Made by a program: the position numbers and the translations under genes. The notes under the pieces are model-generated. The model did no database searches. It was not told the DNA's origin and was given only the letters and a program-made list of their open reading frames with translations. Source: Prolixibacteraceae bacterium (lineage in GTDB: Bacteria > Bacteroidota > Bacteroidia > Bacteroidales > Prolixibacteraceae). From it: a DNA stretch of 64,000 nucleotides. Of this stretch, positions 1 through 64,000 are shown in pieces. The stretch is from positions 69,581 through 133,580 of the forward strand of contig JALNYZ010000009.1 of assembly GCA_023229575.1 (NCBI GenBank). The letters are read 5' to 3'. Positions within the stretch are counted from its first letter, which is position 1. Each line of letters starts with the position of its first letter.

Positions 1-1
1 A

Positions 2-1672
2 CTGGGGATACTCTTTTCACAGTGCAAATTCATCGATCCTGAAGAGTTTACCTTAAGATCGGCCGATCAGGTGAAAAGAAATTTTGCAAATCTTGGCGCG
101 TTACGCGTTGCACCATTTAGTCATCTGCCAACAGGGTACAATACCATTGGAAATTCATGGCTGGCATCGGCATCCGATGAAGCTGAAGAGGTATTGGTAA
201 CCGAGTCGATCCAGAACTTCAACATCGGTAACTGGAACCAATATTCCAATCCGGATAACGTGTGGGCAAAAAATTACCAGGGAATCAGGAAAGCCAATGA
301 TTTTTCACAAATGGCAGATACCATTACCTGGTATGAATGGAAATTGAGCAATCCTACTGCCTACAACGATCGTGTTTTTAGGACCAATTTGTGGAAGAAT
401 GAGATGTTTTTCCTGCGTGGATTCTTCTACTTCGAACTAATAAAACGATATGGCGGGGTTCCTTTAATTAAGGAAAAATTGAACATGGCGCGACTGGATT
501 CTATTGCCTCGATCAAAAGAAGCAGTTTTTCAGATTGCGTTGAATATATTGTTACCCAGTGCGACACTGCTGCAAAAAATTTACCGGTCACCCAGGTTGC
601 TGCCGATTATGGCGAAATAACCAAAGGAGCGGCCCTGGCCTTAAAAGCGCGTACTTTGCTTTACGCGGCAAGCGACCTTTTTAACAAATCAGGAAATTCA
701 AATCCTGTTCTGGGCTATACGGATGGCAACCGTCAACAACGGTGGATCAGGGCAGCAGAAGCCTGCAAGGCAGTGCTCGATATGGCCCCTTCAACCTATG
801 CGTTGCATACAAATTATGGAGCATTGTTCTTGCTTGGATCGGCCTTTAACAAAGAGGTGATTTTTGAATGCCGGAGGGGTGCCCTGAATTCGTTTGAAGC
901 AGCCAATTACTCCATTGGGTTTAATGGAGGAAGAACAGGGACCTGCCCATCGCAAAACCTGGTTGATGCTTACGAAATGAAAGACGGTACTGCATTTAGC
1001 TGGTCTAATCCTGCCCAGGCCGCAGATCCTTATTTGAACCGCGATCCCCGTCTGGCATTGACCGTTGTGCTTAACAATGCAACTTTCAATGGACGGAAAA
1101 TTGAGTTATGGGAAGGTGGTAAGGATGGGTTGCCGCTCGACCGCGCTTCAAAAACCGGGTATTATCTGAGCAAATATGTGGTTCAAAATTTGGACCTCAC
1201 AAAGAATCAGACATCTTATCACCAATGGCTTAATTTCCGTTTGGCCGAGATGTACCTGAATTATGCCGAAGCCATGAACGAGGCGTTTGGACCCGACAAT
1301 AAAAGCATTTATACACTAACAGCACGTGAAGCGGTTAACCTGGTCCGTGCACGGGCCGGAGTGGTAATGCCCGCCTTTCCATTGGGTATGGCAGCGGACC
1401 AATTCAGGACCCGCCTTCGGAATGAAAGAAGGGTTGAATTAGCATTTGAAGATCACCGGTACTGGGATGTCAGACGTTGGGGCATTGGTTCCTCTGTCTT
1501 GGGAGGCGATATCAAGGGCGTAAAAATTGCCATGGTGGATCCTACCCACTTTACCTATACCCCATACCTGATTGAGACACGCACTTACAATTCTAAAATG
1601 GATCTATATCCAATACCTGAAGATGAGGTAGTAAAATCCAAGGGGAATTTAGCCCAAAACCCCGGTTGGTAG
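2..1672 (+). CDS. SusD/RagB-family outer-membrane nutrient-binding protein, 5' end outside the window
   Basis: The frame is open from nt 2, with no stop before the GTG listed at 71, so the gene starts upstream of the window. SusD-type C-terminal motifs are present: LAEMYLNYAEAMNE, RNERRVELAFEDHRYWDVRRW, and an ending in ...AQNPGW. Confidence 0.85.
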   Translation: MGILFSQCKFIDPEEFTLRSADQVKRNFANLGALRVAPFSHLPTGYNTIGNSWLASASDEAEEVLVTESIQNFNIGNWNQYSNPDNVWAKNYQGIRKANDFSQMADTITWYEWKLSNPTAYNDRVFRTNLWKNEMFFLRGFFYFELIKRYGGVPLIKEKLNMARLDSIASIKRSSFSDCVEYIVTQCDTAAKNLPVTQVAADYGEITKGAALALKARTLLYAASDLFNKSGNSNPVLGYTDGNRQQRWIRAAEACKAVLDMAPSTYALHTNYGALFLLGSAFNKEVIFECRRGALNSFEAANYSIGFNGGRTGTCPSQNLVDAYEMKDGTAFSWSNPAQAADPYLNRDPRLALTVVLNNATFNGRKIELWEGGKDGLPLDRASKTGYYLSKYVVQNLDLTKNQTSYHQWLNFRLAEMYLNYAEAMNEAFGPDNKSIYTLTAREAVNLVRARAGVVMPAFPLGMAADQFRTRLRNERRVELAFEDHRYWDVRRWGIGSSVLGGDIKGVKIAMVDPTHFTYTPYLIETRTYNSKMDLYPIPEDEVVKSKGNLAQNPGW

Positions 1673-1701
1673 TTTATTCGTTTATTTTGATTGGTTGATG
1701 G

Positions 1702-1735
1702 TGAGTGGCCCGAATTTGGGCCACTCATCTTTTAA
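1702..1735 (+). terminator. Rho-independent terminator after the SusD gene
   Basis: 10-bp stem TGAGTGGCCC / GGGCCACTCA with a 6-nt loop, followed by TCTTTT. It begins 30 nt after the stop at 1672. Confidence 0.6.
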
Positions 1736-1791
1736 AAATAAGATCAATTAATTACAGATTGATTTTATACAGTCACTGATTCATCTGACTG

Positions 1792-1799
1792 TATCTTTG
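1792..1799 (+). promoter_or_regulatory. Candidate Bacteroidetes sigma-A -7 box
   Basis: TATCTTTG fits the TAnnTTTG consensus. It lies about 65 nt upstream of the ATG at 1866 and downstream of a terminator. Confidence 0.35.
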
Positions 1800-1865
1800 C
1801 ATATTGTTTAAAGTTATATCTCCGATAAACAGGTATTATGAATATAATTTATCTAAACAAAATTT

Positions 1866-3413
1866 ATGATAAAAATGAAAGGTCTTAAACTCGTACTAAT
1901 TTTAGCCATTACATCGGTTGTCTCATTTGCCGGCTGCAAAAAGAAAGATACGGGGCCAATAACAAATGCGTTGAAGATAACGGCCGCTAACGGAACGGTA
2001 GTAAAAAATCCGAACCAGGAAGTTTATGAAAACGGAGCCCATGTTCAGTTGACTGCAACCGCAAATGCAAATTATACATTTTCCTCGTGGGGAGGAGATG
2101 CCGCAGGTACTGCAAATCCATTGACAATAACGATGGATGCGAACAAAAATATCGTAGCTAACTTCACGGTAAAAGTTGACACATACAGTTTAATGGTGAC
2201 TGCAACCAATGGAACCGTAGCAAAAAAACAGGATTTAGCTGTTTACAACAGTGGGACTTCCGTTCAGTTATCAGCGATTCCTAATTCCGGATATACATTT
2301 ACATCATGGAGTGGCGATGCCACGGGGAACGCTAATCCATTGACAATTTCGGTGAACGCAAATAAAAATATCGTCGCCAACTTTGCTGCAATACCTCATA
2401 ATCTGGATGTGAGGAGCAAAGGGGCCAAAGGCGACGGTGTTACCGATGATACGGCAGCCCTTCAGGCAGCCGTAGACCAGATAGGAGGGACCAACGATAC
2501 CGTATTTGTTTCAAATGGTACGTATATGATCCATCCATCTGTACATCTTAATTTAAAAAGCAACATGACCCTAAAAATGGCGAATGGCGCTGTACTCAAA
2601 GCAATTCCGGTATCCTCTGACGGTTATGCTGTTGTGAATTTAAGTAATATTCAAAACGTTACTATCATTGGTGGTAAGGTGGAAGGAGAAAGAGGTGGTC
2701 ATACAGGCGCCGCTGTTGCTGGTGATGGACATGGTCATGGCTTTACCATTTTGGGAACTGACAATATCATGGTAAAGGATTTAACCGTAAAAAACTGCTG
2801 GGGTGATGGTATCTATGTTGGAAAAGGAACGGTCATGACCAAGAATGTGACCATTGACAATGTCATATCGGACAATAACCGCCGACAAGGTATGTCTGTC
2901 GTAATGGTGGATGGTATGGTCGTGAAAAATTCAGTATTTAAAAATACCAATGGAACAGACCCTCAGGCCGGCATTGATCTTGAACCAAACCTTGGGAATA
3001 CGGTTAATAATGTCAAGATCCTCAACTGTCAGGTAATCGACAATGCCCATGCCGGAATCGTATTATGGGTATCCTCGGGTTTTACAAATACTTATGTAAC
3101 AAATGTGACAATAGATGGATGTACGGTTGACCGTAATATGCAGTCAGCGGGCATCGTTGCAGTGACTCGATCCCCAACCAATATTACCAACAATAAAGTC
3201 AGGAACAATGCCCATTATGGGTTGGTCATTGAGTCATCAAATGGCGCCATTACAGGCAACACCATTACCGACAATGGGAGGTGGGGTATCGAACTGCGTG
3301 CAGTGGCGCACGGTAACAATGTTACGGGCAATACCGTTTTACGCAATGTTTCAGGTCAGATCGTAGACAGGACATCCGGCAATAATACCATTGTTCCTAA
3401 CACAACAAACTAA
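1866..3413 (+). CDS. Surface lipoprotein: two divergent InlB B-repeat-like domains plus a pectate-lyase-fold beta-helix (putative endo-glycanase or lyase)
   Basis: Lipobox ...VVSFAGC. Two tandem units of about 70 aa follow the pattern NGTV..P....Y..G..VQL.A.P..GYTF.SW.GDA.G..NPLT.....NKNIVANF. Next comes GAKGDGVTDDTAALQAAV (pectate_lyase_3-type start) and repeated beta-helix rungs including DNNRRQGMSV and GIDLEPN. A paralogue lies at 45429-46952. The gene call is firm; the activity is unknown. Confidence 0.7.
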   Translation: MIKMKGLKLVLILAITSVVSFAGCKKKDTGPITNALKITAANGTVVKNPNQEVYENGAHVQLTATANANYTFSSWGGDAAGTANPLTITMDANKNIVANFTVKVDTYSLMVTATNGTVAKKQDLAVYNSGTSVQLSAIPNSGYTFTSWSGDATGNANPLTISVNANKNIVANFAAIPHNLDVRSKGAKGDGVTDDTAALQAAVDQIGGTNDTVFVSNGTYMIHPSVHLNLKSNMTLKMANGAVLKAIPVSSDGYAVVNLSNIQNVTIIGGKVEGERGGHTGAAVAGDGHGHGFTILGTDNIMVKDLTVKNCWGDGIYVGKGTVMTKNVTIDNVISDNNRRQGMSVVMVDGMVVKNSVFKNTNGTDPQAGIDLEPNLGNTVNNVKILNCQVIDNAHAGIVLWVSSGFTNTYVTNVTIDGCTVDRNMQSAGIVAVTRSPTNITNNKVRNNAHYGLVIESSNGAITGNTITDNGRWGIELRAVAHGNNVTGNTVLRNVSGQIVDRTSGNNTIVPNTTN

Positions 3414-3423
3414 AAATCCGTTT

Positions 3424-3656
3424 AAAATTATTACACAGAGAAATTACTAGTTTTGAATGAAACTAAAAATAGCTTTAAAATTGTTGCCTGATCATCAAAA
3501 CACTTGAGGAATCCCCGAGTGCACAGAGAGAAAAATCGCAAGCGATTTTTAAACTCAGCGAACTCAGTATTTTCTCTAAAATTTATCTAAAGACAAACAT
3601 ATCTATACTCGCTAAATTCTCAATTATTTGAAAATTATTCTCTGTGTTATTAATTA
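3424..3656. repeat. MITE/REP-like intergenic element bounded by imperfect inverted repeats
   Basis: AATTATTACACAGAGAA (3426-3442) faces TTCTCTGTGTTATTAATT (3639-3656), with 2 mismatches in 17. Inside are an AAAAATCGC/GCGATTTTT hairpin and CACAGAG / CTCAGCGAACTCAG motifs. There is no ORF. Confidence 0.35.
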
Positions 3657-3680
3657 AAACAGTCTCTAAATATAACTGAT

Positions 3681-5297
3681 ATGGCAAATAAAATTTTAAC
3701 TCTATTTGTAATTATACTATTAGTTACTAATTTGTCTTATGCCCAAACCCGGAATCCATCAGCAAAAATTACCCTTGAAAAAGGAGAGAAAGTATGGGCA
3801 GGGGTTATCAATGACGGTCACCTAATGCCCTTTCAGGAAAATTATGTAATGGATTTTGCCGAGGACAATAAATACAACCAGCTTCAACCGCTGATTCTTA
3901 CCAGCAAAGGCCAATACGTATGGGGCAGCGAGCCCTTCAAATTCGATGTGGGGAACAACGAAGTCGTTATCACAGATCCGAATAATTCTGTAATTACTGG
4001 CAGATCAGGGACAACACTAACAGAAGTGCGGCGGTTTGTTTCAAAGAAATATTTTCCTGCCAGCGGGATGCTTCCTGATACCATGTTATTTGCTGCACCA
4101 CAGTACAATACATGGATAGAACTTAATTACCACCAGAGTCAGGAGTCTGTTTTGAAATATGCCAGGGCAATTATTGCCAACGGATTACCTGCCGGTGTTC
4201 TAATGCTGGATGATTCCTGGCAGGAAGATTATGGTTTCTGGGATTTCCATCCCCGACGATTTCCAAATCCCAAGGAGATGGTGGATCAATTGCATAAAAT
4301 GGGATTTAAGGTGATGGTTTGGATCTGTCCATTCGTTAGTCCTGACCAGACACTAATTTACAACCAGTTGAGCAGGGAGAAGGCATTTTTATTGGAGAAG
4401 ACCAAACCAACAGATACCTGGGAATCAGTAACAAATCCTATTATGATCCGCTGGTGGGATGGTGTGTCAGCAGAACTCGATTTCTCGAACCCCGCTGCAA
4501 TAAAATGGTTTAACAGTCAATTGGACAGGCTGCAAAAAGATTACAATATTGATGGATTCAAATTTGATTGCGGCGACATGCTTTTTTATCCGCCAAATGC
4601 ATTGAGCATGGGAAATGTTACACCAAACCGGCATAGCGAATTATATGCCCAATTTGGATTGCGTTTTCCGTTGAATGAATATCGGGCCTGTTGGAAAATG
4701 GGCGGCCAACCGCTTGGTCAACGACTAACTGATAAAAGACATACATGGGAAGACCTTCAGAAACTCATCCCCAATATGATCGTTGAAGGACTTTCAGGCT
4801 ATACTTTTTCCTGTCCTGACCTGATTGGAGGGGGCCTCCTCTCTTCATTTGCAAATCCTGACTCGATCCGTCAGGACCTGATTGTACGATCAGCCCAATG
4901 CCATGCTTTGATGCCAATGATGCAATTTTCCGTTGCTCCCTGGAGGATATTGGATTCGCAGCACCTTGCGGCTGTAAAAAAGTGCGTGGAAACAAGGATG
5001 AAATTTACACCTTTGATAATGAAGTTGATTCGGGAATCGGCAAAATCAGGCGATCCAATCCTGAGAAACATGGAATTTGTCTTCCCTAATCAAGGCTATG
5101 AATCTGTAACAGATCAATTTATGATGGGCGATAACTTGCTGGTCGCACCGGTAGTTCAGCCGGGGACAAATGGAAGGAACGTTATTCTCCCCAAAGGAAC
5201 ATGGAAATCAGACGACGGGAAAGAATATAAAGGCGGAAAGTCGATTTTTATTAATGCCCCTTTGGAGAGACTTCCCTATTTTGAAAAGGTTAAATAA
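3681..5297 (+). CDS. Clan GH-D alpha-glycosidase, GH31-like (MYORG/alpha-galactosidase-type subgroup), secreted
   Basis: Signal peptide ending ...LSYAQ. Motifs PQYNTWIEL, LDDSWQEDYG, KVMVWICPFVSPD and IDGFKFDCGD (nucleophile-region pattern). Alignable over its full length with the paralogue at 49321-50892. Confidence 0.6.
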   Translation: MANKILTLFVIILLVTNLSYAQTRNPSAKITLEKGEKVWAGVINDGHLMPFQENYVMDFAEDNKYNQLQPLILTSKGQYVWGSEPFKFDVGNNEVVITDPNNSVITGRSGTTLTEVRRFVSKKYFPASGMLPDTMLFAAPQYNTWIELNYHQSQESVLKYARAIIANGLPAGVLMLDDSWQEDYGFWDFHPRRFPNPKEMVDQLHKMGFKVMVWICPFVSPDQTLIYNQLSREKAFLLEKTKPTDTWESVTNPIMIRWWDGVSAELDFSNPAAIKWFNSQLDRLQKDYNIDGFKFDCGDMLFYPPNALSMGNVTPNRHSELYAQFGLRFPLNEYRACWKMGGQPLGQRLTDKRHTWEDLQKLIPNMIVEGLSGYTFSCPDLIGGGLLSSFANPDSIRQDLIVRSAQCHALMPMMQFSVAPWRILDSQHLAAVKKCVETRMKFTPLIMKLIRESAKSGDPILRNMEFVFPNQGYESVTDQFMMGDNLLVAPVVQPGTNGRNVILPKGTWKSDDGKEYKGGKSIFINAPLERLPYFEKVK

Positions 5298-5308
5298 AAC
5301 AGATAGTA

Positions 5309-6916
5309 ATGAAGTTAATATTTTTGGTTCCCTTTCTGATTATTTCGCTGTGTGCGATGAAGGGGCCTTTAACAGCCGGTGAGGCTCCCAAAGGGATCCT
5401 GATTATCCCGATGCCTGGTGAGATTACCGTTCTCAACGGGACCTTTGTGATGAACGGTAAAACATCCATACAAGCCGGTCAGGACATACTTGTAAAGGCA
5501 GAACAATTACGGGCCTATCTTTCACCGGCTTCTGGTTACATGCTCCCGATTAATAAGATTATCTCCGGAGAAAATTTAATCGAACTTAAACTATCGAATG
5601 AACTATCATCCCTTGGAGAGGAGGGCTACAAACTGAATATAACCAATCAAAAGGTACTGATCACTGCTTATAAAATAACGGGGATATTTTGGGGTATTCA
5701 AACATTACGACAACTTTTCCCCAATGAAATATTGAGAGAGGCTGAAGTTGCTGGGGTTACATGGATGATTCCCTGTGTAAACATAGTTGACAAACCAAGG
5801 TTCAAGTGGAGAGGTTTGATGATTGACTACAGCCGAACTTTCTGGAATACACGTCATACCAAAAAGTACATAGATGCAATGGCATTCTACAAAATGAATA
5901 GACTGCATATGCACCTTACCGATGACCAGGGGTGGCGCCTTCAGATTGACAAGTACCCTGAATTGACCGCAAAAGCTTCGAAATTTGATACCATATATCA
6001 TGAGCCGAAGGAAAGGGAAGGGTTTTATTCAAAGGACGATATCCGCGAACTTGTGCGATACGCAGCGGCAAAAAATATAGAGATCATTCCTGAGATCGAA
6101 ATGCCCGGCCACACCTCAGAAGTACTTTCCGTATTTCCCGGATTATCTTGTACGGGTGAACTTGTGTCAATTCATCCCAACGGGAAAGGAAAGGTTAATG
6201 CAAAGGAGTTTTGTGCAGGGAAAGAGGAAACATTTACGCTCCTTCAAAATGTGCTTTCTGAGGTAATTGAGCTTTTCCCTTCAAAGTACGTACACATCGG
6301 TGGGGACGAATGTGACAAAGCTAGATGGGAAAAATGCCCTTTCGACCAGAAAAGGATCAAAGATGAAGGATTGAAGGATGAGAACGAACTGCAAAGTTGG
6401 TTTGTAAGACGGATAGAAAAATTCATAAACAGCAAAGGCAAGAAACTAATTGGATGGGACGAGATTTCGCAGGGAGGGCTTAGTAAATCTGCTACCGTGA
6501 TGTTTTGGCGGGGCGGAAAGGAAAAAATTGTTTTGGATGCTGTCAATCAAGGAAATGATGTGATAATGACCCCTACTTCCCATTTGTATTTTGATTACCC
6601 GTACGGTGGAAAATATACAGATTATCCGTACAATGGAATATCAACAGAGAGGGTTTACGCTTACGAACCTTGTTCCGGCATACTTAAAAATGTTAACCCG
6701 GAACACATTTTAGGGGTTCAGGCCAATTTTTGGTCCCATATTGACAGGACGGAGCCACGGATGGACCGGCAGATTTTCCCGCGCTTACTGTCGTTGGCTG
6801 AGGTCGGCTGGACGGAAAGCAAAAACAGGAACTGGGATAATTTCAGTTTAAGGCTTAAACATCAGTATAAATCATTGGATTTTTTGAATATTTATTATAT
6901 GGACACCAATAATTAG
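5309..6916 (+). CDS. GH20 beta-N-acetylhexosaminidase
   Basis: Signal peptide. Hallmark motifs RGLMIDYSRTF, HMHLTDDQGWRLQIDKYPELT and HIGGDEC (catalytic D-E pair). Confidence 0.9.
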   Translation: MKLIFLVPFLIISLCAMKGPLTAGEAPKGILIIPMPGEITVLNGTFVMNGKTSIQAGQDILVKAEQLRAYLSPASGYMLPINKIISGENLIELKLSNELSSLGEEGYKLNITNQKVLITAYKITGIFWGIQTLRQLFPNEILREAEVAGVTWMIPCVNIVDKPRFKWRGLMIDYSRTFWNTRHTKKYIDAMAFYKMNRLHMHLTDDQGWRLQIDKYPELTAKASKFDTIYHEPKEREGFYSKDDIRELVRYAAAKNIEIIPEIEMPGHTSEVLSVFPGLSCTGELVSIHPNGKGKVNAKEFCAGKEETFTLLQNVLSEVIELFPSKYVHIGGDECDKARWEKCPFDQKRIKDEGLKDENELQSWFVRRIEKFINSKGKKLIGWDEISQGGLSKSATVMFWRGGKEKIVLDAVNQGNDVIMTPTSHLYFDYPYGGKYTDYPYNGISTERVYAYEPCSGILKNVNPEHILGVQANFWSHIDRTEPRMDRQIFPRLLSLAEVGWTESKNRNWDNFSLRLKHQYKSLDFLNIYYMDTNN

Positions 6917-6920
6917 CAGA

Positions 6921-8273
6921 ATGAACAAAGTCCTTTTAAAATGCACTTTTGCCGTGGCGCTGGGCGGTTTGCTGTTTGGCTACGATACGGTTATCATCAA
7001 CGGCGCCATGATGGACCTGGTAAAGTATTTTCGGTTAACCCCCCAAATGCAGGGATGGACCGTCAGTTCGGCTTTGGTAGGGTGCATCCTGGGTACCATG
7101 CTGATCGGCAAAATAGGTGACAGGTACGGTGCAAAGCTGATGCTTCAAATATCGGCGATCATGTTTTTTGCCTCTTCGGTGGGATGCGGTATTGCTACAG
7201 ACATCAGCATCTTCATTCTGTTCCGGTTTATCGGCGGTTTGGCCATTGGCGCATCTTCAGTGCTTTGTACTACCTACATTGCCGAAATCTCGCCTCCCAA
7301 ACACAGGGGATTATTGGCCGGTACTTTTCAATTGGCCATTGTAGTCGGGATTTTGTTGTCGCTGATTTCCAATTATTTATTGCTCAATATTGGCGAACAG
7401 AACTGGCGCTGGATGCTTTACAGCGGTGCTGTTCCCGCGGTAGCCTTTTACCTGATGCTTTTGATTATCAGGAATAGTCCGCGATGGTTGGTAAAAAAGG
7501 GGCGGATTGGGGAGGCCGGGAAAAATATTGAAGATTTATCCTCCCACGAGATTGATTCGGACCAAACGATTCTCGAAATCCAGGAATCTATCCGGAATGA
7601 AAAAATTGGCGAAAGGATTAACCTGTTCAAAAGGCCATTCCGCAAAATAATCCTTATTGGGATATTTGTTGGCATTTTTAACCAGCTGACTGGTATCGGG
7701 GTGGTATTTTATTATTCTGCCCAGATTTTCAGTATTGCCGGTTTTTCCAATGACTCCTCGATGGCGCAGAGTGTCATTTTGGGCCTGACAAATTTGGTGT
7801 TTACCCTCGTTGCCATGGCAATCATTGACAAAGTAGGAAGAAAGAAAATCCTGCTCTTTGGACAAATGGGGATGGTGTTAGTACTAGGCTTGTTTGGCTA
7901 CGGGCTGCTTACCGGGGATATCAGGGGATATTGGCTGGTTGCCTTGCTGGTGGCATACATCGCGTTCTTTGCTTCATCGCAGGGAGCTGTAGTATGGGTG
8001 TTGTTGTCCGAAATGTTCCCGAACATCATACGCGCAAGAGGCGCTTCTGTAGGCTCATTGGCGAATTGGATGATCAGTGCAGGGCTAAATTTTTTCTTTC
8101 CGGTGGTAATCGGATTTTTTGGGACAACCCAAGCCGCACAAAAGTTGGGGTTAAGTTATGCTTTTATCTTTTTGGCAGTGGTCTCCTTCGTTGGGTTTGT
8201 ATATTTAAAAAAATACATCATTGAGACCAAAGGGAAAACGCTCGAACAAATTGAAAAGGAAGTACTTTATTAA
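6921..8273 (+). CDS. MFS sugar porter (sugar:H+ symporter family)
   Basis: 12-TM-like hydrophobicity. Motifs GGLLFGYDT..ING, GDRYGAK, RNSPRWLVKKGR and GRKKILL. Confidence 0.85.
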   Translation: MNKVLLKCTFAVALGGLLFGYDTVIINGAMMDLVKYFRLTPQMQGWTVSSALVGCILGTMLIGKIGDRYGAKLMLQISAIMFFASSVGCGIATDISIFILFRFIGGLAIGASSVLCTTYIAEISPPKHRGLLAGTFQLAIVVGILLSLISNYLLLNIGEQNWRWMLYSGAVPAVAFYLMLLIIRNSPRWLVKKGRIGEAGKNIEDLSSHEIDSDQTILEIQESIRNEKIGERINLFKRPFRKIILIGIFVGIFNQLTGIGVVFYYSAQIFSIAGFSNDSSMAQSVILGLTNLVFTLVAMAIIDKVGRKKILLFGQMGMVLVLGLFGYGLLTGDIRGYWLVALLVAYIAFFASSQGAVVWVLLSEMFPNIIRARGASVGSLANWMISAGLNFFFPVVIGFFGTTQAAQKLGLSYAFIFLAVVSFVGFVYLKKYIIETKGKTLEQIEKEVLY

Positions 8274-8291
8274 ACGATTAAAGATATCGAC

Positions 8292-9314
8292 ATGAACGGC
8301 TACGAAAGAATATGTGCTGCACTAAAAGGCGAAAAGCCTGATAAAACCCCCATCATGCTCCATAATTTTATGCTGGCAGCCAGGGAGCATGGTATATCCA
8401 TGGAGCAATACCGCAACAGTCCAAAGGCTATCGCAGAAACATTTATTGCTGCAATGGACAAATATCAATACGATGGTATTCTTGTTGATATCGACACGGT
8501 CACCCTTGCCGGGGCGGTTGGTGTCCCGGTCGATTTTCCTGTTAATGACCCTGCGCGGTCACACATTGGCAATTTGGCAAACCTGGAAGATGTTGTTCAT
8601 CTGAAGCCGGTACGAGTGGAAGATTACAGGTACATTCAAATTTGGTTGGAGGCAGTCCGTCTTTTAAAAACGTATTACAAAGATGAAATTCATATTCGTG
8701 GAAACTGCGACCAATCCCCATTCTCGTTGGCAAGCATGATGAGGGGGCCACAAAACTGGATGCTGGATTTGATGATGGGGAGTGAAGGGCAAATTGATGC
8801 GTTACTTGAGTATTGTACGGATGCAGGTTCCCAATTTATCAAATTGATGGCCCAAACCGGCTGTGATATGGTTTCAAATGGCGATAGTCCGGCAGGCCCC
8901 GAAATGATTTCGCCTGAAATGTATTTAAAATACGCGATGCCTTATGAAAAGAGAATTGTTGAAGTTGCCCACAATGCGGGTATCGCGTATACATTGCACA
9001 TCTGTGGCAATACCGATGTTATCCTGGAATACATGCTATTGACCGGGGCCGATGCTTTTGAATTGGATTATAAAACAGACATTGGCAGGATATACCACAC
9101 ATTGCACAACACAAACACTTTCATTGGAAACATTGACCCAAGCGGTGTTTTGGCCATGGGAACTGAAGATTTGGTCAGGATAAAAACGATGGAGTTGTTG
9201 TCCGTCTATAAAGGTTCAAATCGTTTCATCCTGAATGCCGGTTGCGCAATTCCCCCGACTACACCTTCCGGGAACCTGAAAATGATGATTGAAACCGCGA
9301 GAAATTTCGGATAA
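8292..9314 (+). CDS. Uroporphyrinogen-decarboxylase (URO-D) fold family protein, cytoplasmic, function unknown
   Basis: 340 aa with no signal peptide. The N-terminus MNGYERICAALKGEKPDKTPIM is typical of URO-D/MtaA-CmuA-like proteins, and the size fits the family. Confidence 0.6.
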   Translation: MNGYERICAALKGEKPDKTPIMLHNFMLAAREHGISMEQYRNSPKAIAETFIAAMDKYQYDGILVDIDTVTLAGAVGVPVDFPVNDPARSHIGNLANLEDVVHLKPVRVEDYRYIQIWLEAVRLLKTYYKDEIHIRGNCDQSPFSLASMMRGPQNWMLDLMMGSEGQIDALLEYCTDAGSQFIKLMAQTGCDMVSNGDSPAGPEMISPEMYLKYAMPYEKRIVEVAHNAGIAYTLHICGNTDVILEYMLLTGADAFELDYKTDIGRIYHTLHNTNTFIGNIDPSGVLAMGTEDLVRIKTMELLSVYKGSNRFILNAGCAIPPTTPSGNLKMMIETARNFG

Positions 9315-9435
9315 AAAAATAAGGCTTACGAACATCCTAGAAGTCCCATAGGAATAAATGCTGGAATCGCAAATTTTCGGATGAATCTTAGAAAAATGCG
9401 CCCAGCCACATTTGTATTTCACAAAATCTTAATGC

Positions 9436-9443
9436 TACATTTG
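9436..9443 (+). promoter_or_regulatory. Candidate -7 box for the ECF sigma gene
   Basis: TACATTTG fits TAnnTTTG and lies about 60 nt upstream of the ATG at 9505. Confidence 0.35.
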
Positions 9444-9504
9444 TTAAGTCTAAATAATGATTAATGAAAGTTCATTATTTTTTAGGGAATTTAATTCGGG
9501 ATGA

Positions 9505-10071
9505 ATGGAGGAAGAGCTAAAAATATGGGAAAAAATCCGGAATGGTGATACCATGGCTCTAAAGGTATTACACGACAGGTACTATTACCAGTTGTACCTG
9601 TTTGGTAAAAAATTATGCGACAATCGCTCTGTTCTTGACGAGGTTGTTTCAGACTGTTTCATTAAACTTTGGACTAAACGCAACGATCTGGTAATCGAAC
9701 GATCTGTCAAATCGTATCTGTTTTTGATGTTGCATAACGGATTGATTGATGTACTACGCAGAAAGGACCATACCCTTTATTTGGAAGAAGGCGCCATGCC
9801 CGATCTGCCTGATGAAGGGATGCACAGCGAGCTGGATCTTTACGCAAGGCTCTACAAGGCGCTGGAAAAGCTCCCCGATCAACGTTGCCGGATCCTTGAA
9901 CTGGCAGTATTCGAATCGTGTAGCTATGCCGGGATAGCGGAGAAGCTCAATATTTCGGTAAATACGGTAAAGACCCAAATGGGGCGCGCTTACAGGTTTC
10001 TTAAAAATGAACTGGATCCCAAATCGTTGCAGTTGTTGTTTATACTCAAAGCCCTCAATAAGAAATGCTAA
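9505..10071 (+). CDS. ECF-type RNA polymerase sigma-70 factor
   Basis: 188 aa. Region-2-like segment DEVVSDCFIKLW. Region 4 HTH LPDQRCRILELAVFESCSYAGIAEKLNISVNTVKTQMGRAYRFLK. Confidence 0.85.
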   Translation: MEEELKIWEKIRNGDTMALKVLHDRYYYQLYLFGKKLCDNRSVLDEVVSDCFIKLWTKRNDLVIERSVKSYLFLMLHNGLIDVLRRKDHTLYLEEGAMPDLPDEGMHSELDLYARLYKALEKLPDQRCRILELAVFESCSYAGIAEKLNISVNTVKTQMGRAYRFLKNELDPKSLQLLFILKALNKKC

Positions 10072-10072
10072 C

Positions 10073-11107
10073 CTAAAATGAATTTCGCCGGATAATTCGG
10101 AATGGGTTTTTAATTTTGTCCTTTTTTTTGCTGAATATCAGATCTGCAATTGTTTTTCCCATAAATTGAAAGTCAGTGCTGATCACTGTAATCCCATCTT
10201 CCAGAACTTCTTTCAGGACTACTTCATTATAAGCTATAAGTCCGATATCAACACCTATTTTGAACTCCTTTCCCCGACATATTTTGATAAAATCGGCCAG
10301 ATCATCATCGTCGATTACTATATACAAGTCTTTATATTCAAGTTCTACGTGAGAGGTACCTAAAACCATATCATGGTGCAACAGGTGTTGTGTGCAGAAT
10401 TTCTCAAAGCCGGTGATGATCTCAAAATTAGATGTGGGATCTAATGGAAAAACAAGGATCAACCGGTGGTAATTTTTGATTTCATCCAGCACCTTTGTCA
10501 GCGACTCCTGTATGTCATTTTCGAAATCTTCGTAAATAACCGGATACGGATGTTCAATAAAATCAACATCCTTATTAACCAGAACTAGTTTTTCTTGAGG
10601 AATGAGTTTAAATGTGTCGTTAACCAACTTATTGTATTCAAAAAAGAAGGGCATGATCACGTAAAAATCATAGGCATTCAGGTTGGCCTTGATGATGTTA
10701 TTGAAACGTTGTGCATCGTAATTGTGAACCTGGAGGTCAATAATTGCTTTGGTATTCATCGCATTGATAAACGCATTATAGATGATCTTTTTATAAGCCG
10801 TCATCTTATTGAAAACAAGCAATATCCGAAGTGGCGCCTCTCCATATTTCCCTTTAATAAAGAAACCCTTTCCAGGAACCGATTCGATGATGCCACGGTC
10901 CCGTAATTCTATGTAAGCACGCTGCACCGTATCTTTTGACAAGAGGTACTCAAAACTCAGGTCATTCAGGGAAGGCAGACGATCACCAATTTTTAAAAGT
11001 CCACTGTTAATTCCGTTGATCACAGAGTTGACTATCTGTCTGGATTTGGATTCTTTTCCCAGATCATTGATTTTGAAAACAGACTTTAATATGTCCAAAT
11101 TATTCAT
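10073..11107 (-). CDS. GntR-family HTH regulator with a sugar-binding (LacI/PBP-like) C-terminal domain
   Basis: N-terminal winged HTH: LPSLNDLSFEYLLSKDTVQRAYIELRDRGIIESVPGKGFFI. A C-terminal domain of about 250 aa follows. It is the only minus-strand gene and is divergent from the dehydrogenase operon. Confidence 0.8.
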   Translation of the reverse strand: MNNLDILKSVFKINDLGKESKSRQIVNSVINGINSGLLKIGDRLPSLNDLSFEYLLSKDTVQRAYIELRDRGIIESVPGKGFFIKGKYGEAPLRILLVFNKMTAYKKIIYNAFINAMNTKAIIDLQVHNYDAQRFNNIIKANLNAYDFYVIMPFFFEYNKLVNDTFKLIPQEKLVLVNKDVDFIEHPYPVIYEDFENDIQESLTKVLDEIKNYHRLILVFPLDPTSNFEIITGFEKFCTQHLLHHDMVLGTSHVELEYKDLYIVIDDDDLADFIKICRGKEFKIGVDIGLIAYNEVVLKEVLEDGITVISTDFQFMGKTIADLIFSKKKDKIKNPFRIIRRNSF

Positions 11108-11178
11108 GATCAGTACAGTTCAGTACGGTTAAATAAACTTCGATTCTTACCATTGTGGTAACAAATCACACTTCCTGG

Positions 11179-11201
11179 GTACTTTTTCCAACCAAAAGTA
11201 C
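11179..11201. promoter_or_regulatory. Candidate operator: 8-7-8 palindrome in the divergent promoter region
   Basis: GTACTTTT-TCCAACC-AAAAGTAC is a perfect inverted repeat. Tandem CAGTACAGTT/CAGTACGGTT (11111-11130) share the same GTAC core. Confidence 0.4.
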
Positions 11202-11240
11202 ACGAATAAAAATGACATTGTTAGCATATTGATTCATTTT

Positions 11241-12275
11241 ATGAGAGCATTAGTACTAGAAAGCAATAAATCATTGAACTATCAGAAGGTCAAAATGCCA
11301 ACCTCAGTACAAGACAAAGCCGTATTAGTCAGGGTGAAGGCCAGTGGCATTTGTGGTTCAGACATCGTGCGCGGATTCGGGGGCAAGGCATACCATTATC
11401 CCTTAATTATGGGGCATGAATTTGCCGGAACAGTAGAGGAATCAGTGGCAGGGAGCAAATATAAGCAAGGCGACCGGGTTACTGTCTTCCCGCTTTTGCC
11501 CTGTAAGCGCTGCGAGGCATGCCTGACAGGTGATTTTGCGCAGTGTACCAACTACGATTATTACGGTTCACGCAGGGATGGCGGCTTTGCAGAGTTTGTT
11601 TCTGTTCCGGAAGAGAACCTCTTTGCACTGCCTGATCATGTCGACCTGCTTCACGCAGCCATGACAGAACCTGCCGCCGTAGCCCTTCATGGAGTCAGAC
11701 AAGTAAAAGTGACCATTGGATCAACTGCTGTGGTTTATGGCTGTGGTCCTATCGGGAACATGACTGCTCAGTGGTTACGAATTGCTGGATGCGCTACCGT
11801 AATTGTGGTGGACATTGATCAGCCCAAACTTGACATTGCGCGGCAGATGGGTTTTGTGACCATTAATAGCTCAGATTTGGATCCCGTTAAGACAATTTAT
11901 GAACTAACTACAGGACATGGTGCAGATATTGCTGTTGAGGCAGTAGGGCATCCTGCAACATTTCTAAATGCAGTACGGTCTGTTGGGCGCATGGGGCAGG
12001 TGGTTTTCATGGGGAACATTCAAGGTAAGTTCGAAATAGGGGAAGTAGATTTTTCGAACCTGCTAAGGAAAGAAATTCAAATCTTCGGAACCTGGAATAG
12101 TAAGATTACCCCCGAAGGAATTGATGATTGGTCGACGGTATTAAAGATGATGGACAAACAGCTTATCGTTGCACCACTTATCAGTCATACCCCCGATTTG
12201 TCAGACGGTGTGGAAATCTTTAATGCAATTGCTAACAAACAAGGGTCCTTCAATAAAGTAATATTCAAAATTTAA
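11241..12275 (+). CDS. Zn-dependent medium-chain dehydrogenase (polyol / galactitol-1-phosphate 5-dehydrogenase-like)
   Basis: GICGSDI and GHEFAGTV zinc motifs, a structural-Zn Cys cluster CKRCEACLTGDFAQC, and GCGPIG Rossmann motif. I prefer the ATG at 11241 (MRALVLE...) over the TTG at 11229. Confidence 0.85.
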   Translation: MRALVLESNKSLNYQKVKMPTSVQDKAVLVRVKASGICGSDIVRGFGGKAYHYPLIMGHEFAGTVEESVAGSKYKQGDRVTVFPLLPCKRCEACLTGDFAQCTNYDYYGSRRDGGFAEFVSVPEENLFALPDHVDLLHAAMTEPAAVALHGVRQVKVTIGSTAVVYGCGPIGNMTAQWLRIAGCATVIVVDIDQPKLDIARQMGFVTINSSDLDPVKTIYELTTGHGADIAVEAVGHPATFLNAVRSVGRMGQVVFMGNIQGKFEIGEVDFSNLLRKEIQIFGTWNSKITPEGIDDWSTVLKMMDKQLIVAPLISHTPDLSDGVEIFNAIANKQGSFNKVIFKI

Positions 12276-12282
12276 TAATTCC

Positions 12283-13191
12283 ATGATTGAACTGGGTATA
12301 AAATCTGACCCTATTGAAACTCGGTATAGCTTTAATTGGCTTTTCAATCTAATGAACGATTTGAATGTGAGGGCTGTGCAGATTGGATCATTTTTCGAAA
12401 TGTATGTTCTTGATCTTCGGTATTTTGAAAAAATTAAGGAGGAGGCATACACCAAGAATATTCACATCAGAAGTATGTTTACTGCTCACCGAGAGTTAGG
12501 TGGGTTCTTTTATGACAACATCTATATGGAAAAGGCGGCACGTTCAATGTATGAGCGGCTGATTGATGTTGCATCTTTTCTAGGAGCCGATTATTGCGGA
12601 TCAAACCCAGGGGCTGTTTACCGTGACCAAATGAGCAAGAAAGCCGATGGGATTGCCTGTTACCTGAAACATATGAAAGAGCTTTCGTTTTATGCAAGTG
12701 AAAAAGGGCTGAAAGGACTTACCATTGAGCCAATGTCATGCGCAGCAGAGCCACCGACCTCGGTTACAGAAATTAGGACGATGATGACTGAGTTGAATAA
12801 TTTTCACTTGCAAAACCCCGAATCAACGGTGCCGTTCTACCTGTGCGGTGACATCAGCCATGGTTGGGCCGGTACCGACAGGGAAATCATCTCAACAAAT
12901 TATGAACTGTTCGAAGTCGCCATCCCCTGGATGTGTGAGTTTCATTATAAAAATACCGATCGATATTTTGAGTCGACTTTTGGATTTTCGGAAAAGGAAC
13001 AACTACTTGGAATTGTAGATATTAATCAGATTTCACAGTTAATTAATAAAAATCGGCATCAATTTCCTGTTTGGCCCATAACCGGCTATCTCGAAATTGG
13101 TGGCCCCAAAATCGGGCGCGACTATTCTGACAAATGGCTGGCAAAGTGCCTCATCGAATCAATTACTTCGATCAGAAAAAGCCTTCAATGA
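12283..13191 (+). CDS. Sugar phosphate isomerase/epimerase (xylose-isomerase-like TIM barrel)
   Basis: 302 aa, cytoplasmic. The size and general pattern fit the AP-endonuclease-2/xylose-isomerase TIM family. Assigned by overall resemblance and operon context only. Confidence 0.6.
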   Translation: MIELGIKSDPIETRYSFNWLFNLMNDLNVRAVQIGSFFEMYVLDLRYFEKIKEEAYTKNIHIRSMFTAHRELGGFFYDNIYMEKAARSMYERLIDVASFLGADYCGSNPGAVYRDQMSKKADGIACYLKHMKELSFYASEKGLKGLTIEPMSCAAEPPTSVTEIRTMMTELNNFHLQNPESTVPFYLCGDISHGWAGTDREIISTNYELFEVAIPWMCEFHYKNTDRYFESTFGFSEKEQLLGIVDINQISQLINKNRHQFPVWPITGYLEIGGPKIGRDYSDKWLAKCLIESITSIRKSLQ

Positions 13192-13237
13192 TAGGGCATA
13201 ATTGGATTTCAATCGTCAACGAAAACTTGAATTTTAT

Positions 13238-14293
13238 ATGAAAGCGGCAATATTAGTAGACTTGAATCAAATAGCTGTTAAAGAGGTGAGTGATCCGGTT
13301 TGCGGAGAGTGTGAAATGGTTATCAGGCCTGAGTCAGTGGCAATTTGCGGTTCAGATGTCCGTATCTATCGATTCGGCAATGACCGGGTTTTTCCACCGA
13401 CTGTCATCGGCCACGAAATTGCCGGGACCATTATAGAGGTTGGCAATAAAGTAACCAACTTCAAAGTGGGACAACGGGTGGTTCTGGGAGCTGATGTCCC
13501 TGACATGGATACAGGTAGAAACTATACGCTGAAAGGTCAGGGGAACTTATGTCCTGAAAACCTGGCCATCGGATACCAGCTTGATGGAGCTTTCCAGCAA
13601 AAAATGAAATTGAATGAAAATACAGTCAAATATGGACCGATAGTCGAAATTCCGGATCATGTAAGTTTCGATGAAGCCGCTCTGGCAGAACCATTGGCTT
13701 GCGCCATACATGGTTTTGAAATGGCCCGAATGAGCATCGGAAAAAGTATTTGCATTATCGGGCTGGGCCCTTTGGGCTGTATGATGGTTGAACTAACAAA
13801 AAGCTATGGAGCCGGAAAAATTTTTGCTGCCCAGCGGTCCGAAAAGCGGCTTGACATGGCCCGCAAATTCTTATCCGCTGTTGATGCCACATTCATTTCA
13901 ACTGAAGAGGAAGACCTGGTTGAACGGGTAATGAAAGAAACCAACGGTGAAGGGGTTGATGTGGTAATTACGGCCGCCGGAACAGTGAAAGCACAAGAAG
14001 ATGCGATCAGAATCGTAAAGAAGAGAGGGGTTGTGAACCTGTTTGCAGGCCTTAAAAATCAGCCAAAACTTGAGATTGACACAAACCTGATCCATTACAA
14101 AGAGTGTACTGTTCTTGGTAGCCATGGTTCTAACCAGCCGGATGTTGAGAAAGCAATGACTTTGATAGCAAAAGGCGATATTAAAACAAAGAAATACATC
14201 TCCAGGTATTTTCCGCTCGACGATATCGTTGAAGCTATAGAATACCATGAGTCACGGAATGGTATGAAGGTTATCATTAAACCGCAACAATAA
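13238..14293 (+). CDS. Zn-dependent medium-chain dehydrogenase (sorbitol/threonine dehydrogenase-like)
   Basis: AICGSDV and GHEIAGTI motifs, and GLGPLG Rossmann motif. I prefer the ATG at 13238 (MKAAILV...) over the TTG at 13202. Confidence 0.85.
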   Translation: MKAAILVDLNQIAVKEVSDPVCGECEMVIRPESVAICGSDVRIYRFGNDRVFPPTVIGHEIAGTIIEVGNKVTNFKVGQRVVLGADVPDMDTGRNYTLKGQGNLCPENLAIGYQLDGAFQQKMKLNENTVKYGPIVEIPDHVSFDEAALAEPLACAIHGFEMARMSIGKSICIIGLGPLGCMMVELTKSYGAGKIFAAQRSEKRLDMARKFLSAVDATFISTEEEDLVERVMKETNGEGVDVVITAAGTVKAQEDAIRIVKKRGVVNLFAGLKNQPKLEIDTNLIHYKECTVLGSHGSNQPDVEKAMTLIAKGDIKTKKYISRYFPLDDIVEAIEYHESRNGMKVIIKPQQ

Positions 14294-14304
14294 TATCTTT
14301 CAAA

Positions 14305-14991
14305 ATGGGAAAAATAAAACTTTCACCATCGATGATGTGTGCCGATTTTTTGAACATCCAAGACGAATTGGATATTTTTCAGAAATACAACATTGATTTT
14401 CTGCATATTGATGTAATGGATGGTCATTATGTGCCTAACTACACACTAGGCATTGATTTCTGTAAAAGCCTGAAACGATATTCATCCATTCCACTGGATA
14501 TTCACCTGATGATCGAAAATGTAGACCAATACATCGAATCATTTTGTCAGTTTGAAGGTTCATGGGTGAGTTTTCATCCTGAAACCACATGGCATCCGGT
14601 GCGCACCATTGAACAGATTAAAAGGCACAAATGCAAAGCCGGAATTGCGATTGATACTGCCGTAAGCATTGACCAATATAAAGAACTCTACGAACTGGTT
14701 GATTTTGTACTGGTCATGACTGTTACTCCTGGTTATGCCGGACAAAAGATTCTTCCGTTCTGTCTTGAAAAAATAGCTAAGTTAAATGCAGATTTCAAAC
14801 AAGCCAATATAATGGCAGCTATAGAGGTGGATGGTAACGTAAGTTGGGAAAATATCCCATCAATGGTAGAGGCCGGAGCAACTGTATTGGTAAGTGGATC
14901 ATCATCCATTTTCGATTCAAAATTCGGCAGGTCAGAGGCAATTGAACGTGTCAGGGAGTTGCTTGAATTTTACGAAGAGGCTGAGCTTTGA
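14305..14991 (+). CDS. Ribulose-phosphate 3-epimerase family, D-allulose-6-phosphate 3-epimerase (AlsE)-like
   Basis: KLSPSMMCADFLNIQDE....FLHIDVMDGHYVPN...LDIHLM...VMTVTPGYAGQ...EVDG follows the RPE/AlsE pattern along the whole length. Confidence 0.85.
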   Translation: MGKIKLSPSMMCADFLNIQDELDIFQKYNIDFLHIDVMDGHYVPNYTLGIDFCKSLKRYSSIPLDIHLMIENVDQYIESFCQFEGSWVSFHPETTWHPVRTIEQIKRHKCKAGIAIDTAVSIDQYKELYELVDFVLVMTVTPGYAGQKILPFCLEKIAKLNADFKQANIMAAIEVDGNVSWENIPSMVEAGATVLVSGSSSIFDSKFGRSEAIERVRELLEFYEEAEL

Positions 14992-15060
14992 CAGAGAATA
15001 ATTTGCATGGTAATACTGATTTGATAACCGCATAATTAATTAACCAATAAAACAATCAAC

Positions 15061-15149
15061 ATGAAAAAAAGTGAGCCATTGAAAGATCCTATGATCTCGC
15101 TAAAGAACAATATGCCGAATTAGGTATAGATACCGATCAGGTAGGATAA
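15061..15149 (+). pseudogene. Truncated, frameshifted N-terminal relic of an L-rhamnose-isomerase-like gene
   Basis: ATGAAAAAAAGTGAG is followed, one frame over, by A-IERSYDLAKEQYAELGIDTDQVG-stop. This matches the RhaA N-terminus pattern (E. coli [23 protein letters not shown]). No further homology follows nt ~15146. Confidence 0.5.
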
Positions 15150-15309
15150 GGTAATTATTACAATTGAAGTTCACTAGTCCAGACGATATTTTTAAGATAT
15201 GTAATACTCAATAAAAACGTAAACTAAAAGAAATTGATTTGTAATTTCTCTATTCCCTGTCACCCTTTTCCTCATTTCATGCGTCATATCTTAAGAAATA
15301 CAGCACTTA

Positions 15310-16308
15310 ATGGACAATACACAGGATTCCTACTGGGAAAAAATGGCAGGAAAACTTCACGGGGAACTAAGCAAGGAGGATGAAGTTGGTTTCGATGAAC
15401 TAATCTCTGATCAAGGTCGTTTATTGGAATTTAATAGGGTACGAAGTATTCGGGACAACCTATCCCTGGCCGGTTCTTGTCCGATTGATGGCAAGGAGAA
15501 ATCATGGAGCAGGGTGCAAGCCTCTATTCGGTGGACCAAAATTCGATGGATCAATACAACACTGAAATATGTGGCAATTGTTGTAGTAGCCTTTGTAGCC
15601 GGTATATTGCTTCAATCCAATTTAACTGGCAGCACAACGCTGCACTTCTCCGAAATACATATCCCATACGGTCAAATGGGCCAGCTCACACTGAGCGATG
15701 GAACAGAGGTATGGCTGAATTCCGGAACTACCCTTAGGTATCCCGACCGGTTCGGAACCAGGAGCAGGAATGTAGAGGTAATTGGGGAGGCCTTTTTTAA
15801 AGTAGCCAAGATTCCTGATAAGCCTTTTACTGTCAATTCGACAGATTTAAATATAGAGGTTCTGGGCACATCTTTCAATTTCTCAGCCTATCAGAGGGAC
15901 AATTTCTCTTCAGTTACACTGGTTGAGGGTAAAGTTGCCATTCAGGACAATGAGGGGGTAACCATTGCCCAACTCCATCCGGGTCAGATCGCCAAAAAAG
16001 TCAATAGTTCAAAAAAAATGGACATTAATGAGGTAAATACAACCTCTTATGCTGCATGGACTGATGGTAAAATGCTTTTTGAAGATGAAAGGTTGGATCA
16101 GATTGCTTTTAAATTGGAGCGATGGTTCAATGTGGAGATCTCTTTTGCCGATCCTGAGTTAAAGTCCAAACGGTTTACGGGCACCATACTGAAATACAAA
16201 CCGGTGGATCAGATCATGCAGGCGCTGGAACTTCTTGCCCCAATCAAATTTATACACAAAATAAATACCAATGGAAAAGATCAAATAACCATATTTAAAC
16301 GAACTTAA
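15310..16308 (+). CDS. FecR-family anti-sigma factor (transmembrane sensor)
   Basis: Short cytoplasmic N-domain, a single TM (YVAIVVVAFVAGILL), and a periplasmic FecR / DUF4974-like C-terminus (EGEAFF.V, V.V.GT.FN..AY). It lies directly upstream of an STN-bearing SusC. Confidence 0.85.
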   Translation: MDNTQDSYWEKMAGKLHGELSKEDEVGFDELISDQGRLLEFNRVRSIRDNLSLAGSCPIDGKEKSWSRVQASIRWTKIRWINTTLKYVAIVVVAFVAGILLQSNLTGSTTLHFSEIHIPYGQMGQLTLSDGTEVWLNSGTTLRYPDRFGTRSRNVEVIGEAFFKVAKIPDKPFTVNSTDLNIEVLGTSFNFSAYQRDNFSSVTLVEGKVAIQDNEGVTIAQLHPGQIAKKVNSSKKMDINEVNTTSYAAWTDGKMLFEDERLDQIAFKLERWFNVEISFADPELKSKRFTGTILKYKPVDQIMQALELLAPIKFIHKINTNGKDQITIFKRT

Positions 16309-16339
16309 AAACAGGATTGCCTATGAAAAAGTGAAGACC

Positions 16340-16414
16340 AAAAAGGCGGTGAAGATGTTCGTACCATCTTCACCGCAGCATGTGATTCAAACAAACCCTT
16401 TTAAATTAATTTAA
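16340..16414 (-). ncRNA. Candidate cis-antisense sRNA (DonS-like) opposite the susC 5' leader
   Basis: Perfect 12-bp hairpin at 16346-16376. On the minus strand it is followed by CTTTTTGG; on the plus strand it has no U-tract. The minus-strand box TAAATTTG (16428->16421) fits TAnnTTTG. The architecture recurs at 33597-33683. The ends are predictions only. Confidence 0.35.
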
Positions 16415-16427
16415 ATCATACAAATTT

Positions 16428-19400
16428 ATGAAAATGCACCAAATTATCCTTGGCGATAAAAGGTCGTGGATAAAAAAACTCAGAATAATGAAACTAACTG
16501 TCATTCTGTTGTTTGGAAGTATGGTTGCCATGAGTGCAACTACTTATTCTCAGACTGCCAAACTGAATATCTCTTCTAAAAACGCCGCACTGATTGATGT
16601 TTTCAGGAACATTGAAGATCAAAGCGAATTCTATTTTTATTTCAACAAAGAGGACTTAAAGACAAAAGAAGCTGTGACTGTTGAAATGAAAGATGCACAG
16701 ATCAATGACGTTCTGGATCAGGTTTTGGCAAAAACCGGATTGGAATATAAAATTATTGACCGGTATGTTGTTGTCAAAGAGAAGGGAAGTGATGAACCAG
16801 TCATTACCATGCAAGTGGCGCGTAAAATAACAGGAAAAGTCACTGACACCACAGGCGGGGCATTGCCCGGTGTGACTGTTGCCATCAAAGGAACAACAAC
16901 AGGTGTGATCACCGATAACAACGGTAACTATTCTTTGTCCAATGTTCCAGATAATGCTGTTTTGGTTTTCTCATTTGTTGGATTGAAAAACCAGGAAATT
17001 CCAGTAGGAGGCAAATCGGTTATCAACGTATCGATGGCAGAAGAAGCGCTGGGGATCGAAGAGGTTGTTGTAACAGGTTATTCTACTCAACGAAAGAAGG
17101 ATATTACTGGTGCGGTAGCCGTTGTGGATGTTCAATCCATGAAGGCAATGCCTTCTGGATCTGGTGTTGTTGCCCTCCAGGGGCAGGCATCGGGTGTCAA
17201 TATTATCAGCAGTGGGGCTCCGGGGGCGGCCAGTCAGATTTATATCCGCGGTATCGGAAACTTTGGAAATGTTGCCCCGCTCGTGTTGATTGACGGAGTA
17301 GGGGGAAATCTAGAGGATATCAGCGCCAACGAAATTGAGTCCCTCCAGGTGTTGAAAGACGCCGGATCCGCTGCTATTTACGGTGTGAGAGGGTCCAATG
17401 GTGTAATTATTGTAACCACCAAAAAAGGTAAAACCGGCGCTCCGACTGTTTCCTATGATGCTTATGCTGGCCTTCAGTTGCCTTTCAGCGGCAACCCGCT
17501 GAATATGGCAAACACAGAGGAGTATATAAAATTATTTAAATCCGCTATTCCTTACCACGGCTTCGATAATGGTATTCCTGATTACATGTACAGGAGTGGT
17601 AGCGGCGCTGCTGCCTGGGCTATGGCGGGCGACCCTGCTGTAGATCCGGCAAAGTATAAATATGATCCAATCACCCTCGGTACCAATTATATCATCGCGA
17701 AGGTCAATAAGCAAGGAACAAACTGGTACCAGGAAATCTTTAAGCCAGCAGTAACCAGCAACCAGGATTTAACCGTAAGTGGCGGAACGGAGAAGGCCAA
17801 ATACCTGCTTTCCCTGGGTTACCTGGATCAAAAAGGCACGCTTATTGAGACTTATCTTAAAAGGTATTCATTTAAGGTAAATACTGAATACAATGTGGGC
17901 AAGCATATCCGCATTGGTGAAAATTTATATATCATCCGTAAAGCAGGCAATGGTTATACCAACACTTCAGAGAGCAATGCAGTTTCGAACGCCATGTTGA
18001 TAAACCCGCTGTTTCCGGTATACGATATCTCCGGGAAACAATTTGCAGGCGCCTATTCTTACCCCATTACCACTATGCTGGCGTACGGTTCAAACCCAGT
18101 CGCTAACCAGAAACTGACGAATAACAATTATGACCATTCCCTTCAGTTAACTGGTAACATATATGCAGAAATCTCCTTCTTAAAACATTTTGTGGCGCGC
18201 ACCAGTATGGGATTAAGCCTGGGCAATTCAGAAGGAAGTGGATTTGCCTACAACCGCTATTTTGATGCCCAGTCCTTTGCAGTCCCCAACAATCTGACTT
18301 TATCCATGGGGAATAGCTGGAGTTATCTTTTCACAAATACTTTGAAATACGAAAATACTTTTGGCGACCATAAACTGTCAGTATTGGCTGGTTCTGAAGC
18401 AAATGAAGGTATGTCAAAAAGTGTTTATGGATACAGGCAAAATTTTCTGGTCAGTGATGCAGACTATCTCCTGTTGCAGAACGGCAGTATCGATGGGATA
18501 CAAAACGGCAGCGGCAAATCCCATGGGACCCTGTTTTCCCTTTTTGGCCGCGCGGATTATTCTTACCTGGATAAATACCTTCTGGCACTGACCATCCGTC
18601 GAGATGGCTCTTCATCTTTCGGGCCCAAGAGCAGGTATGGCTATTTTCCTTCAGTATCTGTAGGATGGCGCTTATCCGGCGAATCATTCCTGAAAAATAT
18701 TTCGTGGTTAAACGATTTGAAGATCAGGGCCAGTTATGGTCAGGCAGGTAATGCGAGCAATGTTAATCCCAATAATGCATACTCTGTCTTTGGAACAGGA
18801 GTCGGTAAATCCTATTATGATATAGCCGGTAGCAATAACAGCTCGACCCAGGGTTTTTATGCAAGCCAGCTAGGAAATGACCTGACTTCATGGGAAAAGG
18901 ATATTATCACCAATTTCGGACTTGATGGTACGATACTGAACAACAAGATTGAATTTTCTGCGGAGTATTACAAAAAATCAATTGAGGGATTGTTGTTTGA
19001 CCAGCAATTACTTGCCACCGCCGGTGGGGCTGCTGCACCAAAAGTGAACATTGGCGACATTCAGAACAATGGATTGGATATTTCTGTGACCTATCGGGAT
19101 AAATTCAGCAAGGATTTGAGTTTTAACATTACAGCCAACATTACGAGTTATAACAACAAAGTAGTTAGTATCCCTGGTCAGGCAGGCTATTTTGATACAG
19201 GCGCCCTACGCGGGGTCGGTAATGTTGTTCGTAATCAGGTAGGTCATCCGGTGGGCGCTTTCTTTGGGTACAAAGTTATTGGAATCTTTAAGGATGCTGC
19301 TGCAGTTGCCGCTGCGCCTGCCCAGTTGGACAAAAGGCCGGGGGTATTTCAATACGATGATACCGATGGTAAACCTGGTATAACAGCTGCTGACCGAGTT

Positions 19401-19919
19401 TTCATGGGTAGTCCAAATCCTGATTATACATATGGGGTGAATATCGGACTGAACTATAAGAATTTTGACTTCTCAACTGTTTTCTATGGCTCTCAGGGGA
19501 ATGAGATATTTAACCAAACAAAATTTTATACCTATTTCACAAGCTTTTTCCAATGCGGTCTGAATAGAAACCTGTTGAATGCCTGGTCACCGACCAATAC
19601 CGGTTCGGATATCCCTGTATTGTTAAGTACCGCCAGTTTCAGCGAAAACACGGTTCCAAATTCATGGTTCATTGAAGATGGTTCCTTCTTCAAATGCAGG
19701 TTAATTACACTGGGTTATACGTTGCCCCCTTCCGTGCTTAAAAAGCTGACACTTCAGAAATTAAGGGTATATCTGCAGGCGGTCAACCCCTTCCAGATTA
19801 CAAAATACAGTGGATTGGATCCTGAAATTCCGGGCAGTACATCAGCCTTTGGAATTGACGTAGGTAACTATCCCAACAACCAAAGGCAATTTAATGCGGG
19901 TATAAGTTTATCATTCTGA
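16428..19919 (+). CDS. SusC/RagA-family TonB-dependent transporter with N-terminal STN signalling domain
   Basis: 1163 aa. STN domain (TYSQTAKLNISSKNAALIDVFRNIEDQSEFYFYF...), then a CarboxypepD_reg-like domain (ITGKVTDTTGGALPGVTVAIKGTTTG), a plug (IESLQVLKDAGSAAIYGVRGSNGVIIVTTKKG), and a barrel ending ...NAGISLSF. Confidence 0.95.
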   Translation: MKMHQIILGDKRSWIKKLRIMKLTVILLFGSMVAMSATTYSQTAKLNISSKNAALIDVFRNIEDQSEFYFYFNKEDLKTKEAVTVEMKDAQINDVLDQVLAKTGLEYKIIDRYVVVKEKGSDEPVITMQVARKITGKVTDTTGGALPGVTVAIKGTTTGVITDNNGNYSLSNVPDNAVLVFSFVGLKNQEIPVGGKSVINVSMAEEALGIEEVVVTGYSTQRKKDITGAVAVVDVQSMKAMPSGSGVVALQGQASGVNIISSGAPGAASQIYIRGIGNFGNVAPLVLIDGVGGNLEDISANEIESLQVLKDAGSAAIYGVRGSNGVIIVTTKKGKTGAPTVSYDAYAGLQLPFSGNPLNMANTEEYIKLFKSAIPYHGFDNGIPDYMYRSGSGAAAWAMAGDPAVDPAKYKYDPITLGTNYIIAKVNKQGTNWYQEIFKPAVTSNQDLTVSGGTEKAKYLLSLGYLDQKGTLIETYLKRYSFKVNTEYNVGKHIRIGENLYIIRKAGNGYTNTSESNAVSNAMLINPLFPVYDISGKQFAGAYSYPITTMLAYGSNPVANQKLTNNNYDHSLQLTGNIYAEISFLKHFVARTSMGLSLGNSEGSGFAYNRYFDAQSFAVPNNLTLSMGNSWSYLFTNTLKYENTFGDHKLSVLAGSEANEGMSKSVYGYRQNFLVSDADYLLLQNGSIDGIQNGSGKSHGTLFSLFGRADYSYLDKYLLALTIRRDGSSSFGPKSRYGYFPSVSVGWRLSGESFLKNISWLNDLKIRASYGQAGNASNVNPNNAYSVFGTGVGKSYYDIAGSNNSSTQGFYASQLGNDLTSWEKDIITNFGLDGTILNNKIEFSAEYYKKSIEGLLFDQQLLATAGGAAAPKVNIGDIQNNGLDISVTYRDKFSKDLSFNITANITSYNNKVVSIPGQAGYFDTGALRGVGNVVRNQVGHPVGAFFGYKVIGIFKDAAAVAAAPAQLDKRPGVFQYDDTDGKPGITAADRVFMGSPNPDYTYGVNIGLNYKNFDFSTVFYGSQGNEIFNQTKFYTYFTSFFQCGLNRNLLNAWSPTNTGSDIPVLLSTASFSENTVPNSWFIEDGSFFKCRLITLGYTLPPSVLKKLTLQKLRVYLQAVNPFQITKYSGLDPEIPGSTSAFGIDVGNYPNNQRQFNAGISLSF

Positions 19920-19944
19920 TGTTACTCTTTAAAATTATAAAACG

Positions 19945-21753
19945 ATGAAAAAAATATATTTTAAAATAACTTATGCAGTATGTCTGATGACCATGTTATC
20001 ATTCATTTCCTGTACAAAGTCTTATCTGGATATAAAACCTATAGGAAGCGTAAGTGTAGCAATCCTTGCCAATAAAACCGGCGTCAACAAAGTACTCATT
20101 GGCGCTTATGCAACGCTGGAAACAAACCATTCGAACAACGTTGGTTATGGTGACGGATATTGGGTTGGCTATGGCCCGTTTTATTCGGATATCGCTTCAC
20201 ACGAAGCAATATGGGGTTTTCAATATGAGCCAAATACCAATTCATTTGAGCGGCATGATGGACAACCCTCCTATAAAGTATTTGCCTATCATTGGGTGAA
20301 TTTCTATTATGGCGTTCAGGCCGCCAATGATGTATTGCGTGTATTGGCAGCTGTGCCGACAGATCAGCTTACCGCAGCCGAAGCCTTGCAGATTAAGGCA
20401 GAAGCAACATTCTTAAGGGCCCTCCACCATTTTAGGCTAAAAAAGACGTTTGGGAATGTTCCATATATCGATGAAACCATTACGGCCAACAACTGCAATG
20501 TATCAAACGCTACCTCGATATGGCCAAAAATTGAGGCAGATTTTAAATTTGCCGCGGATAATCTGGATGAGACAAAGGCTGATGTTGGCAGGGCCAATAA
20601 ATGGGCCGCAAAGGCATTCCTGGCCGAAGTGTATATGCAACAGGGTAAATATTCCGATGCATTGCCTTTGCTTACCAGTTGCATCACCAACGGAGTTACC
20701 CAAAAGGGCTTGAAATATGCCCTTGTAGCCAATTATCCCGATATTCTCAATTTTAGAAAAGAGGCCAACTCCGAACAGGTGTTTGCAATTCAGTTCACCT
20801 TCGACGGTACATCGGTTGCCGCCCCAAATGGCAACTGGGAATATGCTGTTATTCAACCGGTAACCCCGCCCAATCAGGGAGGCGGTGGTGGTTTCTGCTC
20901 TTTTGATATGGTGAACGCCTTTAAAACCGATGCCGTTACAGGGTTGCCTATGTTTGACACTTACAATGATGTTAACATGACGAATGACCAGGGTCTAGGT
21001 CTTAATGATCCGTTTACTCCATATGCAGGGACAGTCGATCCAAGGCTGGATTTTACCGTTGTACGAAGGGGGATTCCATATTTCGACTGGGGATTGTACA
21101 ATGTCAACTGGGCTTACGATCAACCGGAGACGGGCCCTTACTCCTGGAAAAAGTTTTCATTCAATAAAGCTGACCTGGCTGCGGTGCAAGCTAACTGGGT
21201 TGCAGTTTCCCCAATCAATGTTCCCCTTATACGGTTTGCCGACATACTGCTGCGTGCGGCTGAATGTCTGGTTGAAACAGGTGGAAGCCTCTCCACTGCT
21301 GAAGGATATGTGAACCAGGTGAGACAGCGGGCCGCCAACCAAAGTGCATGGGTTAAAACCTATGTTAACAATAGTAGTCCTGCATTGGGGTTCACCAATA
21401 CACCAGCTGCAAATTACTTCATCAGTCCTTATACCGGTCAGTTTACGGCCAATGGCGCAACTTATGCCCGTAAGGCAATTCGTTTTGAAAGAAGGCTAGA
21501 GCTGGCATTGGAAAGTAAGCGTTTCTTTGACCTGCAGCGCTGGGATGCCGGTTCAGGTAGCATGGCAACTGAATTGAACCGCATACTTGATCATTCAAGA
21601 TCCTTTATGACAATTTATAAAGGTATTTATCCGAATATGGTTGGGGCCAAATTCACAAAGGGGAAAAACGAAGTATTTCCTATCCCGCAATCCCAAATTG
21701 ACTTGAGTATGGTCGAAGGCAAACCCGTATTGGTTCAAAATCCCGGGTATTAA
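19945..21753 (+). CDS. SusD/RagB-family lipoprotein
   Basis: Lipobox LSFISC followed by TKSYLD. It is adjacent to the SusC gene. The C-terminus reads RFERRLELALESKRFFDLQRW ... VQNPGY. Confidence 0.9.
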   Translation: MKKIYFKITYAVCLMTMLSFISCTKSYLDIKPIGSVSVAILANKTGVNKVLIGAYATLETNHSNNVGYGDGYWVGYGPFYSDIASHEAIWGFQYEPNTNSFERHDGQPSYKVFAYHWVNFYYGVQAANDVLRVLAAVPTDQLTAAEALQIKAEATFLRALHHFRLKKTFGNVPYIDETITANNCNVSNATSIWPKIEADFKFAADNLDETKADVGRANKWAAKAFLAEVYMQQGKYSDALPLLTSCITNGVTQKGLKYALVANYPDILNFRKEANSEQVFAIQFTFDGTSVAAPNGNWEYAVIQPVTPPNQGGGGGFCSFDMVNAFKTDAVTGLPMFDTYNDVNMTNDQGLGLNDPFTPYAGTVDPRLDFTVVRRGIPYFDWGLYNVNWAYDQPETGPYSWKKFSFNKADLAAVQANWVAVSPINVPLIRFADILLRAAECLVETGGSLSTAEGYVNQVRQRAANQSAWVKTYVNNSSPALGFTNTPAANYFISPYTGQFTANGATYARKAIRFERRLELALESKRFFDLQRWDAGSGSMATELNRILDHSRSFMTIYKGIYPNMVGAKFTKGKNEVFPIPQSQIDLSMVEGKPVLVQNPGY

Positions 21754-21849
21754 AACTTAATTGTTGGAAATATTCAATATTAATGTAAAATATAACAAGT
21801 ATTATCGAATAACTATTTTATACGAAACGTCAGTTTTTCAAATCATTGA

Positions 21850-21881
21850 ATAACCCCGGTCATGTGACCGGGGTTATTTTC
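21850..21881 (+). terminator. Rho-independent terminator after SusD
   Basis: Perfect dyad ATAACCCCGGTCA / TGACCGGGGTTAT (a stem of about 12 bp around CATG), followed by TTTTC. Confidence 0.65.
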
Positions 21882-22024
21882 ATAAATTGTCGGAAACCTT
21901 TGAGAATACTAATACAGTTAAACAAAATCAATGAAATACCCATGGGAAAACATTCACACCAACCGAATCCGCCAGATGGCGGATGGGTATTCCATGCGAC
22001 CTTAAAAAAACAAATTATATACGC

Positions 22025-23659
22025 ATGAAAATTAAATTTAAGGAGATGGATATTACCTACGAGTCGAAAATTATTGCCTGTCGGCAATCTCAATCCATAG
22101 GGAGCAAGGTTCCCTGTTTTCAACCAGCCAAGGCCAATGACAGTTTTGTATCTGTTTTTGTAAGAGGACGTTTACAGCATAAAGCTATAGTAATGTTGCT
22201 GCTCTGTACAATTTTTTTTGCTTCTGCCAATGCCCAGGTTGGTAAATTGTACATCGGCACTGCAACAGCAGATATCTCACCCAAACTGCCAATTGCATTG
22301 GGAGGCCAGTTTGAATTGCGGATCGCCCATCAGGCAGCCACACCATTTTCTGCCAATGTGGTGGCATTGGAAACCAGAAATGGCAACCAGTCTGTTGACC
22401 AGGCCATTATGGTCTCGTGCGATCTGGAGGGTATCCCTGAGCTTTTGCTTAAAGTGTTAAGGGATGAGGTGCACCGGCAAATGCCGGATTTCGATGTTAA
22501 GAAAATCTTTCTGAACGCCATCCATACACATACGGGCCCTGTCTTGCTGAGCGCCGATGAAACCCCAATGTGGGGATATATAATACCCAAGGAAGGTGTC
22601 CAGCAGGTAGATGAGTACCGTACTTTTTTTGTTCAGCGGGTGGCAGCTGCTATCGTACAGGCGTGGAAAGGGCGGTTACCCGGAAGTATGACATGGGGGC
22701 TCAGCAGTGCCGTGATCGCTAACAACCGGCGTACCATCTATGCTGATGGTTCGGCAAAGATGTACGGAAATACCAACTCACCGCTATTCCGTGGAATGGA
22801 GGGCATCGAAGATCACGATGTCAATATTCTCTTCTTCTGGAACCAGGCCAAAAAGTTGATTGCGGTCAATATTGAAGTACCCTGTCCGGCCCAGGAAGTT
22901 GAGAATGATACGATTTTGAACGCAGATTACTGGCATCCGGTACGGGTAGGTTTGCGCAAGCGATTTGGCCCGGATTTGTGCGTTTTAGGTTGGATTGGTG
23001 CCGGGGGTGACCAGTCACCACACCTGATGTACCGCAAGGCAGCCGACGACAGGATGCGCAAACTGCGTAACCTTAACCGGCTAGACGAGATTGCCCGTCG
23101 CGTTGTCCGTGCGGTAGACGAGGCCTATGATGCAGTGAAGGACGACCGCCACGACAATGTTGTGCTAATCCATAAAGTCGAGACGCTCCGGTTGCCATTC
23201 AGGTTGATAACTGATGCCGAATGTGCGGAGGCAAAGGCCATCAGCGACGAGGCCAGGGCACAGATTGCTGCAAATCCAAAAGCTGCAGATCTGCTCTTTG
23301 CCAAAATGAAGTGGTATGGAAATATTGTCACTCGTTTCGAAAAACAGAAAACCGACCCCCGGTCGAAACATGAAATGGAGATACATGTGTTGCGCATCGG
23401 GGACATAGCATTGTGCACCTACGGTATTGAAGTTTTTACTGATTATGGGATTCAACTTCAGGCGCGCAGCAAGGCCCTACAGACATTCATTGTTGAGATT
23501 GCAGGGCCTGATGACTATTACCTTCCAACGGAAAAAGCTGTTAAGGCCGGCAGTTACAGCGCCATCGCAGAGAGCAATATTGTGGGCCCTGATAGTGGTC
23601 AGATACTGGTAGAACGAACAATAGAACTGATCAACAGTATGTGGCCGGAAGTAAAATAA
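22025..23659 (+). CDS. Neutral/alkaline-ceramidase-like N-terminal-domain protein (putative Zn amidohydrolase), paralogue 1
   Basis: IGTATADISP...VVALE...MVSCDL...KIFLNAIHTHTGP matches the neutral ceramidase catalytic-domain pattern (..DITP..., ..aTHTHsGP). Signal-like segment MLLLCTIFFASANAQ. The start is ambiguous among 21983, 22025, 22046 and 22193. Paralogues lie at 29772 and 61742. Confidence 0.6.
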   Translation: MKIKFKEMDITYESKIIACRQSQSIGSKVPCFQPAKANDSFVSVFVRGRLQHKAIVMLLLCTIFFASANAQVGKLYIGTATADISPKLPIALGGQFELRIAHQAATPFSANVVALETRNGNQSVDQAIMVSCDLEGIPELLLKVLRDEVHRQMPDFDVKKIFLNAIHTHTGPVLLSADETPMWGYIIPKEGVQQVDEYRTFFVQRVAAAIVQAWKGRLPGSMTWGLSSAVIANNRRTIYADGSAKMYGNTNSPLFRGMEGIEDHDVNILFFWNQAKKLIAVNIEVPCPAQEVENDTILNADYWHPVRVGLRKRFGPDLCVLGWIGAGGDQSPHLMYRKAADDRMRKLRNLNRLDEIARRVVRAVDEAYDAVKDDRHDNVVLIHKVETLRLPFRLITDAECAEAKAISDEARAQIAANPKAADLLFAKMKWYGNIVTRFEKQKTDPRSKHEMEIHVLRIGDIALCTYGIEVFTDYGIQLQARSKALQTFIVEIAGPDDYYLPTEKAVKAGSYSAIAESNIVGPDSGQILVERTIELINSMWPEVK

Positions 23660-23729
23660 CATCCTTTCCAGGAGGTCAGCGGTAAACGTTCTGCAGTTAA
23701 AGTATTAATCAATATAATAAGATTCAAAT

Positions 23730-25964
23730 ATGAATACGAAATCATCCCTTATTCTGTTGTTGGCAACTCTTTTTATCTCCTTCGGTTTTAAAGTCGTACC
23801 TGAAGAAAAAAAGCAATTGAGCGATAAAGAGCGGATGAAGCATGAAGCCAGCGCCATTCCCGGAGTTGAGAAGAAAGTCCTTGACCTGCTTTCAAGGATG
23901 ACATTGGAAGAAAAGGCAGGCCAAATGGTACAGGTTACCCCGGCAATTGGAAATAAGGAACAGATTGCCCTGTTTGGTAAGAAAAACGTGGGAAGTGTCT
24001 ATTATTCACCTGAAAACTTCTCGATAAACGATTGGTACGTTTATGAAAAAAATTATATGGAGAGCTACCTTGCCAACAACAGGTTAAAAATACCATTCTT
24101 ATCGCCGCATTGCTTTCAACACGGCGCCACTTACATTAAAGATGCAACGATATTCCCGCATAACCTTACCTTGGCCGCCACTTTTACCCCCGGGTTTGGC
24201 CAGGAGATGGGAAATGTGACAGTATTGGAATGTGGCGACCTGGCGCATAATTTTATCTGGGTGCCGGTCATGGATATTGGCCGCAACCACCGCTGGTCAA
24301 GATTTTTTGAAACTTTTGGCGAATCGTATTATCTCTGTTCACGAATGGGCGAAGCCATTGTAAAGGGGATCCAGGATACTGTTCTAACCTCGCCCTATAA
24401 GGTCGCGGCCTGCGCCAAACATTTTATTGGTTATTCAGATCCCCGGTCCGGCTGGGACAGGTCCCCGGTAATCATCGCGGACCAGGAGCTTTATGAGTAT
24501 TATGTTCCCTCCTTCAAGGCATGTATCGATGCAGGGGTAAAGATCATTGAGGCCAACAGCGGCGAAGTGAATGGCATTCCGGTCCATGCTTCGCACCGGT
24601 TGCTGACAACCTTGCTTCGCGACGAAATGGGGTTTAAAGGCCTGCTAAATTCAGATTACCAGGATATCCGAAAACTGGCAACTTACCACCATGTTGCGGC
24701 AAACGAGAAAGAAGCTGCCTATTTAGGGGTGATGGCCGGTCTTGACCTTGTCCTTACCCCGCACGACCTGCTGTTTGCCGATGATGTGATTGCTTTGGTC
24801 AAAGAGGGAAGGATTTCAGAAGAACGAATTGATTTATCAGTAGCGAGGGTCCTTCGCCTAAAATTTGAACTTGGGTTGTTTGACCATCCTATGCCCCGCG
24901 ACGACCGGTTCGACCGCTTTGCCAGGCCGGAATCAACGCAGAAAGCGTTAAACGCCGCACGCGAAGCAATTGTTTTGTTAAAAAACGAAAACAACCTGCT
25001 CCCATTAAACCTACAAACATCAAAACGGATCCTTGTAACCGGTTTTAATGCCAATAAAAGGATGGCAACCAGTGGTGGCTGGACAGTTGTGACAACCTCC
25101 CCCAAAGCCAAAACGGTTTTTGAAGGGATCACAGAACAATTCCACGACAGCAAAGTTACCCTGGCTGAAAACGATGTCACTAAGATTATAACCGGCGCCA
25201 AAGATGCTGATGCGATCATCTATGTGGCCGGGGAAAATCCCTACAGTGAAGAAAGGGGCAATATCCAGGACGTGAACCTTCCTGATGATCAATTGGAGCA
25301 AATCAATGCAGCAATTTCAACAGGCAAGCCTGTCATACTGATCATGGTTGCCGGAAGGCCACTGATTATTACCAGGGTATTTGACCGCTGCAAGGCCGTA
25401 CTCTGGGCCGGACTTCCCGGGTATGAAGGGGCAAGGGCCATTGCCGAGATTCTAACCGGAACAGTCAATCCTAGCGGGAAACTGCCTTTTGCCTATCCCT
25501 ACACCGATTCGCGCAACTTGACCTACAACCAGAAATACCACGATTTACAACTGACCAAAAACCTGAATGTGCCCTGGACATTTGCCGATTTTGGAAGTGG
25601 GATGGGTTATACCACCTTTTCATACAGTAATATTCAATTGTCAGACACCATCATAAACGGAAAAAACGGTTCATTGAAAGCAACCGTGAAGGTGACCAAT
25701 ACAGGAAAACTTGATGGAAAAGAGGCGGTACTGTGGTTTCTTTGGGACGAAGTGGGCAGTATCACCCGACCCATCAGGGAGTTGAAATATTTCGAAAAGG
25801 AACTGATCAAAAGCGGGGAGGAAAAAACTTTTACTTTTGTGATTGATCCTGAAAGGGATCTGAGCTTTCCCAATGAAAAAGGTGAAAAACTGATTGAAGA
25901 GGGGTATTTTACACTTTCTGTTGGCAACCAAACGGCGAGGTTTCATTTAAAAGAGATAAAATGA
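23730..25964 (+). CDS. GH3 glycoside hydrolase (beta-glucosidase/beta-hexosaminidase type)
   Basis: Motifs KHFIGYS and GFKGLLNSDYQDI (nucleophile region), an alpha/beta C-domain, and a C-terminal FnIII-like domain (VKVTNTGKLDGKEAV). Confidence 0.85.
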   Translation: MNTKSSLILLLATLFISFGFKVVPEEKKQLSDKERMKHEASAIPGVEKKVLDLLSRMTLEEKAGQMVQVTPAIGNKEQIALFGKKNVGSVYYSPENFSINDWYVYEKNYMESYLANNRLKIPFLSPHCFQHGATYIKDATIFPHNLTLAATFTPGFGQEMGNVTVLECGDLAHNFIWVPVMDIGRNHRWSRFFETFGESYYLCSRMGEAIVKGIQDTVLTSPYKVAACAKHFIGYSDPRSGWDRSPVIIADQELYEYYVPSFKACIDAGVKIIEANSGEVNGIPVHASHRLLTTLLRDEMGFKGLLNSDYQDIRKLATYHHVAANEKEAAYLGVMAGLDLVLTPHDLLFADDVIALVKEGRISEERIDLSVARVLRLKFELGLFDHPMPRDDRFDRFARPESTQKALNAAREAIVLLKNENNLLPLNLQTSKRILVTGFNANKRMATSGGWTVVTTSPKAKTVFEGITEQFHDSKVTLAENDVTKIITGAKDADAIIYVAGENPYSEERGNIQDVNLPDDQLEQINAAISTGKPVILIMVAGRPLIITRVFDRCKAVLWAGLPGYEGARAIAEILTGTVNPSGKLPFAYPYTDSRNLTYNQKYHDLQLTKNLNVPWTFADFGSGMGYTTFSYSNIQLSDTIINGKNGSLKATVKVTNTGKLDGKEAVLWFLWDEVGSITRPIRELKYFEKELIKSGEEKTFTFVIDPERDLSFPNEKGEKLIEEGYFTLSVGNQTARFHLKEIK

Positions 25965-27937
25965 AAAAGACTAAAAATCAAGCATGTATGCGATTACTGA
26001 CGGGTATTGCTTTATTGACAGTTCTGTTTTTTGGCGGCGCAAATCTAAGGGCACAAACGACAGGTTCAAGTTGTATCATCGATGTTTCGAAGCCAGGCGT
26101 CCAGGTTGCCCCAATTTGCAGGGGACAACAAATTGAAGAATTCAATTACCAGATTCAGGGAGGCTTGTATGCACAGTTGATCAACAACCCATCTTTTGAG
26201 GAACTGAAAGATCCAATAGCTTATTGGACGTTGGTAAAATCCGCATCATCCAATGGCAATCTGGTAAGCCAGGCTTCGGCTGAAACAAGCATGCTGAACG
26301 GCCATCAGGCACGTTGCGTTAAACTTGAGGTAACTTCAGTGGCTTCGGGAGATGTTGGTATGGCAAACAGTGGCTACTGGGGGATTAGATTAGACAATAA
26401 GACAAAATACAAAATTTCGTTCTGGGCCAAAGCTGGTACAAATTTCAGTGGTACCATAAAAGCTAAACTTGAAAGCAACGATGGTACCGTTTATGCACAA
26501 TCGGCAGACCTTAAACCGACCGTTAACTGGCAGCATTTTACCTGCGACCTGATCACCAAAGGCATTTCAAAGGTTACGGGAACCAACCGGTTTGTCATTT
26601 ATGCCACATCTCCGGGAGATATCTATTTTGATGTTGTCACATTGATGCCTCCTACCTGGAAAAACCGGCCCAACGGGCTCCGGCCTGATTTGGCAAAGAA
26701 GCTGGCAGATTTGAAACTAAAATACATACAATTTCCCGGAGGTTGCACAGCGGAATCAGCCAATATGGATTCGTGCTGGAACTGGAAGAATTCGGTTGGT
26801 CCAATTGAACAACGACCGGGTTCCACCAGAAACAGGTGGAACTATAAAAACGACCTCTATTTTGGGTTGGACGAGCATATGCAGTTGTGTGAAGATTTGG
26901 GGGCGGAACCCATTTATGTGACCTCCGCCGGTATCAGTGAAAATCCCGGATCGAAACGTTGGTGGGGACTTTGTCCGCTAAATAAGATGCAGCCAATCAT
27001 TGACGACATCCTGGATTTGCTTGAGTATTGCAAGGGGTCTACCGCAACGGTATGGGGGGCAAAACGTGCCGCAAATGGCCACCCCAAACCTTATAGTCTT
27101 AAATACATTGAGATAGGCAACGAAAATGGGGGGAATGCCGATACGGTATACTCGCCCCGGTATGCGATGATCCGAAATGCCTTACTTGCCAGGTATCCTG
27201 ATATCGAATTCCTTTACAATGGGCATCGTCAAACCAATGAGCTTTCGCATACGTTTGGAAATCCGGTTGATTTCGTCGATGAACATTTTTATTTAAAAGA
27301 CCTGTCGCCATTCTATAACAAATACGACAGCATCGATCCGGCCTGCAAAAAAATCTGTGTTGCCGAATATGCAACCTCCATCAAAGGAAACGGGGGAAAC
27401 GTAATTGGAAACTTCGGTGACGCGCTTGGGGATGCGGCCTTTATGCTGGGTTGCGAGAAGAATTCGGAGCGGATGTGGTGGACCGGATATGGCAATTATG
27501 CCGGCCTTGTAGGTCATGGTAATTTTGGGCCATGTATCGTTTGGAACGACGCAGTTTCGTGCTTTGCTTCCCCTTCGTATTATATGCAGAAAATGTTGTT
27601 CACGGATAATCCGGGTTCCCGTATTTTGCCTTTTGTTCAAAATACTGAAAACTGTTTCTGGTCTGCTTCAATCGCTTCTGAATCCGGCAAGAATGATATC
27701 CTGCTTAAAGTGGCCAATAAAAACAGCACTTCCAAAACAGTAAATATTACTTTAAAAGGAGCCGGCAAAGTCAATTCTGTTGGTCATTCTACGCTTTTGA
27801 CAGGGGCTTTGGACGCAGAAAATTCAATTTCAGAACCGGTTAAAATTGTACCTTCGACAGGTACGTTTACTGCTGGAAGTAGTTTTACTTATACATTCCC
27901 TGCCAATTCGGTTAATGTTCTCAGGATTGGGCTATGA
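25961..27937 (+). CDS. GH51-type alpha-L-arabinofuranosidase with N-terminal CBM-like domain
   Basis: GGLYAQLINNPSFEE, LKYIQFPGGCTAE, NWKNSVGPIEQRPG, YIEIGNENGG (acid/base) and ICVAEYAT (nucleophile region). Its start overlaps the GH3 stop (ATGA). Confidence 0.75.
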   Translation: MKKTKNQACMRLLTGIALLTVLFFGGANLRAQTTGSSCIIDVSKPGVQVAPICRGQQIEEFNYQIQGGLYAQLINNPSFEELKDPIAYWTLVKSASSNGNLVSQASAETSMLNGHQARCVKLEVTSVASGDVGMANSGYWGIRLDNKTKYKISFWAKAGTNFSGTIKAKLESNDGTVYAQSADLKPTVNWQHFTCDLITKGISKVTGTNRFVIYATSPGDIYFDVVTLMPPTWKNRPNGLRPDLAKKLADLKLKYIQFPGGCTAESANMDSCWNWKNSVGPIEQRPGSTRNRWNYKNDLYFGLDEHMQLCEDLGAEPIYVTSAGISENPGSKRWWGLCPLNKMQPIIDDILDLLEYCKGSTATVWGAKRAANGHPKPYSLKYIEIGNENGGNADTVYSPRYAMIRNALLARYPDIEFLYNGHRQTNELSHTFGNPVDFVDEHFYLKDLSPFYNKYDSIDPACKKICVAEYATSIKGNGGNVIGNFGDALGDAAFMLGCEKNSERMWWTGYGNYAGLVGHGNFGPCIVWNDAVSCFASPSYYMQKMLFTDNPGSRILPFVQNTENCFWSASIASESGKNDILLKVANKNSTSKTVNITLKGAGKVNSVGHSTLLTGALDAENSISEPVKIVPSTGTFTAGSSFTYTFPANSVNVLRIGL

Positions 27938-27973
27938 GCAGTGGTAAAATACTGAAAGCATCCCAAATACAGT

Positions 27974-28022
27974 ATTTTATGCAAATAGAGTGTCATGAAC
28001 TGGAAAAGCAGTAGTATTTTGA
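27974..28022 (+). repeat. 49-nt intergenic direct repeat, copy A
   Basis: ATTTTATGCAAATAGAGTGTCATGAACTGGAAAAGCAGTAGTATTTTGA is identical at 43 of 49 positions, ungapped, to 31321-31369. Confidence 0.8.
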
Positions 28023-28055
28023 TTTTTATTTTTTACATAATCTTGTTACTCACAT

Positions 28056-28871
28056 ATGGAAATAAGATATATTTGTACATATTGGGGCCAGGGGCATTTG
28101 CCGGTAAATGAATTTGTAGCTAAAGCAGTGGAAGCGGGGTACGACGGAATTGAGATTGGTATTCCAATTTATGAAAAATTCACATCTTCAGCATTAAGGG
28201 CTATTGAGAATTCGGGCGTCAGCTTTATCGCACAGCAGTATTTACAACCGGTAATAGAATCGTTTGACCGATACCGTGGTAGGTTGAATGAATATTTAGC
28301 TTTTTTGGCTGCATTAAATCCCATCTTCATCAACTCGCACACAGGAAAGGATTTTTATTCATTTGAAGAAAATGCTATTTTAATCGAGGATTGTTTCCGC
28401 TTTTCCAATCAGACTGGGATTCAGGTCTTTCATGAAACGCATCGTGGTCGGTTCTCTTACCACGCTAGCAACCTTTTGCCCTATATCGACAAATTTGAGA
28501 ACCTCAAACTTACTGCTGATCTATCCCATTTTTGCGTTGTTTCAGAAAGTCTTCTGGAAGATCAGGAAGATATTCTTGATAAAATTTTGGCCCGTTGCAC
28601 ATATATTCATGCCCGGGTAGGTTTTGGTCAGGCCGCACAGGTAAATCATCCATTTGCACCTGAATGGCAGACTACATTGGATCGTTTTGTAGGATGGTGG
28701 CAAAGAATAATTGAATTAGCAAAATCCAAAAGGAGTGGAATATTTTACATTTGTCCTGAATTTGGACCGGCTCCTTATATGCCGACTCTTCCATTTACAC
28801 AACAATCGGTTGCAAATCAATGGGATATTAATATTGAGATGATGAAATACCTTAAGAAGGAATTGAAGTAA
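28056..28871 (+). CDS. Xylose-isomerase-like TIM-barrel protein (sugar phosphate isomerase/epimerase family), cytoplasmic
   Basis: No signal peptide. Motifs AGYDGIEIGIP, FHETHRGR, ADLSHF and IHARVG follow the metal-ligand pattern of this fold. Confidence 0.65.
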   Translation: MEIRYICTYWGQGHLPVNEFVAKAVEAGYDGIEIGIPIYEKFTSSALRAIENSGVSFIAQQYLQPVIESFDRYRGRLNEYLAFLAALNPIFINSHTGKDFYSFEENAILIEDCFRFSNQTGIQVFHETHRGRFSYHASNLLPYIDKFENLKLTADLSHFCVVSESLLEDQEDILDKILARCTYIHARVGFGQAAQVNHPFAPEWQTTLDRFVGWWQRIIELAKSKRSGIFYICPEFGPAPYMPTLPFTQQSVANQWDINIEMMKYLKKELK

Positions 28872-28923
28872 TTTCCATCTGATATTCGGAATTTAAAATT
28901 TAAAATCACAGAAATATTGTAAT

Positions 28924-29700
28924 ATGACAGGCAAGTATAAAGTAACCCCCGAGCAAACAGCGTTTTTCAACGACCAGGGATATCTGCTGGTAAAGGATAT
29001 TATCTCGGCTGAAGAGGTTCTGCGCTACTCCGGGATTTATGATAAGTTTTTGGATGGAACCATTGATGCCGGGAAAAACCGCGCTGATCTTGGTATTGGT
29101 ATGGCAAAATCGGGTCAAGTGGAAGCCATTACGCAAATCATGTGGCCAAGTGATTTTATGCCGGCGCTGTTAGAAATGTCATTTCACCATCGGGTACTTT
29201 CCATTTCCCGTGATTTGCTTGGTAAGGATATGGACTTTGATTTTGATATGCTGATCAGTAAAGCCCCGGGTACAAATAGTCCTACTCCCTGGCACCAGGA
29301 TGCAGCTTATTGGATTAATATGCCAGATACGAGGGCAGTCAGTTGTTGGATGACGTTGGATGATTCCACCAAAGAAAATGGATGTATGTGGTATGTCCCG
29401 GGATCCCACAAACTACCTTTGCGCCCCCATCGATTTGCGGGGAAAGTTGGCGGAGCGCTGATGTGTGATTGTTCGGAAGAAGAGGGTCTGGCCATTGAGA
29501 TTAAGCCGGGTTCATGTATCTTTCATCACGGACATACCCTTCATTATAGTCGTGGCAACTCAACCCCTGGCAACCGAAGGGCTTTTATCATTAACCTCAG
29601 ACCTGAGACGATGATCGCTTTGGAACGTGAAAAGGGATACGACCATGGTCGGGGAGGCAATGCCGCAGACAGGCAACTGCGAAATCAAGAGATAAAATAA
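28924..29700 (+). CDS. Phytanoyl-CoA dioxygenase (PhyH) family Fe(II)/2-oxoglutarate oxygenase
   Basis: FFNDQGYLLVKD N-terminus, WHQDAAYW (HxD of the facial triad), a distal His in HGHTLHYSRGN, then RRAF. Confidence 0.8.
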   Translation: MTGKYKVTPEQTAFFNDQGYLLVKDIISAEEVLRYSGIYDKFLDGTIDAGKNRADLGIGMAKSGQVEAITQIMWPSDFMPALLEMSFHHRVLSISRDLLGKDMDFDFDMLISKAPGTNSPTPWHQDAAYWINMPDTRAVSCWMTLDDSTKENGCMWYVPGSHKLPLRPHRFAGKVGGALMCDCSEEEGLAIEIKPGSCIFHHGHTLHYSRGNSTPGNRRAFIINLRPETMIALEREKGYDHGRGGNAADRQLRNQEIK

Positions 29701-29771
29701 GATCCGTGCAAATCAAGGTTTTACACAAATTAGTTCACATTATAATTTTTACAACTTAATAAAATCAGGTT

Positions 29772-31301
29772 ATGCAAAATAATATTGTTTCAGGAAAAAA
29801 AAGGGGTGAAAGCCAACACATCGCATTGTTAAAAGTTTCAATGCCCCAATTGGCGGTAATAATTTTCTCTCTTTTCATTGCTACACTGGGTAGTACAGCG
29901 AATTCACAAGGCCAACAACTAAATATTGGTGTGGCTACAGCCGACATTACCCCGGTCCTGCCTGTTGCCCTTGATGGCCAGATGTATTTGCGGGTGGCAA
30001 AAGAGGTAGAAACCCCACTTTCGGCCAGCGTTTTGGTAATGGAATCCCGTCAGGGAAGTAAATCAATGGAATCTGTGGTTTTCGTATCCTGTGAATTGGT
30101 GGCGGTTCCTTCAGATTTATTGGCAATGGTTCGCAAAGAGGTGCACCAACGATTGCCAGAATTAGATGTGAATAAGATCGTTATGAATGCCATCCATACA
30201 CATACGGCCCCTGTTGTCAGGTATGGGCTTTATGATATCCCTAAGGAGATTACCCAAATTGAAGCCTATTACACCTTCTTCACAAAGCGTGTTTCAGATG
30301 CCATTGAAGAGGCCTGGAAAAGCAGGGCACCGGGCAGTATAACCTGGGGACTTAGTCAGGCGAAGGTCGGGTACAACCGTCGGGCAACCTATTCTGACAA
30401 CTCTTCAAAGATGTATGGAAAAACCAATCAGGATGATTTTAGGGGGATAGAAGGCTATGAAGACCAAAATGTGAATACCTTGTTTGTTTGGAACCAGGCC
30501 GGCAAACTTACAGCCGTCAGCATTGATGTTGCTTGTCCTGCACAGGAAGTCGAGCATAGGGAAAAAATCAATGCAGATTATTGGTTTCCTGTCAGAAATG
30601 CCTTGCGCAAACAGTTTGGTCCAAAACTTTGTGTGCTGGGTTGGATTGCGGCAGCAGGAGATCAGTCACCACACTTGATGTACGGCCAGGCTGGAGAGGA
30701 GCGAATGCGCAACCTGCGCAAACTGGACCGTTTGGATGAAATAGCGCGCCGCGTAGTAAATGCCGTTGAGGATGCATATGAAGTTGTTAAGTCGGATCGC
30801 CACAAGGAGATAAAATTGGTACATGAGGTCGAAAAAATTTCATTGCCAATGAGGATCGTATCGGATGCAGAATATGAGCAGTGTAAGATTGAGGTGAACA
30901 AAGCGAAGGAGCAAATAGCCAAAGATCCAAAATCATCCGACCAGCTATTCAGAAAGTTAAACTGGGAAGGAGATGTAGTCCGGCGATATGAGGAACAGAA
31001 AACCAATCCGCACCCAATGTATGATACTGAGATACATGTGCTCAGGATTGGGGATGTTGCTGTATGTACCAACTCTTTCGAACTTTTCACAGATTACGGC
31101 ATCGCTATTCAGGCACGGAGCCTGGCAGTGCAGACATTTGTTATTCAACATGTAGGCCCGGGAACCTATCTTCCAACAGAAAAAGCTGTTAAGGGCGGTA
31201 GTTACAGTGCGATCATAGAGAGTAACCTGGTAGGACCGGAGGGTGGGCAGATTTTGGTTGACCGCACAGTAAAATTGATTAATGGCATGTTTGCGCAATA
31301 A
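29772..31301 (+). CDS. Neutral/alkaline-ceramidase-like N-terminal-domain protein, paralogue 2
   Basis: Collinear with paralogue 1 over the full length, and more than half the positions look identical by eye. Shared blocks: IGVATADITP, NAIHTHTAPV, CPAQEVE, DYWFPVR, AAAGDQSPHLMY, HVLRIGDVAVCT, YLPTEKAVKGGSYSAI. An alternative start lies at 29841. Confidence 0.6.
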   Translation: MQNNIVSGKKRGESQHIALLKVSMPQLAVIIFSLFIATLGSTANSQGQQLNIGVATADITPVLPVALDGQMYLRVAKEVETPLSASVLVMESRQGSKSMESVVFVSCELVAVPSDLLAMVRKEVHQRLPELDVNKIVMNAIHTHTAPVVRYGLYDIPKEITQIEAYYTFFTKRVSDAIEEAWKSRAPGSITWGLSQAKVGYNRRATYSDNSSKMYGKTNQDDFRGIEGYEDQNVNTLFVWNQAGKLTAVSIDVACPAQEVEHREKINADYWFPVRNALRKQFGPKLCVLGWIAAAGDQSPHLMYGQAGEERMRNLRKLDRLDEIARRVVNAVEDAYEVVKSDRHKEIKLVHEVEKISLPMRIVSDAEYEQCKIEVNKAKEQIAKDPKSSDQLFRKLNWEGDVVRRYEEQKTNPHPMYDTEIHVLRIGDVAVCTNSFELFTDYGIAIQARSLAVQTFVIQHVGPGTYLPTEKAVKGGSYSAIIESNLVGPEGGQILVDRTVKLINGMFAQ

Positions 31302-31320
31302 TATATTGCATTAGAGTCCA

Positions 31321-31369
31321 ATTTTGTGCAAATAGAGTGTCATTAATTGAAAATGCAGTAGTTTTTTGA
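31321..31369 (+). repeat. 49-nt intergenic direct repeat, copy B
   Basis: ATTTTGTGCAAATAGAGTGTCATTAATTGAAAATGCAGTAGTTTTTTGA is identical at 43 of 49 positions to 27974-28022. Confidence 0.8.
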
Positions 31370-31547
31370 GAAACTACAGGCCATAACTTTGTTAATTCTT
31401 GTTAAAAAATGCAATGATCAGTTTTATATAGCCCTCTGATCACATGGGTTTGTAATTTAGACTGAATATTTGAACTTTTCCGGGAGTAATTTCTGAGAAA
31501 TAGTTAGCTTTATACTTTAGGGAACTAACTATCTTAACAAACGTCCT

Positions 31548-32156
31548 ATGAAGAAGCAGGATAACAACGACTATCATGCTATTTGGGAATCGTTTATAAC
31601 AAACGGCAATCATGAAGCCATAGGAATGATCTATTTTGGTCATTACGACTTGCTGTATAATTTTGGTTTGAAGTATACAAAAGATGTTCAGGTCATTGAA
31701 GATGCAATTCAAAATACCTTCGGTTATTTTCTTAAAACTGGCCGCAAACTAAGCCCCGTCACCAATTTACGCTCGTTTCTCCTTCAATCATTTCGCCATC
31801 GGTTGCTTCTCGAACTTAAACGCAGAAGCAGAATTTTTCACATGCATGCGATTGAAGCTAAAAACGTTGGTTCACACGAGCCGGAAGTCAATGAAAAAAT
31901 AGAACAGGAATGGAGCAGCTGGCTAGGGAAAAAAATTTCCAAATGCATGGAACGTCTTACCGGGAAGCAGAAGGAGATACTCTATCTGCGTTTCCAATGT
32001 GACCTTTCCTATGCTGAGATTGCATCCATGCTGGATATCACGGTCGATTCGTGCTACAAGATGACCTATCGTTCCCTCAAAGAGCTTCGGGAGGATATAG
32101 AAGAATTGGAATCCATCGGGCATCGCTTGATTATGTTTTTCATGATAAAATCCTGA
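31548..32156 (+). CDS. ECF-type RNA polymerase sigma-70 factor
   Basis: 202 aa. Region 4 HTH LTGKQKEILYLRFQCDLSYAEIASMLDITVDSCYKMTYRSLKELR. It lies upstream of a FecR/SusC(STN) set. Confidence 0.8.
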   Translation: MKKQDNNDYHAIWESFITNGNHEAIGMIYFGHYDLLYNFGLKYTKDVQVIEDAIQNTFGYFLKTGRKLSPVTNLRSFLLQSFRHRLLLELKRRSRIFHMHAIEAKNVGSHEPEVNEKIEQEWSSWLGKKISKCMERLTGKQKEILYLRFQCDLSYAEIASMLDITVDSCYKMTYRSLKELREDIEELESIGHRLIMFFMIKS

Positions 32157-32215
32157 AAGTTATTCTCATTTATTGATAGGCCCTCCTGTCGGCCGGCATA
32201 TAAATATTGCATTTT

Positions 32216-32257
32216 CAAAAAAAAACACTTTTTTTCAAAAAAAGGTGTTTTTTTTTG
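32216..32257. terminator. Long A/T hairpin, bidirectional terminator-like
   Basis: CAAAAAAAAACACTTTTTTT-C-AAAAAAAGGTGTTTTTTTTTG forms a stem of about 20 bp with one bulge and has T-runs on both strands. It starts 60 nt after the sigma stop. Confidence 0.45.
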
Positions 32258-32414
32258 TCCAGATTTCATTTTTGCCTGACTCTTATACTAAACTAAGCTT
32301 ATCAGATACAAAACACATCCCGGTAAACCGGAACGAATGAGAAAACAATCAGCCATAAGCGGATCGGCTATACCGATCTAAACTATTTGATCTTAAAATT
32401 CAAAATTTTAAAAA

Positions 32415-33578
32415 ATGAACCTTAATCGTTTCAACTCATATAGTGCAGAGGATTTTGTTATCGATGAAATATTCTGTGAGATTGTTGGTGGGGGTACACC
32501 TGCCGTTCAAAATCTAAAAGAACAGTTTCCATTTAAGAAACATGAGATTGATTTAGCTGTAGAGATGCTTAACAAACTGCAGAGTTTGGAATTTCAACAA
32601 TCTCCTGAAAAAAAACTTGAGCAGTGGGACCAAATTCTTAAAAATAAGCGAAAATCCATCAGGTTCACGATTTTCAGGATTGCGGCCGCTGTGCTTTTGA
32701 TTATCGGAAGTACCGCCATCGCCTATTATCAACTGTCGAGACACTCCATTATCAACCAATTAGCCTCCACAAAGGAGGTTAATTATGCAAATGCAAGGTT
32801 GATCTTGGTTGACGGAGAGCAAATCGACATTGGCCAAAACCGGCCAAATATTAAATATTCAGCCGATGGGGCCGGTGTTTTAGTCAATGATTCAACCGAA
32901 AAGCGGCAATCGGTCAATACGGATGGGTTTAATCAGGTCATCGTTCCCTTTGGTCAACATACCTATTTAATCCTGTCTGACGGAACAAAGGTTTGGATCA
33001 ACTCGGGATCACGCCTTGTTTATTCCCCGGTTTTTAAAGGGAAAAGCAGGGAAGTTTTTTTGGAAGGGGAGGCCTATTTTGAAGTTACGAAAGACGAAAA
33101 TAAACCTTTTTATGTTGGAACGAATGCATTCCGTGTAAAAGTATACGGAACGAAGTTCGATGTACAGGCTTACAAACAAAACAATGAATACAATACCATT
33201 TTGATGGAGGGAAAAGTAAGTCTTGAAGCAAACAAGGGTGGGATAATGGCGAAGGAACAATTTCTTTACCCGGATCAAAAGGCCACGCTATCAGATAATA
33301 AGAAAGATTTTCTTGTTTCTGAAGTCGCCAATATTGAAAACTATACCGCCTGGAAAGATGGATACCTGCTCTTTAAAAATGAGGCTTTTCAATCCATCTT
33401 AAAACGGGTATCCCACTATTACAATGTTGATATTGAACTTAATGATGAGATTCAGGTTAGACGGTTGTCCGGAAAACTTGACTTAAAAGAGGACCCGGAA
33501 AGGGTACTGGAAGGTTTGGCCTTAATTTCGAAAATCCGTTTTGTAAAAACCAATAATAAATATCGTTTTTATGAGTAA
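32415..33578 (+). CDS. FecR-family anti-sigma factor
   Basis: Single TM (IFRIAAAVLLIIGSTAIAYY) and a FecR/DUF4974-type periplasmic part (EGEAYFEV, V.VYGTKFDVQAY). Confidence 0.85.
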   Translation: MNLNRFNSYSAEDFVIDEIFCEIVGGGTPAVQNLKEQFPFKKHEIDLAVEMLNKLQSLEFQQSPEKKLEQWDQILKNKRKSIRFTIFRIAAAVLLIIGSTAIAYYQLSRHSIINQLASTKEVNYANARLILVDGEQIDIGQNRPNIKYSADGAGVLVNDSTEKRQSVNTDGFNQVIVPFGQHTYLILSDGTKVWINSGSRLVYSPVFKGKSREVFLEGEAYFEVTKDENKPFYVGTNAFRVKVYGTKFDVQAYKQNNEYNTILMEGKVSLEANKGGIMAKEQFLYPDQKATLSDNKKDFLVSEVANIENYTAWKDGYLLFKNEAFQSILKRVSHYYNVDIELNDEIQVRRLSGKLDLKEDPERVLEGLALISKIRFVKTNNKYRFYE

Positions 33579-33596
33579 CTAACCGTTTTGTAGATG

Positions 33597-33669
33597 AAAA
33601 AACCGGTTAATGGTCGAAACATTAACCGGCTAAAGTAAATCATGCCGCTAGGCAACATGTTTAATTAAT
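33597..33669 (-). ncRNA. Candidate cis-antisense sRNA (DonS-like) opposite the susC 5' leader, locus 2
   Basis: 10-bp hairpin CCGGTTAATG/CATTAACCGG (33603-33629), followed by TTTTTT on the minus strand only. The minus-strand box TACTTTTG (33683->33676) overlaps the susC ATG in the same register as at 16421-16428. Confidence 0.35.
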
Positions 33670-33682
33670 TCAATTCAAAAGT

Positions 33683-36600
33683 ATGAAAAAAGATCCAAAT
33701 GATTGCTCTTTCCTCTTGGGAAAGAGGTTAAAGATTAATTGGCTAGCTATGAAATTGTTAACGATTTTGCTCTTTACCGGTTCGATGACATTGTCGGCCA
33801 GTTCCTATTCCCAGAAGACAAAAATTGACTTGCACCTGCAAAACTCTTCATTGTCAGAAATATTTAGTTTGATTGAAAAATCGAGCGACTTTATTTTTTT
33901 CTACAATGATGAGATTTTAAATGATAAAGTCAGAAAATCGGTTTCTGTGGATGGAGAGAAGATCGAGGTAATTCTTGAGCAGTTGTTTGAGGGAACAAAT
34001 ATTGCCTACAAGATTGATGACAGGCAGGTTTTCCTATACAACAAGGATGATTTAAAATCACTTGAAACCCTCGTTTCCATTTCCTTAGTTCAACAACCTA
34101 AGAATAAGGAGGTTTCAGGAACTGTGCACGACTCAAAGGGACAACCATTGCCCGGGGCCACCATCCTGATCAAAGGGACAACCTTGGGTATTGTTACCGA
34201 TATTGATGGAAAATTCAGGTTTAATGTTCCGCTCGATGCGAAAACACTGGTAATTTCCTTTGTCGGTATGAAGTCACAGGAAATCGCGATTGCAGCGAAA
34301 AGAACTTTCGATGTTGTGCTGGCAGAGGAGACAGTTGGATTGGAAGAGGTAGTGGCTGTGGGGTACAGCATTCAAAAGAAGGAGTCTGTTGTAGGCGCCA
34401 TCTCACAAGTAAATAATGCTGCATTGATGCAGTCAGGATCCCCCAATATTACCAGTTCCTTGTCGGGTAAGCTTTCTGGTGTTTTGACCATACAGCAAAC
34501 CGGCTTACCCGGACAAAGTCAATCTGAAATTATTATCCGGGGTTTGTCCAGTTGGAGTGGTTCAGCGCCATTGATCCTGATTGACGGTGTCGAACGTGAT
34601 TTTCAGGATATGGATCCCAATGAAGTCAATACGATTTCGGTGTTGAAGGATGCGTCTGCCACTGCAGTATTCGGATCCAAAGGCGCCAATGGGGTTATTC
34701 TTGTAACCACCAAACGTGGGAAATTGGGCAAGCCTCAAATTACTTTTACAGGTTCTGCAGGGGTTGAGTCAGCCACAAGATTGCCCTCCTTTGTTGATTC
34801 ATACACCACCTTGTCAATGATGAATGTTGCCAGGATGAATTCTCAGAGGTTCAAAGAACTGACCCCGCAAAATATCCTCAATGAATACCGTAATCCTTCC
34901 TCCCCGTTAAAAGCAATTCAATATCCGAGTGTCGATTGGATCGGTATGCTTACCAAACCATTTGCCCCATCGGCCAATTCCAACCTTAGTGTTACCGGTG
35001 GTACAGAGTTTGTAAAATATTTTTTGATGCTTGGGGACCAGTATGAAGGCAGTTTATTAAAATATGCAAAAAGTGGATATTCTGATGCCAATTATTGGTT
35101 TCACCGGTTTAATTACCGGGCCAATCTGGATTTCACCCTCTCCAAAACAACTCAGTTGTCGCTCAACATAGGAGGCGAAGTAGGGATTAGAAACCAGCCA
35201 ACCGAAGCCTTTTATGGTGACTGGAAAGACTTCTATGGTGCAGCGGTAAGCGATTTCCCCGCAAATTATCCCGATTGGGTATTGAAACAGATTCCGGATA
35301 CCGACTATCCCAATGCCACTGGTTTAAGGAGAGCGGCCACTACCGGAAGCTTCATTCTGAATCCATGGAGCAACGTAAACACAGGTTCTTTCTCACGATC
35401 TTTGGATTCTAAGTTGTTTACCGACCTTGTTTTGGACCAAAAACTCGACTTTATTACGAAAGGGTTATCATTGAAAGGTAAAGTCGCGCTAAATACTTAC
35501 TACAATCACCAGATATTGTATGCCAATTACACCAACCCAGCCTATCGGATCATCTGGTCCAGGGTAGGAGTGGACGCGAATGGCGATGGAATTGTTGATC
35601 AAAACCCCTGGGAACGGGATGGACAGGGCCAGGAATATTATACCCCGCCCAAACTGGATATGAATGTAGGAGGATTGACCGGTAGTTATTACTACGATCG
35701 TTATTTCGAGGGCTCCTTAAATTACAGCAATACTTTCGGGAAACATTCTGTTACAGGATTGGCGCTGATCAATTTTCAGGAAAAAGACCGTGGAACAGAA
35801 TTCCCCTACTACAATGAAGCGCTCGTTGGCAGGGCAACTTACGATTATTCACATAAATATTTTGCTGAGATTAACATCGGATATACCGGCTCTGAAAGGT
35901 TTGCACCAAGTAACCGATTCGGGTTCTTTCCTTCAGGCGCCATCGGATGGACCATCTCAGAGGAGAAATTCTTTAAAAATAACGTAGCCTGGATGAACAA
36001 GCTGAAGTTGCGCTACTCCGACGGAGTGGTTGGTAGTGATTACGCCGCTAGCCGATGGCTTTACAAGAGCGATTTCTATTTAGACTATGCAGGAATTGTC
36101 ACTGAAGACAAAGGTGCAAATACTTCTGCCCAGTGGGAAGAGGCAAGGAAAAGGGACCTGGGGATCGAAATAGGTATTTTCAAGAACCGTTTCACATTCA
36201 GTGTGGATTTGTTCGACGAACAGCGTTCTAAAATGCTGATGACGCCGTTGAGTACAACCTTCCTGATTGGCAATTCATTTAAAGACCTGAACATTGGCCG
36301 TATAAAAAAACATGGAATAGAAGTTGAGGCTGAGTACAATAATACGACGGCCAACAATATCAACTATTTTATTAAGGGAAACTTTTCGTTCAATGAAAAC
36401 CGCATTTTATTCAGGGACGATCCGGTTTATGCCCCCGACTATACCAAGGCTGCGGGTAAACCCTTGGGCGCCCAATTAAATGGGGAGACACTGACCGGTA
36501 CCGGATATTTTACCTCAGTGGATGACGTACACATCAATCCTTCCCCAATCGCATTGGAGAAACTTTATGTAGGCGATTATAAATTTTTGGATTACAATGC

Positions 36601-37153
36601 TGATGGGATTGTCAGTAGTGCAGACGGTCATGCCATCAAAGGTCAGGCTTATGCACCGATTACCTATTCTTTCTCAACCGGGTTTAGTTACAAAGGATTT
36701 AATTTAAGTATCATGTTCCAGGGGAACTATGGTAAGAACATACAAATGAGCCCGGTTAGTGAGATGGAATTTTATACCGGTCAACCCCGGGTGCACATGT
36801 CACAAATGGATTATTGGAGACCCGACAACCAGGATGCAACCCATTCTACATTGCGTATCAGCGCTTCCGAGGCGGGCGATATCATTTATACATGGGGGCC
36901 GCTTTTGCAGGACCGGTTGTGGAGGAATGCCTCTTACCTGCGGTTAAAGGAGATTTATGCCGGCTACAATATCAATTCAGGTTTGATCAAGCGATTGACA
37001 GGCATATCAGGGATGCTTGTCTATGCCAATGCCACCAATGTGCTGACATTTACCAAGTTGCTCAAAGAGTGGGACCCTGAAGTCAAAAGTATAGGCACGG
37101 GATGGTATCCCCAGTTAAGCCGTTACAATCTTGGTGTGAAGTTTACTTTCTAA
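33683..37153 (+). CDS. SusC/RagA-family TonB-dependent transporter with STN domain
   Basis: 1156 aa. STN (SYSQKTKIDLHLQNSSLSEIFSLIEKSSDFIFFY), CarboxypepD_reg (VSGTVHDSKGQPLPGATILIKGTTLG), a plug (ISVLKDASATAVFGSKGANGVILVTTKRG), and an ending in ...NLGVKFTF. Confidence 0.95.
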   Translation: MKKDPNDCSFLLGKRLKINWLAMKLLTILLFTGSMTLSASSYSQKTKIDLHLQNSSLSEIFSLIEKSSDFIFFYNDEILNDKVRKSVSVDGEKIEVILEQLFEGTNIAYKIDDRQVFLYNKDDLKSLETLVSISLVQQPKNKEVSGTVHDSKGQPLPGATILIKGTTLGIVTDIDGKFRFNVPLDAKTLVISFVGMKSQEIAIAAKRTFDVVLAEETVGLEEVVAVGYSIQKKESVVGAISQVNNAALMQSGSPNITSSLSGKLSGVLTIQQTGLPGQSQSEIIIRGLSSWSGSAPLILIDGVERDFQDMDPNEVNTISVLKDASATAVFGSKGANGVILVTTKRGKLGKPQITFTGSAGVESATRLPSFVDSYTTLSMMNVARMNSQRFKELTPQNILNEYRNPSSPLKAIQYPSVDWIGMLTKPFAPSANSNLSVTGGTEFVKYFLMLGDQYEGSLLKYAKSGYSDANYWFHRFNYRANLDFTLSKTTQLSLNIGGEVGIRNQPTEAFYGDWKDFYGAAVSDFPANYPDWVLKQIPDTDYPNATGLRRAATTGSFILNPWSNVNTGSFSRSLDSKLFTDLVLDQKLDFITKGLSLKGKVALNTYYNHQILYANYTNPAYRIIWSRVGVDANGDGIVDQNPWERDGQGQEYYTPPKLDMNVGGLTGSYYYDRYFEGSLNYSNTFGKHSVTGLALINFQEKDRGTEFPYYNEALVGRATYDYSHKYFAEINIGYTGSERFAPSNRFGFFPSGAIGWTISEEKFFKNNVAWMNKLKLRYSDGVVGSDYAASRWLYKSDFYLDYAGIVTEDKGANTSAQWEEARKRDLGIEIGIFKNRFTFSVDLFDEQRSKMLMTPLSTTFLIGNSFKDLNIGRIKKHGIEVEAEYNNTTANNINYFIKGNFSFNENRILFRDDPVYAPDYTKAAGKPLGAQLNGETLTGTGYFTSVDDVHINPSPIALEKLYVGDYKFLDYNADGIVSSADGHAIKGQAYAPITYSFSTGFSYKGFNLSIMFQGNYGKNIQMSPVSEMEFYTGQPRVHMSQMDYWRPDNQDATHSTLRISASEAGDIIYTWGPLLQDRLWRNASYLRLKEIYAGYNINSGLIKRLTGISGMLVYANATNVLTFTKLLKEWDPEVKSIGTGWYPQLSRYNLGVKFTF

Positions 37154-37173
37154 ATTTCTAAAATTCGACAACC

Positions 37174-39030
37174 ATGAAAAAATCAATCATATTATTATGT
37201 ACAGGGCTTTTTTTAATATTCATCAGCTCGTGCAAAGATTACCTGGATAAGTCCCCCGAATCCACCTTCACCGAGGAAGATGTATTTTCGAACTACAGTA
37301 CCTTTAAAACTTATTTTGACGGGCTATACAAGGGGAAAACAGGGCGCAATACGACCGCGACCAATTACTCAAACAACACCAATATTTTTGTCAATTTCAG
37401 CTTGTACTTTGGAGGTATTCCCAGGCATTTCAGTCAGGAACAGATGACCGATATGAGTGATGCCGGTTGGATCAGGGAAAATGCATCCATCAAAGGGGGG
37501 AGTTTAGGGACCAATATCAGCCTTTTTTATGATGACGGTTTCCAGCGCCCCATTTTTAAAACCTCGTTCCATACGCTAAGGATTGCCAACATGGCCTTGG
37601 AGAAAGTACATCTGCTGAAAGATGTCAAACAGGAAGAGATTGATGATATTCTGGCACAATCGCATTTCTGCAGGGCATTTTCCCATTTTGCCCTGTTCCG
37701 TTACTGGGGACCCATGCCTTACATTACTAAGGTAATAGGGCCCGATGACCAATGGGACATTCCACGTCTGTCGAAATACGAAACATGCCGTAAAATTTGC
37801 GCCGATTTGGATACAGCCGCTACCATTTTTGAAAAAATTCACCTGATGCGAAGGGATGTTGCAGGGGTTGGCGAAGTAGGGCACCTTAGCAGTCCGGATC
37901 AGTTTCGTCCGAGCGGGGCATTGTGTAAAGCGCTGAAAGGACGCGTATTGTTGTATGCCGCCAGTCCATTGAACAATAAAAATGGCGTGAAAGACTGGGA
38001 AGATGCGGCCAAAGCCAATTGGGAAGCAATACAAATTGCCCTACAAAACGGTTATTTTCTGTTACCCAAGAAAGATTATCAATTAAATTGGGTTGGATCA
38101 AATTATACGGACGAATCGCTTTGGTCATGGACTCCGGGCTTATTGAAACATGACGATCAAATGCTTACTTTCCTGAGCAATGGCGTTTTCTCAGCTTCAG
38201 CAAATGTTGCAGGGGATAGTCCTACTCAAAATTGTGTAGATAAATTTGAAACCGCATGGGGCGACCCGCTCGATACACAGGCAGACAGGGATGCTGCTAC
38301 CGCGCTTGGCCATTACAAGGAACAGGATCCATACAAGAACAGGGAGCCCCGTTTCTATATCGATATCATGTACAACGAAGCGCCGATTCCGGGTTATGTA
38401 ACGGCCAAGATCTATACGCAGACCGTAAATGGTGTGATTACCTATTCGGAACTTCTGGATCAAAAATATCCGGGTATTACCTCTACAGGTTATTATGAGC
38501 GAAAACTTTGGGGTGGGCAAAGTGTGAAGAATAACATTGCGGTCATGCATTCTGACCCATTCATACGCTTGGCAGAACTTTATCTGAATTATGCCGAAGC
38601 TGCGAACGAAGCGTACGGGCCCAATACGCCTGCCCCTGGCGCTACCCTTACAGCGGTTCAGGCCATTAACCTTGTAAGGCAAAGGATTGGACACGTTGAT
38701 GTTCAGTCCAGGTTTACTACAAGCACAGAGGTTTTCAGGCCGAGGATCAAAAACGAACGTACCATTGAGTTGGCCTTCGAAGGGCACTACTATTTCGACG
38801 AAAGAAGATGGATGGATGCCCCGGTCGCAATGGGTGGCCCGCTGATGGGCATGGCTATCGAAAAAGTACCGGTCAGTTCGACCTATCCGATCGGTTACAA
38901 ACACACGCGTGTACCTTTAAATGCAACCCGTCAGAGCACGTGGAAACCTGAAATGTATTATTTGCCTTTCAGACAAGCCGATTATTTTAAGATGAAAAAA
39001 TTCGATGCCACACTAAACCCACGTTGGTAA
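37174..39030 (+). CDS. SusD/RagB-family lipoprotein
   Basis: Lipobox IFISSC followed by KDYLDKSPES. C-terminal motifs LAELYLNYAEAANEAYG and IKNERTIELAFEGHYYFDERRW. Confidence 0.9.
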   Translation: MKKSIILLCTGLFLIFISSCKDYLDKSPESTFTEEDVFSNYSTFKTYFDGLYKGKTGRNTTATNYSNNTNIFVNFSLYFGGIPRHFSQEQMTDMSDAGWIRENASIKGGSLGTNISLFYDDGFQRPIFKTSFHTLRIANMALEKVHLLKDVKQEEIDDILAQSHFCRAFSHFALFRYWGPMPYITKVIGPDDQWDIPRLSKYETCRKICADLDTAATIFEKIHLMRRDVAGVGEVGHLSSPDQFRPSGALCKALKGRVLLYAASPLNNKNGVKDWEDAAKANWEAIQIALQNGYFLLPKKDYQLNWVGSNYTDESLWSWTPGLLKHDDQMLTFLSNGVFSASANVAGDSPTQNCVDKFETAWGDPLDTQADRDAATALGHYKEQDPYKNREPRFYIDIMYNEAPIPGYVTAKIYTQTVNGVITYSELLDQKYPGITSTGYYERKLWGGQSVKNNIAVMHSDPFIRLAELYLNYAEAANEAYGPNTPAPGATLTAVQAINLVRQRIGHVDVQSRFTTSTEVFRPRIKNERTIELAFEGHYYFDERRWMDAPVAMGGPLMGMAIEKVPVSSTYPIGYKHTRVPLNATRQSTWKPEMYYLPFRQADYFKMKKFDATLNPRW

Positions 39031-39046
39031 CTTAAAACTTTTAAAA

Positions 39047-42000
39047 ATGAATAATTTAAGATTTCATCATATTTCACTTCAAGAAATAAGGTTTTTCTGT
39101 GTGCTTCTCATCTGTGTTATTTTAACCGGATCAATATATGCACAAAACAGACCTGATAAAAAGACCCAAACTATAAGCGTTAGCCTAAAAGTTGTTGACG
39201 ATAAAGGAGTTCCGGTCCCTAATGCTAAGGTTGTAGTAGGTGAAGGGTTGGTTCATTCCTACACCAATGAAAATGGAGCAAGTACCTTCTCAGCCAATTC
39301 AGGCAAAATTGTTACAATATCTGCACCCGGATATGAGAAAAATGTGTCGACAGTTCAATATATTGTAAAGAACAATACCATCCAGCTTTTGAAATCCGGA
39401 CTCTTTCTGACCTCTGGTGACAACGTTCCGCTTCCATTCAATACAGGAAAGAAACGGTTCATGACCGGCAGCGCAAATACACTCACAAGTGACCAGTTGG
39501 AGAAATATCCTTCCAATGACCTGCGCAACGCGTTTACGGGCCTTGTTCCCGGGCTTCTGGTAAATGAGTTCAATGGATCACCCGGCTTAAGCGCAGAAGA
39601 AAGACTCGGGAATTACGGTATTACCAGTAAAATAGGTGTTGGGGCCAGGGGACGCAGTATGATGTATATTATTGATGATGTTCCTACGGATATCACCGAG
39701 ATGTCGCTCGATCCCCAGGAAATTGAATCGGTAACGATCATCAAGGATATTGTTGGGAAAGCCATGTACGGACCCATTGCCGCGGACGGTGTTATATTCA
39801 TCAAAACCAAACGGGGAAGCAAAAACGAACGCCTTTTGAAAGTTAACGTTGAAGATGGCGTAAGTGTAATCGATAGATTTCCGGGGATGACCTCCGGGAC
39901 CGATTATGCCCGGCTCAACAACTCGGCAAGGCAAAATGACGGATTGGCGGCATTGTACTCTGATCAGGATATTGCAGCGTATGCAAAAAACAATCCCTAT
40001 GACATGTACCACCCAAGTAGTAATTTCAGGGATTTGATGCTTAAAAATGCCAAGTCTTTCAAAAGGGTCAATGTCTCTTCTAGCGGAGGCAACGATGTGG
40101 TACAATATTCGGCCTATATAGGTTACGATGGGGAAGGCGATATTTACAAGATCGGCGCTACCGCGGACTATAACCGGCTCAATGTCCGTTCGAACATTGA
40201 TGTGAAGATCAACGAGGATTTCAATGTTCAGTTTGGCATTTCCGCCGGCCTTACCAACCGGCGTTCCCCAAATTATGGATATTCAACCAGTGAGGGTACA
40301 ACCACATCATTGATAGAATTTGATTCGGCTTTGTCCGATATGAACAATACCCCGCCCAATGCTTTCCCGGTATATGCCAACAACGATCCTTCCTTGAAAT
40401 TCCCATGGTTCGGAGTCAGCCCCGTTTACAAAGTGAACCCCATCGGTAATTTGATTGGTCAGGGCTATTTTACAGAAACAGGCAGAAAGGGGTCGGCAAA
40501 TATCGCTGTCAACTATGATTTTTCCAAACTGATTAAGGGGCTTACCTCACAAACCTCATTTGGTTTTGATGTATACGATCTAATACGGCTTGGGAAAGCC
40601 CAGGATTACATTGCCTATATTGCTTCACCTTCGAAAACTCCTGCCGGCAATGATACGATCTTACTGGCAAAGGCGCACAATGGTGTCGTTTCGGCCGATC
40701 TGATCAATTTGCATGATTACTATTATCAGAAATTTAGTTTTTTTGAAAAGCTAAGCTACCAAAAATCTTTTGGCGTTCATGATATACAGTCTACCTTGAC
40801 TTATTTGATATACAAAGCGTCAAGAAATGGAATTGAAGAACCTGAACGTCAACAGAATGGGGTATGGACTGTTAACTATACCAACAACGACAAATACATC
40901 CTTAAGGGAGTATTGAATTATGCAGGCACCTATACTTTGGACAAATCACAAAGAACCAAATTTTTCCCATCCATTGGCGCCGGTTGGATTATCTCCGAAG
41001 AAAGTTTTATGTCTGACCTGAAATTTGTAAATTTTCTGAAGCTTAGGGCCGAAGCAGGGATCCTTGGTTATGAAAACTTCATGACACCATTTCTTTACAG
41101 GGACAGATGGTTGTATGGAAACGGTTCTAATTTCGGCCCTTATACCACTGGTACCAAATGGTTTGGAACAACCCAGAGTACCCCTACGGTAGTCTATCCA
41201 AGCAGAATTGCCAATCCAGGCATTACATGGGAAACAAGAAAAGAATTTAGCATTGGGTTAGACGCTTTGATGGCCAATAATAAATTGTTATTGGAATTGA
41301 CCTATTACAACAATCTTCGTGATGGGATTGTTACCCAGTTACCAAATTCGATGCCATATGTTGCAGGTATTTCAGCAGCCTTACCCTGGTTTAATTTCAA
41401 TCAGACAAAGTACTTTGGAATAGAATCTAAATTACAGTTTACCGATAAGGCAGGAAAATTGGAATATTCATTTGGAGGTAATGCGACCCTACAGAATTCT
41501 AAAATCGAAAAATACGATGAGCCTGCATATAGATTTAATTATCAGTTTACTAAGGGTAGGCCTGCCGATGCATACTGGGGGTTGACATACTTGGGTAAAT
41601 TCCAAACGGATGCGGAGACAAAGGTAATTCCTCAAATTTATGACGAAGTACTTAAAAAGGGAGACCTGAAATACAAGGATATGAATAATGACGGCGTGAT
41701 TGATGACAATGACAGGACAGTTATTGGACATACGACTCCCCGTATTTTTTATGCCCTCAATGCCAGTTTAAAGTACAAAAACTTTGAACTAACCCTTATT
41801 GGCACTGGCGCTGCACTATATGATATTCCAAGGACAAATAGCTATTTCATGAGTGGATGGGGTGACAATAACTATTCAAATTTTGTCAAAGACAATATTG
41901 GCGGGGCCTATCCCAGGTTAACCTATTACAAAGTGAACAACAATTTTGTAGCTTCCGATTTCTGGCTTACCAAGGGAGGTTATTTTAAACTGCAGAATGT

Positions 42001-42193
42001 TGAATTGGCCTATAATATTTCAGACAAAAAATTAAATAAAATCGGTTCACAAGGGATTCGGTTATTTGTACGCGGGGCCAATTTGTTAACGATATCAAAA
42101 GTCAGAGATGTTGACCCTGAATCGATTAATTCCGGCGTAACCATGTATCCGTTGTTCAAAACTTTCACGGGCGGAGTTAAATTAACCTTTTAA
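39047..42193 (+). CDS. SusC/RagA-family TonB-dependent transporter without STN domain (second of a tandem pair)
   Basis: 1048 aa. The signal peptide runs directly into a CarboxypepD_reg-like domain (SLKVVDDKGVPVPNAKVVVGEG), then a plug (IESVTIIKDIVGKAMYGPIAADGVIFIKTKRG). It ends ...TGGVKLTF. Confidence 0.9.
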   Translation: MNNLRFHHISLQEIRFFCVLLICVILTGSIYAQNRPDKKTQTISVSLKVVDDKGVPVPNAKVVVGEGLVHSYTNENGASTFSANSGKIVTISAPGYEKNVSTVQYIVKNNTIQLLKSGLFLTSGDNVPLPFNTGKKRFMTGSANTLTSDQLEKYPSNDLRNAFTGLVPGLLVNEFNGSPGLSAEERLGNYGITSKIGVGARGRSMMYIIDDVPTDITEMSLDPQEIESVTIIKDIVGKAMYGPIAADGVIFIKTKRGSKNERLLKVNVEDGVSVIDRFPGMTSGTDYARLNNSARQNDGLAALYSDQDIAAYAKNNPYDMYHPSSNFRDLMLKNAKSFKRVNVSSSGGNDVVQYSAYIGYDGEGDIYKIGATADYNRLNVRSNIDVKINEDFNVQFGISAGLTNRRSPNYGYSTSEGTTTSLIEFDSALSDMNNTPPNAFPVYANNDPSLKFPWFGVSPVYKVNPIGNLIGQGYFTETGRKGSANIAVNYDFSKLIKGLTSQTSFGFDVYDLIRLGKAQDYIAYIASPSKTPAGNDTILLAKAHNGVVSADLINLHDYYYQKFSFFEKLSYQKSFGVHDIQSTLTYLIYKASRNGIEEPERQQNGVWTVNYTNNDKYILKGVLNYAGTYTLDKSQRTKFFPSIGAGWIISEESFMSDLKFVNFLKLRAEAGILGYENFMTPFLYRDRWLYGNGSNFGPYTTGTKWFGTTQSTPTVVYPSRIANPGITWETRKEFSIGLDALMANNKLLLELTYYNNLRDGIVTQLPNSMPYVAGISAALPWFNFNQTKYFGIESKLQFTDKAGKLEYSFGGNATLQNSKIEKYDEPAYRFNYQFTKGRPADAYWGLTYLGKFQTDAETKVIPQIYDEVLKKGDLKYKDMNNDGVIDDNDRTVIGHTTPRIFYALNASLKYKNFELTLIGTGAALYDIPRTNSYFMSGWGDNNYSNFVKDNIGGAYPRLTYYKVNNNFVASDFWLTKGGYFKLQNVELAYNISDKKLNKIGSQGIRLFVRGANLLTISKVRDVDPESINSGVTMYPLFKTFTGGVKLTF

Positions 42194-42205
42194 TCTAGAC
42201 ACATT

Positions 42206-44026
42206 ATGAATACAAAAGTACTATTACAAATAGGGTTGATTATTGTGCTGATAAGTTCATGTAAAAATTACCTTGAACCCTTTCCAAACGGCGATCGCTC
42301 GAGCGAAGATATCTGGAAATACCAGGAGAATATTCAGGGACTGGTAGGCCGGTGTTATGATAATATGGCCAGAAACTACAATGACAACGAAGGTGCCTAT
42401 CTGGATGGGGCAACAGACAATGCGGAGATAACAAGTACGGTTAATGCATTGCACAGACTGGCAACCGGAACAATGACCACAGGACAGGATCCATTCCTAA
42501 CCTATTGGAACAGGGATTATCAATCCATCTACCTGGTCAATCTGTTTCTGAAAGACCGACGCGGATACAATACACCTTTCATAATTGATCAACGCATGAA
42601 TGACCTTGTGCGCCGCAGGTTGCAGGGCGAAGCATTTGCCCTGCGCGCATGGTTCCAATGGGACCTGCTCCAGAAATTCGGCGGTGAAGGGATGGATGGG
42701 AAGATGCTTGGATTCCCGATCATTACTACCCCGGTCGACCCTAACGGCCAAATTAATTTTGCCCGAAATACATATGACGAATGCGTTGCGCAGATTATTG
42801 CCGATTGTGATTCCGCTTACAAATACCTTCCAATAGCGCATCGTGACTTTCTAGTAACTGTTCCGGGAGATCTTCTCTATGCGGGTGGCAAATATTGGGG
42901 CCGCATGGATGGGATTACCACACGTGCCATTAAGGCCAATGTTTATTTAACATGGGCAAGCCCGCGGTTTAATCCCGGCAACAATATTGCCCGTTGGGAT
43001 TCTGCCGCAGTCAATGCAAAGAAAGTAATGGATTTTAAATTGACAAGGGACAATGTCACAGGTGGGTTTAACCCTGTTAATGCGGTAAACTGGTTCGATC
43101 CAATGTTTGCCGGTGTTGTGTTTCCTTCACGTTGGGTGGCAACGAACGAAGATATGGAGAAAATGTTTTACCCGGGCGGGTTCCAGGGAAATGGTGTGAT
43201 TGGCGCTACCCAGGACCTGGTCAATGCATTCCCGATGGCAAACGGATATCCGATAGATGATCCGGCAAACCGAGGTTTTTATAATCCGGCAAACCCTTAT
43301 GCAGGGCGTGATCCCAGGTTTTACAGCACCATTTTTTACAACACTGCCCAGTCCAAGAAAAATAATACCGGTGTCTTGATGTATACTTTCGAGAATTGGT
43401 CCAATGGAGGTAAAGATGCGGCAGGGGTAAAATCCAGCAACAGTCTGACCAACTATCATATCAAGAAGTTTGTTTACATGGGTTTAAACTGGTCCGATCC
43501 AACGATCAGCAGGCTACCCCATACCAAATTTTTTGTTCGCTGGGCGCATATGTGCCTCGCATTCGCCGAAGCTGCCAATCAGGTTGTCGGACCAACTGAT
43601 GCTTCAAAGTACGGAATGTCGGCAAAAACGGCGATTCAATACATTCGTGCAAGGAAGACGCCCGATGGTGCAACCGGACTCTCCCCTGTAGTTCCAGGGA
43701 ATTCAGACGCATACCTTACTGAAGTTGCGGCTAACGGAAAAACGGCTTTTGATGTGCTAGTCAAAAACGAGCGAAGGATTGAAACCTGTTTCGAAGGAAT
43801 GCGGTTCTTCGACTTACGCCGTTGGACTACAGACCTAACTGAGCTAAATAAAGCTATACATGGCGCCAGCATCACACTAAATTCGGATGGAAAAACGTTT
43901 AGTTACGATTTGAATTATCAGGTTGGGAACCGTACCTATCTGTCTGCTTACCTGCCGATACCTTACAATGAAATATTGAGGATGAGCAAATTGGTTCAGA
44001 ACAAAGGATGGGACAGTTGGAAATAA
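42206..44026 (+). CDS. SusD/RagB-family lipoprotein (second pair)
   Basis: Lipobox VLISSC followed by KNYLE. C-terminal motif VKNERRIETCFEGMRFFDLRRW. Confidence 0.9.
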   Translation: MNTKVLLQIGLIIVLISSCKNYLEPFPNGDRSSEDIWKYQENIQGLVGRCYDNMARNYNDNEGAYLDGATDNAEITSTVNALHRLATGTMTTGQDPFLTYWNRDYQSIYLVNLFLKDRRGYNTPFIIDQRMNDLVRRRLQGEAFALRAWFQWDLLQKFGGEGMDGKMLGFPIITTPVDPNGQINFARNTYDECVAQIIADCDSAYKYLPIAHRDFLVTVPGDLLYAGGKYWGRMDGITTRAIKANVYLTWASPRFNPGNNIARWDSAAVNAKKVMDFKLTRDNVTGGFNPVNAVNWFDPMFAGVVFPSRWVATNEDMEKMFYPGGFQGNGVIGATQDLVNAFPMANGYPIDDPANRGFYNPANPYAGRDPRFYSTIFYNTAQSKKNNTGVLMYTFENWSNGGKDAAGVKSSNSLTNYHIKKFVYMGLNWSDPTISRLPHTKFFVRWAHMCLAFAEAANQVVGPTDASKYGMSAKTAIQYIRARKTPDGATGLSPVVPGNSDAYLTEVAANGKTAFDVLVKNERRIETCFEGMRFFDLRRWTTDLTELNKAIHGASITLNSDGKTFSYDLNYQVGNRTYLSAYLPIPYNEILRMSKLVQNKGWDSWK

Positions 44027-44046
44027 TATATATAAAAAAGATACAC

Positions 44047-45018
44047 ATGAAAAAAATATTAGCATTTCTTCTGGTCACGTTAGCAATGGGTTCATGCTAC
44101 AAAGACTACTTAAAAGATTTTGATTACAGCAGTGTCTATTTCACCTATCCGATAGATGTTCGTTCAGTTATAGTTGGCGAAGGGATGAAAATACAATTGG
44201 GCGTAGTGTTGGGAGGTGTCAGTACAAATGACAGGGACCGGAATGTGCTGTTTGCAGTTGACAATACACTGGTAAATTCTACTGCGCTCACTGCAATGAA
44301 AAGCGCTGCTGCCTATATACAAAGCGCTGTAAGTTCAGTTACTGCCCTGTCGCCGCTTCCTGCCAATTACTATACCCTGAGTGACAATAGTAAAATGGTC
44401 ATAAAAACAGGACAAAACATGGGTTCCATTACTTTGAAAGCCGACTCGGCCGCTTTTTTGACTGATCCTGCCACAATAATGCCAACCTATGCAATTGCAT
44501 TGAATATTACCAGCGCGGATGCAGATACGGTTCTTCAAGTTAAACGAACTGCAGTAATCGGATTAAAATACGAGAATATGTTGTTCGGCAATTACTTGCA
44601 TGGAGGTGTAACCACCGTCAAAGATGCTACCGGAAATGTTGTTCAGACCATTCCATATTATACTGCTGTCAATGCACCTGAAACGGCCATCTGGAAGTTG
44701 ACGACAGTAGCTCCAAATGCATTGATAACCAATGGATATAGCAACAAAACCACGGCAAAAGGCGAGATGAAGCTTACGCTGGATGGTTCCAACATTACGG
44801 TCAGTAGCAATGTTGGGGCAGCAAATACAATTCTTCCGGATGGAGCAAGTACCTATAACAGGGCTAAACTTCTTCAGAACCGCAAGATTCTCTTAAACTA
44901 TAAGTATGTAGTAGGCACAAACACCTATTATTGCCAGGATACATTGACATTTAGAAACCGGATACGGGATGGAGTAAACGAATGGCAGGATGAAAATCCC
45001 TCACATTACGTAAAGTAG
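44047..45018 (+). CDS. DUF1735-like surface lipoprotein (candidate surface glycan-binding protein)
   Basis: The ATG at 44047 gives MKKILAFLLVTLAMGSC (lipobox). The start DYSSVYFTYP... is typical of DUF1735/BT_3987-like domains. It sits immediately after susD, the usual SGBP position. Confidence 0.6.
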   Translation: MKKILAFLLVTLAMGSCYKDYLKDFDYSSVYFTYPIDVRSVIVGEGMKIQLGVVLGGVSTNDRDRNVLFAVDNTLVNSTALTAMKSAAAYIQSAVSSVTALSPLPANYYTLSDNSKMVIKTGQNMGSITLKADSAAFLTDPATIMPTYAIALNITSADADTVLQVKRTAVIGLKYENMLFGNYLHGGVTTVKDATGNVVQTIPYYTAVNAPETAIWKLTTVAPNALITNGYSNKTTAKGEMKLTLDGSNITVSSNVGAANTILPDGASTYNRAKLLQNRKILLNYKYVVGTNTYYCQDTLTFRNRIRDGVNEWQDENPSHYVK

Positions 45019-45262
45019 TCAGAAGTCACAATACATGATCCAATTTTTCACCAGGGCACAACCCCCTCTTCGTCAGAGGATGGGAGTTGTGCTCTGATGA
45101 TTGATCTTCCCGCCTTAGAGAATCCTGGGATTCTTTGAATTTTTTGGATCTGAACAATATATTAAGCGCCATTATATGATTTGATAATTTTCCAATTACT
45201 TAGAAACTGTTTAAATTTAATGGTTCTCTTGTTTTTTCGTCAGAAATCAGGCAAGAAAGACA

Positions 45263-45379
45263 GTGCCGTAGGCACATAATGTGGGTAGAAAGAGAATTTT
45301 GCGGATAATATCTCGTCCCGTACGGGACGAAATTTAGATCTGAATCCATTTTCTACCAACATAATATCCCTAACGGGAC
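45263..45379. repeat. REP/MITE-like cluster of short GC hairpins with nested inverted repeats
   Basis: Three hairpins or palindromes: GTGCCGTAGGCAC, CGTCCCGTACGGGACG (perfect 16-nt palindrome) and TCCCTAACGGGA. The central palindrome is flanked about 20 nt either side by GGTAGAAA (45284-45291) and TTTCTACC (45350-45357). Confidence 0.45.
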
Positions 45380-45428
45380 AATAAATCAAATTTTAATCAG
45401 CTTCTTAGCTTCACTCTAAATAAAGAAA

Positions 45429-46952
45429 ATGAGGAAAATAAAACTATCTGCAATTTTTTTACTGGTATCTGTTGTCTCACTTGCAGGATGTAACAAAGAC
45501 AAATCTGTCGTAAAAACCTTTACTGTAAATGTTATCACAGCGAACGGAACGGTTGAAAAAAGTCCCAATCTATCTACCTACAATGATGGGGCCCAGGTGC
45601 AATTGACAGCTAAGCCGAATCCCGATTTTAAGTTTACATCATGGAGCGGGGATATTACAAGTCCGGCAAATCCATTAACGGTTATCATGAATGGGGACAA
45701 AAATATCACGGCTAACTTTAATCAAATTGTTAAAGCTTTTACATTAACTGTGACAGCAATCAACGGAACTGTAGCCAATATGCCAGCGCTTGCTGTTTAT
45801 GCCAACGGGGCTTCGGTACAACTAACAGCAACGCCAAATTCAGGCTATACATTTACGTCGTGGGGTGGAGATGCCACCGGTTCGACAAATCCAGTGACGG
45901 TATTTATGGATGCGGAAAAAAATATTATCGCAAACTTTACGGCATTGCCTGCTACCATCGATGTGAAAAGTACAGGAGCAAAAGGTGATGGGGTGACCGA
46001 TGATACTGGGGCGATCCAGAACGCCATTGCTCAAATTGCCGGGACTGGCGGCACCGTTTTAATATCATCAGGCACCTACATGATCAATACCGGGGCTATT
46101 AACGATTATGCAGGAAGAAGAGGGCTTCAGTTGAAAAGCAACATGACATTAAAATTGGCCTCTGACGCAATATTGAAAGCAATCCCGAATAGTGGTGGGG
46201 TAGGTGGCACAGTTGTTGATCTCTTAAGCGCCGACAAAGTAGATATAACCGGTGGTACAATAATAGGCGACAGGGCGAACCCTGCACCCAATGAAAGTGG
46301 TGACTGTATTGCCGTCAGGGCTTCACACAATGTAACAGTAAAGAACATCACTTTAAAGGATGCCCATGATGATGGCATCATCATTGCATATGAATCTTCA
46401 AATGTTACTTTAGATGGTGTAGTTTCTGACAACAATCGGCGTCAGGGATTGTCCATCGTTTCGGTAGTTGGGGCTGTGATCAAAAACTCAGTTTTTAAAA
46501 ACACCATAGGTACCGCGCCCCAGTGTGGTATTGATGTTGAGCCAAATAAAGGAGAGGTTGTTAATGATGTCCTTATCCAAAATTGCGAGTTTTTTGGCAA
46601 TAAAAATCACGGGTTGGTACTGCAGGCTATGAATGGCGTTGTCAGCAATGTTATTGTTGATAAATGTTCATCTCACAACAATGTTTCGTGCGGTTTGGTG
46701 GCCTATAGAATATTATCAGCTTCAAAGAATAGTTTTACCAATAATACGGCCAATAACAATGGAAATTCCGGTATATTGTTAGGGAATAGTTCTGCGGATG
46801 TATCAGTTAACGGAAATATTTGCAACAACAATGGAAATTTCGGTATACTGATCAATAACAGCGCAACCGGGAACACCGATACAGGCAACACCGCCACCGG
46901 AAACACAAATGGGCAGATTGTTGACCAGGTTGGTGGCAATACAATCAAATAA
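45429..46952 (+). CDS. Surface lipoprotein: two divergent InlB B-repeat-like domains plus a pectate-lyase-fold beta-helix (paralogue of 1866-3413)
   Basis: Lipobox VVSLAGC. Two B-repeat units, GAKGDGVTDDTGAIQNAI, DNNRRQGLSIV and GIDVEPN. Collinear with the 1866 protein. Confidence 0.7.
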   Translation: MRKIKLSAIFLLVSVVSLAGCNKDKSVVKTFTVNVITANGTVEKSPNLSTYNDGAQVQLTAKPNPDFKFTSWSGDITSPANPLTVIMNGDKNITANFNQIVKAFTLTVTAINGTVANMPALAVYANGASVQLTATPNSGYTFTSWGGDATGSTNPVTVFMDAEKNIIANFTALPATIDVKSTGAKGDGVTDDTGAIQNAIAQIAGTGGTVLISSGTYMINTGAINDYAGRRGLQLKSNMTLKLASDAILKAIPNSGGVGGTVVDLLSADKVDITGGTIIGDRANPAPNESGDCIAVRASHNVTVKNITLKDAHDDGIIIAYESSNVTLDGVVSDNNRRQGLSIVSVVGAVIKNSVFKNTIGTAPQCGIDVEPNKGEVVNDVLIQNCEFFGNKNHGLVLQAMNGVVSNVIVDKCSSHNNVSCGLVAYRILSASKNSFTNNTANNNGNSGILLGNSSADVSVNGNICNNNGNFGILINNSATGNTDTGNTATGNTNGQIVDQVGGNTIK

Positions 46953-46954
46953 AA

Positions 46955-49312
46955 ATGAATAGAATGATCCAAAAAGTAGTTGTTTTTTTCGTATTAACGA
47001 CCCTGTCATATGGTAGTTTACAAGGTCAGTTATTACCTTATAAAGATTCCCGTTTAATAGTTGAGGAACGTGTAACGGACCTGATAAACAGGATGACCAT
47101 TGAAGAGAAAGTCGGCCAGATGCTGAAGGTAGTACTCTCCGACCTAAAAGTGGACGCGAAAGGTAATATTACCGAAGAATCACTGGAGAAACTTTTTCAT
47201 GGCAAGAGCATAGGATGCCTCGACCCACCACGCACGGATGTTGAGGGTATTGCGAAATACTCGGAAGCAGCCGATCAGTACCTGAGAACCAAAACCCGGT
47301 TGGGTATCCCTGCCATCCAGGTTGATTTGGGTGGCATACATGGACAATTGGCCTATGGAGCTACCAATTTTCCGCAATCAATTGGGCAGGGAAGCACCTG
47401 GAATCCTGAACTGATCGGGAAAATGGCACAGCTTATCGGTTATGAAGCGGGATTAACCGGATGTGACCAGCTCTTTGCCCCCCTGTTCGACATTGCAAGG
47501 GATCCCAGATATGGCAGGGTCGAGGAGTGTTTTGGGGAAGATCCATACCTCGTTGCCGAAATGGGGAAAGCTTTTCTCATCGGATTGCAGGGAGATCCCC
47601 AAATAACCCGGAACCATATTCCCGAGGGTCATATCATGGGAACCGCCAAACACTATGTAGCCTACTGTACCCCTACCGCCGGCATAAACATTGCCCCGGT
47701 TGAGGTTGGGCCAAGGGATTTGCGGAGTTTGCACCTCTATCCTTTCGAAAGGGCGGTCAAAGAGGCCAACGTCTATTGTATCATGCCCGCCTACAATGAG
47801 GTAAACGGTATTCCGGTACATGCCAACGAATACCTTTTACGGGACATCCTGCGAAAGGAATATGGCTTTAAAGGCTATGTATTTGCAGATTATGGCGCAG
47901 TCGGCATGTTACAGCGGGAGCACTACCTTACTGACAACAAAGCCGCAACTGCTGCGCTGGCATTGAAAGCAGGTGTTGACCAGGAGGGTTCTGATTTTGC
48001 CTATTCGGAACTGATCAATCTGGCAAAAAAAGATAAGGAAATTGCCGCTTTGGTGGATGAATCGGTAAGGAATATGCTGACCATAAAATTCAGGGCAGGG
48101 CTTTTTGACAAACCCTATTTTGCGCCTAAAAACCTGGCAAAGCTAGTTCATACGAAAGCTTCCATCCAACTGGCACGCGAAATCGCTGAGGAGTCGATCG
48201 TATTGCTGAAAAATCAGGATCATTTGTTGCCTCTGAAGCTCTCCGGGCTAAAGTCAATTGCCGTTATCGGGCCGAATGCCAATCAGGTTCAATATGGCGA
48301 TTACAGCATCACGAAAGACAATTCATCAGGCGTTACGATCCTCGAAGGGATAAAAAACATCGTAAAGGATAAAGTAAAGATCAACTTTGCCCAGGGCTGT
48401 GGTATCACAAGCCTGAACAACAGTGGATTGAAAGATGCCTTAGATGCGGCAAATAAAAGTGATGTGGTCGTATTGGTCATTGGCGGGTCAAGCATGTCTC
48501 TGGCTGGGACAGGATGGGGCGAATTGGCCAGGGATGGCGGTTACCCGACCTGTGGGGAAGGGTACGACAGGGCTGAATTGACCCCGCCAGGCATTCAATC
48601 CGAACTGATACAGGCAATCTACAAAACAGGCAAGCCCATCGTGCTGGTCATGGTTCATGGACGGGCTTATAGTATTAAATGGGAAAAAGAGCATCTTCCT
48701 GCCATTCTCGATGCCTGGTACCCGGGGGAGGAGGGAGGTAATGCCGTTGCCCGCATCCTGTTTGGAGAGGTGGCGCCTTCGGGAAGGCTCACGGTATCCG
48801 TACCTCAAAGCGTCGGTCAAGTGCCTGTATTCTATAATTACAAACCCACCGGCAGGGGACATTACCATAAACCAGGAACTCCTGAAATACCTGGAAGGGA
48901 CTATGTTTTTTCTTCGACCGATCCATTGTTTTCTTTTGGATTCGGATTGAGTTATACCCAATTTGAATATTCAGATTTGAAGTTAGGCCAAAAGGAATTA
49001 AGCGCAAGAGATACCGTTAAATTATCGGTTAAAGTTAAAAACATTGGAAAAGTCACAGGGAAAGAGGTGGTACAGGTTTATATCCGGGATAAAATCAGTT
49101 CGGTAACAACGCCGGTAAAAGTTTTGAAAGGGTTTAAAAAAACGGAAGTTAATCCAGGTGAATCTGCCCAATTGAGTTTTTTAATTCCCTGTCATGAACT
49201 TGGCCTTTGGGACAAAAACATGAATTATGTTGTTGAACCCGGGGAGTTTGAAATTATGGTAGGGGCATCAGCCGAGGATATCAAATTGGAGGATACGATC
49301 ACTGTTAAATAA
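46955..49312 (+). CDS. GH3 beta-glucosidase (BglX-like)
   Basis: MTIEEKVGQM, FDIARDPRYGRVEE.FGEDP, KHYVAY, GFKGYVFADYGAV (nucleophile region), and a C-terminal FnIII-like domain (SVKVKNIGKVTGKEVVQVY). Confidence 0.9.
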   Translation: MNRMIQKVVVFFVLTTLSYGSLQGQLLPYKDSRLIVEERVTDLINRMTIEEKVGQMLKVVLSDLKVDAKGNITEESLEKLFHGKSIGCLDPPRTDVEGIAKYSEAADQYLRTKTRLGIPAIQVDLGGIHGQLAYGATNFPQSIGQGSTWNPELIGKMAQLIGYEAGLTGCDQLFAPLFDIARDPRYGRVEECFGEDPYLVAEMGKAFLIGLQGDPQITRNHIPEGHIMGTAKHYVAYCTPTAGINIAPVEVGPRDLRSLHLYPFERAVKEANVYCIMPAYNEVNGIPVHANEYLLRDILRKEYGFKGYVFADYGAVGMLQREHYLTDNKAATAALALKAGVDQEGSDFAYSELINLAKKDKEIAALVDESVRNMLTIKFRAGLFDKPYFAPKNLAKLVHTKASIQLAREIAEESIVLLKNQDHLLPLKLSGLKSIAVIGPNANQVQYGDYSITKDNSSGVTILEGIKNIVKDKVKINFAQGCGITSLNNSGLKDALDAANKSDVVVLVIGGSSMSLAGTGWGELARDGGYPTCGEGYDRAELTPPGIQSELIQAIYKTGKPIVLVMVHGRAYSIKWEKEHLPAILDAWYPGEEGGNAVARILFGEVAPSGRLTVSVPQSVGQVPVFYNYKPTGRGHYHKPGTPEIPGRDYVFSSTDPLFSFGFGLSYTQFEYSDLKLGQKELSARDTVKLSVKVKNIGKVTGKEVVQVYIRDKISSVTTPVKVLKGFKKTEVNPGESAQLSFLIPCHELGLWDKNMNYVVEPGEFEIMVGASAEDIKLEDTITVK

Positions 49313-49320
49313 ATTGAACA

Positions 49321-50892
49321 ATGGGAAAAGCAATAATAACATTAATTCTGGCTTTTTGCTCGGCAAATATATTCGCCGAAAAGTTTGTGACAGAAATAAA
49401 ACCAATGACAGGAGAACAGTGGTATGGCGCTTATACCGCAAAAACCATTCAGCCCTATGGGGCCAATGTGAAGAAAATGGATTTAAATATTGAGAACTTC
49501 ACAAATCAGGCTGCACCGTTGCTTATTTCCAACATGGGCCGCTATGTTTGGAACGATAAACCTTTCGCCTTCGAATTTAAAGAGGGCAGTTTGATCCTTT
49601 ATTCTGAAACTGAAAAATTGGATGCTATTGCCTCCGGAAAAACACTGCGCGATGCGTATGTGGCAGTAAAGGATAATTATTTCCCTGCTTCTGGAAAAAC
49701 GCCCAATCCGCTGATGTTTAAAATGCCTCAATACAATACCTGGATTGAGCTTGGAACCAATCAAAATCAAAAAGATATTATAAAATATGCTGACAATGTA
49801 TTGAAAAACGGCTTCCCGACAGGCGTTTTTATGATTGATGATATATGGCAGAAATATTATGGAAACTTTGAATTTGATGCATCAAAGTTTTCCGATCCCA
49901 AAGGCATGGTGGACTATCTTCACGAAAAGGGTTTTAAAATTATGTTGTGGCTTACCCCATTTATCAGTCCTGATTGTAAGGAGTTTTTATTTTTGGAAAA
50001 AGAAGGATGTCTGGTGCTGAACAAAGAAAATAATAGTCCTGCCTTTATTAGATGGTGGAACGGCTACAGCGCCTGTCTGGATTTTACCAAACCGAAGGCC
50101 AATAATTGGTTAAAGGAACAATTGAAAAACCTGCAACAGAAATATGGTATTGACGGGTTCAAATTTGATGCGGCGGATTTTGATTTCTATTCCAAAAAAC
50201 CGACAAATGCGAGAGGATTTGAACAGGCCGAGATGTATGCAAAACTGGGAACTGCGTTCGATTTTAATGAGTTCAGGGCTTGTTGGAAAATGGGAAACCA
50301 ACCTCTTGCCCAGCGACTTGTAGATAAATCAAATTCTTGGGGCGATCTGAAATTGCTTGTTCCGGATATGGTTTCGGCAGGGCTCCTTGGTCATCCTTTT
50401 ACTTGTCCGGATATGATTGGCGGTGGATTGTTGTGGACTTTTTTAAACATTGATAAAAATAAGTTTGATCAGGAATTAATGGTCCGTTCTGCCCAAATAC
50501 AGGCTTTGATGCCGATGATGCAATTTTCGGTAGCGCCTTGGAGGGTGTTGGATGACAAGCATTTGTCACTGTGCCGTGAGGCAGCTTTGTTGCATGCCAA
50601 AATGGGTGGGTACATTTATGAACTGGCTCAAAAAGCCGCAAAGGACGGTGAGCCGATCGTTCGTCACATGGAATATTCTTTCCCGCATCAAGGATTCGAA
50701 GCTTGCAACGATCAGTACATGTTTGGAGAAAATTATTTAGTGGCCCCAATGATTGATAAAGGCGAAACAAGAGTGGTGAAATTACCAAAAGGGAATTGGG
50801 TTGATGATCAAGGTAAAAAATACAAGGGTGGACAATCAGTTACAATGAATGTACCACTTAATCGCCTCGTTTATTTTGTACGTCAGAAATAG
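49321..50892 (+). CDS. Clan GH-D alpha-glycosidase, GH31-like (paralogue of 3681-5297)
   Basis: PQYNTWIEL, IDDIWQKYYG, KIMLWLTPFISPD, IDGFKFDAADFD and MPMMQFSVAPWR, all collinear with the 3681 protein. Confidence 0.6.
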   Translation: MGKAIITLILAFCSANIFAEKFVTEIKPMTGEQWYGAYTAKTIQPYGANVKKMDLNIENFTNQAAPLLISNMGRYVWNDKPFAFEFKEGSLILYSETEKLDAIASGKTLRDAYVAVKDNYFPASGKTPNPLMFKMPQYNTWIELGTNQNQKDIIKYADNVLKNGFPTGVFMIDDIWQKYYGNFEFDASKFSDPKGMVDYLHEKGFKIMLWLTPFISPDCKEFLFLEKEGCLVLNKENNSPAFIRWWNGYSACLDFTKPKANNWLKEQLKNLQQKYGIDGFKFDAADFDFYSKKPTNARGFEQAEMYAKLGTAFDFNEFRACWKMGNQPLAQRLVDKSNSWGDLKLLVPDMVSAGLLGHPFTCPDMIGGGLLWTFLNIDKNKFDQELMVRSAQIQALMPMMQFSVAPWRVLDDKHLSLCREAALLHAKMGGYIYELAQKAAKDGEPIVRHMEYSFPHQGFEACNDQYMFGENYLVAPMIDKGETRVVKLPKGNWVDDQGKKYKGGQSVTMNVPLNRLVYFVRQK

Positions 50893-50907
50893 GTTTAAAG
50901 TGTTGTC

Positions 50908-53900
50908 ATGAAAAAAGTAGCGTTTCTATTTATCCTTTTCCTTTTGTATTTGCAGCTTGCAGCTCAAAAGGCCACTATTACGGAAGAGGTTAGGGAGGTA
51001 CTCACCTATCCCTACAGCGACCCAAGCCCAATACCGGTATTGTCCGAAAGGAACTTCAAGATCTATCCTTACCACACATTCGATGGATATTCGGTAAGCG
51101 CAATGAAGCAAAAATGGAAAGTCGTAAAACTGGAAAACGATTACATAGAAGTCTATATTTTACCCGAAGTGGGGGGCAAGATCTGGGGGGCTGTCGAGAA
51201 ATCGACCGGCAAGGAGTTTATTTACCACAATGATGTGATGAAGTTCCGGAACATCTCCATGCGTGGCCCGTGGACTTCGGGTGGAATTGAATACAATTTG
51301 GGATTAATAGGACATTCACCTGCAACCTCGAGCCCTGTTGATTACCTGACCAGGGAAAATCCCGATGGAAGCGTAAGTTGTTTTGTTGGCAACATGGATT
51401 TGCCTTCCCGCACACAGTGGAGGGTTGAAGTGAGGTTGCCTAAAGACAAGGCATATTTTGAAACCATCCCCTTGTGGAACAACCCGACGCCAATTCCACA
51501 ATCCTACTATTGCTTTATGACCGGTGCTGCCGGTGTTTCTGACGATCTGGAGTTTTTCTATCCCGGAAACCAGGCGCTGGAGCACAATGGGAGGGTCAAG
51601 CCGTGGCCTTACCAGGATGGCCACCTCAAATCAATCTATCCGAACAACGCCTATGGTTCGCATACATCGATACATGTCGTTGGCGGCTACAATGACTTCA
51701 TGGGCGGCTATTACCACAAGTCGGAATTTGGTTTCGGCCATTGGGCCCTCTACAACGATATGCCGGGCCGCAAACTTTGGCTTTGGGCTTTGTCGGGTGA
51801 AGGCGAAATATGGAAGGACCTGTTAACCGACAGACACGGCCAATACATGGAATTCCAGGCCGGGCGCACCTTTAACCAATACGCGCAATCTTCGTTCAGA
51901 AGCCCCATTAAGGAGATGCCCTTTAATCCCGGTGTTACCGACCAATGGAAAGAGATCTGGTTTCCGGTAAAAGGGATAGGCGGATTGCAGGAAGTCTCCC
52001 CGATGGGCGTATTAAATGTCAAACATGAAAACGGAAAGCTGGAAATAGGGATCAATGCCCTCTCATTTGTTCAGGCCAAAATAATTGTCACCTCCAACGG
52101 GAAAACCATTTACACTCAGGACAAAAAATTCAGTCCAATGGATGTTTACAAAACTTCTGTTGCCCTGGCCGATGATGCCCCTTACGAAGTGAAGGCAGAA
52201 GGCATGGATCTTTTGCACGGTTCTGTAAACACAAAATTGATCAAACGGCCCTTTGCCACAGTTTTGCCAGCCGATCCCTCAAGCGCTTCAAGCTTGTACC
52301 AGGACGGGATACAACTGAAGGAGAACAGGAATTACAAATCTGCCAGGACAGCGTTAAAAAAGTGCCTGGCCAAAGATCCGCTTTACATAGATGCCATGGC
52401 AGCCCTGACCGAGTTGTATTACCGCAGCAATCAGCTGGATTCGGCATTGTTCTTTGCCAACCGGGCCTTGCAATTGGATGCATACCATCCGGCAGCCAAC
52501 TATTTTGAGGGAATAACTTATCGTGCCCAGGGAGACCTGGTCAATGCGCTTGAAACCTTTGGATGGGCCGCCCGATCGATGGAGTTTCGGTCTGCGGCCT
52601 ATTCCCAGATGGCCGGTATCGAACTTCAGCTTCATGACTTAAAGTTGGCACGCCACTATGCAAACCAGTCGTTGGACTATAATCGGTTCAATTTTAATGC
52701 CTTTAAAGTGCTGTCAATCATCTACCGGCAACAGGGGAATTTCGAACTGGCCGACCAGATGATCAACAATATGCTCACCATGGACCCATTGAACCATTTT
52801 GCCCGTTTTGAGCAATACCTTTTGCATTCTTCACCGGAGAACCTCGCCAAATTCAAAGAGGGGATCAGGAATGAATTCCCTTACCAGGCTTACCTTGAAT
52901 TGGCCATGGATTATTATGGTTCAGGTCAAAAGGATGATGCATTAATGGTACTTGAAAACGCACCGTCCCATCCGTTGGTTGGCCTCTGGAAGGCATTTCT
53001 GAAGAATGATCCGTCACTGCTGGCCGATATCGCGAAACAATCACCTGAATTTGTTTTCCCCTACCGTACTGAAACAGTTGCGGCATTGAACTGGGCGGTT
53101 GCAAACAGCAATCATTGGAAATTAAAGTATTACCTGGCATTAAACTATTGGGCCATTCAAAGGGAAGATGATGCCATAAAACTGTTCAGGGCTTGTGGAG
53201 CGGAACCTGATTATGCCATTTTCTACCTCTCGCGTGCCAGTCTGGATAAGCAAAGCGAAGGGAAGCAAGAGCTCAGTGACCTACTGACAGCCCATCGGTT
53301 GTCACCGGACGATTGGCGTACATCGGATAAGCTGATTGAGTATTATATAAATAACTCTGATAATAAAACTGCCTTATCCCTTTCAAGTGAAGCTTCCGCG
53401 AAATTTAAGAACAATTTCAACCTGGCCCTGCAACATGCCATCGTGCAGTTGAACAACAACCAATTCAGGGAGAGCATCAAAACGCTCGAAAACACCCAAA
53501 TACTTCCTTTTGAAGGATCTACGCAGGGAAAAACGGTGTATGAACAAGCTTGCCTGCTTCTTTCCATTGATCTGATGAAAAAGAAGAATTTTAGGGAAGC
53601 AATTGCAAACCTGGAAAAGTCGAAATCATGGCCTGCCAACCTTGGGGTAGGCGCGCCCTATGATCCGGATAACAGGATGCAGGATTACCTCGAAGCGATC
53701 TGCCTGGAAAAAACCGGCAAGGCCAAGGAGGCTGCCGGAATGCGGGATTCGGTACTGACATATACAAAACAACATTCCGGCGGATCCGGAAACAAATACA
53801 ACAACCTGCTTGCCCTTCTGATCCTGCAGCAGCAAGGAGAAACGGGATCTGTCGATGCCCTGATTAAAAATATTCAAGGAACAGGCCAACGCGGACAAAC

Positions 53901-54027
53901 GGTCAACCGCTGGGTTGTTGCTTATTTTAATCACGATAGTGCTACCTGCGGAACGTTGGAAAAAGAGTTGGACAAAGACCGTTACTTTATAATTATGAAA
54001 GGCATCCTTGGTTTTATCAACCAATAA
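50908..54027 (+). CDS. Large secreted protein: DUF5107-like N-terminal domain plus long C-terminal TPR array
   Basis: Signal peptide ...LQLAAQ. The N-terminal ~370 aa include EVGGKIWGAVEKSTGKEFIYHNDV..RGPWTSGGIEYNLG, which I recognise as DUF5107-like (mutarotase-like beta-sandwich). Residues ~480-1000 show repeated 34-aa TPR-like periodicity (e.g. ALKKCLAKDPLYIDAMAALTELYY). The function is unknown. Confidence 0.55.
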   Translation: MKKVAFLFILFLLYLQLAAQKATITEEVREVLTYPYSDPSPIPVLSERNFKIYPYHTFDGYSVSAMKQKWKVVKLENDYIEVYILPEVGGKIWGAVEKSTGKEFIYHNDVMKFRNISMRGPWTSGGIEYNLGLIGHSPATSSPVDYLTRENPDGSVSCFVGNMDLPSRTQWRVEVRLPKDKAYFETIPLWNNPTPIPQSYYCFMTGAAGVSDDLEFFYPGNQALEHNGRVKPWPYQDGHLKSIYPNNAYGSHTSIHVVGGYNDFMGGYYHKSEFGFGHWALYNDMPGRKLWLWALSGEGEIWKDLLTDRHGQYMEFQAGRTFNQYAQSSFRSPIKEMPFNPGVTDQWKEIWFPVKGIGGLQEVSPMGVLNVKHENGKLEIGINALSFVQAKIIVTSNGKTIYTQDKKFSPMDVYKTSVALADDAPYEVKAEGMDLLHGSVNTKLIKRPFATVLPADPSSASSLYQDGIQLKENRNYKSARTALKKCLAKDPLYIDAMAALTELYYRSNQLDSALFFANRALQLDAYHPAANYFEGITYRAQGDLVNALETFGWAARSMEFRSAAYSQMAGIELQLHDLKLARHYANQSLDYNRFNFNAFKVLSIIYRQQGNFELADQMINNMLTMDPLNHFARFEQYLLHSSPENLAKFKEGIRNEFPYQAYLELAMDYYGSGQKDDALMVLENAPSHPLVGLWKAFLKNDPSLLADIAKQSPEFVFPYRTETVAALNWAVANSNHWKLKYYLALNYWAIQREDDAIKLFRACGAEPDYAIFYLSRASLDKQSEGKQELSDLLTAHRLSPDDWRTSDKLIEYYINNSDNKTALSLSSEASAKFKNNFNLALQHAIVQLNNNQFRESIKTLENTQILPFEGSTQGKTVYEQACLLLSIDLMKKKNFREAIANLEKSKSWPANLGVGAPYDPDNRMQDYLEAICLEKTGKAKEAAGMRDSVLTYTKQHSGGSGNKYNNLLALLILQQQGETGSVDALIKNIQGTGQRGQTVNRWVVAYFNHDSATCGTLEKELDKDRYFIIMKGILGFINQ

Positions 54028-54043
54028 ATTCTTAAGAAAAAAA

Positions 54044-55492
54044 ATGAAAAAATTGTTGAATTTATTTTTGTCCATTGCTGTCATTTTTTTGATGGCCGTT
54101 GATGTTTCTGCCCAGAAAACCATAAAGGTTAGGTTCAATGAGACCGATGAAGTTTTGATCAATCCGGGAATGGGGTTTATGACCTTTCAAAGGTTTAACG
54201 GGGATGAAACAAATGCCGGGGTTGGCTGGACGGAAGGAAAGCCCATCGATTACCAAAAATTCAGCGGCAATCTGGTAACCAAAGACCATCCCATGACCTC
54301 CATTGCCTATTTCAGGGTTTACTGGAGATATCTGGAACCGGAAATGGGTAAATTTAACTGGGCGATGATCGATTTGGCCCTTAAAACGGCACATGACCGA
54401 AAACAGGCATTGATGCTCCGGATAGCTCCATATGGCGAAGATCCCGATGATGTCCCTGGTTGGTACCGTGCCATGGTTGGAGGCCCCTCTATGTGGCCGG
54501 GACAACCCAAATGGAGGGTTGATGCGGAAGATCCAAGATATCCGCAATACTTTGGAAGGTTTATAACTGAACTTGCCAAACGATATGACGGCCATCCTGA
54601 TCTCGAATCAGTTGACCTGGCCATTGTTGGATTCTGGGGCGAAGGCAGCAACGCTTCCATGCTGACGCAAAGAACCAGGGAGGCCCTGGTAACTGCCTAC
54701 ACCGATCATTTTAAAAAGACCCCGCTGATTATGATGCTGACAGATGAGAAGACAAATAAATTTGGTCTTATTCAGGCTAATGTTGGCTGGAGGGTCGACT
54801 GTATCGGCGATCTTGGATTTTGGTCCAAAGATCAGGCCAATCCTGATTATACCCACATGTACGATTATTATCCGCAGGGAATCATCAACTGGGGTATGAA
54901 AGACGCCTGGAAGAAGGCGCCCATCAGCATGGAAGTTTGCGGCACGATCAAGAGTTGGAAAGGGGAGAGGGGAACCTGCCAATATTGCCAGGGATATACC
55001 ATCGATCAGGTAAATTATATCATCGATGAAACCTTGAAATGGCATATCTCATCCTTCAATGCCAAATCATCCGGGGTACCGGACGAGTGGCGGCCGCTGA
55101 TCGACCGATGGCTCAAGAGGATGGGGTATCGGTTTGTACTGCGGAGTTTTTCTTATCCTGAATTCGTTTCGGCGGGAGGGCAAATCAACTTCAAATCCTG
55201 GTGGGACAACAAGGGTGTAGCGCCCATCTACAAAAAATACCTTCTTGCTGTCAGGTTGACAAATGAAAAAAGATCTGAGGTGATCGTTACCGATGCGGAT
55301 ATCAATTCATGGTTCCCAGGCGACAACCTTTATGATGATTCCGTATTTGTTCCTCAGGAGATGCCTGCCGGCATTTATCAGCTTCAAATTGGTATTGTAG
55401 ACCGTCAGTCGCATCAACCCAAAGTCAACCTCGCCATCCCGGGTAAAGATCCCGAAGGTTGGTATTCGCTTGGGAAAATAGAAATCAAATGA
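54044..55492 (+). CDS. Putative TIM-barrel glycoside hydrolase (DUF4874/DUF4832-like, clan GH-A-like)
   Basis: The ATG at 54044 gives MKKLLNLFLSIAVIFLMAVDVSAQ. Motifs YFRVYWRYLEPEMGKFNW and VGFWGEGS (candidate acid/base Glu). The family assignment is tentative. Confidence 0.45.
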   Translation: MKKLLNLFLSIAVIFLMAVDVSAQKTIKVRFNETDEVLINPGMGFMTFQRFNGDETNAGVGWTEGKPIDYQKFSGNLVTKDHPMTSIAYFRVYWRYLEPEMGKFNWAMIDLALKTAHDRKQALMLRIAPYGEDPDDVPGWYRAMVGGPSMWPGQPKWRVDAEDPRYPQYFGRFITELAKRYDGHPDLESVDLAIVGFWGEGSNASMLTQRTREALVTAYTDHFKKTPLIMMLTDEKTNKFGLIQANVGWRVDCIGDLGFWSKDQANPDYTHMYDYYPQGIINWGMKDAWKKAPISMEVCGTIKSWKGERGTCQYCQGYTIDQVNYIIDETLKWHISSFNAKSSGVPDEWRPLIDRWLKRMGYRFVLRSFSYPEFVSAGGQINFKSWWDNKGVAPIYKKYLLAVRLTNEKRSEVIVTDADINSWFPGDNLYDDSVFVPQEMPAGIYQLQIGIVDRQSHQPKVNLAIPGKDPEGWYSLGKIEIK

Positions 55493-55513
55493 CCTGATTA
55501 AACACTGAATGAA

Positions 55514-57820
55514 ATGAAAAAAATATTTAATTACCTGATACTCTTATCCGTTTTTTCAATAATTACGATTGACCTACCTGCAAGGTCGATTATCACACCT
55601 GAAGATCAGATATATCAAAGACGTGATAGCGGCTACATTACCCTGGGCAACAACCATCTGGAGATCTGCCTTTCAGAGAAGGATGGTACGATCCGTCACC
55701 TGATCAACAAGACCGATAAAGTCGACTATTGCAACCAGGTATTGGGGGCTTCAAACCGCGACCCGGAAGTACCGCTCAAAGAAGAGTTGGTGGGGGAAAG
55801 GATCGGAGGGGTGATGGTCTGTGATGACCTGGCCCAAAAAACATTTTCAGACCTCGCGGGAGGTTCAGTGATTTCGAATATCAGGATACTCAAAAACAAG
55901 GATGGTATTACCTGTACATTTGATAAGGCGTTTAAAGGTGCGGATTTTATCCTCAGACAAAGCTTTACGATCAGGGAGGACCATGTGCGATGGGAACTGC
56001 ATGCCAGAAAAATCCGGGGAGCTGACCGATCACTGAGGCTGGTGCAATTACTACCTTTTCCCACCTGGGAATATTCCTGTTGGGCCCCGATCGCAGAGAC
56101 GATCCCCACCAACCCCTGGTTGCCATTTCAGGTCACCTATGGCCAGCAGGATGCCGGGGCCGTCGGGAACGACAACTGGAGAACCGCCATCCCAATGATG
56201 GTGTTCTGGAGTGGAAGGCAAAAAAACGCCCTCTGTCTGGTTAACCCTTTCGAGATACCGGCAGTCAGGATTCGTTATCGCAATAATATAGGAATTGCCG
56301 AGGACTTTCACTGGAATAGCCGTAACTATAAGCTTGACGAACGTCCCTACCTCCAGGTTATCAGCGAGTACCTCGGACTTCGGGATAAGAAGGAAGCAGT
56401 TACAGGGCTATTGATCACGCTGCAGCCCCGCGACTGGCGTGCCTCCCTTGGGTGGGTCTACAATCAGTACAAAGAGTATTTTGATCCGGCACCGGGGTTT
56501 GGTAAATACGAGGGTAATTATGTTAACTCTGTTCCTTACCCGGACAGTTCCAACCAGGTACAGACCCAGGTCCGTTTCCAAAATTTACACGATCAGCAGT
56601 TCGTCCGGTGGTGGGAGATGCACATGCATTTCCCAAAATACGGTGAGATGGTCCCTCCCGATTCGGTTAAAAGCTGGACTTGCTTCAGTCACCCGAGACC
56701 GGGTTATACCAATAGCCGCGAAAAGATAGCCGCCCATGCGGAGGCCACTCGTGCAGCCGGCGTGGGCTGTTTCATCTATTACAATACAACCGAGAGCACA
56801 TGGTGGCACGCCAGGGACCAATTCCCTGAAAGCATCGCGCGCGATGAAAACGGAAATGTGATAGATGCCTTCATTGGCGCCAATTACCCGGAAAAGAAAG
56901 CATGCTGGTTGATGAATTCTGACCCGGAATCCTCTTTTGGAAAGGATATGTATAAACAAGCCACGGAGATGGTTAAGTTGTACCCTGCTATTGCCGGGTT
57001 TTTCTGGGATGTTTACGGAAGGACCTACAAGTTCGATTTTGCCCATGACGATGGGATTACAATGGTGAACAATAAGCCGGTCTATTTCCCTGAATTTATG
57101 TTCGAACGCATGATAGCGAAGGTAGGTCCTTTGCTGCATGGTAGCGGACGCTACATCACCTGTAACAAACCCACCATGGTCACCGGTTGCAAGGGAATTG
57201 ACGGTATCATGGCCAGGGAAGATACACCTGCACAGGAAAAGAACAAGTGGCTTGTATCCCAGAGCTACCTCGGCCTTAACCGTTATATGATGATATTGGA
57301 CGATCGCTCCTGGCAGCACCCTGAGCGTACACTACTCACCTGCCTGCTTTATGGTTATTTTTTTTCCGATATAAGTCAACCGACAGTCAGGGACTCGAAA
57401 ACCGTATACAATGGGAAGTATGGGACAGGCACTGTAGCTGATCAAAAAGAAAGGGCCCTGGCAATTGAAAAAAACTATCTTCCCCTGATAAAAATGTTCA
57501 AGGGCAGAAAATGGATTTTTTATCCCCGGGCTTTAGAACTGCCACCGATGACCGACGGCAACATTTTCAGACTCGAGGACGGTTCTGTAATGGTTACGAT
57601 GGTAAGCCTCTGGCGTGAACTTAACAACATTCCGGGCAGTGTCGAAGAAGCAATGATCAAGGTACGACTACCGGATGCAGGTGAGTTTAGTAAATTTACA
57701 CTTTATCAACCTGACCGGAATACAGAGAACAAGATTGAGCCCATTTCCCGTCAGGGCGACACCATGACTTTCCGGGTTACCGGGCATAGTCTGGCAAGTG
57801 TTGTTGTGTTGCGGAAATAA
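55514..57820 (+). CDS. Secreted protein of unknown function (768 aa)
   Basis: Signal-like N-terminus MKKIFNYLILLSVFSIITIDLP. I see no recognisable family motif. The middle segment (GCFIYYNTTES...AIAGFFWDVYG) is vaguely reminiscent of glycoside-hydrolase-like TIM barrels. The gene call is firm; the function is open. Confidence 0.5.
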   Translation: MKKIFNYLILLSVFSIITIDLPARSIITPEDQIYQRRDSGYITLGNNHLEICLSEKDGTIRHLINKTDKVDYCNQVLGASNRDPEVPLKEELVGERIGGVMVCDDLAQKTFSDLAGGSVISNIRILKNKDGITCTFDKAFKGADFILRQSFTIREDHVRWELHARKIRGADRSLRLVQLLPFPTWEYSCWAPIAETIPTNPWLPFQVTYGQQDAGAVGNDNWRTAIPMMVFWSGRQKNALCLVNPFEIPAVRIRYRNNIGIAEDFHWNSRNYKLDERPYLQVISEYLGLRDKKEAVTGLLITLQPRDWRASLGWVYNQYKEYFDPAPGFGKYEGNYVNSVPYPDSSNQVQTQVRFQNLHDQQFVRWWEMHMHFPKYGEMVPPDSVKSWTCFSHPRPGYTNSREKIAAHAEATRAAGVGCFIYYNTTESTWWHARDQFPESIARDENGNVIDAFIGANYPEKKACWLMNSDPESSFGKDMYKQATEMVKLYPAIAGFFWDVYGRTYKFDFAHDDGITMVNNKPVYFPEFMFERMIAKVGPLLHGSGRYITCNKPTMVTGCKGIDGIMAREDTPAQEKNKWLVSQSYLGLNRYMMILDDRSWQHPERTLLTCLLYGYFFSDISQPTVRDSKTVYNGKYGTGTVADQKERALAIEKNYLPLIKMFKGRKWIFYPRALELPPMTDGNIFRLEDGSVMVTMVSLWRELNNIPGSVEEAMIKVRLPDAGEFSKFTLYQPDRNTENKIEPISRQGDTMTFRVTGHSLASVVVLRK

Positions 57821-57890
57821 TGCCGGGGACAAGCGAAAATAGTGCATTATTTCCGGAAATGCTGAATTCGGAAATACAAACAGAATGCAC
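57813..57890. promoter_or_regulatory. Dyad and direct-repeat cluster in the only large gap of the 45-64 kb gene array
   Basis: 11-bp stem GGAAATAATGC (57813-57823) / GCATTATTTCC (57844-57854). A 12-nt palindrome ATTTCCGGAAAT (57849-57860). Three CGGAAAT copies at 57812, 57854 and 57869. GTGCATT / AATGCAC at 57842 and 57884. Confidence 0.3.
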
Positions 57891-58044
57891 GAAAAGACCT
57901 CTTTTGGTTGTCACCCTTTTATTTGCAATAAGTGTCTCTATAGAAACTGACACATCATGCCTCAGGACAGATTATTGAGGTTTTCGGTAATACCATCAAG
58001 GACAATACAACAATTCAATCACCCATTTATAAAAAGTAAATACC

Positions 58045-59742
58045 ATGAGATTATCTTTTCACATCACTATCTTGTTCCTGGCCGTTTTTTCTTTTGTTGA
58101 ACTATTTGGTCAGACAACACAGGAAAAGCCATTGAACCCTTTTGCTGTTTCAACTTATGAATGCAGCAGTATCTATTGGGAAACCCCCGAGGCAGGTATT
58201 TGCAAAATCCGTTACAAAGAAGTTTTAGGAAACTCCTGGAAAGAGGGACTGGAACTGGTATATGATGCCCGTGACAGTGAGTACCGTGGAAGTCTGGTTG
58301 GATTGGCGCCAAATACAGAATACCAGGCAGAACTCTCCACCGCTTCTTCAAAAACAAAGTTAAAATTCAAAACCAGGAATGATAATTTCCAAATAGGCAA
58401 AACTACCATACTACCGACTGGTGAATCGGATACCACAGTTGTCATTACCGAATCTGGCACTCCTGAGGCATACCACCTTGTAACTGTTCCTGAAAATGCC
58501 AAGTCGGTTCTTAACCTCAGGAACACCTGCAATTACGGAATTGAGATTGATGCTGATTTCGTTATCCTCCGAGGGGTTGAAATCAGAAATGCGAAGATTC
58601 ATGGAATAAGGGTCAGGGCCAACCGGCATGATATTGTAATTGAACAATGTCATTTGGCTTTCTGGGGAAGAATGGGCGGGCCAATTTCTTACGGGAACTT
58701 TGATGGTAATTCGGACAGCGGTATATGGGCAGACAGCGGGACCGAAAATATTACGGTCCAGCGGAATTTGATCGAAGATCCCAGGGGCGCTTCAAACGAT
58801 TGGGAAACAGGCCATCCAAGTGGTCCCCAGGGAGTGACCATCATTCAAAGCAGAGGTGGAAATGTGATTCGTTACAATGATATTGTGACCACGGAGGATC
58901 ATGGTTTCAATGACGCTATCGGGGGGGCAAACAATTTTTCGTTCGAGGGAAACATGAACAGGAATTCTGATATTTATGGAAATATTATCCGTGGCGCGTG
59001 GGACGATGCGATTGAGAGCGAAGGGGCAAATATGAATGTCCGGATTTGGGGAAACTACCTGCATCGCTTTTTTAACGGCATCGCGAGCGCATGTACATCA
59101 AGGGGGCCTTTGTATTGCTTTAGGAATGTGTTTGGGGAAAGCAGGACCGGCCATAGGAACTCTATTGGGGGATCACTTTTTAAACTGGGCGGCAGAAATG
59201 AATTTGCGGGTGGGAAACGGTTTCTTTTCCACAATACCGCCTTGCAACCCAATGGCGCTTATAATGCATTCAGCAATTTCAGTTCGGAGCTGAACTGCGT
59301 CCATAGCCGAAACAATATTTTTGATACACCCGGAAGAATGGCAACCAATAGAGAGAAGGAGCCACTCAGTATTTATGATTATGATTATTTTCCTGGTTCC
59401 CAGGAAGAGCATGGCATAAGGGTTAGCACTACTCCCTCAGGTACAAGATTGTTTGTAGAGTCATACAAATTGGAATTCTATCCCCGGGTAAATATTATCA
59501 GCATTAATTGGGGAGTTCAACCAAATAAGTTTGGCGACTTGAAGGTTAAAGTAACTGATCCGCTTGGCTGGGTAAAAAACCCAATGATAGATGGAGGTGT
59601 AGTTATTCCTGGATTTAATGACGACTTCAAAGGAAGCGCTCCCGATGCGGGCGCTTTTGAAGTAGGCGCCCCTCCATTGCAATTCGGAAGACGCGCCTAC
59701 CTTGGATATGATGAAGGCTGGTGTCCCTGGGAAAAATTTTAA
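58045..59742 (+). CDS. Secreted FnIII-like plus right-handed parallel beta-helix protein (putative glycanase or lyase)
   Basis: Signal peptide ...VELFGQ. An N-terminal beta-sandwich of about 90 aa (SSIYWETPEAGICKIRY...NTEYQAEL). Then beta-helix rungs (VILRGVEIRNAKIHGIRV, IVIEQCHL, NIIRGAWDDAIESEGANMNVRIWGNYLH). Confidence 0.55.
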   Translation: MRLSFHITILFLAVFSFVELFGQTTQEKPLNPFAVSTYECSSIYWETPEAGICKIRYKEVLGNSWKEGLELVYDARDSEYRGSLVGLAPNTEYQAELSTASSKTKLKFKTRNDNFQIGKTTILPTGESDTTVVITESGTPEAYHLVTVPENAKSVLNLRNTCNYGIEIDADFVILRGVEIRNAKIHGIRVRANRHDIVIEQCHLAFWGRMGGPISYGNFDGNSDSGIWADSGTENITVQRNLIEDPRGASNDWETGHPSGPQGVTIIQSRGGNVIRYNDIVTTEDHGFNDAIGGANNFSFEGNMNRNSDIYGNIIRGAWDDAIESEGANMNVRIWGNYLHRFFNGIASACTSRGPLYCFRNVFGESRTGHRNSIGGSLFKLGGRNEFAGGKRFLFHNTALQPNGAYNAFSNFSSELNCVHSRNNIFDTPGRMATNREKEPLSIYDYDYFPGSQEEHGIRVSTTPSGTRLFVESYKLEFYPRVNIISINWGVQPNKFGDLKVKVTDPLGWVKNPMIDGGVVIPGFNDDFKGSAPDAGAFEVGAPPLQFGRRAYLGYDEGWCPWEKF

Positions 59743-59753
59743 ATTCTAATTCC

Positions 59754-61709
59754 ATGAAAATTCCAAACCATTCACTTGTGATTCTTATCCTGTCGTTTGC
59801 TTTTGTATCATCCTGCAATCAAATGCAAACCTATACTGTCGGAAAAATCAATGATCCCGATCTACTTAAATATCCTGCCCCTGCTCCGGTTCATCCCGTT
59901 TCCAAGAGTTTCGTGGTAACAGGTACAAACCATGTAGAAGAGATTACCGTCAATTCCCGGCATTTAAGAAATCTATCCATCACCATTGAAAATAATGGTA
60001 AAGGAGTCATCAAAGAGCCTCATCTTTTTGGTCCACAGGGTTGGGATTTACGAGGGGATTCGGATGCCTACAAGGCTTTGGCAACAAACATTACCCAGGG
60101 AAATCTTACCAAAGAGCAGAAATTTTTCAGGGCTTTCGAATGGACGGCGCTGCACATTCACAGGGCTGAAATGACCAATGCACCTAATTATACTGGTTAT
60201 TTTCATGCGGGCAATGCTTCCCGCCTTTTGAACCAATATGGTGCCTGCATGTGTGGGGAATTTCACCATGTGGTAAACCCAATCTATGTTAAAATTCCAG
60301 GCGCAGGAATGTATGGGACAATTTACGGTATGGGCGGCCATAATGCTGGTGGCGCCTTCTGGGATGGGAAGTGGCATGATTATAATGGTACCCCGGATAT
60401 TCAGATCGTTCATTATAAAATGGATGGAAAAACCATTGCAACCTGGGAAGAATTAAAAAAAGACCCTGCACCTATTGATTCGCTGAATAAAATTATAGGC
60501 CGACACCTCACTTATGGCAAAAGTCTCGGTCCCGATTCTCCAATATGCCCTTTGAACAGTACACCTTTCCCACCTAAATTTTATGAATCCAATTATCTCG
60601 TAAAATTCAAATACAGCGATTTGAGGCCCAATGAAAAAATGACCCTCTTTTTTGACATGAGGGGTAGATTTGACTCGACCAGCGCCAGATTTAATTCGTA
60701 TAAAGGGGGTGCACCCAGGAGCTGGGTGGATTACGGAAGTGTGGTTTATACCTACATGCCGAACTTTCACAATTCCCTGTATGAGCCTTTCATCGTAGAA
60801 CAAAACAATGTCCAGCGTACCGCAAAGGGATTGATCCCGGTCGATCCTTCAAAACCTTCCTTTGTCGTTTTTGCTTCCAACCATTATCCCTGGTATCATG
60901 TGGGTGCAGATATCAAAGCATGGTTTAAAACGAACGGTAATGTCTATATTGCCCGTAACAATACGATACCAGGCCAGGGAAATCAGGGCGCTGATACTAT
61001 ATACTCAAATCTTACCTGGGCCAAACTGAGTCCTGAACTAAAGGATTACCCTAAATCTTCCATTATTGCGAAGTCCTGTTACTGGATAAAATTTGAATTT
61101 TCGGGCAAGGGTTCAGGCCTCGACAGCGCAGAAGTTTCTTCTGAACTTCAGATGAGCCAGTGGGCTATGCCCGGATTGGAATATGGAAAAAATTACATCC
61201 GTTTCACAGCGAAAGATATGGGAGGCAGTTCTGCCAAAGTCACCTATAACTACGATGATCAATCGACTTATTATTTCTACGAACCTGCAACAAGCCCGAC
61301 AGGAAAACATATCTATCATCGTCTTGGAGGAAAATTACAGCACTCATCAGGGCTTTGGAAAAAATCCGCATTTTGGCCTCGCATGAAGGATTCTACTGAT
61401 GTAACAACAAATGTAACAGTGCGGATTTTCAATGCCCAGAACACCTCCAATATTCGATGCGTCCGGACATTGTTTGCCAATAAACCGCTTCACTGGGGTT
61501 ACTATTGGTGGTACTGGGATGGGAAAGATGATAAAGGAGCGTTACTTCCCCCTGGGATGTACGTCTATCGAATTGAAACAGACAAGGATACTAATCCGGT
61601 CCATGCTGCCTTTGTCTATTTATATCCTGACGGCATTTGGCCTTTGCCCAATGAATTAAGAAACAGCGCCCCGCCAGTTGACGGATTGGAAGATACATCC
61701 CACAACTAA
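59754..61709 (+). CDS. Lipoprotein with a transglutaminase-like Cys/His/Asp core and a C-terminal FlgD-Ig-like domain
   Basis: The ATG at 59754 gives MKIPNHSLVILILSFAFVSSC (lipobox). YGACMCGEFHH ... GGHNAGGAFWDGKWHDYNGTPD fits the G.C..f ... H.w.e...g.W...D.t pattern of the transglutaminase core. The C-terminal WYWDGKDDKGALLPPGMYVYRIE fits the FlgD-Ig pattern. Confidence 0.4.
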   Translation: MKIPNHSLVILILSFAFVSSCNQMQTYTVGKINDPDLLKYPAPAPVHPVSKSFVVTGTNHVEEITVNSRHLRNLSITIENNGKGVIKEPHLFGPQGWDLRGDSDAYKALATNITQGNLTKEQKFFRAFEWTALHIHRAEMTNAPNYTGYFHAGNASRLLNQYGACMCGEFHHVVNPIYVKIPGAGMYGTIYGMGGHNAGGAFWDGKWHDYNGTPDIQIVHYKMDGKTIATWEELKKDPAPIDSLNKIIGRHLTYGKSLGPDSPICPLNSTPFPPKFYESNYLVKFKYSDLRPNEKMTLFFDMRGRFDSTSARFNSYKGGAPRSWVDYGSVVYTYMPNFHNSLYEPFIVEQNNVQRTAKGLIPVDPSKPSFVVFASNHYPWYHVGADIKAWFKTNGNVYIARNNTIPGQGNQGADTIYSNLTWAKLSPELKDYPKSSIIAKSCYWIKFEFSGKGSGLDSAEVSSELQMSQWAMPGLEYGKNYIRFTAKDMGGSSAKVTYNYDDQSTYYFYEPATSPTGKHIYHRLGGKLQHSSGLWKKSAFWPRMKDSTDVTTNVTVRIFNAQNTSNIRCVRTLFANKPLHWGYYWWYWDGKDDKGALLPPGMYVYRIETDKDTNPVHAAFVYLYPDGIWPLPNELRNSAPPVDGLEDTSHN

Positions 61710-61741
61710 AAATCTGATTATAAACGATTAAAAACAATAAT

Positions 61742-63310
61742 ATGATGAAATCATTGAAACGCACCTATGTCCCATATTCTCTTTTAGGAATACCTTCAGC
61801 TTTGGCAAAACCAACACTCCAATTTGTAATTTTGATCGTAATAATTCTATCTGTTAAGAGATGTTACGCAATAGAACAATTGAAAGATGGCGGATTACGC
61901 ATCGGCTGGTCTATTGAAGACATTACACCGGCCGGGCCCGTATCATTGACCGGCCAATATTACGACAGGATATCAACCTACGTCCAAAGCCCGTTAAAAG
62001 TCACTGCATGTGCGATTGAATCTGCAAACGAAATGGGGATCAAAGAGCAGGCCATCATGGTATCGGTAGATCTGGTGGAAATTCCACGCGTGTTACAGGA
62101 TTCGTTAAAGAACCGGGTAAAGAAGCAAATTCCTGATTTTGATGTCAGGAAACTCTTTATGAATGCAACACATGACCATTCCGCAGCCAATCCTGATATT
62201 ACTACTGAATATGGAAAATTCCTGGTTACAAAAGCTTGTCAGGCCGCTGTAACTGCCTGGAACAAACGCAAACCTGCTGGTATCAGCAGGGTGTTGGGAT
62301 ATGCGGTTGTCGGCCATAACCGGCGTGCACAATATGCCAACGGTACCACAGAAATGTATGGGGCAACTGATAGAAAAGATTTTATCGGGATGGAAGGTGC
62401 CACAGATCCCGGAGTTGATATGCTTTACTGTTGGGACCTGAACATGAAGCTGACCGGAATTATCATGAATGTCTCCTGTCCTGCACAGGTAACTGAGGCG
62501 AGATACTATGTTTCAGCGGATTATTGGGGAGAAGTCAGAAATTACATTCAGAAAAAATTCTCCACAGATGTATATATTTTACCCCAGTGTGGAGCTGCCG
62601 GAGATTTGTCCCCCCGCGACCTGCCCCGTGGCTACAGGGGCGGTGAACCCAACATGTGGGATGTTCCGGGCATCGTTGAGATTGGAAGAAGGCTGGCACA
62701 GGTCATTGATGCAACTTATCCGGATGCCACGAAGAACATTCAAACATCCCCCATATTTAAACATACCGTTGCAGATGTCGATCTTCCCAGAAGGAAAGTA
62801 ACGGAAAAAGAATACCAGAAAGCATTGAAGATTGTCACTGAAATACGCTCCAGGGAACCGAAAGATGCCAATTCTCCCAACACCGCGTGGAACAGGTTCC
62901 TGAAGGAGATGCACGACAATGAAAAAATAAGGGATTATGGTCCCTGGGACAACAAAGAATCCGATTTTGGCATCGTAAAAATCAACGAGCGTATATTAAA
63001 TATCTATGCAAATCAAGACAAACACCCAGTTTATCCTGTGGAGTTACATGTTATTCGTATTGGTGATGTGGCAATTGCTTCCAATCCATTTGAACTTTAT
63101 GTCGACTATGGATTTGCTATGAAAGGTAGAAGTAAAGCGAACCAAACCTTTGTGGTCCAATTAACAGGGGATTATGGGGATTATCTGCCCACAGCAAGGG
63201 CTATTCCCGGTGGCCAGTACAGCGCCCTGGTTTCAATAGTTGGGCCGGAAGGCGGGCAAATGCTGGTGGACACAACTGTGAATATGATCAATGGTATGTG
63301 GGGGAAATGA
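61742..63310 (+). CDS. Neutral/alkaline-ceramidase-like N-terminal-domain protein, divergent paralogue 3
   Basis: Collinear with paralogues 1 and 2: IGWSIEDITP, MVSVDL, LFMNATHDHSAAN (HTH replaced by HDH), CPAQVTE, DYWGEVR, GAAGDLSPRDL, HVIRIGDVAIAS, YLPTARAIPGGQYSAL. Confidence 0.55.
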   Translation: MMKSLKRTYVPYSLLGIPSALAKPTLQFVILIVIILSVKRCYAIEQLKDGGLRIGWSIEDITPAGPVSLTGQYYDRISTYVQSPLKVTACAIESANEMGIKEQAIMVSVDLVEIPRVLQDSLKNRVKKQIPDFDVRKLFMNATHDHSAANPDITTEYGKFLVTKACQAAVTAWNKRKPAGISRVLGYAVVGHNRRAQYANGTTEMYGATDRKDFIGMEGATDPGVDMLYCWDLNMKLTGIIMNVSCPAQVTEARYYVSADYWGEVRNYIQKKFSTDVYILPQCGAAGDLSPRDLPRGYRGGEPNMWDVPGIVEIGRRLAQVIDATYPDATKNIQTSPIFKHTVADVDLPRRKVTEKEYQKALKIVTEIRSREPKDANSPNTAWNRFLKEMHDNEKIRDYGPWDNKESDFGIVKINERILNIYANQDKHPVYPVELHVIRIGDVAIASNPFELYVDYGFAMKGRSKANQTFVVQLTGDYGDYLPTARAIPGGQYSALVSIVGPEGGQMLVDTTVNMINGMWGK

Positions 63311-63365
63311 TACAAACATCCTTTAACTCCTTAAAATTTCTATTGTTACATGTACAAATGATAAA

Positions 63366-64000
63366 ATGAGAAAAGTTTGCCTGATTGTGATTTTGTTGTC
63401 CGCAATATTTGCAGGTTGCGTCCCATCAAAGTTGATCACAGTCTATACAATTGGTGATTCTACTATGGCGAATAAGAAACCGGAGGTATATCCGGAGACG
63501 GGATGGGGACAGAAATTTCAAGACCATTTCGACTCAAAAGTAAAGGTTAGCAATCACGCAATAAATGGCAGAAGTTCAAAGAGTTTTATTGACGAAGGGA
63601 GTTGGAAAAAGGTATTGGACAGCCTTAAACGTGGTGATTATGTTTTTATTCAGTTTGGACATAACGACGAAAAAGCTAATCTTCCCTCCCATTTCACGGA
63701 TCCGCGGTCGAGTTTCAGGCAATACCTTGAAAAGTATATTCGGGAAACCAGGGAGAAAGGGGCTACACCGGTATTGTTAACCCCAATTGTTCGCCGGAAA
63801 TTCGATGAATCCGGAAAACTCATCGAAACCCATGGAAAGTATCCTGATGCGGTACGCGAAGTGGCTGCCAATAAAAAAGTTAAACTTATTGATATGCAGA
63901 TAATCACCTATTCGTTCGTTAATTCAATGGGTGATGAACCTTCAAAAAAAATGTACCTGTGGACTTCACCCGACCAGAAATTCCCTGAGGGGAGAAAAGA
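63366..64000 (+). CDS. SGNH/GDSL hydrolase, CE12 rhamnogalacturonan-acetylesterase-like; 3' end outside the window
   Basis: Absent from the ORF track because no stop is reached, but the frame from the ATG at 63366 stays open to nt 64000. Lipobox-like LLSAIFAGC, TIGDSTM (block I Ser), NHAINGRSSKSF (block II) and FIQFGHND (block III). Confidence 0.8.
   Translation, partial: MRKVCLIVILLSAIFAGCVPSKLITVYTIGDSTMANKKPEVYPETGWGQKFQDHFDSKVKVSNHAINGRSSKSFIDEGSWKKVLDSLKRGDYVFIQFGHNDEKANLPSHFTDPRSSFRQYLEKYIRETREKGATPVLLTPIVRRKFDESGKLIETHGKYPDAVREVAANKKVKLIDMQIITYSFVNSMGDEPSKKMYLWTSPDQKFPEGRK

Follow-up and report, generated by a model that had tools for sequence, protein, structure and literature searches.

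A predicted DonS-like cis-antisense RNA between an anti-sigma factor gene and susC in a Prolixibacteraceae-like genome

In papers that cite Cao et al. 2016, the Bacteroides fragilis sRNA DonS is reported to affect susC expression negatively, and its mechanism is described as unknown. The DonS-like RNAs of B. thetaiotaomicron include BTnc009, BTnc055, BTnc077, BTnc123, BTnc210, BTnc249, BTnc252 and others, 32 being annotated in the 2024 atlas. The published length of such PUL antisense RNAs is 78-128 nt (PMC7366714), and a supplementary table gives 81-140 nt for BTnc009, BTnc055, BTnc077 and BTnc249. BTnc249, a 106-nt RNA with a PM1 promoter, is listed with the Northern-validated RNAs. In the atlas, the correlation with the cognate susC is positive (r = 0.75 for BTnc249 and BT_4357, 0.66 for BTnc055 and 0.52 for BTnc123); the B. 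thetaiotaomicron supplements record no sense start site for BT_4357. The FopS/GibS RNAs of the same species are trans-acting sRNAs, which repress PULs by targeting susC mRNAs in their 5′ region. The dCas12f-sigmaE RNA-guided systems that target susCD (PMC13472631) work without FecR, so we did not consider them applicable here.

We analysed a 64-kb stretch of DNA (the window) from a Prolixibacteraceae-like MAG (Marinilabiliales). At its first FecR-susC gap (locus 1), antisense features were found exclusively on the minus strand, between 16340 and 16428, that is, inside the gap and over the susC ATG (Table 1). Judging from the sequence, we consider it likely that this gap carries a small minus-strand gene for a cis-antisense RNA of the DonS-like, PUL-associated kind. 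As with the DonS-like RNAs, the predicted RNA lies between a FecR-type anti-sigma factor gene and an STN-susC gene on the strand opposite to susC, and its predicted TAnnTTTG (PM1) box sits on the susC ATG in the register of BTnc249. The predicted size class is similar too, although ~77 nt, a length that depends on a predicted start, is at the short end and borders on the lower limit of the published range of 78-128 nt. The differences concern the host, which is Bacteroides for the known RNAs; the PUL, which codes here for plant-type glycan enzymes (GH3, arabinofuranosidase) and there for host-glycan enzymes; and the ECF sigma gene, which does not adjoin locus 1 but does adjoin a second locus in the window. 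Overall sequence homology between locus 1 and the DonS-like RNAs was not detectable, and these RNAs have no Rfam model. Like FopS/GibS, the locus would produce a small RNA from a promoter of the sigma-A type and end it at an intrinsic terminator. However, FopS RNAs are multicopy, mostly intergenic RNAs that act in trans via a conserved 5′ seed and form a family reported as deposited in Rfam, whereas the element at locus 1 would be cis-encoded, at the very gene it targets. Searching Rfam, we obtained no match at the gathering threshold in the whole window and no relevant match at E <= 10 in 16250-16520; these searches gave no match to the FopS/GibS family, whose model includes a conserved R1 seed at the 5′ end.

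Table 1. Coordinates of the genes and of the observed and predicted elements at the two loci.
Feature	Position	Strand	Basis or remark
FecR-type anti-sigma factor gene	15310..16308	+	Pfam FecR and FecR_C
Motif GCCTATGA	16319..16326	+	may be a promoter element of susC or a protein site
Terminator tail CTTTTT (T-tract)	16340..16345	-	read from sequence
Predicted cis-antisense RNA, ~77 nt	16340..16416	-	box and terminator; fold z = -6.6
Intrinsic-terminator stem-loop, 12 bp, loop GUACGAA	16346..16376	-	sequence, terminator scans, ortholog pairing
Tentative 5′ stem-loop (GAUUUAAAU...GUUUGAAUC, two U.G pairs)	16384..16417	-	MFE and consensus folds
Predicted antisense RNA start, an A	16416	-	inferred; 5 nt past box G
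Predicted sigma-A type -7 box TAAATTTG (TAnnTTTG)	16421..16428	-	sequence; register conservation
susC-like TonB-dependent transporter gene, STN-domain	16428..19919	+	Pfam STN, CarboxypepD_reg, Plug
Second module, PUL 2	33597..33684	-	same register, ~76 nt, stem sequence unrelated to locus 1
Locus 2 terminator CCGGTTAATG/CATTAACCGG	33629-33603	-	followed by TTTTTT, 33602-33597
Locus 2 box TACTTTTG	33684-33677	-	same register as locus 1; predicted start ~33672

The earlier note had described a perfect 12-bp hairpin in this gap, oriented as a terminator against susC. We found all of its bases: the arms GCGGTGAAGATG (16346-16357) and CATCTTCACCGC (16365-16376) form a 12-nt inverted repeat of 100% complementarity around the loop TTCGTAC, and the stem of the window copy is entirely Watson-Crick. 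Beyond the stem, the plus strand reads AGCATGTG and the minus strand CTTTTTGGTCTTCACTTTTTC, a T-run (CTTTTT) being present on the minus strand only. In a consensus scan of 14000-20000, this hairpin was the top minus-strand terminator (12 pairs, 7 G-C), the total count of that scan being near chance (6 found vs 4.9 expected). A ViennaRNA-based scan of the 64 kb also ranked it as the strongest terminator-like structure on the minus strand (-20.9 kcal/mol). The hairpin sequence is single-copy in the window and shuffles gave 0 matches; being single-copy, it was rejected as a repeat or mobile element. Its GC-rich stem, 7-nt loop and U-tract are those of a generic Rho-independent terminator. Unlike a generic terminator, it faces against both flanking genes; it therefore ends neither mRNA, and would need an antisense promoter of its own to serve a purpose.

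More than 100 FecR orthologs were found (identity 53-83%). A genome scan with the single FecR protein as query had returned 0 relatives, and relatives were recovered by an alignment query. We compared the gap in 19 Prolixibacteraceae loci (FecR identity 50-68%). Across these, the 11-bp core of the stem was paired in 98.6% of cells when read on the minus strand vs 85.6% on the plus strand. In 18 of these 19 loci, at least 5 T come immediately after the stem, the degenerate L021 having TAATTTTT. The 20 one-sided stem changes are without exception G.U when read on the minus strand, and A.C when read on the plus strand. In addition, three stem pairs carry compensatory double changes, and none of 500 shuffles reached the observed values. 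The conservation of orientation that the note had proposed to check was thus seen in the pairing and in the T-tract alike. Since the one-sided changes keep a pair on the minus strand only, the substitution pattern indicates that the hairpin is selected, strand-specifically, as a minus-strand RNA.

This pattern bears on a reading in which there is no antisense RNA at all. Hairpin, A-run and conserved blocks would then work on the sense strand or as DNA, be it as a leader structure of susC, as a promoter for an ECF sigma factor or as the binding site of a regulator, and CAAAnnTATG would serve susC translation initiation. Such a reading would suit the high conservation of stem and loop, whose primary sequence is kept beyond what a terminator alone would need, and the plus-strand loop does hold CGT, typical of an ECF -10. 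Moreover, no plus-strand terminator lies between fecR and susC, so that the region is probably also part of a sense transcript. But as a plus-strand RNA, the stem would be interrupted by A.C mismatches in the majority of orthologs, where 30 cells are unpaired compared with 3 for the minus strand, and it is invariably the minus side that has the T-tract. The distance from the A-run to the CG of the loop is ~15 nt at locus 1 and ~11 nt at locus 2, which fits a stem and not a -35/-10 pair. We had considered the hairpin as an ECF promoter, with the A-run as -35 and the loop CGT as -10; we rejected this, the spacing being too short and unequal at the two loci and the stems not being conserved between families. 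The start-codon context and a mapped Bacteroides RNA, described below, also speak against a purely sense or DNA element, and we regard this reading as very improbable.

A further point on the sense side is the motif GCCTATGA, whose GCCTATG is invariant in 19/19 orthologs, the eighth base being A in 17 and G in 2. It lies 106-112 nt from the ATG in the orthologs (128 in one), visual inspection shows it in about 12 of the 26 gap families, and B. thetaiotaomicron has GTAGTATGA in the equivalent place. By reading, the spacing to a -35-like AAC upstream of it is not fixed (10 to 16 nt). A mini-ORF beginning in the motif (ATG plus 2-6 codons) was judged to be a chance product of AT-rich DNA.

The 26 families come from 56 FecR-to-SusC gaps of Prolixibacteraceae, Pedobacter, Chitinophagaceae and Cytophagales (four classes of Bacteroidota), all reached through one FecR subfamily, with Flavobacteriia not among them. 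Minus-strand terminators were present in 47/56 gaps and plus-strand ones in 0/56; counted per sequence family, the figures are 20/26 against 0 (binomial p = 2e-6). In 45/56 gaps and 18/26 families, an early ATG that is in frame carries an exact TAnnTTTG box in this register. Most of the sampled gaps thus share both the orientation and the box register. As a separate observation, which we do not count as evidence, a crude tally of hairpins of unrelated families gives 21 G.U against 9 A.C, a count biased by the selection of hairpins and by loop positions.

At locus 1, the note had pointed to a minus-strand TAnnTTTG match from 16428 down to 16421 overlapping the susC ATG, and this match is present: plus-strand CAAATTTA reads TAAATTTG on the minus strand, its final A is the A of the ATG, and T1 of the box pairs opposite this A. 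We take the upstream ATG, at 16428, to be the true susC start: in L017, L020 and L021 the second Met codon is replaced by ATT or CTG with the frame intact. The window has five copies of CAAANNTATG, the number predicted by chance, and two of the five are exactly on the start codons of its only two STN-SusC genes; the other 34 of the 36 window genes have 0 boxes at their starts. The box reads TAAATTTC in three close orthologs and TAGATTTA or TAGATTCT in two others. When 25 representative loci were aligned on the ATG, T1, A2, T5 and T6 were present in 25/25 and T7 and G8 in 23/25, and no -33 TTTG element was conserved upstream of the box in these aligned loci.

Kozak-like contexts of Bacteroidota expect A at -3. 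The context seen here satisfies all the fixed TAnnTTTG positions without such an A, and a Kozak-like A preference cannot account for T being fixed at -1 and C at -7, which argues against a role of CAAAnnTATG in translation only.

A second copy of the arrangement occurs in the window at PUL 2, and the two FecR-SusC gaps are the only ones among its 20 intergenic gaps with strong minus-strand terminators. A copy of GAAC-N14-18-CGTC abuts the ATG of sigma-2, a suggestive placement only; searching the window for GAAC-N14-18-CGTC, we found a frequency equal to chance.

The terminators alone might be insulators, which keep pervasive antisense transcription that begins anywhere within the PUL out of fecR and the sigma gene; the box over the ATG would then be unrelated. 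In AT-rich genomes, spurious promoters commonly give rise to antisense transcription (PMC7366714), and in many loci the terminator stands immediately 3′ of the fecR stop codon. Against this, box and terminator show a tendency to coincide (both present in 16 families, both absent in 4; Fisher p = 0.05), and the distance between them is confined, giving predicted RNAs of 74-123 nt in 47 gaps, in agreement with the published 78-128 nt. With a mapped B. thetaiotaomicron RNA beginning at the box, we find the insulator reading extremely unlikely.

That RNA, BTnc249, has the same layout as locus 1. Its box TAATTTTG overlaps the ATG of BT_4357 in the identical register, its mapped start is 5 nt past the box G, and its 3′ end is a purine-rich hairpin with one G.U followed by a T-tract. 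The terminators are alike too: the ortholog consensus GGTGAGGATG..CATCTTCACC resembles GGGGAGAT..ATCTTCCC of BTnc249, purine-rich character and single G.U included, in a stretch too short for homology. A mapped RNA of this layout serves as a positive control for the locus 1 prediction. The sigma-A box of flavobacteria covers -12 to -5 (PMC9723704); from this position and from the BTnc249 start we infer an antisense start at 16416. An RNA from there to 16340 would measure ~77 nt, close to the figure of about 75 nt given in the note, and would be perfectly complementary to the DNA at -12 to -88 upstream of susC. Whether it would match the susC 5′ leader in full, as the note predicts, depends on where the sense transcript begins. 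With a start ~12 nt upstream of the ATG, it would not span the start codon.

Folding the minus-strand 80 nt from 16417 to 16338, we obtained -29.6 kcal/mol (z = -6.6), and 0/200 shuffles did as well. The tentative 5′ stem-loop is paired in 95.3% of cells, with a double change in one pair and weak covariation, and its pairing was matched by 51/500 shuffles. An internal hairpin also appears in the predicted RNAs of unrelated families.

These data allow us to weigh whether the antisense promoter is real and the RNA a by-product, control being exerted where sigma-A polymerase at the box over the susC ATG competes or interferes, as a promoter or through transcription, with sense transcription driven by the ECF sigma factor, and the terminator only shielding fecR. 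A positional mechanism at the DNA level would suit a box locked to the start codon in a single register in distant lineages. The need to terminate would by itself explain the RNA-level selection on the terminator, the 5′ helix has weak support, and the positive sense-antisense correlations of B. thetaiotaomicron misfit a simple titrating repressor RNA. On the other hand, the full 77-nt region is conserved as much as coding DNA or more (79% identity to the orthologs in the non-coding block against 71% and 74% in the flanking fecR and susC coding DNA), the recurring internal hairpin suggests that the RNA body matters, and DonS is reported to act as an sRNA with a negative effect on susC expression. 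We therefore consider the by-product reading unlikely.

For the cis-antisense RNA that we favor, the following course would apply. A housekeeping-sigma promoter of the TAnnTTTG (-7) type over the susC start codon would drive transcription from ~16416, ~77 nt would be made against susC, and termination would occur at the 12-bp hairpin and U-tract just 3′ of the fecR stop codon. By analogy with DonS, the RNA would pair with the susC leader or with fecR-susC read-through transcripts, and until release of the ECF sigma factor this pairing would keep SusC production lower. Incoming sense transcription may in addition meet competition from the antisense promoter. With an ECF promoter situated between hairpin and ATG, there would be hardly any overlap of the induced susC mRNA with the antisense RNA. 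Transcription of the RNA, its exact start and the repression of susC are all put forward here as inferred, the last of them from DonS.

ECF/anti-sigma PULs require some SusC for substrate sensing but have to be silent otherwise. To our knowledge, no post-initiation control other than DonS-type antisense RNAs has been described at this point. For the window by itself, our finding is a well-supported annotation rather than a surprise, the DonS-like family being already known. More tentatively, and with somewhat less than even confidence, we propose that the module is an ancient, Bacteroidota-wide unit of ECF/anti-sigma SusC systems: a sigma-A -7 box hard-wired onto the susC start codon, one or two RNA hairpins and a terminator abutting fecR. 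It would work by one shared mechanism, which could couple the promoter level to the RNA level, perhaps through a dedicated protein partner, and so set the basal amount of SusC that trans-envelope signalling needs. If so, the fixed box-ATG register, the recurring purine-rich G.U terminator and GCCTATGA would point to this shared mechanism. If the module is general in Prolixibacteraceae, Pedobacter, Chitinophagaceae and Cytophagales, these lineages would offer many natural variants for work on the mechanism, and a minus-facing terminator after fecR together with CAAAnnTATG at susC would give an annotation rule for environmental Bacteroidota.

The fecR–susC gap of locus 1 holds a hairpin that is followed by AGCATGTG on the plus strand and CTTTTTGGTCTTCACTTTTTC on the minus strand. 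The stem, its flanks and the minus-strand TAnnTTTG box, the sigma-A type -7 promoter consensus of Bacteroidetes, read in the sequence as the earlier note had described them. The best minus-strand match of a consensus terminator scan was this hairpin, and our own scan ranked it, at -20.9 kcal/mol, as the strongest minus-strand terminator of the whole window. Its sequence occurs once in the window, and the minus-strand fold of the 80-nt region 16417-16338 gives z = -6.6. The ranking, uniqueness and z-score show that the hairpin exceeds chance. We also noticed an AT-rich 18-nt inverted repeat (83% complementary) between 16293-16310 at the fecR end and 16399-16416 upstream of susC, which is probably fortuitous. 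Downstream of SusC come SusD, a GH3 enzyme and an arabinofuranosidase. No ECF sigma gene adjoins the locus 1 FecR (14992-15309); its upstream neighbour is ribulose-phosphate epimerase, and the closest sigma-like ORF lies 5 kb off at 9505-10071, with a sigma-A type box (TACATTTG, 9438-9445) ahead of it.

Features of the two FecR–SusC gaps (window coordinates)
Feature	Position	Strand	Sequence or remark
FecR-type anti-sigma factor, locus 1	15310-16308		
Sense-strand motif	16319-16326	+	GCCTATGA, upstream of A-run and hairpin
Stem arm 1	16346-16357		GCGGTGAAGATG
Loop	between the arms	+	TTCGTAC
Stem arm 2	16365-16376		CATCTTCACCGC
Box, locus 1	16421-16428	-	plus CAAATTTA = minus TAAATTTG; first base (T1) faces A of susC ATG
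STN-domain SusC, locus 1	16428-19919		
Terminator, locus 2	33603-33629	-	CCGGTTAATG/CATTAACCGG, adjoins A6 run; TTTTTT follows on minus strand
Box, locus 2	at susC start	-	plus CAAAAGTATG = minus TACTTTTG; over susC ATG, register as locus 1

The second sigma–FecR–SusC locus of the window (locus 2, 31548-37153) repeats this arrangement around a stem of unrelated sequence, and its module (33597-33684) would encode an RNA of about 76 nt. Only the two FecR–SusC gaps, among 20 intergenic gaps of the window, carry a strong minus-facing terminator, and only the two susC genes, among 36, start with CAAAnnTATG. GGAAC-N16-CGTC adjoins the start codon of the ECF sigma gene in locus 2 (31521-31548, CGTCCTATG) and suggests an autoregulated, nearly leaderless mRNA; since this pattern is at chance frequency in the window, it is only a lead. 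The sigma–FecR gap of locus 2 contains an AT-rich palindrome (about 32216-32258; AAAAAAACAC-TTTTTTTCAAAAAAA-GGTGTTTTTTTTT) that is bordered by an A-run and a T-run and resembles a bidirectional terminator.

Orthologs of the locus 1 FecR protein number more than 100 (53-83% identity), and some of them are labelled Prolixibacteraceae. Performing a genome scan with an alignment query, we obtained 62 loci, 21 of them orthologous (Prolixibacter, Tangfeifania, Mariniphaga and unnamed Prolixibacteraceae). All 21 keep the non-coding block between GCCTATGA and the ATG, and its mean identity to the window (79%) compares with 71% for the adjacent fecR coding DNA and 74% for susC. In 19 orthologs, 98.6% of the cells of the 11-bp stem core form a standard pair on the minus strand and 85.6% on the plus strand, with 3 and 30 unpaired cells, respectively. 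There are 20 one-sided substitutions, and every one gives G.U when read on the minus strand but A.C when read on the plus strand. These wobble changes affect both arms at four pair positions and, by our own reading of haplotypes, represent at least nine independent events. Compensatory double changes occur at three pairs (e.g. U-A to C-G, with U.G also found). On the minus strand, at least five T directly follow the stem in 18 of the 19, the exception being a degenerate locus (L021) with TAATTTTT. We take the strand asymmetry of the stem core as decisive evidence that the hairpin is maintained as the terminator of a minus-strand RNA. A 5′ helix is compatible in these orthologs (95% paired, U.G pairs on the minus strand only), with weak covariation. 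Between the fecR stop codon and GCCTATGA, several orthologs (L003, L009, L010, L013, L014, L017, L020 and L021) carry insertions of ~40-110 nt, with tandem GAGAGTT repeats in L003 (3040-3135); the block from GCCTATGA to susC stays at 106-112 nt (128 nt in one ortholog).

We surveyed 56 FecR-to-SusC gaps in 26 sequence families, including Pedobacter, Chitinophagaceae and Cytophagales, counting a T-run with a single preceding hairpin of -9 kcal/mol or better as a terminator. Minus-strand terminators were present in 47 of 56 loci and 20 of 26 families (21 with L039, judged by eye), and plus-strand terminators in none of either (family-level binomial p = 2e-6). The exact box, with T1 facing the A of an early in-frame ATG, occurs in 45 loci and 18 families; four further families match at 7 of 8 positions. 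Across 25 representatives, T1, A2, T5 and T6 are invariant, and T7 and G8 are found in 23. The susC start context is thus fixed for T at -1 and C at -7 and free at -3; a translation-context explanation predicts otherwise. Box-to-T-tract distances predict RNAs of 74-123 nt, in agreement with the 78-128 nt quoted for the family of DonS, a cis-antisense RNA of a Bacteroides fragilis PUL (PMC7366714), and most of them would hold an internal hairpin too. Terminator stems of unrelated families are alike (GGGRRAATG...CATTYYCCC), and the loop is almost invariant among the window's orthologs, which points to a constraint beyond the needs of termination. Terminator stems across families also have in common that the 5′ arm is purine-rich and takes part in a G.U pair.

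About 12 of the 26 families have GCCTATGA, placed upstream of the hairpin by 12-41 nt and sometimes within the last fecR codons; many unrelated gaps carry it, and the loci with it include L027, L028, L032, L037, L040, L043, L044 and L063. Its first seven bases, GCCTATG, are invariant in 19 orthologs, and no -35-like element at a fixed distance upstream could be tied to it. STN-SusC proteins have a conserved ~20-aa extension ahead of the signal peptide (window 16428-16490), whose Lys codons (ATGAAAAAA) make up a stretch rich in T immediately upstream of the antisense box. Because ATT or CTG replaces the downstream Met in some orthologs (L017, L020, L021), the upstream ATG is the true susC start.

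As a positive control we used BTnc249, the antisense partner of B. thetaiotaomicron susC BT_4357, which starts at 5741424(-), ends at 5741318 (106 nt), has a PM1 class promoter, is listed in the main text with the Northern blot-validated RNAs and is marked in the supplement as likewise described by Cao et al. 2016 (PMC7366714). Scanning metagenome contigs for an exact internal sequence from that supplement, we found the site (tgCATAATTTTGtattG) flanked by FecR and STN-SusC (L066). Its box (TAATTTTG) sets T1 against the initial A of susC, transcription was mapped to start 5 nt past the box G, and the 3′ end is ATGGGGAGAT-ctgccaaa-ATCTTCCCAT, then ACTTTTTT. The locus 1 element has this layout. 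In L066, GTAGTATGA stands at the place of GCCTATGA (about 6518-6526), and the two hairpins of BTnc249 (6421-6443, 6466-6493) have near-identical loops (CTGCCAA, CTGCCAAA). Given this layout and a sigma-A box covering -12 to -5 (PMC9723704), the locus 1 RNA would be expected to start at 16416.

DonS is reported to repress its own PUL 'through an unknown mechanism'. As no locus has a plus-strand terminator between fecR and susC, read-through transcripts are likely, and the predicted RNA would pair with positions -12 to -88 in any transcript that spans the gap. Our preferred model is a brake that acts at the RNA level on the basal synthesis of SusC, to which interference between the two polymerases may add. 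Two caveats apply: the predicted RNA would leave the susC ATG uncovered, and a 2024 atlas gives positive correlations with the cognate susC (BTnc249 r = 0.75, BTnc055 0.66, BTnc123 0.52).

Within the reach of sequence analysis, the evidence supports the DonS-like antisense RNA that the earlier note proposed. The candidate would join this known class of Bacteroides as a new member, from a non-Bacteroides lineage and a plant-glycan PUL. In the literature searched, which did not include the original DonS paper, we found neither the wider conservation nor the box-to-ATG register described outside Bacteroides. We consider this wider conservation and the fixed register a more interesting outcome than the class assignment.

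Follow-up and report, generated by a model that had tools for sequence, protein, structure and literature searches.

Ceramidase-fold proteins in bacterial PULs: a large sister family of neutral ceramidases with a rebuilt metal-ligand position and a probable role in glycan breakdown

To date, the only reaction associated with the neutral ceramidase fold belongs to sphingolipid metabolism. This raises the question of why three proteins resembling neutral ceramidases, here designated P1, P2 and P3, are encoded in PULs in the window, which is the whole stretch of 64,000 nucleotides analysed here. The analysis placed P1-P3 in a large, uncharacterised family that is a sister to neutral ceramidases, has lost their C-terminal domain and shows one rebuilt metal-ligand position. 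This ceramidase-like family is found in sugar-degrading rather than lipid gene clusters, and it therefore probably represents an unrecognised step of glycan breakdown.

A preliminary description of this DNA had recognised a full-length family of three members, and this was borne out, since all three open reading frames are present on the plus strand and the proteins align end to end (Table 1). P1 and P2 share 57% identity (55% by BLASTP), and P3 is 36% identical to P1 and 35% to P2; the BLASTP match between P2 and P3 (E=2e-102 over about 500 residues) is far beyond chance. The motif blocks described as shared were all seen in the alignment, with the exception that the block given as VSxDL reads VSCEL in P2. 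For P1, the longest open reading frame starts at 21983 and the likely true start is located at 22193, and for P2 the likely true start at 29841 lies inside the longest open reading frame. These likely starts downstream of the longest-frame starts give normal signal peptides, as in P1 read from 22193, where the predicted signal peptide MLLLCTIFFASANA is followed by Q as the first residue of the mature protein. By a heuristic scan for hydrophobic segments, SPI-like signal peptides were identified in 115 of 142 family copies, including P1-P3, which are predicted to be exported and probably periplasmic.

Table 1. Positions in the window of the three ceramidase-fold genes, their key residues and their neighbours
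Feature	Position	Strand	Remark
FecR anti-sigma factor	15310-16308	+	Heads the PUL holding P1 and P2
SusC-like TonB-dependent transporter	16428-19919	+	PUL of P1/P2
SusD-like protein	19945-21753	+	PUL of P1/P2
P1, ceramidase-fold hydrolase, main subfamily A	22025-23659	+	Directly downstream of the SusC/SusD pair
P1 key residues (numbering from 22025)	H167 22523-22525, H169 22529-22531, C287 22883-22885, S331 23015-23017, E469 23429-23431, Y499 23519-23521, Y511 23555-23557	+	
GH3	23730-25964	+	Between P1 and P2
GH51-type alpha-L-arabinofuranosidase-like gene	25961-27937	+	Between P1 and P2
AP_endonuc_2-like ORF, below cutoff	28056-28871	+	Upstream of the PhyH gene and P2
PhyH-family dioxygenase	28924-29700	+	Immediately upstream of P2
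P2, ceramidase-fold hydrolase, subfamily A	29772-31301	+	Closes the first complete PUL; protein modelled
P2 key residues	H142 30195-30197, H144 30201-30203, R203/R204 30378-30383, C255 30534-30536, Q258 30543-30545, E261 30552-30554, S299 30666-30668, H351 30822-30824, H422 31035-31037, E437 31080-31082, Y466 31167-31169, Y478 31203-31205	+	
Second PUL, ends in P3	31548-61709	+	ECF sigma, FecR, two SusC/SusD pairs, BT_3987-like protein, beta-helix/Flg_new protein, GH3, GH31, DUF5107-TPR, DUF4832/GH42-like, unknown 768-aa protein, weak beta-helix protein, 662-aa protein with weak FlgD-Ig match
P3, divergent paralogue, rare subfamily F, HDH instead of HTH	61742-63310	+	Closes the second PUL
P3 key residues	H144 62171-62173, H146 62177-62179, C246 62477-62479, S290 62609-62611, E451 63092-63094, Y481 63182-63184, Y493 63218-63220	+	

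When an AlphaFold model of P2 (pLDDT 90.7) was compared to the PDB by Foldseek, the neutral ceramidases 2ZWS (E=6e-22, TM 0.65 over the query) and 4WGK (E=3e-21) were retrieved at 13-16% identity, and there was no real match in the PDB besides neutral ceramidases, the next TM being about 0.1. A single-sequence phmmer search of P2 against PDB sequences returned nothing, and the ceramidases were reached by the family profile only (4WGK, E=1.8e-4; 2ZWS, E=1.1e-3). By hhalign, the family matched four true bacterial ceramidases with 97.6% probability and E=3e-12 over 436 columns, which cover the whole catalytic domain; full-length true ceramidases for comparison were taken from plasmid records. Support for the relationship proposed in the preliminary description thus comes from the fold, the profile-profile match and the alignment of the HxH motif, of two metal ligands (Glu and Tyr) and of three catalytic residues (Arg, Tyr and Ser). 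The Pfam model PF04734, which had been named as a check, did not provide the same support: P2 (29.7 bits), P1 (16.8 bits) and P3 (11.1 bits) all score below its gathering cutoff of 32.1, with partial matches covering the N-terminal third of the profile only. No NCBIfam model matched P1-P3.

With neutral/alkaline ceramidases (PF04734 and PF17048; CerN/PaCD 2ZWS/2ZXC; human ASAH2 4WGK; EC 3.5.1.23), P1-P3 have in common the catalytic fold and secretion or export. However, these enzymes contain a C-terminal Ig-like domain and a second zinc His, and P1-P3 are devoid of both. Residues 36-489 of P2 align with residues 15-493 of the 670 residues of CerN, ending with the CerN catalytic domain, and a Pfam scan of P1-P3 gave no match to the C-terminal domain. 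The two groups also differ in organization, since true bacterial ceramidases are flanked by sphingomyelinase and phospholipase C, whereas the P1-P3 family is found with PULs and sugar metabolism and occurs both as arrays of tandem paralogues and fused to carbohydrate modules.

The catalytic residues are largely retained. In P2 numbering, all 142 family copies have H142, H144, R203, D269 and E437; Y466 and Y478 are each found in 141 of them, and position 299 is Ser or Thr in 120. P2 H142/H144/R203/E437/Y466/Y478 align with PaCD H97/H99/R160/E411/Y448/Y460, and the serine of the GDxSP block is aligned too. In human neutral ceramidase, the roles of the catalytic or ligand residues R257, S354, Y579 and Y591 have been described (PMC6952831). 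The HxH pair, in which the first His is a zinc ligand and the second the catalytic His, was retained in P1-P3 and in all 142 copies. A non-catalytic role for some of the tandem paralogues was rejected, because all copies retain the core catalytic residues.

Of the zinc ligands expected for a ceramidase, the first His, the Glu and the Tyr are in place. The second His is replaced by Cys-Pro, and in this part the result speaks against the relationship as it was first drawn. The second zinc His, which we take to be His204 in PaCD and His303 in the human enzyme, occupies a position that is invariant among the true ceramidases aligned, and in P1-P3 this position is Pro256, with Cys255 at -1. A His at position 256 was identified in 15 of the 142 family copies, none of them from the window. 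Coordinated with the lost His are changes at P256, Q258, E261, H351 and H422, a compensating Q/E/H/H set in the sequences, which suggests a remodelled site, possibly with different chemistry or a different metal; either would count against a deacylase reading. Family-specific invariant residues of polar or charged character are R74, R185, Q258, E261, R275, H351 and H422. The idea that Cys255 serves as a universal replacement zinc ligand was rejected, because Cys is present in only 98 of the 142 copies, with Ser or Ala in the others.

The 'xH' subfamilies (groups C, D, G, I and J; for example, L086:11452-12933 and L017:4926-6746) are similar to P1-P3 in length, family and PUL context, and their members stand beside main-type copies within the same operons. 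They have kept His256 and the Tyr-Glu pair after Tyr478, and are therefore closer to the ancestral ceramidase site, whereas all three proteins of the window have the derived Cys-Pro site. The HDH of P3, previously taken as a sign of functional divergence, is a one-off substitution (one of 142 copies) of a non-ligand residue and is weak evidence; what does set P3 apart is its position in a separate, rare subfamily.

The setting of these genes in PULs is real and unusual. The SusC/SusD, GH3 and GH51 neighbours were found in the window as described earlier; a CE12 neighbour was not, as no SGNH/CE12 domain was identified in the scanned window ORFs of at least 150 aa. The placement is Sus-like, with P1 right after SusC and SusD, and P2 and P3 closing PULs with GH3, GH51 and GH31 genes. 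Both GH3 and GH51 recur beside family members in other loci, and another PUL of the same assembly contains a fourth and a fifth family copy.

The family comprises 3,751 clusters at 50% identity, from Bacteroidota, Planctomycetota, Acidobacteriota and Verrucomicrobiota, and its members are annotated at the source only as "hypothetical protein". A search of the searchable literature found no paper on it. A neighbourhood census was based on 79 loci, including 35 from Bacteroidota and 25 from Planctomycetota. Among the Bacteroidota loci, SusC is present at 13 of 35, a Sus-like placement as in the window holds for 11-13 of 35, CE4 is found at 6 of 35, and the recurrent neighbours include GH3, GH51, CE4 and SASA. 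Fusion partners are a BD-FAE esterase, a below-cutoff GDSL/SGNH match, CBM9-like, GH2_N sugar-binding and HpiC1-like domains and GNAT, with the catalytic residues intact. Partners that handle amines are represented by the CE4 deacetylase, a class III aminotransferase and the GNAT fusion. The CE4 (PF01522) de-N-acetylases/esterases, which deacylate sugars by means of water activated by a metal, are a functional analogy to P1-P3 only, being unrelated in fold and sequence; a Pfam scan of P1-P3 gave no match to any carbohydrate esterase family, including CE4, CE12/SGNH and BD-FAE, and esterase domains were seen solely beside homologues or fused to them.

As the best explanation, P1-P3 are regarded as metal-dependent hydrolases that are exported, probably to the periplasm, and that most likely deacylate glycan-derived substrates, a reading to which we give an even chance. 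The putative N-deacylase role raised in the preliminary description is plausible, and judging from the genomic context a substrate derived from sugars is more likely than a glycolipid. The putative assignment as amidases derives from distant ceramidase homology (13-16% identity). In the proposed mechanism, which follows the one put forward for ceramidases, the second HxH His (H144 in P2) would activate a water bound to the metal for attack on the carbonyl carbon, and Arg203/204 and Tyr478 would stabilise the tetrahedral intermediate together with the metal. Rather than ceramide, the substrate would be an acyl group carried by an imported glycan fragment or sugar derivative; by homology, the bond cleaved would most likely be an amide, and possibly an ester. 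Removal of the substituent would enable the neighbouring GH3 and GH51 exo-glycosidases, or oxidative sugar enzymes in other lineages, to finish the degradation, and the tandem paralogues may cover different substituents or sugar contexts. We know of no abundant natural glycan with arabinofuranose or glucose and amide-linked acyl groups that clearly fits the gene set of the window.

The strongest partners of the family elsewhere are DUF7133-cytochrome c (DUF7133cyt), TIMa, GFO_IDH_MocA and DUF1080 proteins, that is, redox, lyase and isomerase functions with no obvious need for a deacylase. It is conceivable, if rather doubtful, that the family is instead a hydrolytic or hydrating module of oxidative ('non-Koshland') glycoside cleavage and not an amidase. 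Its substrates would then be oxidised (3-keto or lactone-type) sugars or glycosides produced by GFO_IDH_MocA or DUF7133-cytochrome c dehydrogenases, and it would work beside TIM-barrel and DUF1080 lyases, with the tandem paralogues supplying linkage specificity in operons devoid of glycoside hydrolases. Several observations are in line with such a role. DUF7133cyt and TIM genes were each identified at 17 of the 35 Bacteroidota loci and GFO_IDH_MocA at 10 of the 25 Planctomycetota loci. Type I operons have the order SusC-SusD-CERx4-5-DUF7133cyt-TIM-TIM-CER (CER being the family members), with tandem arrays of up to five copies, and a scan of these operons for glycoside hydrolases detected none; in those from Cytophagales, the CER proteins are the only predicted hydrolases. 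Cultured carriers of this operon type are Dyadobacter bucti QTA69, Cyclobacterium sp. 1_MG-2023 and Lunatibacter salilacus CUG 91308. Exported TIM-CER fusions form four independent clusters, their TIM domain being of the same subfamily as the neighbouring TIMa (E=1e-64 to 1e-75), and one CER-DUF1080 fusion was identified, in addition to the DUF1080-like genes present in type II loci. The neighbouring TIM barrels are annotated as "sugar phosphate isomerase", the GFO neighbour has the glycoside 3-dehydrogenase BT_2158 as its best curated match, and a remodelled metal site would fit a new chemistry. PDB sequence searches with the aminotransferase, PfkB, GFO, U452, TIMb, DUF7133cyt and the fused TIM domain yielded generic or uncharacterised relatives only, which indicated no substrate.

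For Gfo/Idh/MocA, the 'sugar phosphate isomerase' lyase and the DUF1080 lyase/hydratase, roles in the oxidative pathway have been established (Nasseri et al., bioRxiv 10.1101/2024.03.25.586180). All three component families of this 3-keto-glycoside system adjoin or are fused to CER homologues, and a periplasmic location is common to both. However, the pathway as described is complete and contains no ceramidase-fold protein, and its component genes are not located beside P1-P3: a scan of the window for GFO, TIMa, DUF7133cyt and DUF1080 revealed none, only two unrelated below-cutoff TIM-like ORFs, and the partners here are ordinary GH3, GH51 and GH31 enzymes. Further, the catalytic machinery conserved from ceramidases is that of a hydrolase attacking carbonyls. 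Genomes of Planctomycetota and Bacteroidota contain GFO and TIM genes in very large numbers, and some of the adjacency to CER may therefore be background, which leaves the fusions unaffected. A link of P2 to the oxidative toolkit via the AP_endonuc_2-like ORF at 28056-28871 was rejected, as this ORF resembled neither the neighbour TIM barrels nor the fused TIM domain in a comparison using a TIM profile without the window sequence. Tentatively, the ceramidase-fold proteins might constitute a new class of carbohydrate-active enzymes. In the Cytophagales operons they would be the specificity-giving bond breakers of a glycan system without glycoside hydrolases that is coupled to periplasmic sugar oxidation, with a rebuilt metal site (His/Glu/Tyr plus Q/E/H), and P1-P3 would be members of this class recruited into conventional PULs.

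That P1-P3 are true ceramidases or close analogues, releasing the fatty acid from ceramide or glycosphingolipid-type lipids whose head groups are trimmed by the neighbouring glycosidases, is improbable. Plant or fungal glycosyl-inositol-phosphoceramides and glucosylceramide would be candidate lipids, and the ceramidase fold and catalytic residues would suit them. In the locus L008, a GH116 gene adjoins a family member, GH116 presumably being the family of the GBA2 glucosylceramidase; other partners resemble inositol catabolism (IolG-like GFO, IolE/IolI-like TIM barrels and PfkB kinase), and the GH51, GH20 and GH31 enzymes of the window could trim head groups containing Ara or HexNAc. However, P1-P3 lack the C-terminal domain and differ in one zinc ligand, and the families that recur as neighbours at the 79 loci do not include the sphingomyelinase and phospholipase C that flank real bacterial ceramidases. 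The domains fused to family members are CBM-like modules, carbohydrate esterases and sugar TIM barrels and not lipid-handling domains, one type of amide bond would hardly call for four or five tandem paralogues, and many of the family-specific invariant residues are polar or charged, which is suggestive only. Still more improbable are amidases for a non-glycan amide imported via a SusC/SusD-type transporter (peptides, PNGase-like glycopeptide linkages, lipoamino acids or siderophore-type amides): the amidase machinery is conserved, type I operons are without glycoside hydrolases, and ECF sigma, FecR and STN-domain TonB-dependent transporters also serve non-glycan uptake, but the window loci are rich in glycoside hydrolases, the fusions and neighbours are overwhelmingly carbohydrate-related, and no peptidase or siderophore genes recur among the neighbours.

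The sister family of several thousand clusters described here has no characterised member, solved structure or curated model. If the family consists of deacylases, it would close a gap in the understanding of how substituents are removed from complex glycans by environmental bacteria, and if it takes part in the oxidative route, it would contribute a missing module to this alternative to glycoside hydrolases, which has been recognised only recently. Under either reading, the family is currently missed by PUL annotation pipelines. Cultured hosts include Dyadobacter, Cyclobacterium, Lunatibacter, Mariniphaga sediminis, Agriterribacter humi and Singulisphaera, which makes the family directly testable.

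The preliminary description had proposed three neutral-ceramidase-like amidohydrolases, alignable end to end, within PULs. This core idea was largely right, and the finding is real: all three open reading frames were found where it had placed them (see table), and the alignment was borne out, with P1 and P2 sharing 57% identity in a MAFFT alignment (55% by BLASTP), P1 and P3 36% in the alignment, and P2 matching P3 over ~500 residues by BLASTP (E=2e-102). The motif blocks it listed are all visible, but VSxDL reads VSCEL in P2. The window derives from a Prolixibacteraceae (Bacteroidota) metagenome-assembled genome, in which P2 carries no annotation beyond 'hypothetical protein'. The true starts probably lie downstream of the longest-ORF starts, at Met codons which give P1 and P2 normal signal peptides; the conserved core starts ~25 residues past these codons. 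The gap from the SusD stop to the probable P1 start, ~440 bp, is unusually wide for a locus so tightly packed, and annotated P1 versions of 544-558 aa read through it.

Features in the window and operons at homologous loci (L0xx)
Feature	Position	Strand
P1 (ORF call)	21983/22025-23659	+
P1, likely start	22193	+
SusD-P1 gap	21754-22192	
P2 (ORF call)	29772-31301	+
P2, likely start	29841	+
P3 (ORF call)	61742-63310	+
Beta-helix/Flg_new and GH31, upstream PUL	1866-5297	
Beta-helix/Flg_new and GH31, last PUL	45429-50892	
URO-D family protein	8292-9314	
Dehydrogenase block	11229-14991	
PhyH family protein	28924-29700	
Run of poorly understood proteins	50908-57820	
Cytophagales operons	L055:863-16404; L070:29-17887; L078:59-18168; L083:18-17844; L088:359-17037	
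Cytoplasmic module	L008:1-11521	

In a search with Pfam PF04734, P2, P1 and P3 scored 29.7, 16.8 and 11.1 bits, all under the 32.1-bit cutoff, with matches confined to the N-terminal third of the profile. No NCBIfam model matched the three proteins, and a single-sequence search of PDB sequences gave no match. A profile of 40 family members, however, matched human neutral ceramidase (4WGK, E=1.8e-4) and Pseudomonas neutral ceramidase (2ZWS, E=1.1e-3). The AlphaFold2 model of P2 was confident (pLDDT 90.7, pTM 0.87), and Foldseek matched it in the PDB to 2ZWS (E=6e-22, TM 0.65 over the query) and 4WGK (E=3e-21); neutral ceramidases were the only real matches, the next having a TM of ~0.1. In a profile-profile comparison with four full-length true ceramidases taken from plasmid records, including P. 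aeruginosa CerN, the family was matched over 436 columns (97.6% probability, E=3e-12). P2 36-489 aligned with CerN 15-493 of 670; therefore, the whole catalytic domain is homologous, whereas the C-terminal Ig-like domain of true ceramidases is absent from P2. Thus, the proposed ceramidase identity stands for the fold and the core catalytic residues, but not for family membership: since Pfam cutoff, one ligand and domain architecture all fail, P1-P3 lie outside the curated family, as clear structural relatives in a new context.

For PaCD, the mature CerN protein, the zinc ligands are reportedly His97, His204, Glu411 and Tyr448, and these fall exactly on the invariant CerN-precursor columns H121, H228, E435 and Y472. 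In a joint alignment, P2 H142, H144, E437, Y466 and Y478 correspond to PaCD H97, H99, E411, Y448 and Y460, S299 to the GDxSP serine, and R204 (or R203, by a one-residue shift) to R160. Catalytic roles of human His196, Arg257, Tyr579, Tyr591 and Ser354 are given in a review (PMC6952831). Of the expected zinc ligands, H142, E437 and Y466 are in place, but the second His aligns with Pro256, preceded by Cys255. The 142 family copies, drawn from 77 loci, all carry H142, H144, R203, D269 and E437; Y466 occurs in 141 of them and Y478 likewise in 141. As judged by alignment, every tandem paralogue thus looks catalytically competent. A minority 'xH' type (15/142) keeps both the second zinc-binding His and a Tyr-Glu pair like that of ceramidases. 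In the majority type (127/142, P1-P3 among them), positions 255-256 are [C/S/A]-P, strictly correlated with Gln258 (100%), Glu261 (96%), His351 (96%), His422 (97%; Gln in true ceramidases) and Arg185 (98%). Its predicted metal site is, by these residue patterns, rebuilt rather than lost. The Asp of the P3 HDH motif is unique (1/142), at a position which is not a ligand. SPI-type signal peptides were predicted in 115/142 copies. P1-P3 are exported ceramidase-fold proteins with an intact, partly rebuilt predicted metallohydrolase site.

The family comprises 3,751 clusters (50% identity) at E<=1e-3 and 1,431 at E<=1e-10; a word-index search gave >3,400 clusters at 90% identity. All source-given names among the 120 matches listed are 'hypothetical protein', Foldseek with the P2 model found no matching PDB structures besides ceramidases, and a literature search found no paper on this ceramidase-fold family. 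It is a distinct, uncharacterised family whose genomic associations are with the uptake and processing of carbohydrates.

Nearly all genes of the window lie on the forward strand, arranged as PULs. An upstream PUL tail (SusD, beta-helix/Flg_new protein, GH31, GH20, MFS transporter, URO-D-like protein) is followed by a small sugar-metabolism block, the PUL containing P1 and P2 (FecR-SusC-SusD-P1-GH3-GH51-weak TIM-like ORF-PhyH-P2) and the last PUL (ECF sigma-FecR-SusC-SusD-SusC-SusD-BT_3987-like-beta-helix-GH3-GH31-DUF5107/TPR-DUF4832-unknown-beta-helix-unknown-P3). SusC/SusD, GH3 and GH51 are thus present as described earlier, but a CE12/SGNH domain was found in none of the scanned window ORFs. 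Elsewhere in this assembly, a second PUL has two further family copies adjoining GH51.

For the genomic context, ORFs were called at 79 reference-genome loci (42 Bacteroidota, 32 Planctomycetota, 3 Acidobacteriota, 2 Verrucomicrobiota), neighbours were clustered and cluster representatives annotated. Two to five family copies (CER) occur at 32 of these loci, and three conserved layouts were identified in Bacteroidota. In Cytophagales (Dyadobacter, Cyclobacterium, Lunatibacter, Telluribacter), Type I is SusC-SusD-CERx4-5-[DUF7133-HEAT-cytochrome c]-TIM-TIM-CER, tightly packed on one strand, in which the ~1,010-aa cytochrome protein is a 'PVC-type heme-binding CxxCH protein' and the TIM barrels are AP_endonuc_2 domains. 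The five tabulated operons contain only these genes, and no glycoside hydrolase was found in Type I operons. In Sphingobacteriales, Type II is DUF7133cyt-CER-TIMa-CE4-CER-ILVD/EDD dehydratase-SDR, with DUF1080-like genes nearby. In Bacteroidales and Prolixibacteraceae, Type III is U710-GH3-CER-GH3-CER-FibSucc-FibSucc-CER-MFS-isomerase-like-PfkB-class III aminotransferase-GFO_IDH_MocA, often with GH51. Family members in these two lineages are accompanied by a conserved cytoplasmic module (L008, L026, L027, L032, L045, L067) comprising an MFS transporter, a 452-aa protein distantly resembling sulfoquinovose and L-arabinose isomerases, a PfkB kinase, a class III aminotransferase and GFO_IDH_MocA; in L008, GH116 lies beside it. 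In Planctomycetota, GFO_IDH_MocA is the commonest neighbour (10/25 loci); its best curated match, below cutoff, is the BT_2158 glycoside 3-dehydrogenase family.

Longer family members, all with catalytic residues kept, carry an N-terminal AP_endonuc_2 TIM barrel (P0127, P0140, P0145, P0196, four separate 50%-identity clusters, with signal peptides), a DUF1080 '3-keto-disaccharide hydrolase' domain (P0132), a BD-FAE esterase (P0155), a weak, below-cutoff GDSL/SGNH match (P0205), a GH2_N sugar-binding domain (P0174), a CBM9-like module (P0268) or fn3 with an HpiC1-like domain (P0224). P0164 (672 aa) has an N-terminal GNAT acetyltransferase and no signal peptide, and so is a cytoplasmic acyl-transfer/acyl-hydrolysis fusion. 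Fused TIM domains and TIMa, the neighbour, are of one subfamily (E=1e-64 to 1e-75); therefore, fusion and neighbourhood independently indicate one partner. For the fused domain, the nearest solved relatives are 3P6L and 4KW2, both uncharacterised and entered as 'sugar phosphate isomerase/epimerase'. The census of tandem arrays, fusions and operons lacking glycoside hydrolases adds to the interest of the finding beyond what the window itself shows.

Chemistry and substrate are inferred. The most likely reading, to which we give an even chance, is ceramidase-type deacylation of a glycan-derived substrate in the periplasm, in which a metal-activated water would attack the carbonyl of an amide, by homology, or possibly an ester. 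The GH3/GH51 partners agree with this reading, as do the links to esterases, CE4, GNAT, aminotransferase and CBM-like modules. The main rival, a rather unlikely one, would place the family in oxidative glycoside cleavage, as a hydrolytic or hydrating module. As shown by Nasseri et al. (bioRxiv 10.1101/2024.03.25.586180), an oxidative route that is an alternative to glycoside hydrolases consists of a Gfo/Idh/MocA oxidoreductase together with a 'sugar phosphate isomerase' acting as a lyase and a DUF1080 lyase/hydratase. The ceramidase-fold family has ties to each of these three component families. Fusions to TIM and DUF1080 domains favour the rival, as do the operons that lack glycoside hydrolases. 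However, the window's own gene content gives no support: GFO_IDH_MocA, DUF7133cyt, TIMa and DUF1080 were all absent from it, and its two TIM-like ORFs are below cutoff and unrelated to TIMa. A true ceramidase, or glycosphingolipid degradation, is improbable, given the missing C-terminal domain, the changed zinc ligand, the kinds of fused domain and the lack, among recurrent neighbours at the 79 loci, of the sphingomyelinase and phospholipase C partners which flank real bacterial ceramidases. An amidase acting on a non-glycan amide is the least probable.

Several further genes of the window were noted. The beta-helix/Flg_new protein and GH31 are duplicated between two PULs (48% and 45% identity), suggesting that the two loci are related and handle variants of a single glycan. 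The URO-D protein (uroporphyrinogen decarboxylase/methyltransferase-like, E=1e-62), directly after GH20 and the MFS sugar transporter, is an odd PUL partner, and the substrate might be a modified (e.g., methylated) sugar. The PhyH-family Fe(II)/2-oxoglutarate dioxygenase lies directly upstream of P2 within the PUL; no relatives were found among the neighbours at the 79 loci. In the run within the last PUL, DUF5107 with TPR repeats (1,039 aa) is accompanied by a 494-aa DUF4832/GH42-like protein and a protein of 768 aa without a Pfam match. In the dehydrogenase block, a 302-aa ORF weakly resembling AP_endonuc_2 lies between two genes of the Zn-dependent alcohol dehydrogenase family, a ribulose-phosphate 3-epimerase comes next and a divergent GntR/LacI-type regulator adjoins; polyol or keto-sugar catabolism is a possible role.

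What the first reader, a model, noticed from the sequence alone, without database searches (positions are those of the whole stretch)
27974..31369. 49-nt direct repeats (43/49 identical) bracket a three-gene TIM-barrel / PhyH dioxygenase / ceramidase-like cassette
ATTTTATGCAAATAGAGTGTCATGAACTGGAAAAGCAGTAGTATTTTGA (27974-28022) and ATTTTGTGCAAATAGAGTGTCATTAATTGAAAATGCAGTAGTTTTTTGA (31321-31369) align without gaps.

They lie in the two intergenic regions immediately flanking genes 28056-31301. The last of those genes is a paralogue of the ceramidase-like gene 6 kb upstream.

I see three possible explanations:
- scars of a duplication or insertion that delivered the cassette between two PULs
- a shared cis-regulatory site placing the cassette and the downstream ECF sigma gene (31548) under one regulator
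- a small conserved RNA element

I noticed no third copy in the window.
Basis: seen in the sequence. Interest (0 to 1): 0.6.

Follow-up and report, generated by a model that had tools for sequence, protein, structure and literature searches.

The report
AraC-type operator-promoter module, five genomic copies
The two 49-base repeats are not insertion scars but two of five copies of a promoter-plus-operator module that most likely puts the three-gene cassette, the neighbouring ECF-sigma glycan locus and three other operons under one AraC-family sugar regulator; this is an ordinary kind of regulon, here with an uncharacterised regulator.

Summary
The repeats are real: 27974-28022 and 31321-31369, 43/49 identical. 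They are not a pair. The genome holds five copies, each in an intergenic gap and reading toward the gene downstream. The conserved core is 41 nt (TGCAAATnGAGTGTCATnAnTTGRAAAAGCAGTAGTTTTTT). Its profile matches itself best at a 21-bp shift (TGnAAAnnnAGT twice). Its T-rich 3' end lies where a Bacteroidota -33 element would be. A -7 box (TAnnTTTG) follows 16-17 nt later in 26 of 30 sites across 18 genomes.

Among 301 genomes of the family, the motif occurs in exactly the 18 that carry an orthologue of one AraC-family regulator (G000 C85:25968-26846). It occurs in none of the other 283. In 16 of the 18, one copy lies 45-48 nt upstream of that regulator's start codon, divergently oriented.

I found no RNA structure, no Rfam match and no mobile-element features. 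The three ECF sigma genes downstream are only 22-26% identical to each other.

Best reading: an AraC-type activator operator fused to a sigma-A promoter. The scar and RNA hypotheses are not. This is a new member of a known kind. All evidence is comparative; no binding or transcript data were available.

The parts
27980..28020 (+). Distal half-site 27980-27996 TGCAAATAGAGTGTCAT. Proximal half-site 28001-28017 TGGAAAAGCAGTAGTAT. TTTG at 28018-28021 is the candidate -33 element. Predicted span is -70 to -30.
28038..28045 (+). Candidate -7 box TAATCTTG (one mismatch to TAnnTTTG), 17 nt after the operator. Predicted transcription start is near 28050, about 6 nt before the ATG at 28056.
   Evidence: the -12..-5 position of the box comes from PMC9723704
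28056..31301 (+). Operon 1, the 'cassette': TIM-barrel (28056-28871), PhyH-family dioxygenase (28924-29700) and ceramidase-like hydrolase (29772-31301).
31327..31367 (+). Distal half-site 31327-31343. Proximal half-site 31348-31364. TTTG at 31365-31368 is the candidate -33 element.
31384..31391 (+). Perfect -7 box TAACTTTG, 16 nt after the operator. Predicted transcription start is near 31396, giving a leader of about 150 nt before the ECF sigma ATG.
31548..39030 (+). Operon 2: ECF sigma (31548-32156), FecR-type anti-sigma (32415-33578), SusC with STN domain (33683-37153) and SusD (37174-39030).

Best explanation
Each 49-nt repeat is a regulated promoter. It consists of a 41-nt operator for a cytoplasmic AraC/XylS-family regulator (293 aa, encoded elsewhere in the genome at C85:25968-26846) joined to a Bacteroidota sigma-A promoter.

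Shown:
- There are five co-oriented intergenic copies in this genome.
- Conservation starts sharply at TGCAAAT and ends in the T-run. A variable 16-17-nt spacer and then a TAnnTTTG -7 box follow.
- The motif and the regulator orthologue occur in exactly the same 18 of 301 genomes.
- In 16 of those genomes a copy lies 45-48 nt from the regulator's start codon.

Inferred:
- A regulator dimer binds two roughly 17-bp half-sites (core TGnAAAnnnAGT) that repeat directly with a 21-bp period, at about -70 to -30.
- The proximal half-site abuts the -33 element, so the ligand-bound regulator recruits RNA polymerase, as class-II AraC-type activators do.
- In this genome the regulon has grown to five operons. 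These are the TIM-barrel/PhyH/ceramidase-like cassette; the ECF-sigma/anti-sigma/SusCD locus; two MFS-transporter catabolic operons; and an esterase/oxidoreductase operon.
- The two window copies simply start two adjacent operons of that regulon.
- At the regulator-adjacent copies, the distal half-site read on the other strand is itself a -7 box (TATATTTG). This predicts that the regulator controls its own promoter.
- The inducing ligand is unknown. It is presumably a sugar or amino-sugar released from the target glycan.
For: Copy number and orientation:
- An nhmmer profile finds 5 hits at E<=0.004 and the next at E=3.5.
- A pattern search gives 5 hits in G000 and 0 for the reversed control.
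- All copies lie 35-180 nt upstream of a co-directional ATG.

Promoter geometry:
- A -7 box sits at offset 16-17 in 26 of 30 sites from 18 genomes. The other four have one-mismatch boxes at the same offset.
- The -33/-7 consensus and the -12..-5 position are taken from PMC7366714 and PMC9723704.

Regulator link:
- Orthologues (67-94% identity) occur in 18 of 301 family genomes.
- The motif pattern hits exactly those 18 and none of the other 283. The control pattern hits 2 of 301. Fisher p=2.6e-29; genomes are related, so this is overstated.
- Within the genus, using a pattern derived from G000 alone, the split is 4/4 against 0/21.
- The 45-48 nt adjacency is seen in 16 of 18 genomes.

Regulator identity:
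- It has HTH_18/HTH_AraC domains and a weak full-length RhaS-like match.
- The closest solved DNA-binding domain is from a Bacteroides hybrid two-component system.

Operator geometry:
- Profile self-similarity peaks at a 21-bp shift, 6.3 against 2.8 for the next best.
- Ravcheev 2013 reports the same geometry for AraC-type domains in Bacteroides: direct repeats about 21 bp apart, for example two 12-bp sites with a 9-bp spacer.

Regulon content recurs in other genera:
- Ceramidase-like genes follow the motif in G092, G118 and G150.
- An ECF sigma/FecR pair follows it in G118.
Against: - There is no experimental evidence: no binding data and no mapped start sites.
- The 21-bp internal repeat is only borderline against column shuffles (p about 0.06).
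- The half-sites share only about 9 of 17 positions.
- A -33 TTTG is literal only in c1, c2 and a few others. The rest show a T-run.
- The family-wide pattern was refined on sites found next to orthologues. Presence in those genomes is therefore partly by construction. Absence from the other 283 is not.
- Activation rather than repression is inferred from position alone.
- Copy c2 lies about 150 nt from the sigma ATG. A second, closer promoter is possible.
- In G092 the regulator-adjacent site is degenerate, with altered spacing.
Confidence: 0.8

Rival explanations
1. The motif is an operator or upstream promoter element for a different factor that merely travels with the AraC gene. Candidates are another transcription factor encoded in the conserved MFS operon, or a nucleoid protein. 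The AraC-family protein would then not be the binder.
For: Co-occurrence and adjacency cannot separate the AraC gene from other genes of the same conserved locus. The internal 21-bp repeat is only borderline.
Against: The adjacent operon (MFS, isomerase-like, PfkB kinase, aminotransferase, SGNH hydrolase) contains no other DNA-binding protein. The divergent regulator-target arrangement with an operator in the shared gap is the standard signature of a local regulator. The site geometry matches AraC-type domains.
Confidence: 0.08
2. The motif is an ECF-sigma-dependent promoter. It would be recognised by the sigma factors encoded downstream (31548, C146:16256, C89:51982) and would be autoregulatory.
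For: Three of the five G000 copies have an ECF sigma gene somewhere downstream on the same strand. In G118 one copy also directly precedes an ECF sigma.
Against: - The three sigma factors are only 22-26% identical to each other, or show no detectable similarity. A shared promoter specificity is therefore unlikely.
- Most of the 30 sites precede MFS transporters with no sigma gene.
- A sigma-A type -7 box lies at a fixed distance downstream of the motif. This model leaves that unexplained.
- The conserved block has no CGT-type -10 element (PMC9723704).
- The G024 orthologue of the window's sigma lacks the motif, although G024 has the motif elsewhere.
Confidence: 0.05
3. The repeats are scars of a duplication, insertion or small mobile element that delivered the three-gene cassette between two glycan loci.
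For: The cassette was not found at DNA level in the three congeneric genomes that carry the regulon. The TIM-barrel/PhyH pair occurs in other contexts elsewhere. c1 and c2 are marginally the most similar pair (43/49).
Against: - Five copies exist, and the other three flank nothing comparable.
- Similarity stops at the module's edges.
- I saw no terminal inverted repeats or transposase.
- Every copy is oriented toward a downstream gene and is followed by a -7 box.
- TIM/PhyH homologues at 75-77% identity in other genomes lack the motif.
Confidence: 0.03
4. The element is transcribed and acts as a small RNA or structured 5' leader.
For: It is conserved, directional and upstream of genes. A weak A-U hairpin can be drawn across GAAAAGCAGTAGTTTTT.
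Against: - Fold energies are no better than shuffles on either strand (z +0.3 to +1.4).
- The consensus structure is -1.95 kcal/mol with essentially no covariation.
- Rfam gives no match near the element.
- The element lies upstream of the predicted -7 box, so it is probably not transcribed.
Confidence: 0.03

Closest known systems
AraC at araI1-araI2 of E. coli araBAD, and class-II AraC/XylS activators generally (from established knowledge, not tested here)
   Same: Two half-sites of about 17 bp in direct repeat, 21 bp centre to centre. The proximal one abuts or overlaps the upstream promoter element. The regulator gene is divergent from its main target. The regulator's own promoter overlaps an operator, so autoregulation is expected.
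   Different: The promoter is of the Bacteroidota sigma-A type (-33/-7) rather than -35/-10. The half-site sequence is unrelated. No distal looping site was identified. The ligand is unknown. The regulator reaches only 76 bits against the RhaS model, whose cutoff is 288, so it is not an orthologue of any named regulator.
Predicted operators of AraC-type hybrid two-component systems and RhaR in Bacteroides (Ravcheev et al. 2013, PMC3878776)
   Same: Bacteroidota. AraC-type DNA-binding domain; the closest solved domain is from an HTCS. Direct repeats about 21 bp apart upstream of glycan-utilisation operons. Inferred by the same comparative-genomics logic.
   Different: This regulator is a 293-aa soluble one-component protein with no sensor kinase or receiver domains. 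The family is Prolixibacteraceae-like rather than Bacteroides. One target here is an ECF sigma/anti-sigma pair.
ECF-sigma/anti-sigma/SusC(STN) trans-envelope signalling loci of Bacteroides
   Same: Operon 2 of the window has that architecture exactly.
   Different: The repeat is not the ECF-dependent promoter. It sits in front of the sigma gene itself. This implies a cytoplasmic regulator acting above the surface-signalling cascade.

Membership tests
AraC/XylS-family operator (class-II activator site) | The cognate regulator carries the C-terminal double helix-turn-helix AraC-type domain | tested here: met
   HTH_18 at 2.7e-20 and HTH_AraC at 2.6e-12 over residues 206-284. RhaS, AraC and others match in NCBIfam, all below cutoff. 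PDB hits are AraC-type domains.
AraC/XylS-family operator (class-II activator site) | Regulator gene and site co-occur across genomes and are physically linked | tested here: met
   The motif and the orthologue are in the same 18 of 301 genomes, and in none of the 283 without an orthologue. The gap to the regulator ATG is 45-48 nt in 16 genomes.
AraC/XylS-family operator (class-II activator site) | Two half-sites of about 17 bp, repeated with a spacing of about two helical turns | tested here: inconclusive
   Profile self-similarity is clearly best at a 21-bp shift (6.3 against 2.8 or less). However, 6% of column shuffles reach that value at some shift.
AraC/XylS-family operator (class-II activator site) | The proximal half-site abuts or overlaps the upstream promoter element | tested here: met
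   The motif ends 16-17 nt before the -7 box in 30 of 30 sites, which places its 3' T-run/TTTG at about -33. Start sites are predicted, not mapped.
AraC/XylS-family operator (class-II activator site) | Specific protein-DNA binding and ligand-dependent activation | not testable with these tools
   This needs EMSA or footprinting and reporter assays.
Bacteroidota sigma-A (sigma-ABfr) promoter | TAnnTTTG box at -12..-5 | tested here: met
   26 of 30 sites match TAnnTT[TC][GA] at a fixed offset, and 4 have one mismatch. The consensus comes from PMC7366714 and PMC9723704.
Bacteroidota sigma-A (sigma-ABfr) promoter | Transcription start mapped about 5 nt after the box | not testable with these tools
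ECF-sigma-dependent promoter | Conserved -35/-10 pair with a CGT-type -10 inside the conserved block, and a cognate sigma gene downstream | tested here: not met
   The logo has no CGT-type element. Only 2 of 30 sites directly precede a sigma gene. The downstream sigmas are 22-26% identical.
Mobile-element or duplication scar (direct repeats flanking inserted DNA) | Copies pair up around inserted segments; homology or inverted repeats at the ends; orientation independent of neighbouring genes | tested here: not met
   There are five dispersed copies. All are co-oriented with the downstream gene and all are followed by a -7 box. Homology does not extend beyond the module.
Structured cis-regulatory RNA or small RNA | A stable, conserved secondary structure with covariation, or an Rfam family match | tested here: not met

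The most novel reading that the evidence does not exclude
A soluble AraC-family sugar sensor sits above an ECF-sigma/anti-sigma/SusC surface-signalling locus and co-regulates it with cytoplasmic catabolic operons. Across several genera its regulon repeatedly includes the unstudied ceramidase-fold hydrolases found in glycan loci. The regulon would then define a pathway for an as yet unidentified amide- or amine-bearing glycan. It would also show regulon growth by spread of a complete operator-promoter module.
Probability: 0.4. Interest if true: 0.45.

Novelty: new member of a known kind. Interest (0 to 1): 0.3.

Why it matters
This replaces a 'cassette flanked by repeats' reading with a concrete, testable regulon. 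The regulon comprises one uncharacterised AraC-family regulator, a defined 41-nt operator, and five operons in this genome.

The regulon links several genes of unknown role to one transporter/isomerase/kinase/aminotransferase pathway: the TIM-barrel/PhyH pair, the ceramidase-fold hydrolases, and an ECF-sigma PUL. That gives a handle on their substrate.

It is also a clean example of a cytoplasmic one-component regulator placed upstream of a trans-envelope ECF signalling system in Bacteroidota. The mechanism itself is of a textbook kind.

Tried and rejected
- Sigma-54 promoter on the minus strand. TGACAC-N5-TTGCA is visible in the reverse complement. The GG and GC dinucleotides are not conserved among copies, and the direction would be antisense to the upstream genes. 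I rejected it by inspection.
- Rho-independent terminator reading of GCAGTAGTTTTTT. There is only a 3-bp stem and no stable fold.
- Rfam scan of 27700-31800 at E<=10. It returned only chance hits, none on the element.
- Empty-site search. The cassette and its flanks (25961-33600) were searched in G011, G013 and G024. No syntenic junction was found. G024 has the sigma/anti-sigma orthologues in another context without the motif.
- Homologues of the PhyH gene in 56 public loci. None carries the motif.
- A loose half-site pattern at 1 mismatch was too noisy, because the controls also hit. It did reveal variant TGCAAAT repeats next to paralogous AraC genes.
- Direct-repeat search upstream of the six AraC paralogues in G000. 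It gave different, unconvincing repeats.
- Earlier-findings look-up by sequence found nothing.
- The generic sigma-70 promoter scan is uninformative for this phylum. No + strand terminator was found between 31301 and 31548.
Full report
**Observation.** The two 49-mers are in the window exactly as quoted: 27974-28022 and 31321-31369, + strand, 43/49 identical, no gaps. They lie in the gaps on either side of ORFs 28056-28871, 28924-29700 and 29772-31301.
- Pfam gives these three a weak xylose-isomerase-like TIM barrel, a solid PhyH dioxygenase domain and a weak N-terminal neutral-ceramidase domain.
- The next genes are an ECF sigma factor (31548-32156), a FecR anti-sigma factor, a SusC with an STN domain, and a SusD.
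- The shared 17-mer occurs twice in the window, against 0.29 expected at up to 3 mismatches.

**Not a pair.** The window is C138:69581-133580 of a 5.44-Mb, 158-contig assembly.
- BLAST, an nhmmer profile and an IUPAC pattern all find five copies. Two are in the window. The others are at C146:11430 (+), C85:26895 (+) and C89:55830 (-).
- The sixth-best nhmmer hit is at E=3.5, and the reversed control pattern gives zero hits.
- All five are intergenic, and each reads in the same direction as the gene that starts 35-180 nt downstream.
- Pairwise identity over the 49 nt is 43 for c1-c2, 40 for c1-c3 and c2-c4, and 39 for c1-c4. The two window copies therefore have no special relationship. Similarity does not extend beyond the module.

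**Anatomy.** I aligned 11 and then 30 sites.
- Conservation starts abruptly at (A)TGCAAAT and ends in a T-run, which gives a 41-nt core: TGCAAATnGAGTGTCATnAnTTGRAAAAGCAGT(A/C)GTTTTTT.
- The next 16-17 nt are unconserved. A TAnnTTTG-like box follows: TAATCTTG at 28038-28045 and TAACTTTG at 31384-31391.
- Across 30 sites from 18 genomes, 26 have TAnnTT[TC][GA] at offset 16-17. The other four have one mismatch at that same offset.
- TAnnTTTG at -12..-5, with TTTG near -33, is the consensus of the primary sigma factor of Bacteroidota (PMC7366714; PMC9723704).
- The core then spans about -70 to -30. Its 3' T-run (TTTG in c1 and c2) falls at the -33 position. Predicted start sites are near 28050 and 31396.
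- Within the core, the profile's self-similarity is clearly greatest at a 21-bp shift (6.3 against 2.8 or less for any other shift between 5 and 30). This reflects TGnAAAnnnAGT occurring twice. Against column shuffles it is borderline (6% reach it).

**The regulator.**
- Copy c4 lies 48 nt upstream of, and divergent from, a 293-aa gene (C85:25968-26846). That gene has HTH_18/HTH_AraC domains, a weak full-length RhaS-like match and AraC-type domains as its PDB relatives. The best of these is from a Bacteroides hybrid two-component system.
- Within the genus (25 genomes), a pattern derived from G000 alone hits G000, G011, G013 and G024 only. Orthologues of the regulator (74-100% identity) exist in exactly those four genomes. 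The best hit in the other 21 is 41% or less.
- Within the family (301 genomes sampled, 36 genera), orthologues (67-94% identity, E<1e-130) occur in 18 genomes from 9 genera. A motif pattern at up to 1 mismatch hits exactly the same 18 and none of the other 283. The reversed control hits 2 of 301. Fisher p=2.6e-29. This overstates the case because the genomes are related.
- The family-wide pattern was refined on sites seen next to orthologues. Only its absence from the 283 genomes is an unbiased result.
- In 16 of the 18 genomes, one site lies 45-48 nt from the regulator's ATG (coordinates).
- The two exceptions are G286, where the locus is broken at a contig end, and G092, where the adjacent site is degenerate with altered spacing.
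- At regulator-adjacent sites the distal half-site is usually TGCAAATATAGT. Its reverse complement contains TATATTTG, a perfect -7 box that points at the regulator gene. This holds for 14 of 17 adjacent sites and 2 of 13 non-adjacent sites (p=6e-4). It predicts autoregulation.

**Regulon.** Most genomes have only the regulator-adjacent site, in front of a FucP/GluP-like MFS transporter or a sugar porter. G000 has the most sites (5), followed by G118 (4), then G013 and G150 (3 each), then G024 (2). In G000 the five operons are:
- c1: TIM-barrel, PhyH dioxygenase, ceramidase-like hydrolase.
- c2: ECF sigma, FecR, SusC(STN), SusD.
- c3: MFS transporter, M20 deacylase, an unassigned 346-aa protein, a DHDPS/NanA-like lyase. 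An ECF sigma gene lies 184 nt further on.
- c4: MFS transporter, fucose/sulfoquinovose-isomerase-like protein, PfkB kinase, class-III aminotransferase, SGNH hydrolase.
- c5: AXE1/S9-like hydrolase, GFO/IDH/MocA oxidoreductase. An ECF sigma/FecR pair lies 316 nt further on.

In other genera the motif directly precedes ceramidase-like genes 34-37% identical to the window's (G092, G118, G150). In G118 it precedes an ECF sigma/FecR pair 47% identical to that of c5. These gene types are therefore recurrent regulon members.

Membership is plastic:
- G024 has orthologues of the window's sigma/anti-sigma genes (74% DNA identity) behind an ordinary TAATTTTG promoter, without the operator.
- The cassette was not found at DNA level in G011, G013 or G024.
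- TIM-barrel/PhyH pairs at 75-77% identity in Prolixibacteraceae and Mariniphaga MAGs lack both the motif and the ceramidase-like gene.

**Mechanism.**
- Shown: copy number, orientation, fixed distance to a -7 box, and co-occurrence and adjacency with the AraC-family gene.
- Inferred: a regulator dimer binds two direct-repeat half-sites two helical turns apart. The proximal half-site touches the -33 element, and the regulator activates sigma-A transcription when it binds an unknown sugar-derived ligand.
- This geometry is the one predicted for AraC-type domains in Bacteroides: direct repeats about 21 bp apart, including 'two 12-bp sites separated by a 9-bp spacer' (PMC3878776). From textbook knowledge, it is also the geometry of AraC at araI1-I2.
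- The two window copies are the starts of two neighbouring operons. No + strand terminator separates 31301 from 31548, so read-through may add to the second.

**Rivals.**
- ECF-sigma promoter. The three downstream sigmas are only 22-26% identical. Most sites have no sigma gene downstream. The downstream -7 box would be unexplained.
- Insertion scar or mobile element. I found no pairing of copies, no terminal repeats, and no homology beyond the module.
- RNA element. Fold z-scores are +0.3 to +1.4 on both strands. The consensus structure is -1.95 kcal/mol with no real covariation. Rfam gives no hit.
- A different binding protein that travels with the locus. Sequence alone cannot exclude this, but the conserved locus encodes no other DNA-binding protein.

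**Limits.**
- All evidence is comparative.
- The assembly is a draft with 8.4% estimated contamination. However, the congeneric G013 carries counterparts of c3, c4 and c5, so those contigs belong to the same lineage.

**Verdict.** It is a regulated promoter module of an AraC-family regulon, which makes it a new member of a well-known kind. Its interest is modest. The value lies in the regulon map it provides for several unassigned glycan-locus enzymes, and in an AraC-type regulator placed above an ECF-sigma PUL.

Noticed in passing
L191 (G092:C7), L202 (G118:C342), L196 (G150:C357); window 29772-31301: In three other genera the same operator sits directly in front of ceramidase-like genes that are 34-37% identical to the window's paralogues. 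These unstudied hydrolases are therefore recurrent members of this AraC-type regulon, alongside a FucP/GluP-like transporter and an isomerase/kinase/aminotransferase operon. This hints at an aminated or N-acylated sugar substrate.
   Followed up: partly
G000 C85:26847-26935 and the equivalent gaps in 16 genomes (e.g. L130, L131, L168-L171): At regulator-adjacent copies, the distal half-site TGCAAATATAGT reads on the opposite strand as a perfect -7 box (TATATTTG) about 45 nt upstream of the regulator's ATG. This holds for 14 of 17 adjacent sites and 2 of 13 non-adjacent sites. The operator and the regulator's own promoter overlap, which predicts autoregulation.
   Followed up: partly
G009:C16:89197-89229, G015:C115:7641-7673, G019:C47:36280-36312, G011:C608:5080-5112: Paralogous AraC-family genes (33-39% identical) have variant direct repeats about 45-50 nt from their own start codons, for example TGTAAATATAGT-N9-TGCAAATCTAAT. 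This suggests a wider subfamily that uses TGCAAAT-type half-sites with a 21-bp period.
   Followed up: no
window 33601-33631 (- strand): A 12-bp terminator-like hairpin with a T-tail lies on the minus strand in the gap between the anti-sigma gene (ends 33578) and susC (starts 33683).
   Followed up: no
L042 6094-7762, L044 6155-7756: The TIM-barrel and PhyH genes travel as a conserved two-gene pair in other Prolixibacteraceae-like genomes (75-77% identity). There they have different neighbours, no ceramidase-like gene and no operator.
   Followed up: partly
L161 (G024:C1:579147-582756): G024 has orthologues of the window's ECF sigma/anti-sigma pair behind a short gap with a plain TAATTTTG promoter and no operator. 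Placement of this sigma under the AraC-type regulator is therefore specific to the window's genome among those examined.
   Followed up: yes
window 28050-28056: The predicted start site of operon 1 leaves only about 6 nt of leader before the ATG of the TIM-barrel gene. The transcript would be nearly leaderless.
   Followed up: no

Follow-up and report, generated by a model that had tools for sequence, protein, structure and literature searches.

The 104-nt gap between an anti-sigma factor gene and a susC gene, here called locus 2, is very probably the gene for a DonS-like, PUL-associated cis-antisense small RNA. It lies in the 64,000-nt stretch of Prolixibacteraceae DNA under analysis (referred to as the window), and the assignment draws on the sequence of the gap and on analogy with BTnc123, a small RNA of Bacteroides thetaiotaomicron. 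RNAs of this kind are already known as the DonS family of gut Bacteroides; what is new is a member from a groundwater Prolixibacteraceae. For the window alone, this amounts to annotation rather than discovery.

PULs of the ECF sigma/anti-sigma type decide which glycans Bacteroidota eat, and antisense RNAs opposite the susC genes of such PULs are known from two gut Bacteroides species only. DonS of Bacteroides fragilis gives its name to a family of PUL-associated cis-antisense sRNAs (Cao et al. 2016, J Bacteriol 198:2410, as cited in PMC7366714 and bioRxiv 10.1101/2023.02.16.528795). As far as the family is outlined in PMC7366714, its RNAs are 78–128 nt long, lie antisense to susC homologues and repress these. 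The supplementary table of the same paper gives TSSs, PM1 promoters and terminators, with type A members of 76–140 nt (BTnc136 measures 76 nt). In B. thetaiotaomicron, up to 32 such antisense RNAs have been reported (bioRxiv 10.1101/2023.02.16.528795).

By Pfam, the window holds only two junctions at which an STN-domain susC gene comes after a FecR gene, namely 15310–16308/16428–19919 (locus 1) and 32415–33578/33683–37153 (locus 2), and the remaining susC of the window (39047) has no STN. Locus 2 thus occupies the position typical of a DonS-like RNA, in the anti-sigma/susC gap of an ECF sigma/anti-sigma-type PUL. The genes downstream encode SusD, GH3, GH31, an arabinofuranosidase, beta-helix proteins and a BT_3987-like domain protein, and on the strength of such gene content both window loci are regarded as real PULs. 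Public runs containing the window sequence are DNA metagenomes only, from groundwater, and no exact match to the locus 2 gap was found in the genome contigs searched. The features of locus 2, followed by those of its counterpart at locus 1, are as follows.

31548–32156, plus strand: ECF-type sigma factor gene of the locus 2 PUL (Pfam Sigma70_r2/r4_2)
32415–33578, plus strand: FecR-type anti-sigma factor gene (Pfam FecR and FecR_C)
33597–33602, minus strand: U-run of the putative terminator (A6 on the plus strand)
33601–33631 (core 33603–33629), minus strand: putative intrinsic terminator hairpin, 10 Watson-Crick pairs, up to 12 with G.U
33641–33659, minus strand: 5′ hairpin of the predicted RNA, CAUGUUGC-CUA-GCGGCAUG, 8 bp
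33671 to ~33598, minus strand: predicted cis-antisense small RNA of ~74 nt, ends set by analogy with BTnc123
33683 to 33676, minus strand: predicted −7 promoter box TACTTTTG, matching the sigma-ABfr consensus TAnnTTTG
33683–37153, plus strand: STN-domain (transducer-type) SusC gene, the presumed target (Pfam STN, CarbopepD_reg_2, Plug)
37174–39030: SusD gene
16340–16344, minus strand: U-run at locus 1
16346–16376, minus strand: putative terminator hairpin at locus 1
16416 to ~16340, minus strand: predicted RNA of locus 1, ends by analogy with BTnc123
16428 to 16421, minus strand: box TAAATTTG of locus 1

Between the FecR stop at 33578 and the susC ATG at 33683, the plus strand carries, in order, A6, a hairpin with the core letters CCGGTTAATG-gtcgaaa-CATTAACCGG (33603–33629), CTAAAG, a second hairpin that reads CATGCCGC-tag-GCAACATG (33641–33659), and CAAAAGTATG (33676–33685). 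The last of these contains, on the opposite strand, the octamer TAnnTTTG, known as the −7 consensus of sigma-ABfr, the primary sigma factor in Bacteroidetes (Ryan 2020, PMC7366714). The first two bases of the box (T-A) complement the “TA” of the susC “TATG”. An arrangement of the form CAAAnnTATG at both susC starts was part of the original prediction, and it is borne out by the sequence, which reads CAAAAGTATG at locus 2 and CAAATTTATG at locus 1 (16421–16430). The gap length and the 10-bp hairpin were likewise placed correctly. The position given for the box also stands, although the box begins opposite the A of the ATG and does not end on it, as had been stated.

A terminator scan scored the locus 2 hairpin on the minus strand only (33631 to 33601, 12 pairs, then TTTTTT). 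The U-run follows the hairpin only on this strand because the plus strand has AAAAAA before it and CTAAAG after it, exactly the asymmetry that had been noted. The same scan found no plus-strand terminator in the gap, and a role for the hairpin as a bidirectional intrinsic terminator of fecR was rejected, given that the plus strand continues into CTAAAG with no U-tract and that the survey described below yielded 2 plus-strand against 50 minus-strand terminators. The predicted RNA would complement the fecR–susC intercistronic region, starting 20 nt past the fecR stop and reaching to within 12 nt of the susC ATG. With a 10–12-bp hairpin and U6 on the minus strand only, and a predicted length of ~74 nt (originally put at about 73 nt) against the roughly 75–140 nt of known members, the locus falls into the family's size class.

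Several other candidate signals were considered. Both window loci have a −33 TTTG element, located 11–12 nt upstream of the box; it was rejected, as it is not conserved in a related Prolixibacteraceae MAG (L001), in B. thetaiotaomicron or in the survey. A small ORF inside the predicted RNA was rejected as well, the sole ATG-initiated frame having no stop before the terminator. Inspection of the gap by eye revealed nothing convincing in the way of a plus-strand ECF-type promoter (GGAAC-N16-17-CGT). Rfam gave no gathering-score match in the window, and positions 33540–33760 produced only far sub-threshold chance matches.

Folding also distinguishes the two strands. The minus strand of locus 2 folds at −25.0 kcal/mol (z −5.1) into two hairpins, compared with −20.9 kcal/mol for the plus strand, on which C.A mismatches replace the two U.G pairs of the first hairpin, so that this hairpin is lost. 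At locus 1, the corresponding values are −25.1 and −21.1 kcal/mol, and both window RNAs contain G.U pairs that exist on the minus strand only, their plus-strand counterparts being C.A. Among four relatives of the locus 1 gap, the terminator stem has four such G.U positions on the minus strand, along with one compensatory change (U-A to C-G). Two relatives of the locus 2 gap were found, L086 (FecR 89% identical) and the Prolixibacteraceae MAG L001 (67%). From the A-run to the ATG the gap is ~95% conserved in both, whereas the stretch from the fecR stop to the A-run diverges; conservation of the gap thus begins at the predicted 3′ end of the RNA. The stem of the 5′ hairpin is invariant, with one loop base differing in L001, which also has one stem mismatch and a weaker U-run. 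Among these three near-identical sequences there are few changes overall, and the locus 2 hairpins show none that is compensatory.

The closest view of such an element comes from BTnc123, which was mapped to NC_004663.1 2760701–2760823, opposite BT_2196, with TSSs at 2760701 and 2760705 and promoter motif PM1 (Ryan et al. 2020, PMC7366714, Supplementary Data 2). It is classed there as “PUL type A” and was validated by Northern blot (Ryan et al. 2020, PMC7366714). A 42-nt exact string of BTnc123 had no match in the genomes searched, because the representative genomes differ by one SNP, and the locus was retrieved by means of a terminator 20-mer from a MAG of B. thetaiotaomicron (L096) and from a Bacteroides of the mouse gut (L097). 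The susC start at this locus reads CAAAGTTATG, and the minus-strand box TAACTTTG lies in the same register as TACTTTTG of locus 2, where the TSS is predicted.

Public RNA reads (X51–X53) placed on L097 reveal a discrete RNA, with a depth of 300–530 over positions 353–468 and zero in susC, and the read pairs have a single orientation throughout. The 5′ ends cluster at 461 (224 of 498), where reads run into a sequence that we take to be the reverse complement of the Illumina small-RNA 5′ adapter. The RNA is thereby assigned to the minus strand. It begins 5 nt beyond the G of the box, at a base that lies 12 nt ahead of the susC ATG and coincides with the published TSS 2760705. The 3′ ends fall at 358, five U's after the hairpin and within the U-run. 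A T>C difference at 458 restores the published VPI-5482 sequence. At the level of sequence, the window locus matches the layout of this experimentally proven member base for base, and by analogy with it we infer that the RNA is transcribed in the window organism.

The frequency of the motifs in the window is unremarkable. CAAANNTATG occurs 5 times against a shuffle expectation of 4.7, and TANNTTTG 57 times against 60, so that neither is enriched. Among the 36 gene starts of the window, the box occurs in the locus 2 register at two, and these are the two STN-susC starts; the STN-less susC at 39047 is confirmed to have no CAAAnnTATG arrangement. The non-random feature of the motif is its position, not its window-wide frequency.

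A wider survey drew on 80 FecR loci, with each species represented by one genome, together with relatives and the two window loci themselves. Tblastn located 84 junctions of FecR with STN-susC, which were scanned for the box from the fecR stop to 90 nt past the susC ATG. Register 0 denotes a box whose TA is the TA of TATG at the first in-frame ATG. In the 84 junctions, TAnnTTTG boxes numbered 72 on the minus strand and 0 on the plus strand. Half of the junctions (42/84) had the box in register 0, and 11 more, mostly from Sphingobacteriia, had it in register +4 (CAAATGTA, with an ORF starting MYK); 56/84 had a box within 10 nt. A hairpin with a U-run was present on the minus strand in 50 of the 84 gaps and on the plus strand in 2. 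Taken together, box, register and terminator recur at 50–63% of the 84 junctions, and the implied RNAs are mostly 68–118 nt long. Further shared features are an enriched GGTTAA motif at the RNA 5′ end and a terminator-hairpin consensus, CCGGrrGTG...CACyyCCGG.

By class, the signature was found at 20/32 loci in Bacteroidia, 23/33 in Sphingobacteriia (both registers), 4/9 in Chitinophagia and 2/6 in Flavobacteriia, and it was absent from two high-GC, apparently non-Bacteroidota FecR loci (L093 and L094). Cultured relatives that share the layout include Gaoshiqia sediminis A06 (L038), Maribellus sp. YY47 (L048) and Marinifilum flexuosum (L011). None of the 262 other ORF starts of the surveyed loci, among them those of the sigma and fecR genes, had either register, and 0.4% of all ATG trinucleotides in these loci carry it. 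The concern that CAAAnnTATG might be common at unrelated gene starts, and hence a compositional artefact, is refuted by this result in the loci surveyed. Consensus box, survey, G.U pairs confined to the minus strand and the BTnc123 layout together uphold the central proposal of the original prediction, an antisense RNA with its box on the susC start and a minus-strand terminator, as at locus 1. That prediction arrived at the DonS architecture from the letters alone and did not name the family.

Homology between members is a different matter. An alignment of both window RNAs with BTnc123 has a mean column identity of 44%, mostly from the terminator, and no homology between members emerged from sequence or from Rfam, which has no model for these RNAs. 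This does not exclude membership, because the published family is defined by position and not by sequence. As the RNAs of loci 1 and 2 have only AT-rich promoter-proximal sequence and terminator shape in common, a joint covariance model of the two would be uninformative and would describe generic terminators. Wastewater RNA contigs placed on a gut homologue (L087) covered fecR and susC fragments only and were likewise uninformative.

The start codon to which the box is tied appears to be the one in use. The window susC ORF of locus 2 begins MKK, its first 22 codons forming an extension ahead of the signal-peptide Met (33749–33751). In 61 of the 84 loci the signal-peptide Met is downstream of the first ATG, at a distance of 60–69 nt in 40 of them. 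Upstream of this Met, 70% of loci keep the susC frame open over 60 nt or more, compared with 19–26% for the other two frames, which indicates translation from the first ATG. In BT_2196, the overlapped ATG stands directly before the apparent signal peptide, with no extension.

If locus 2 works as its layout suggests, RNA polymerase would start at ~33671 (12 nt before the susC ATG) and stop at ~33598, yielding a ~74-nt RNA perfectly complementary to the fecR–susC intercistronic leader. In the uninduced, basal state, read-through transcripts from the sigma and anti-sigma genes into susC could then be countered in two ways. In the first, a duplex over the leader beside the start codon would block translation initiation and/or lead to cleavage and decay. 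In the second, antisense transcription would meet sense transcription head-on, and polymerase would occupy the region around the susC start. The SusC transducer would stay low until ECF-sigma-driven transcription outruns the antisense RNA. Repression of susC by the locus 2 RNA, like the extent of sense/antisense overlap there, is something we infer from the known family. There is about an even chance that such repression works mainly through RNA pairing, and transcriptional interference as its main route is appreciably less probable. A repressive role is uncertain even in model species, since some antisense/PUL pairs of B. thetaiotaomicron are positively correlated while others are anti-correlated (bioRxiv 10.1101/2023.02.16.528795) and the mechanism of DonS has been termed unknown (PMC11697453).

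Sense RNA does seem to cross gaps of this kind. Insertions in the anti-sigma genes BT1618, BT4249 and BT4356 are polar on downstream sus-like genes across gaps of 51–161 bp (Martens 2009, PMC2709373), and BT1619 and BT4357 are susC genes with antisense RNAs (PMC7366714, supplementary table). In run X54, coverage in the orientation read as sense declines stepwise from 50–80 in fecR to ~16 in the gap and ~5 in susC. The polar insertions and this stepwise coverage together suggest the crossing.

The same step-down, which occurs first at the hairpin and then at the start codon, would suit an alternative that assigns the function to the antisense promoter and regards the RNA as a by-product. Housekeeping polymerase at the susC start would occlude or collide with sense transcription, and the terminator would merely shield fecR from antisense read-through. 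This reading is somewhat unlikely. It accords with the fact that the box and its start-codon register are the tightly conserved features and that the RNA bodies share no sequence. However, the B. thetaiotaomicron reads indicate that the RNAs build up to high levels as discrete species, and the 5′ hairpins specific to the minus strand are conserved alongside the enriched GGTTAA motif at the 5′ end; these features suggest selection on the RNA itself. DonS supplied in trans, moreover, reportedly repressed its PUL, which also speaks against an effect of the promoter alone.

Far less probable is a reading that takes the plus-strand string CAAAnnTATGAAAAAA, together with the hairpin, as a signal of the sense strand and regards the TAnnTTTG match on the opposite strand as incidental. 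The leader is A-rich, as is typical of Bacteroidetes start regions (PMC7366714), and ATGAAAAAA is itself conserved, but the string was found at none of the 262 other gene starts, and the second register retains the minus-strand consensus while losing the plus-strand string. In addition, the plus-strand hairpin has no U-run and contains C.A mismatches, and the minus-strand RNA of B. thetaiotaomicron begins 5 nt past the box. Chance, by which an AT-rich intergenic region happened to hold a promoter-like octamer and a hairpin, agrees with the shuffle-level counts of both motifs in the window, but its probability is negligible and the survey already refutes it, with both window junctions sharing a register whose background is at most 0.4% per start, recurrence at 42–56 of 84 independent junctions, and strand asymmetries of 72:0 for boxes and 50:2 for terminators.

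Beyond the reading of locus 2 as a DonS-like RNA gene, the locus and the 84-junction survey indicate that the same device extends to environmental lineages and is present in four classes or more. We tentatively propose, with rather less confidence than the assignment itself commands, that an antisense housekeeping promoter over the susC start is an ancestral, phylum-wide module of trans-envelope-signalling PULs, and that together with the register, GGTTAA, the hairpin consensus and a structured SusC extension of 20–23 codons ahead of the signal peptide it makes up a conserved switch. If this is true, sense expression driven by the ECF sigma factor and housekeeping polymerase on the start codon would be mutually exclusive, and the module would not be a peculiarity of gut Bacteroides but would span Bacteroidia, Sphingobacteriia, Chitinophagia and Flavobacteriia. 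The spread over four classes, the fixed register of promoter and start codon, and the additional conserved features may go beyond the literature searched, although Cao et al. (2016) may hold part of this. In practical terms, CAAAnnTATG at a susC start plus a minus-strand terminator after fecR could serve to annotate such RNAs in any Bacteroidota genome and could help in choosing tractable species for mechanistic work.

Among known systems, BTnc123 is the nearest to locus 2. Both have CAAAnnTATG at the susC start and TAnnTTTG in register 0, and the signals of locus 2 are laid out like those of BTnc123, with its 5′ end 12 nt before the ATG and its 3′ end in the U-run of a GC-rich hairpin adjoining the anti-sigma stop. 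BTnc009, BTnc077, BTnc136 and BTnc249 belong to “PUL type A” as BTnc123 does (Ryan et al. 2020, PMC7366714). In contrast, BTnc123 is longer (104–122 nt) than the predicted locus 2 RNA, its RNA body is unrelated in sequence, and BT_2196 has no extension ahead of the signal peptide, unlike the window susC with its 22 additional codons.

The DonS family as a whole resembles locus 2 in being antisense to a susC homologue in an ECF sigma/anti-sigma PUL, in the terminator and in size class. DonS has a housekeeping-type promoter, and locus 2 has a predicted one in its −7 box. Sequence similarity to the family's RNAs is limited to the promoter and the shape of the terminator. The hosts also differ, gut Bacteroides for DonS and an uncultured groundwater Prolixibacteraceae for locus 2, and the locus 2 PUL has hydrolases of a plant- or microbial-glycan type (GH3, GH31, BT_3987-like domain) and is not a proven host-glycan PUL, as that of DonS is. 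Finally, the FopS family sRNAs with RbpB of B. thetaiotaomicron (PMC11697453) are likewise small RNAs that act on susC-type genes in the same phylum, at the post-transcriptional level. FopS RNAs are mostly trans-encoded, similar to one another in sequence, and act with an RNA-binding protein, whereas the locus 2 element is cis-encoded and locus-specific.

An extension of 20–23 codons (MKK...) ahead of the signal-peptide Met is usual in FecR-linked SusC open reading frames (ORFs) of the STN type, as seen among the 84 FecR–susC junctions surveyed in Bacteroidota, with the signal-peptide Met itself set in the context ...L[LR][IV]MKLT.... The frame of the extension is open in 70% of the surveyed loci versus 19–26% for other frames, and its start is the site of the predicted antisense promoter, whose −7 element (the box, TAnnTTTG) overlies the susC start codon. 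Both junctions of the window possess such an extension, and a hairpin lies within each:

33683–33751: pre-signal extension of susC, locus 2
16428–16490: pre-signal extension of susC, locus 1
33706–33726: hairpin CTCTTTCC-tcttg-GGAAAGAG, within the 22-codon extension of locus 2
16450–16475: counterpart of this hairpin at locus 1

In the surveyed locus L001, the same stem is found with the entire loop exchanged (aaaat). When extensions of 57–72 nt from 40 loci were compared with shuffled sequences, excess structure was observed (mean z: + strand, −1.64; − strand, −1.03); comparison segments within susC yielded −0.36 in the same test.

The box also occurs in a second register, CAAATGTA, which places the ATG within the box's “nn” and gives a SusC ORF beginning MYK. 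This arrangement, found mostly in Pedobacter and Mucilaginibacter loci (e.g., L008, L013, L017, and L023), keeps the minus-strand consensus while altering the plus-strand string. Inside the predicted antisense RNAs, about 4–12 nt from their 5′ ends, TT[AG]GGTTAA is enriched on the minus strand, with GGTTAA occurring in 12 of 56 versus 0.9 expected. The predicted RNA of locus 2 carries a weaker variant, AATTAA, at 33660–33668 (minus strand). Read on the + strand, the motif is TTAACC, about 17–26 nt upstream of the susC ATG, and it could be part of the antisense RNA, or of the susC leader or promoter.

Other features upstream of fecR at locus 2 are as follows:

31384–31391, + strand: TAACTTTG box, with the ECF sigma gene 157 nt downstream
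32316–32335, − strand: further hairpin with a T-rich tail, in the sigma/anti-sigma gap
32330–32334, + strand: GGAAC, an ECF −35-like pentamer inside the same gap, upstream of fecR

The TAACTTTG box is a candidate housekeeping promoter of the sigma gene, a kind of promoter reported for 24 of 26 PUL sigma genes of B. thetaiotaomicron (Martens 2009), and GGAAC might serve as an ECF-dependent promoter of a fecR–susC transcript. At locus 1, FecR lacks an adjoining sigma gene (region 14992–15309): upstream, it borders on ribulose-phosphate 3-epimerase, and the closest ECF sigma gene, at 9505–10071, is 5 kb away in that direction.

Coverage across the gap was read from X54, a B. theta-like RNA run, on L097:150–1000, a locus of BTnc123 (a Northern-validated B. 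thetaiotaomicron antisense RNA). With library strandedness assumed, coverage in the orientation read as sense dropped in steps, from about 50–80 in fecR to about 16 where the antisense RNA lies and then to about 5 inside susC, a pattern that fits partial termination or processing at both the hairpin and the start codon.

Terminator hairpins of separate surveyed loci have in common the consensus CCGGrrGTG-loop-CACyyCCGG. The CCGG-type base (39% versus 5%) and the TG/CA top (39% versus 4%) both exceed their frequencies in terminator-like hairpins elsewhere. An identical copy of a 20-mer from the BTnc123 terminator (L096/L097) is present in each of two FecR/susC gaps of Prolixibacteraceae, both of which also carry the box:

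L095:1492–1511: copy of the BTnc123 terminator 20-mer
L098:2527–2546: copy of the BTnc123 terminator 20-mer

Together, the shared consensus and the exact recurrence of the BTnc123 20-mer suggest that the likeness of these terminator hairpins between loci reflects common descent or a bound factor.
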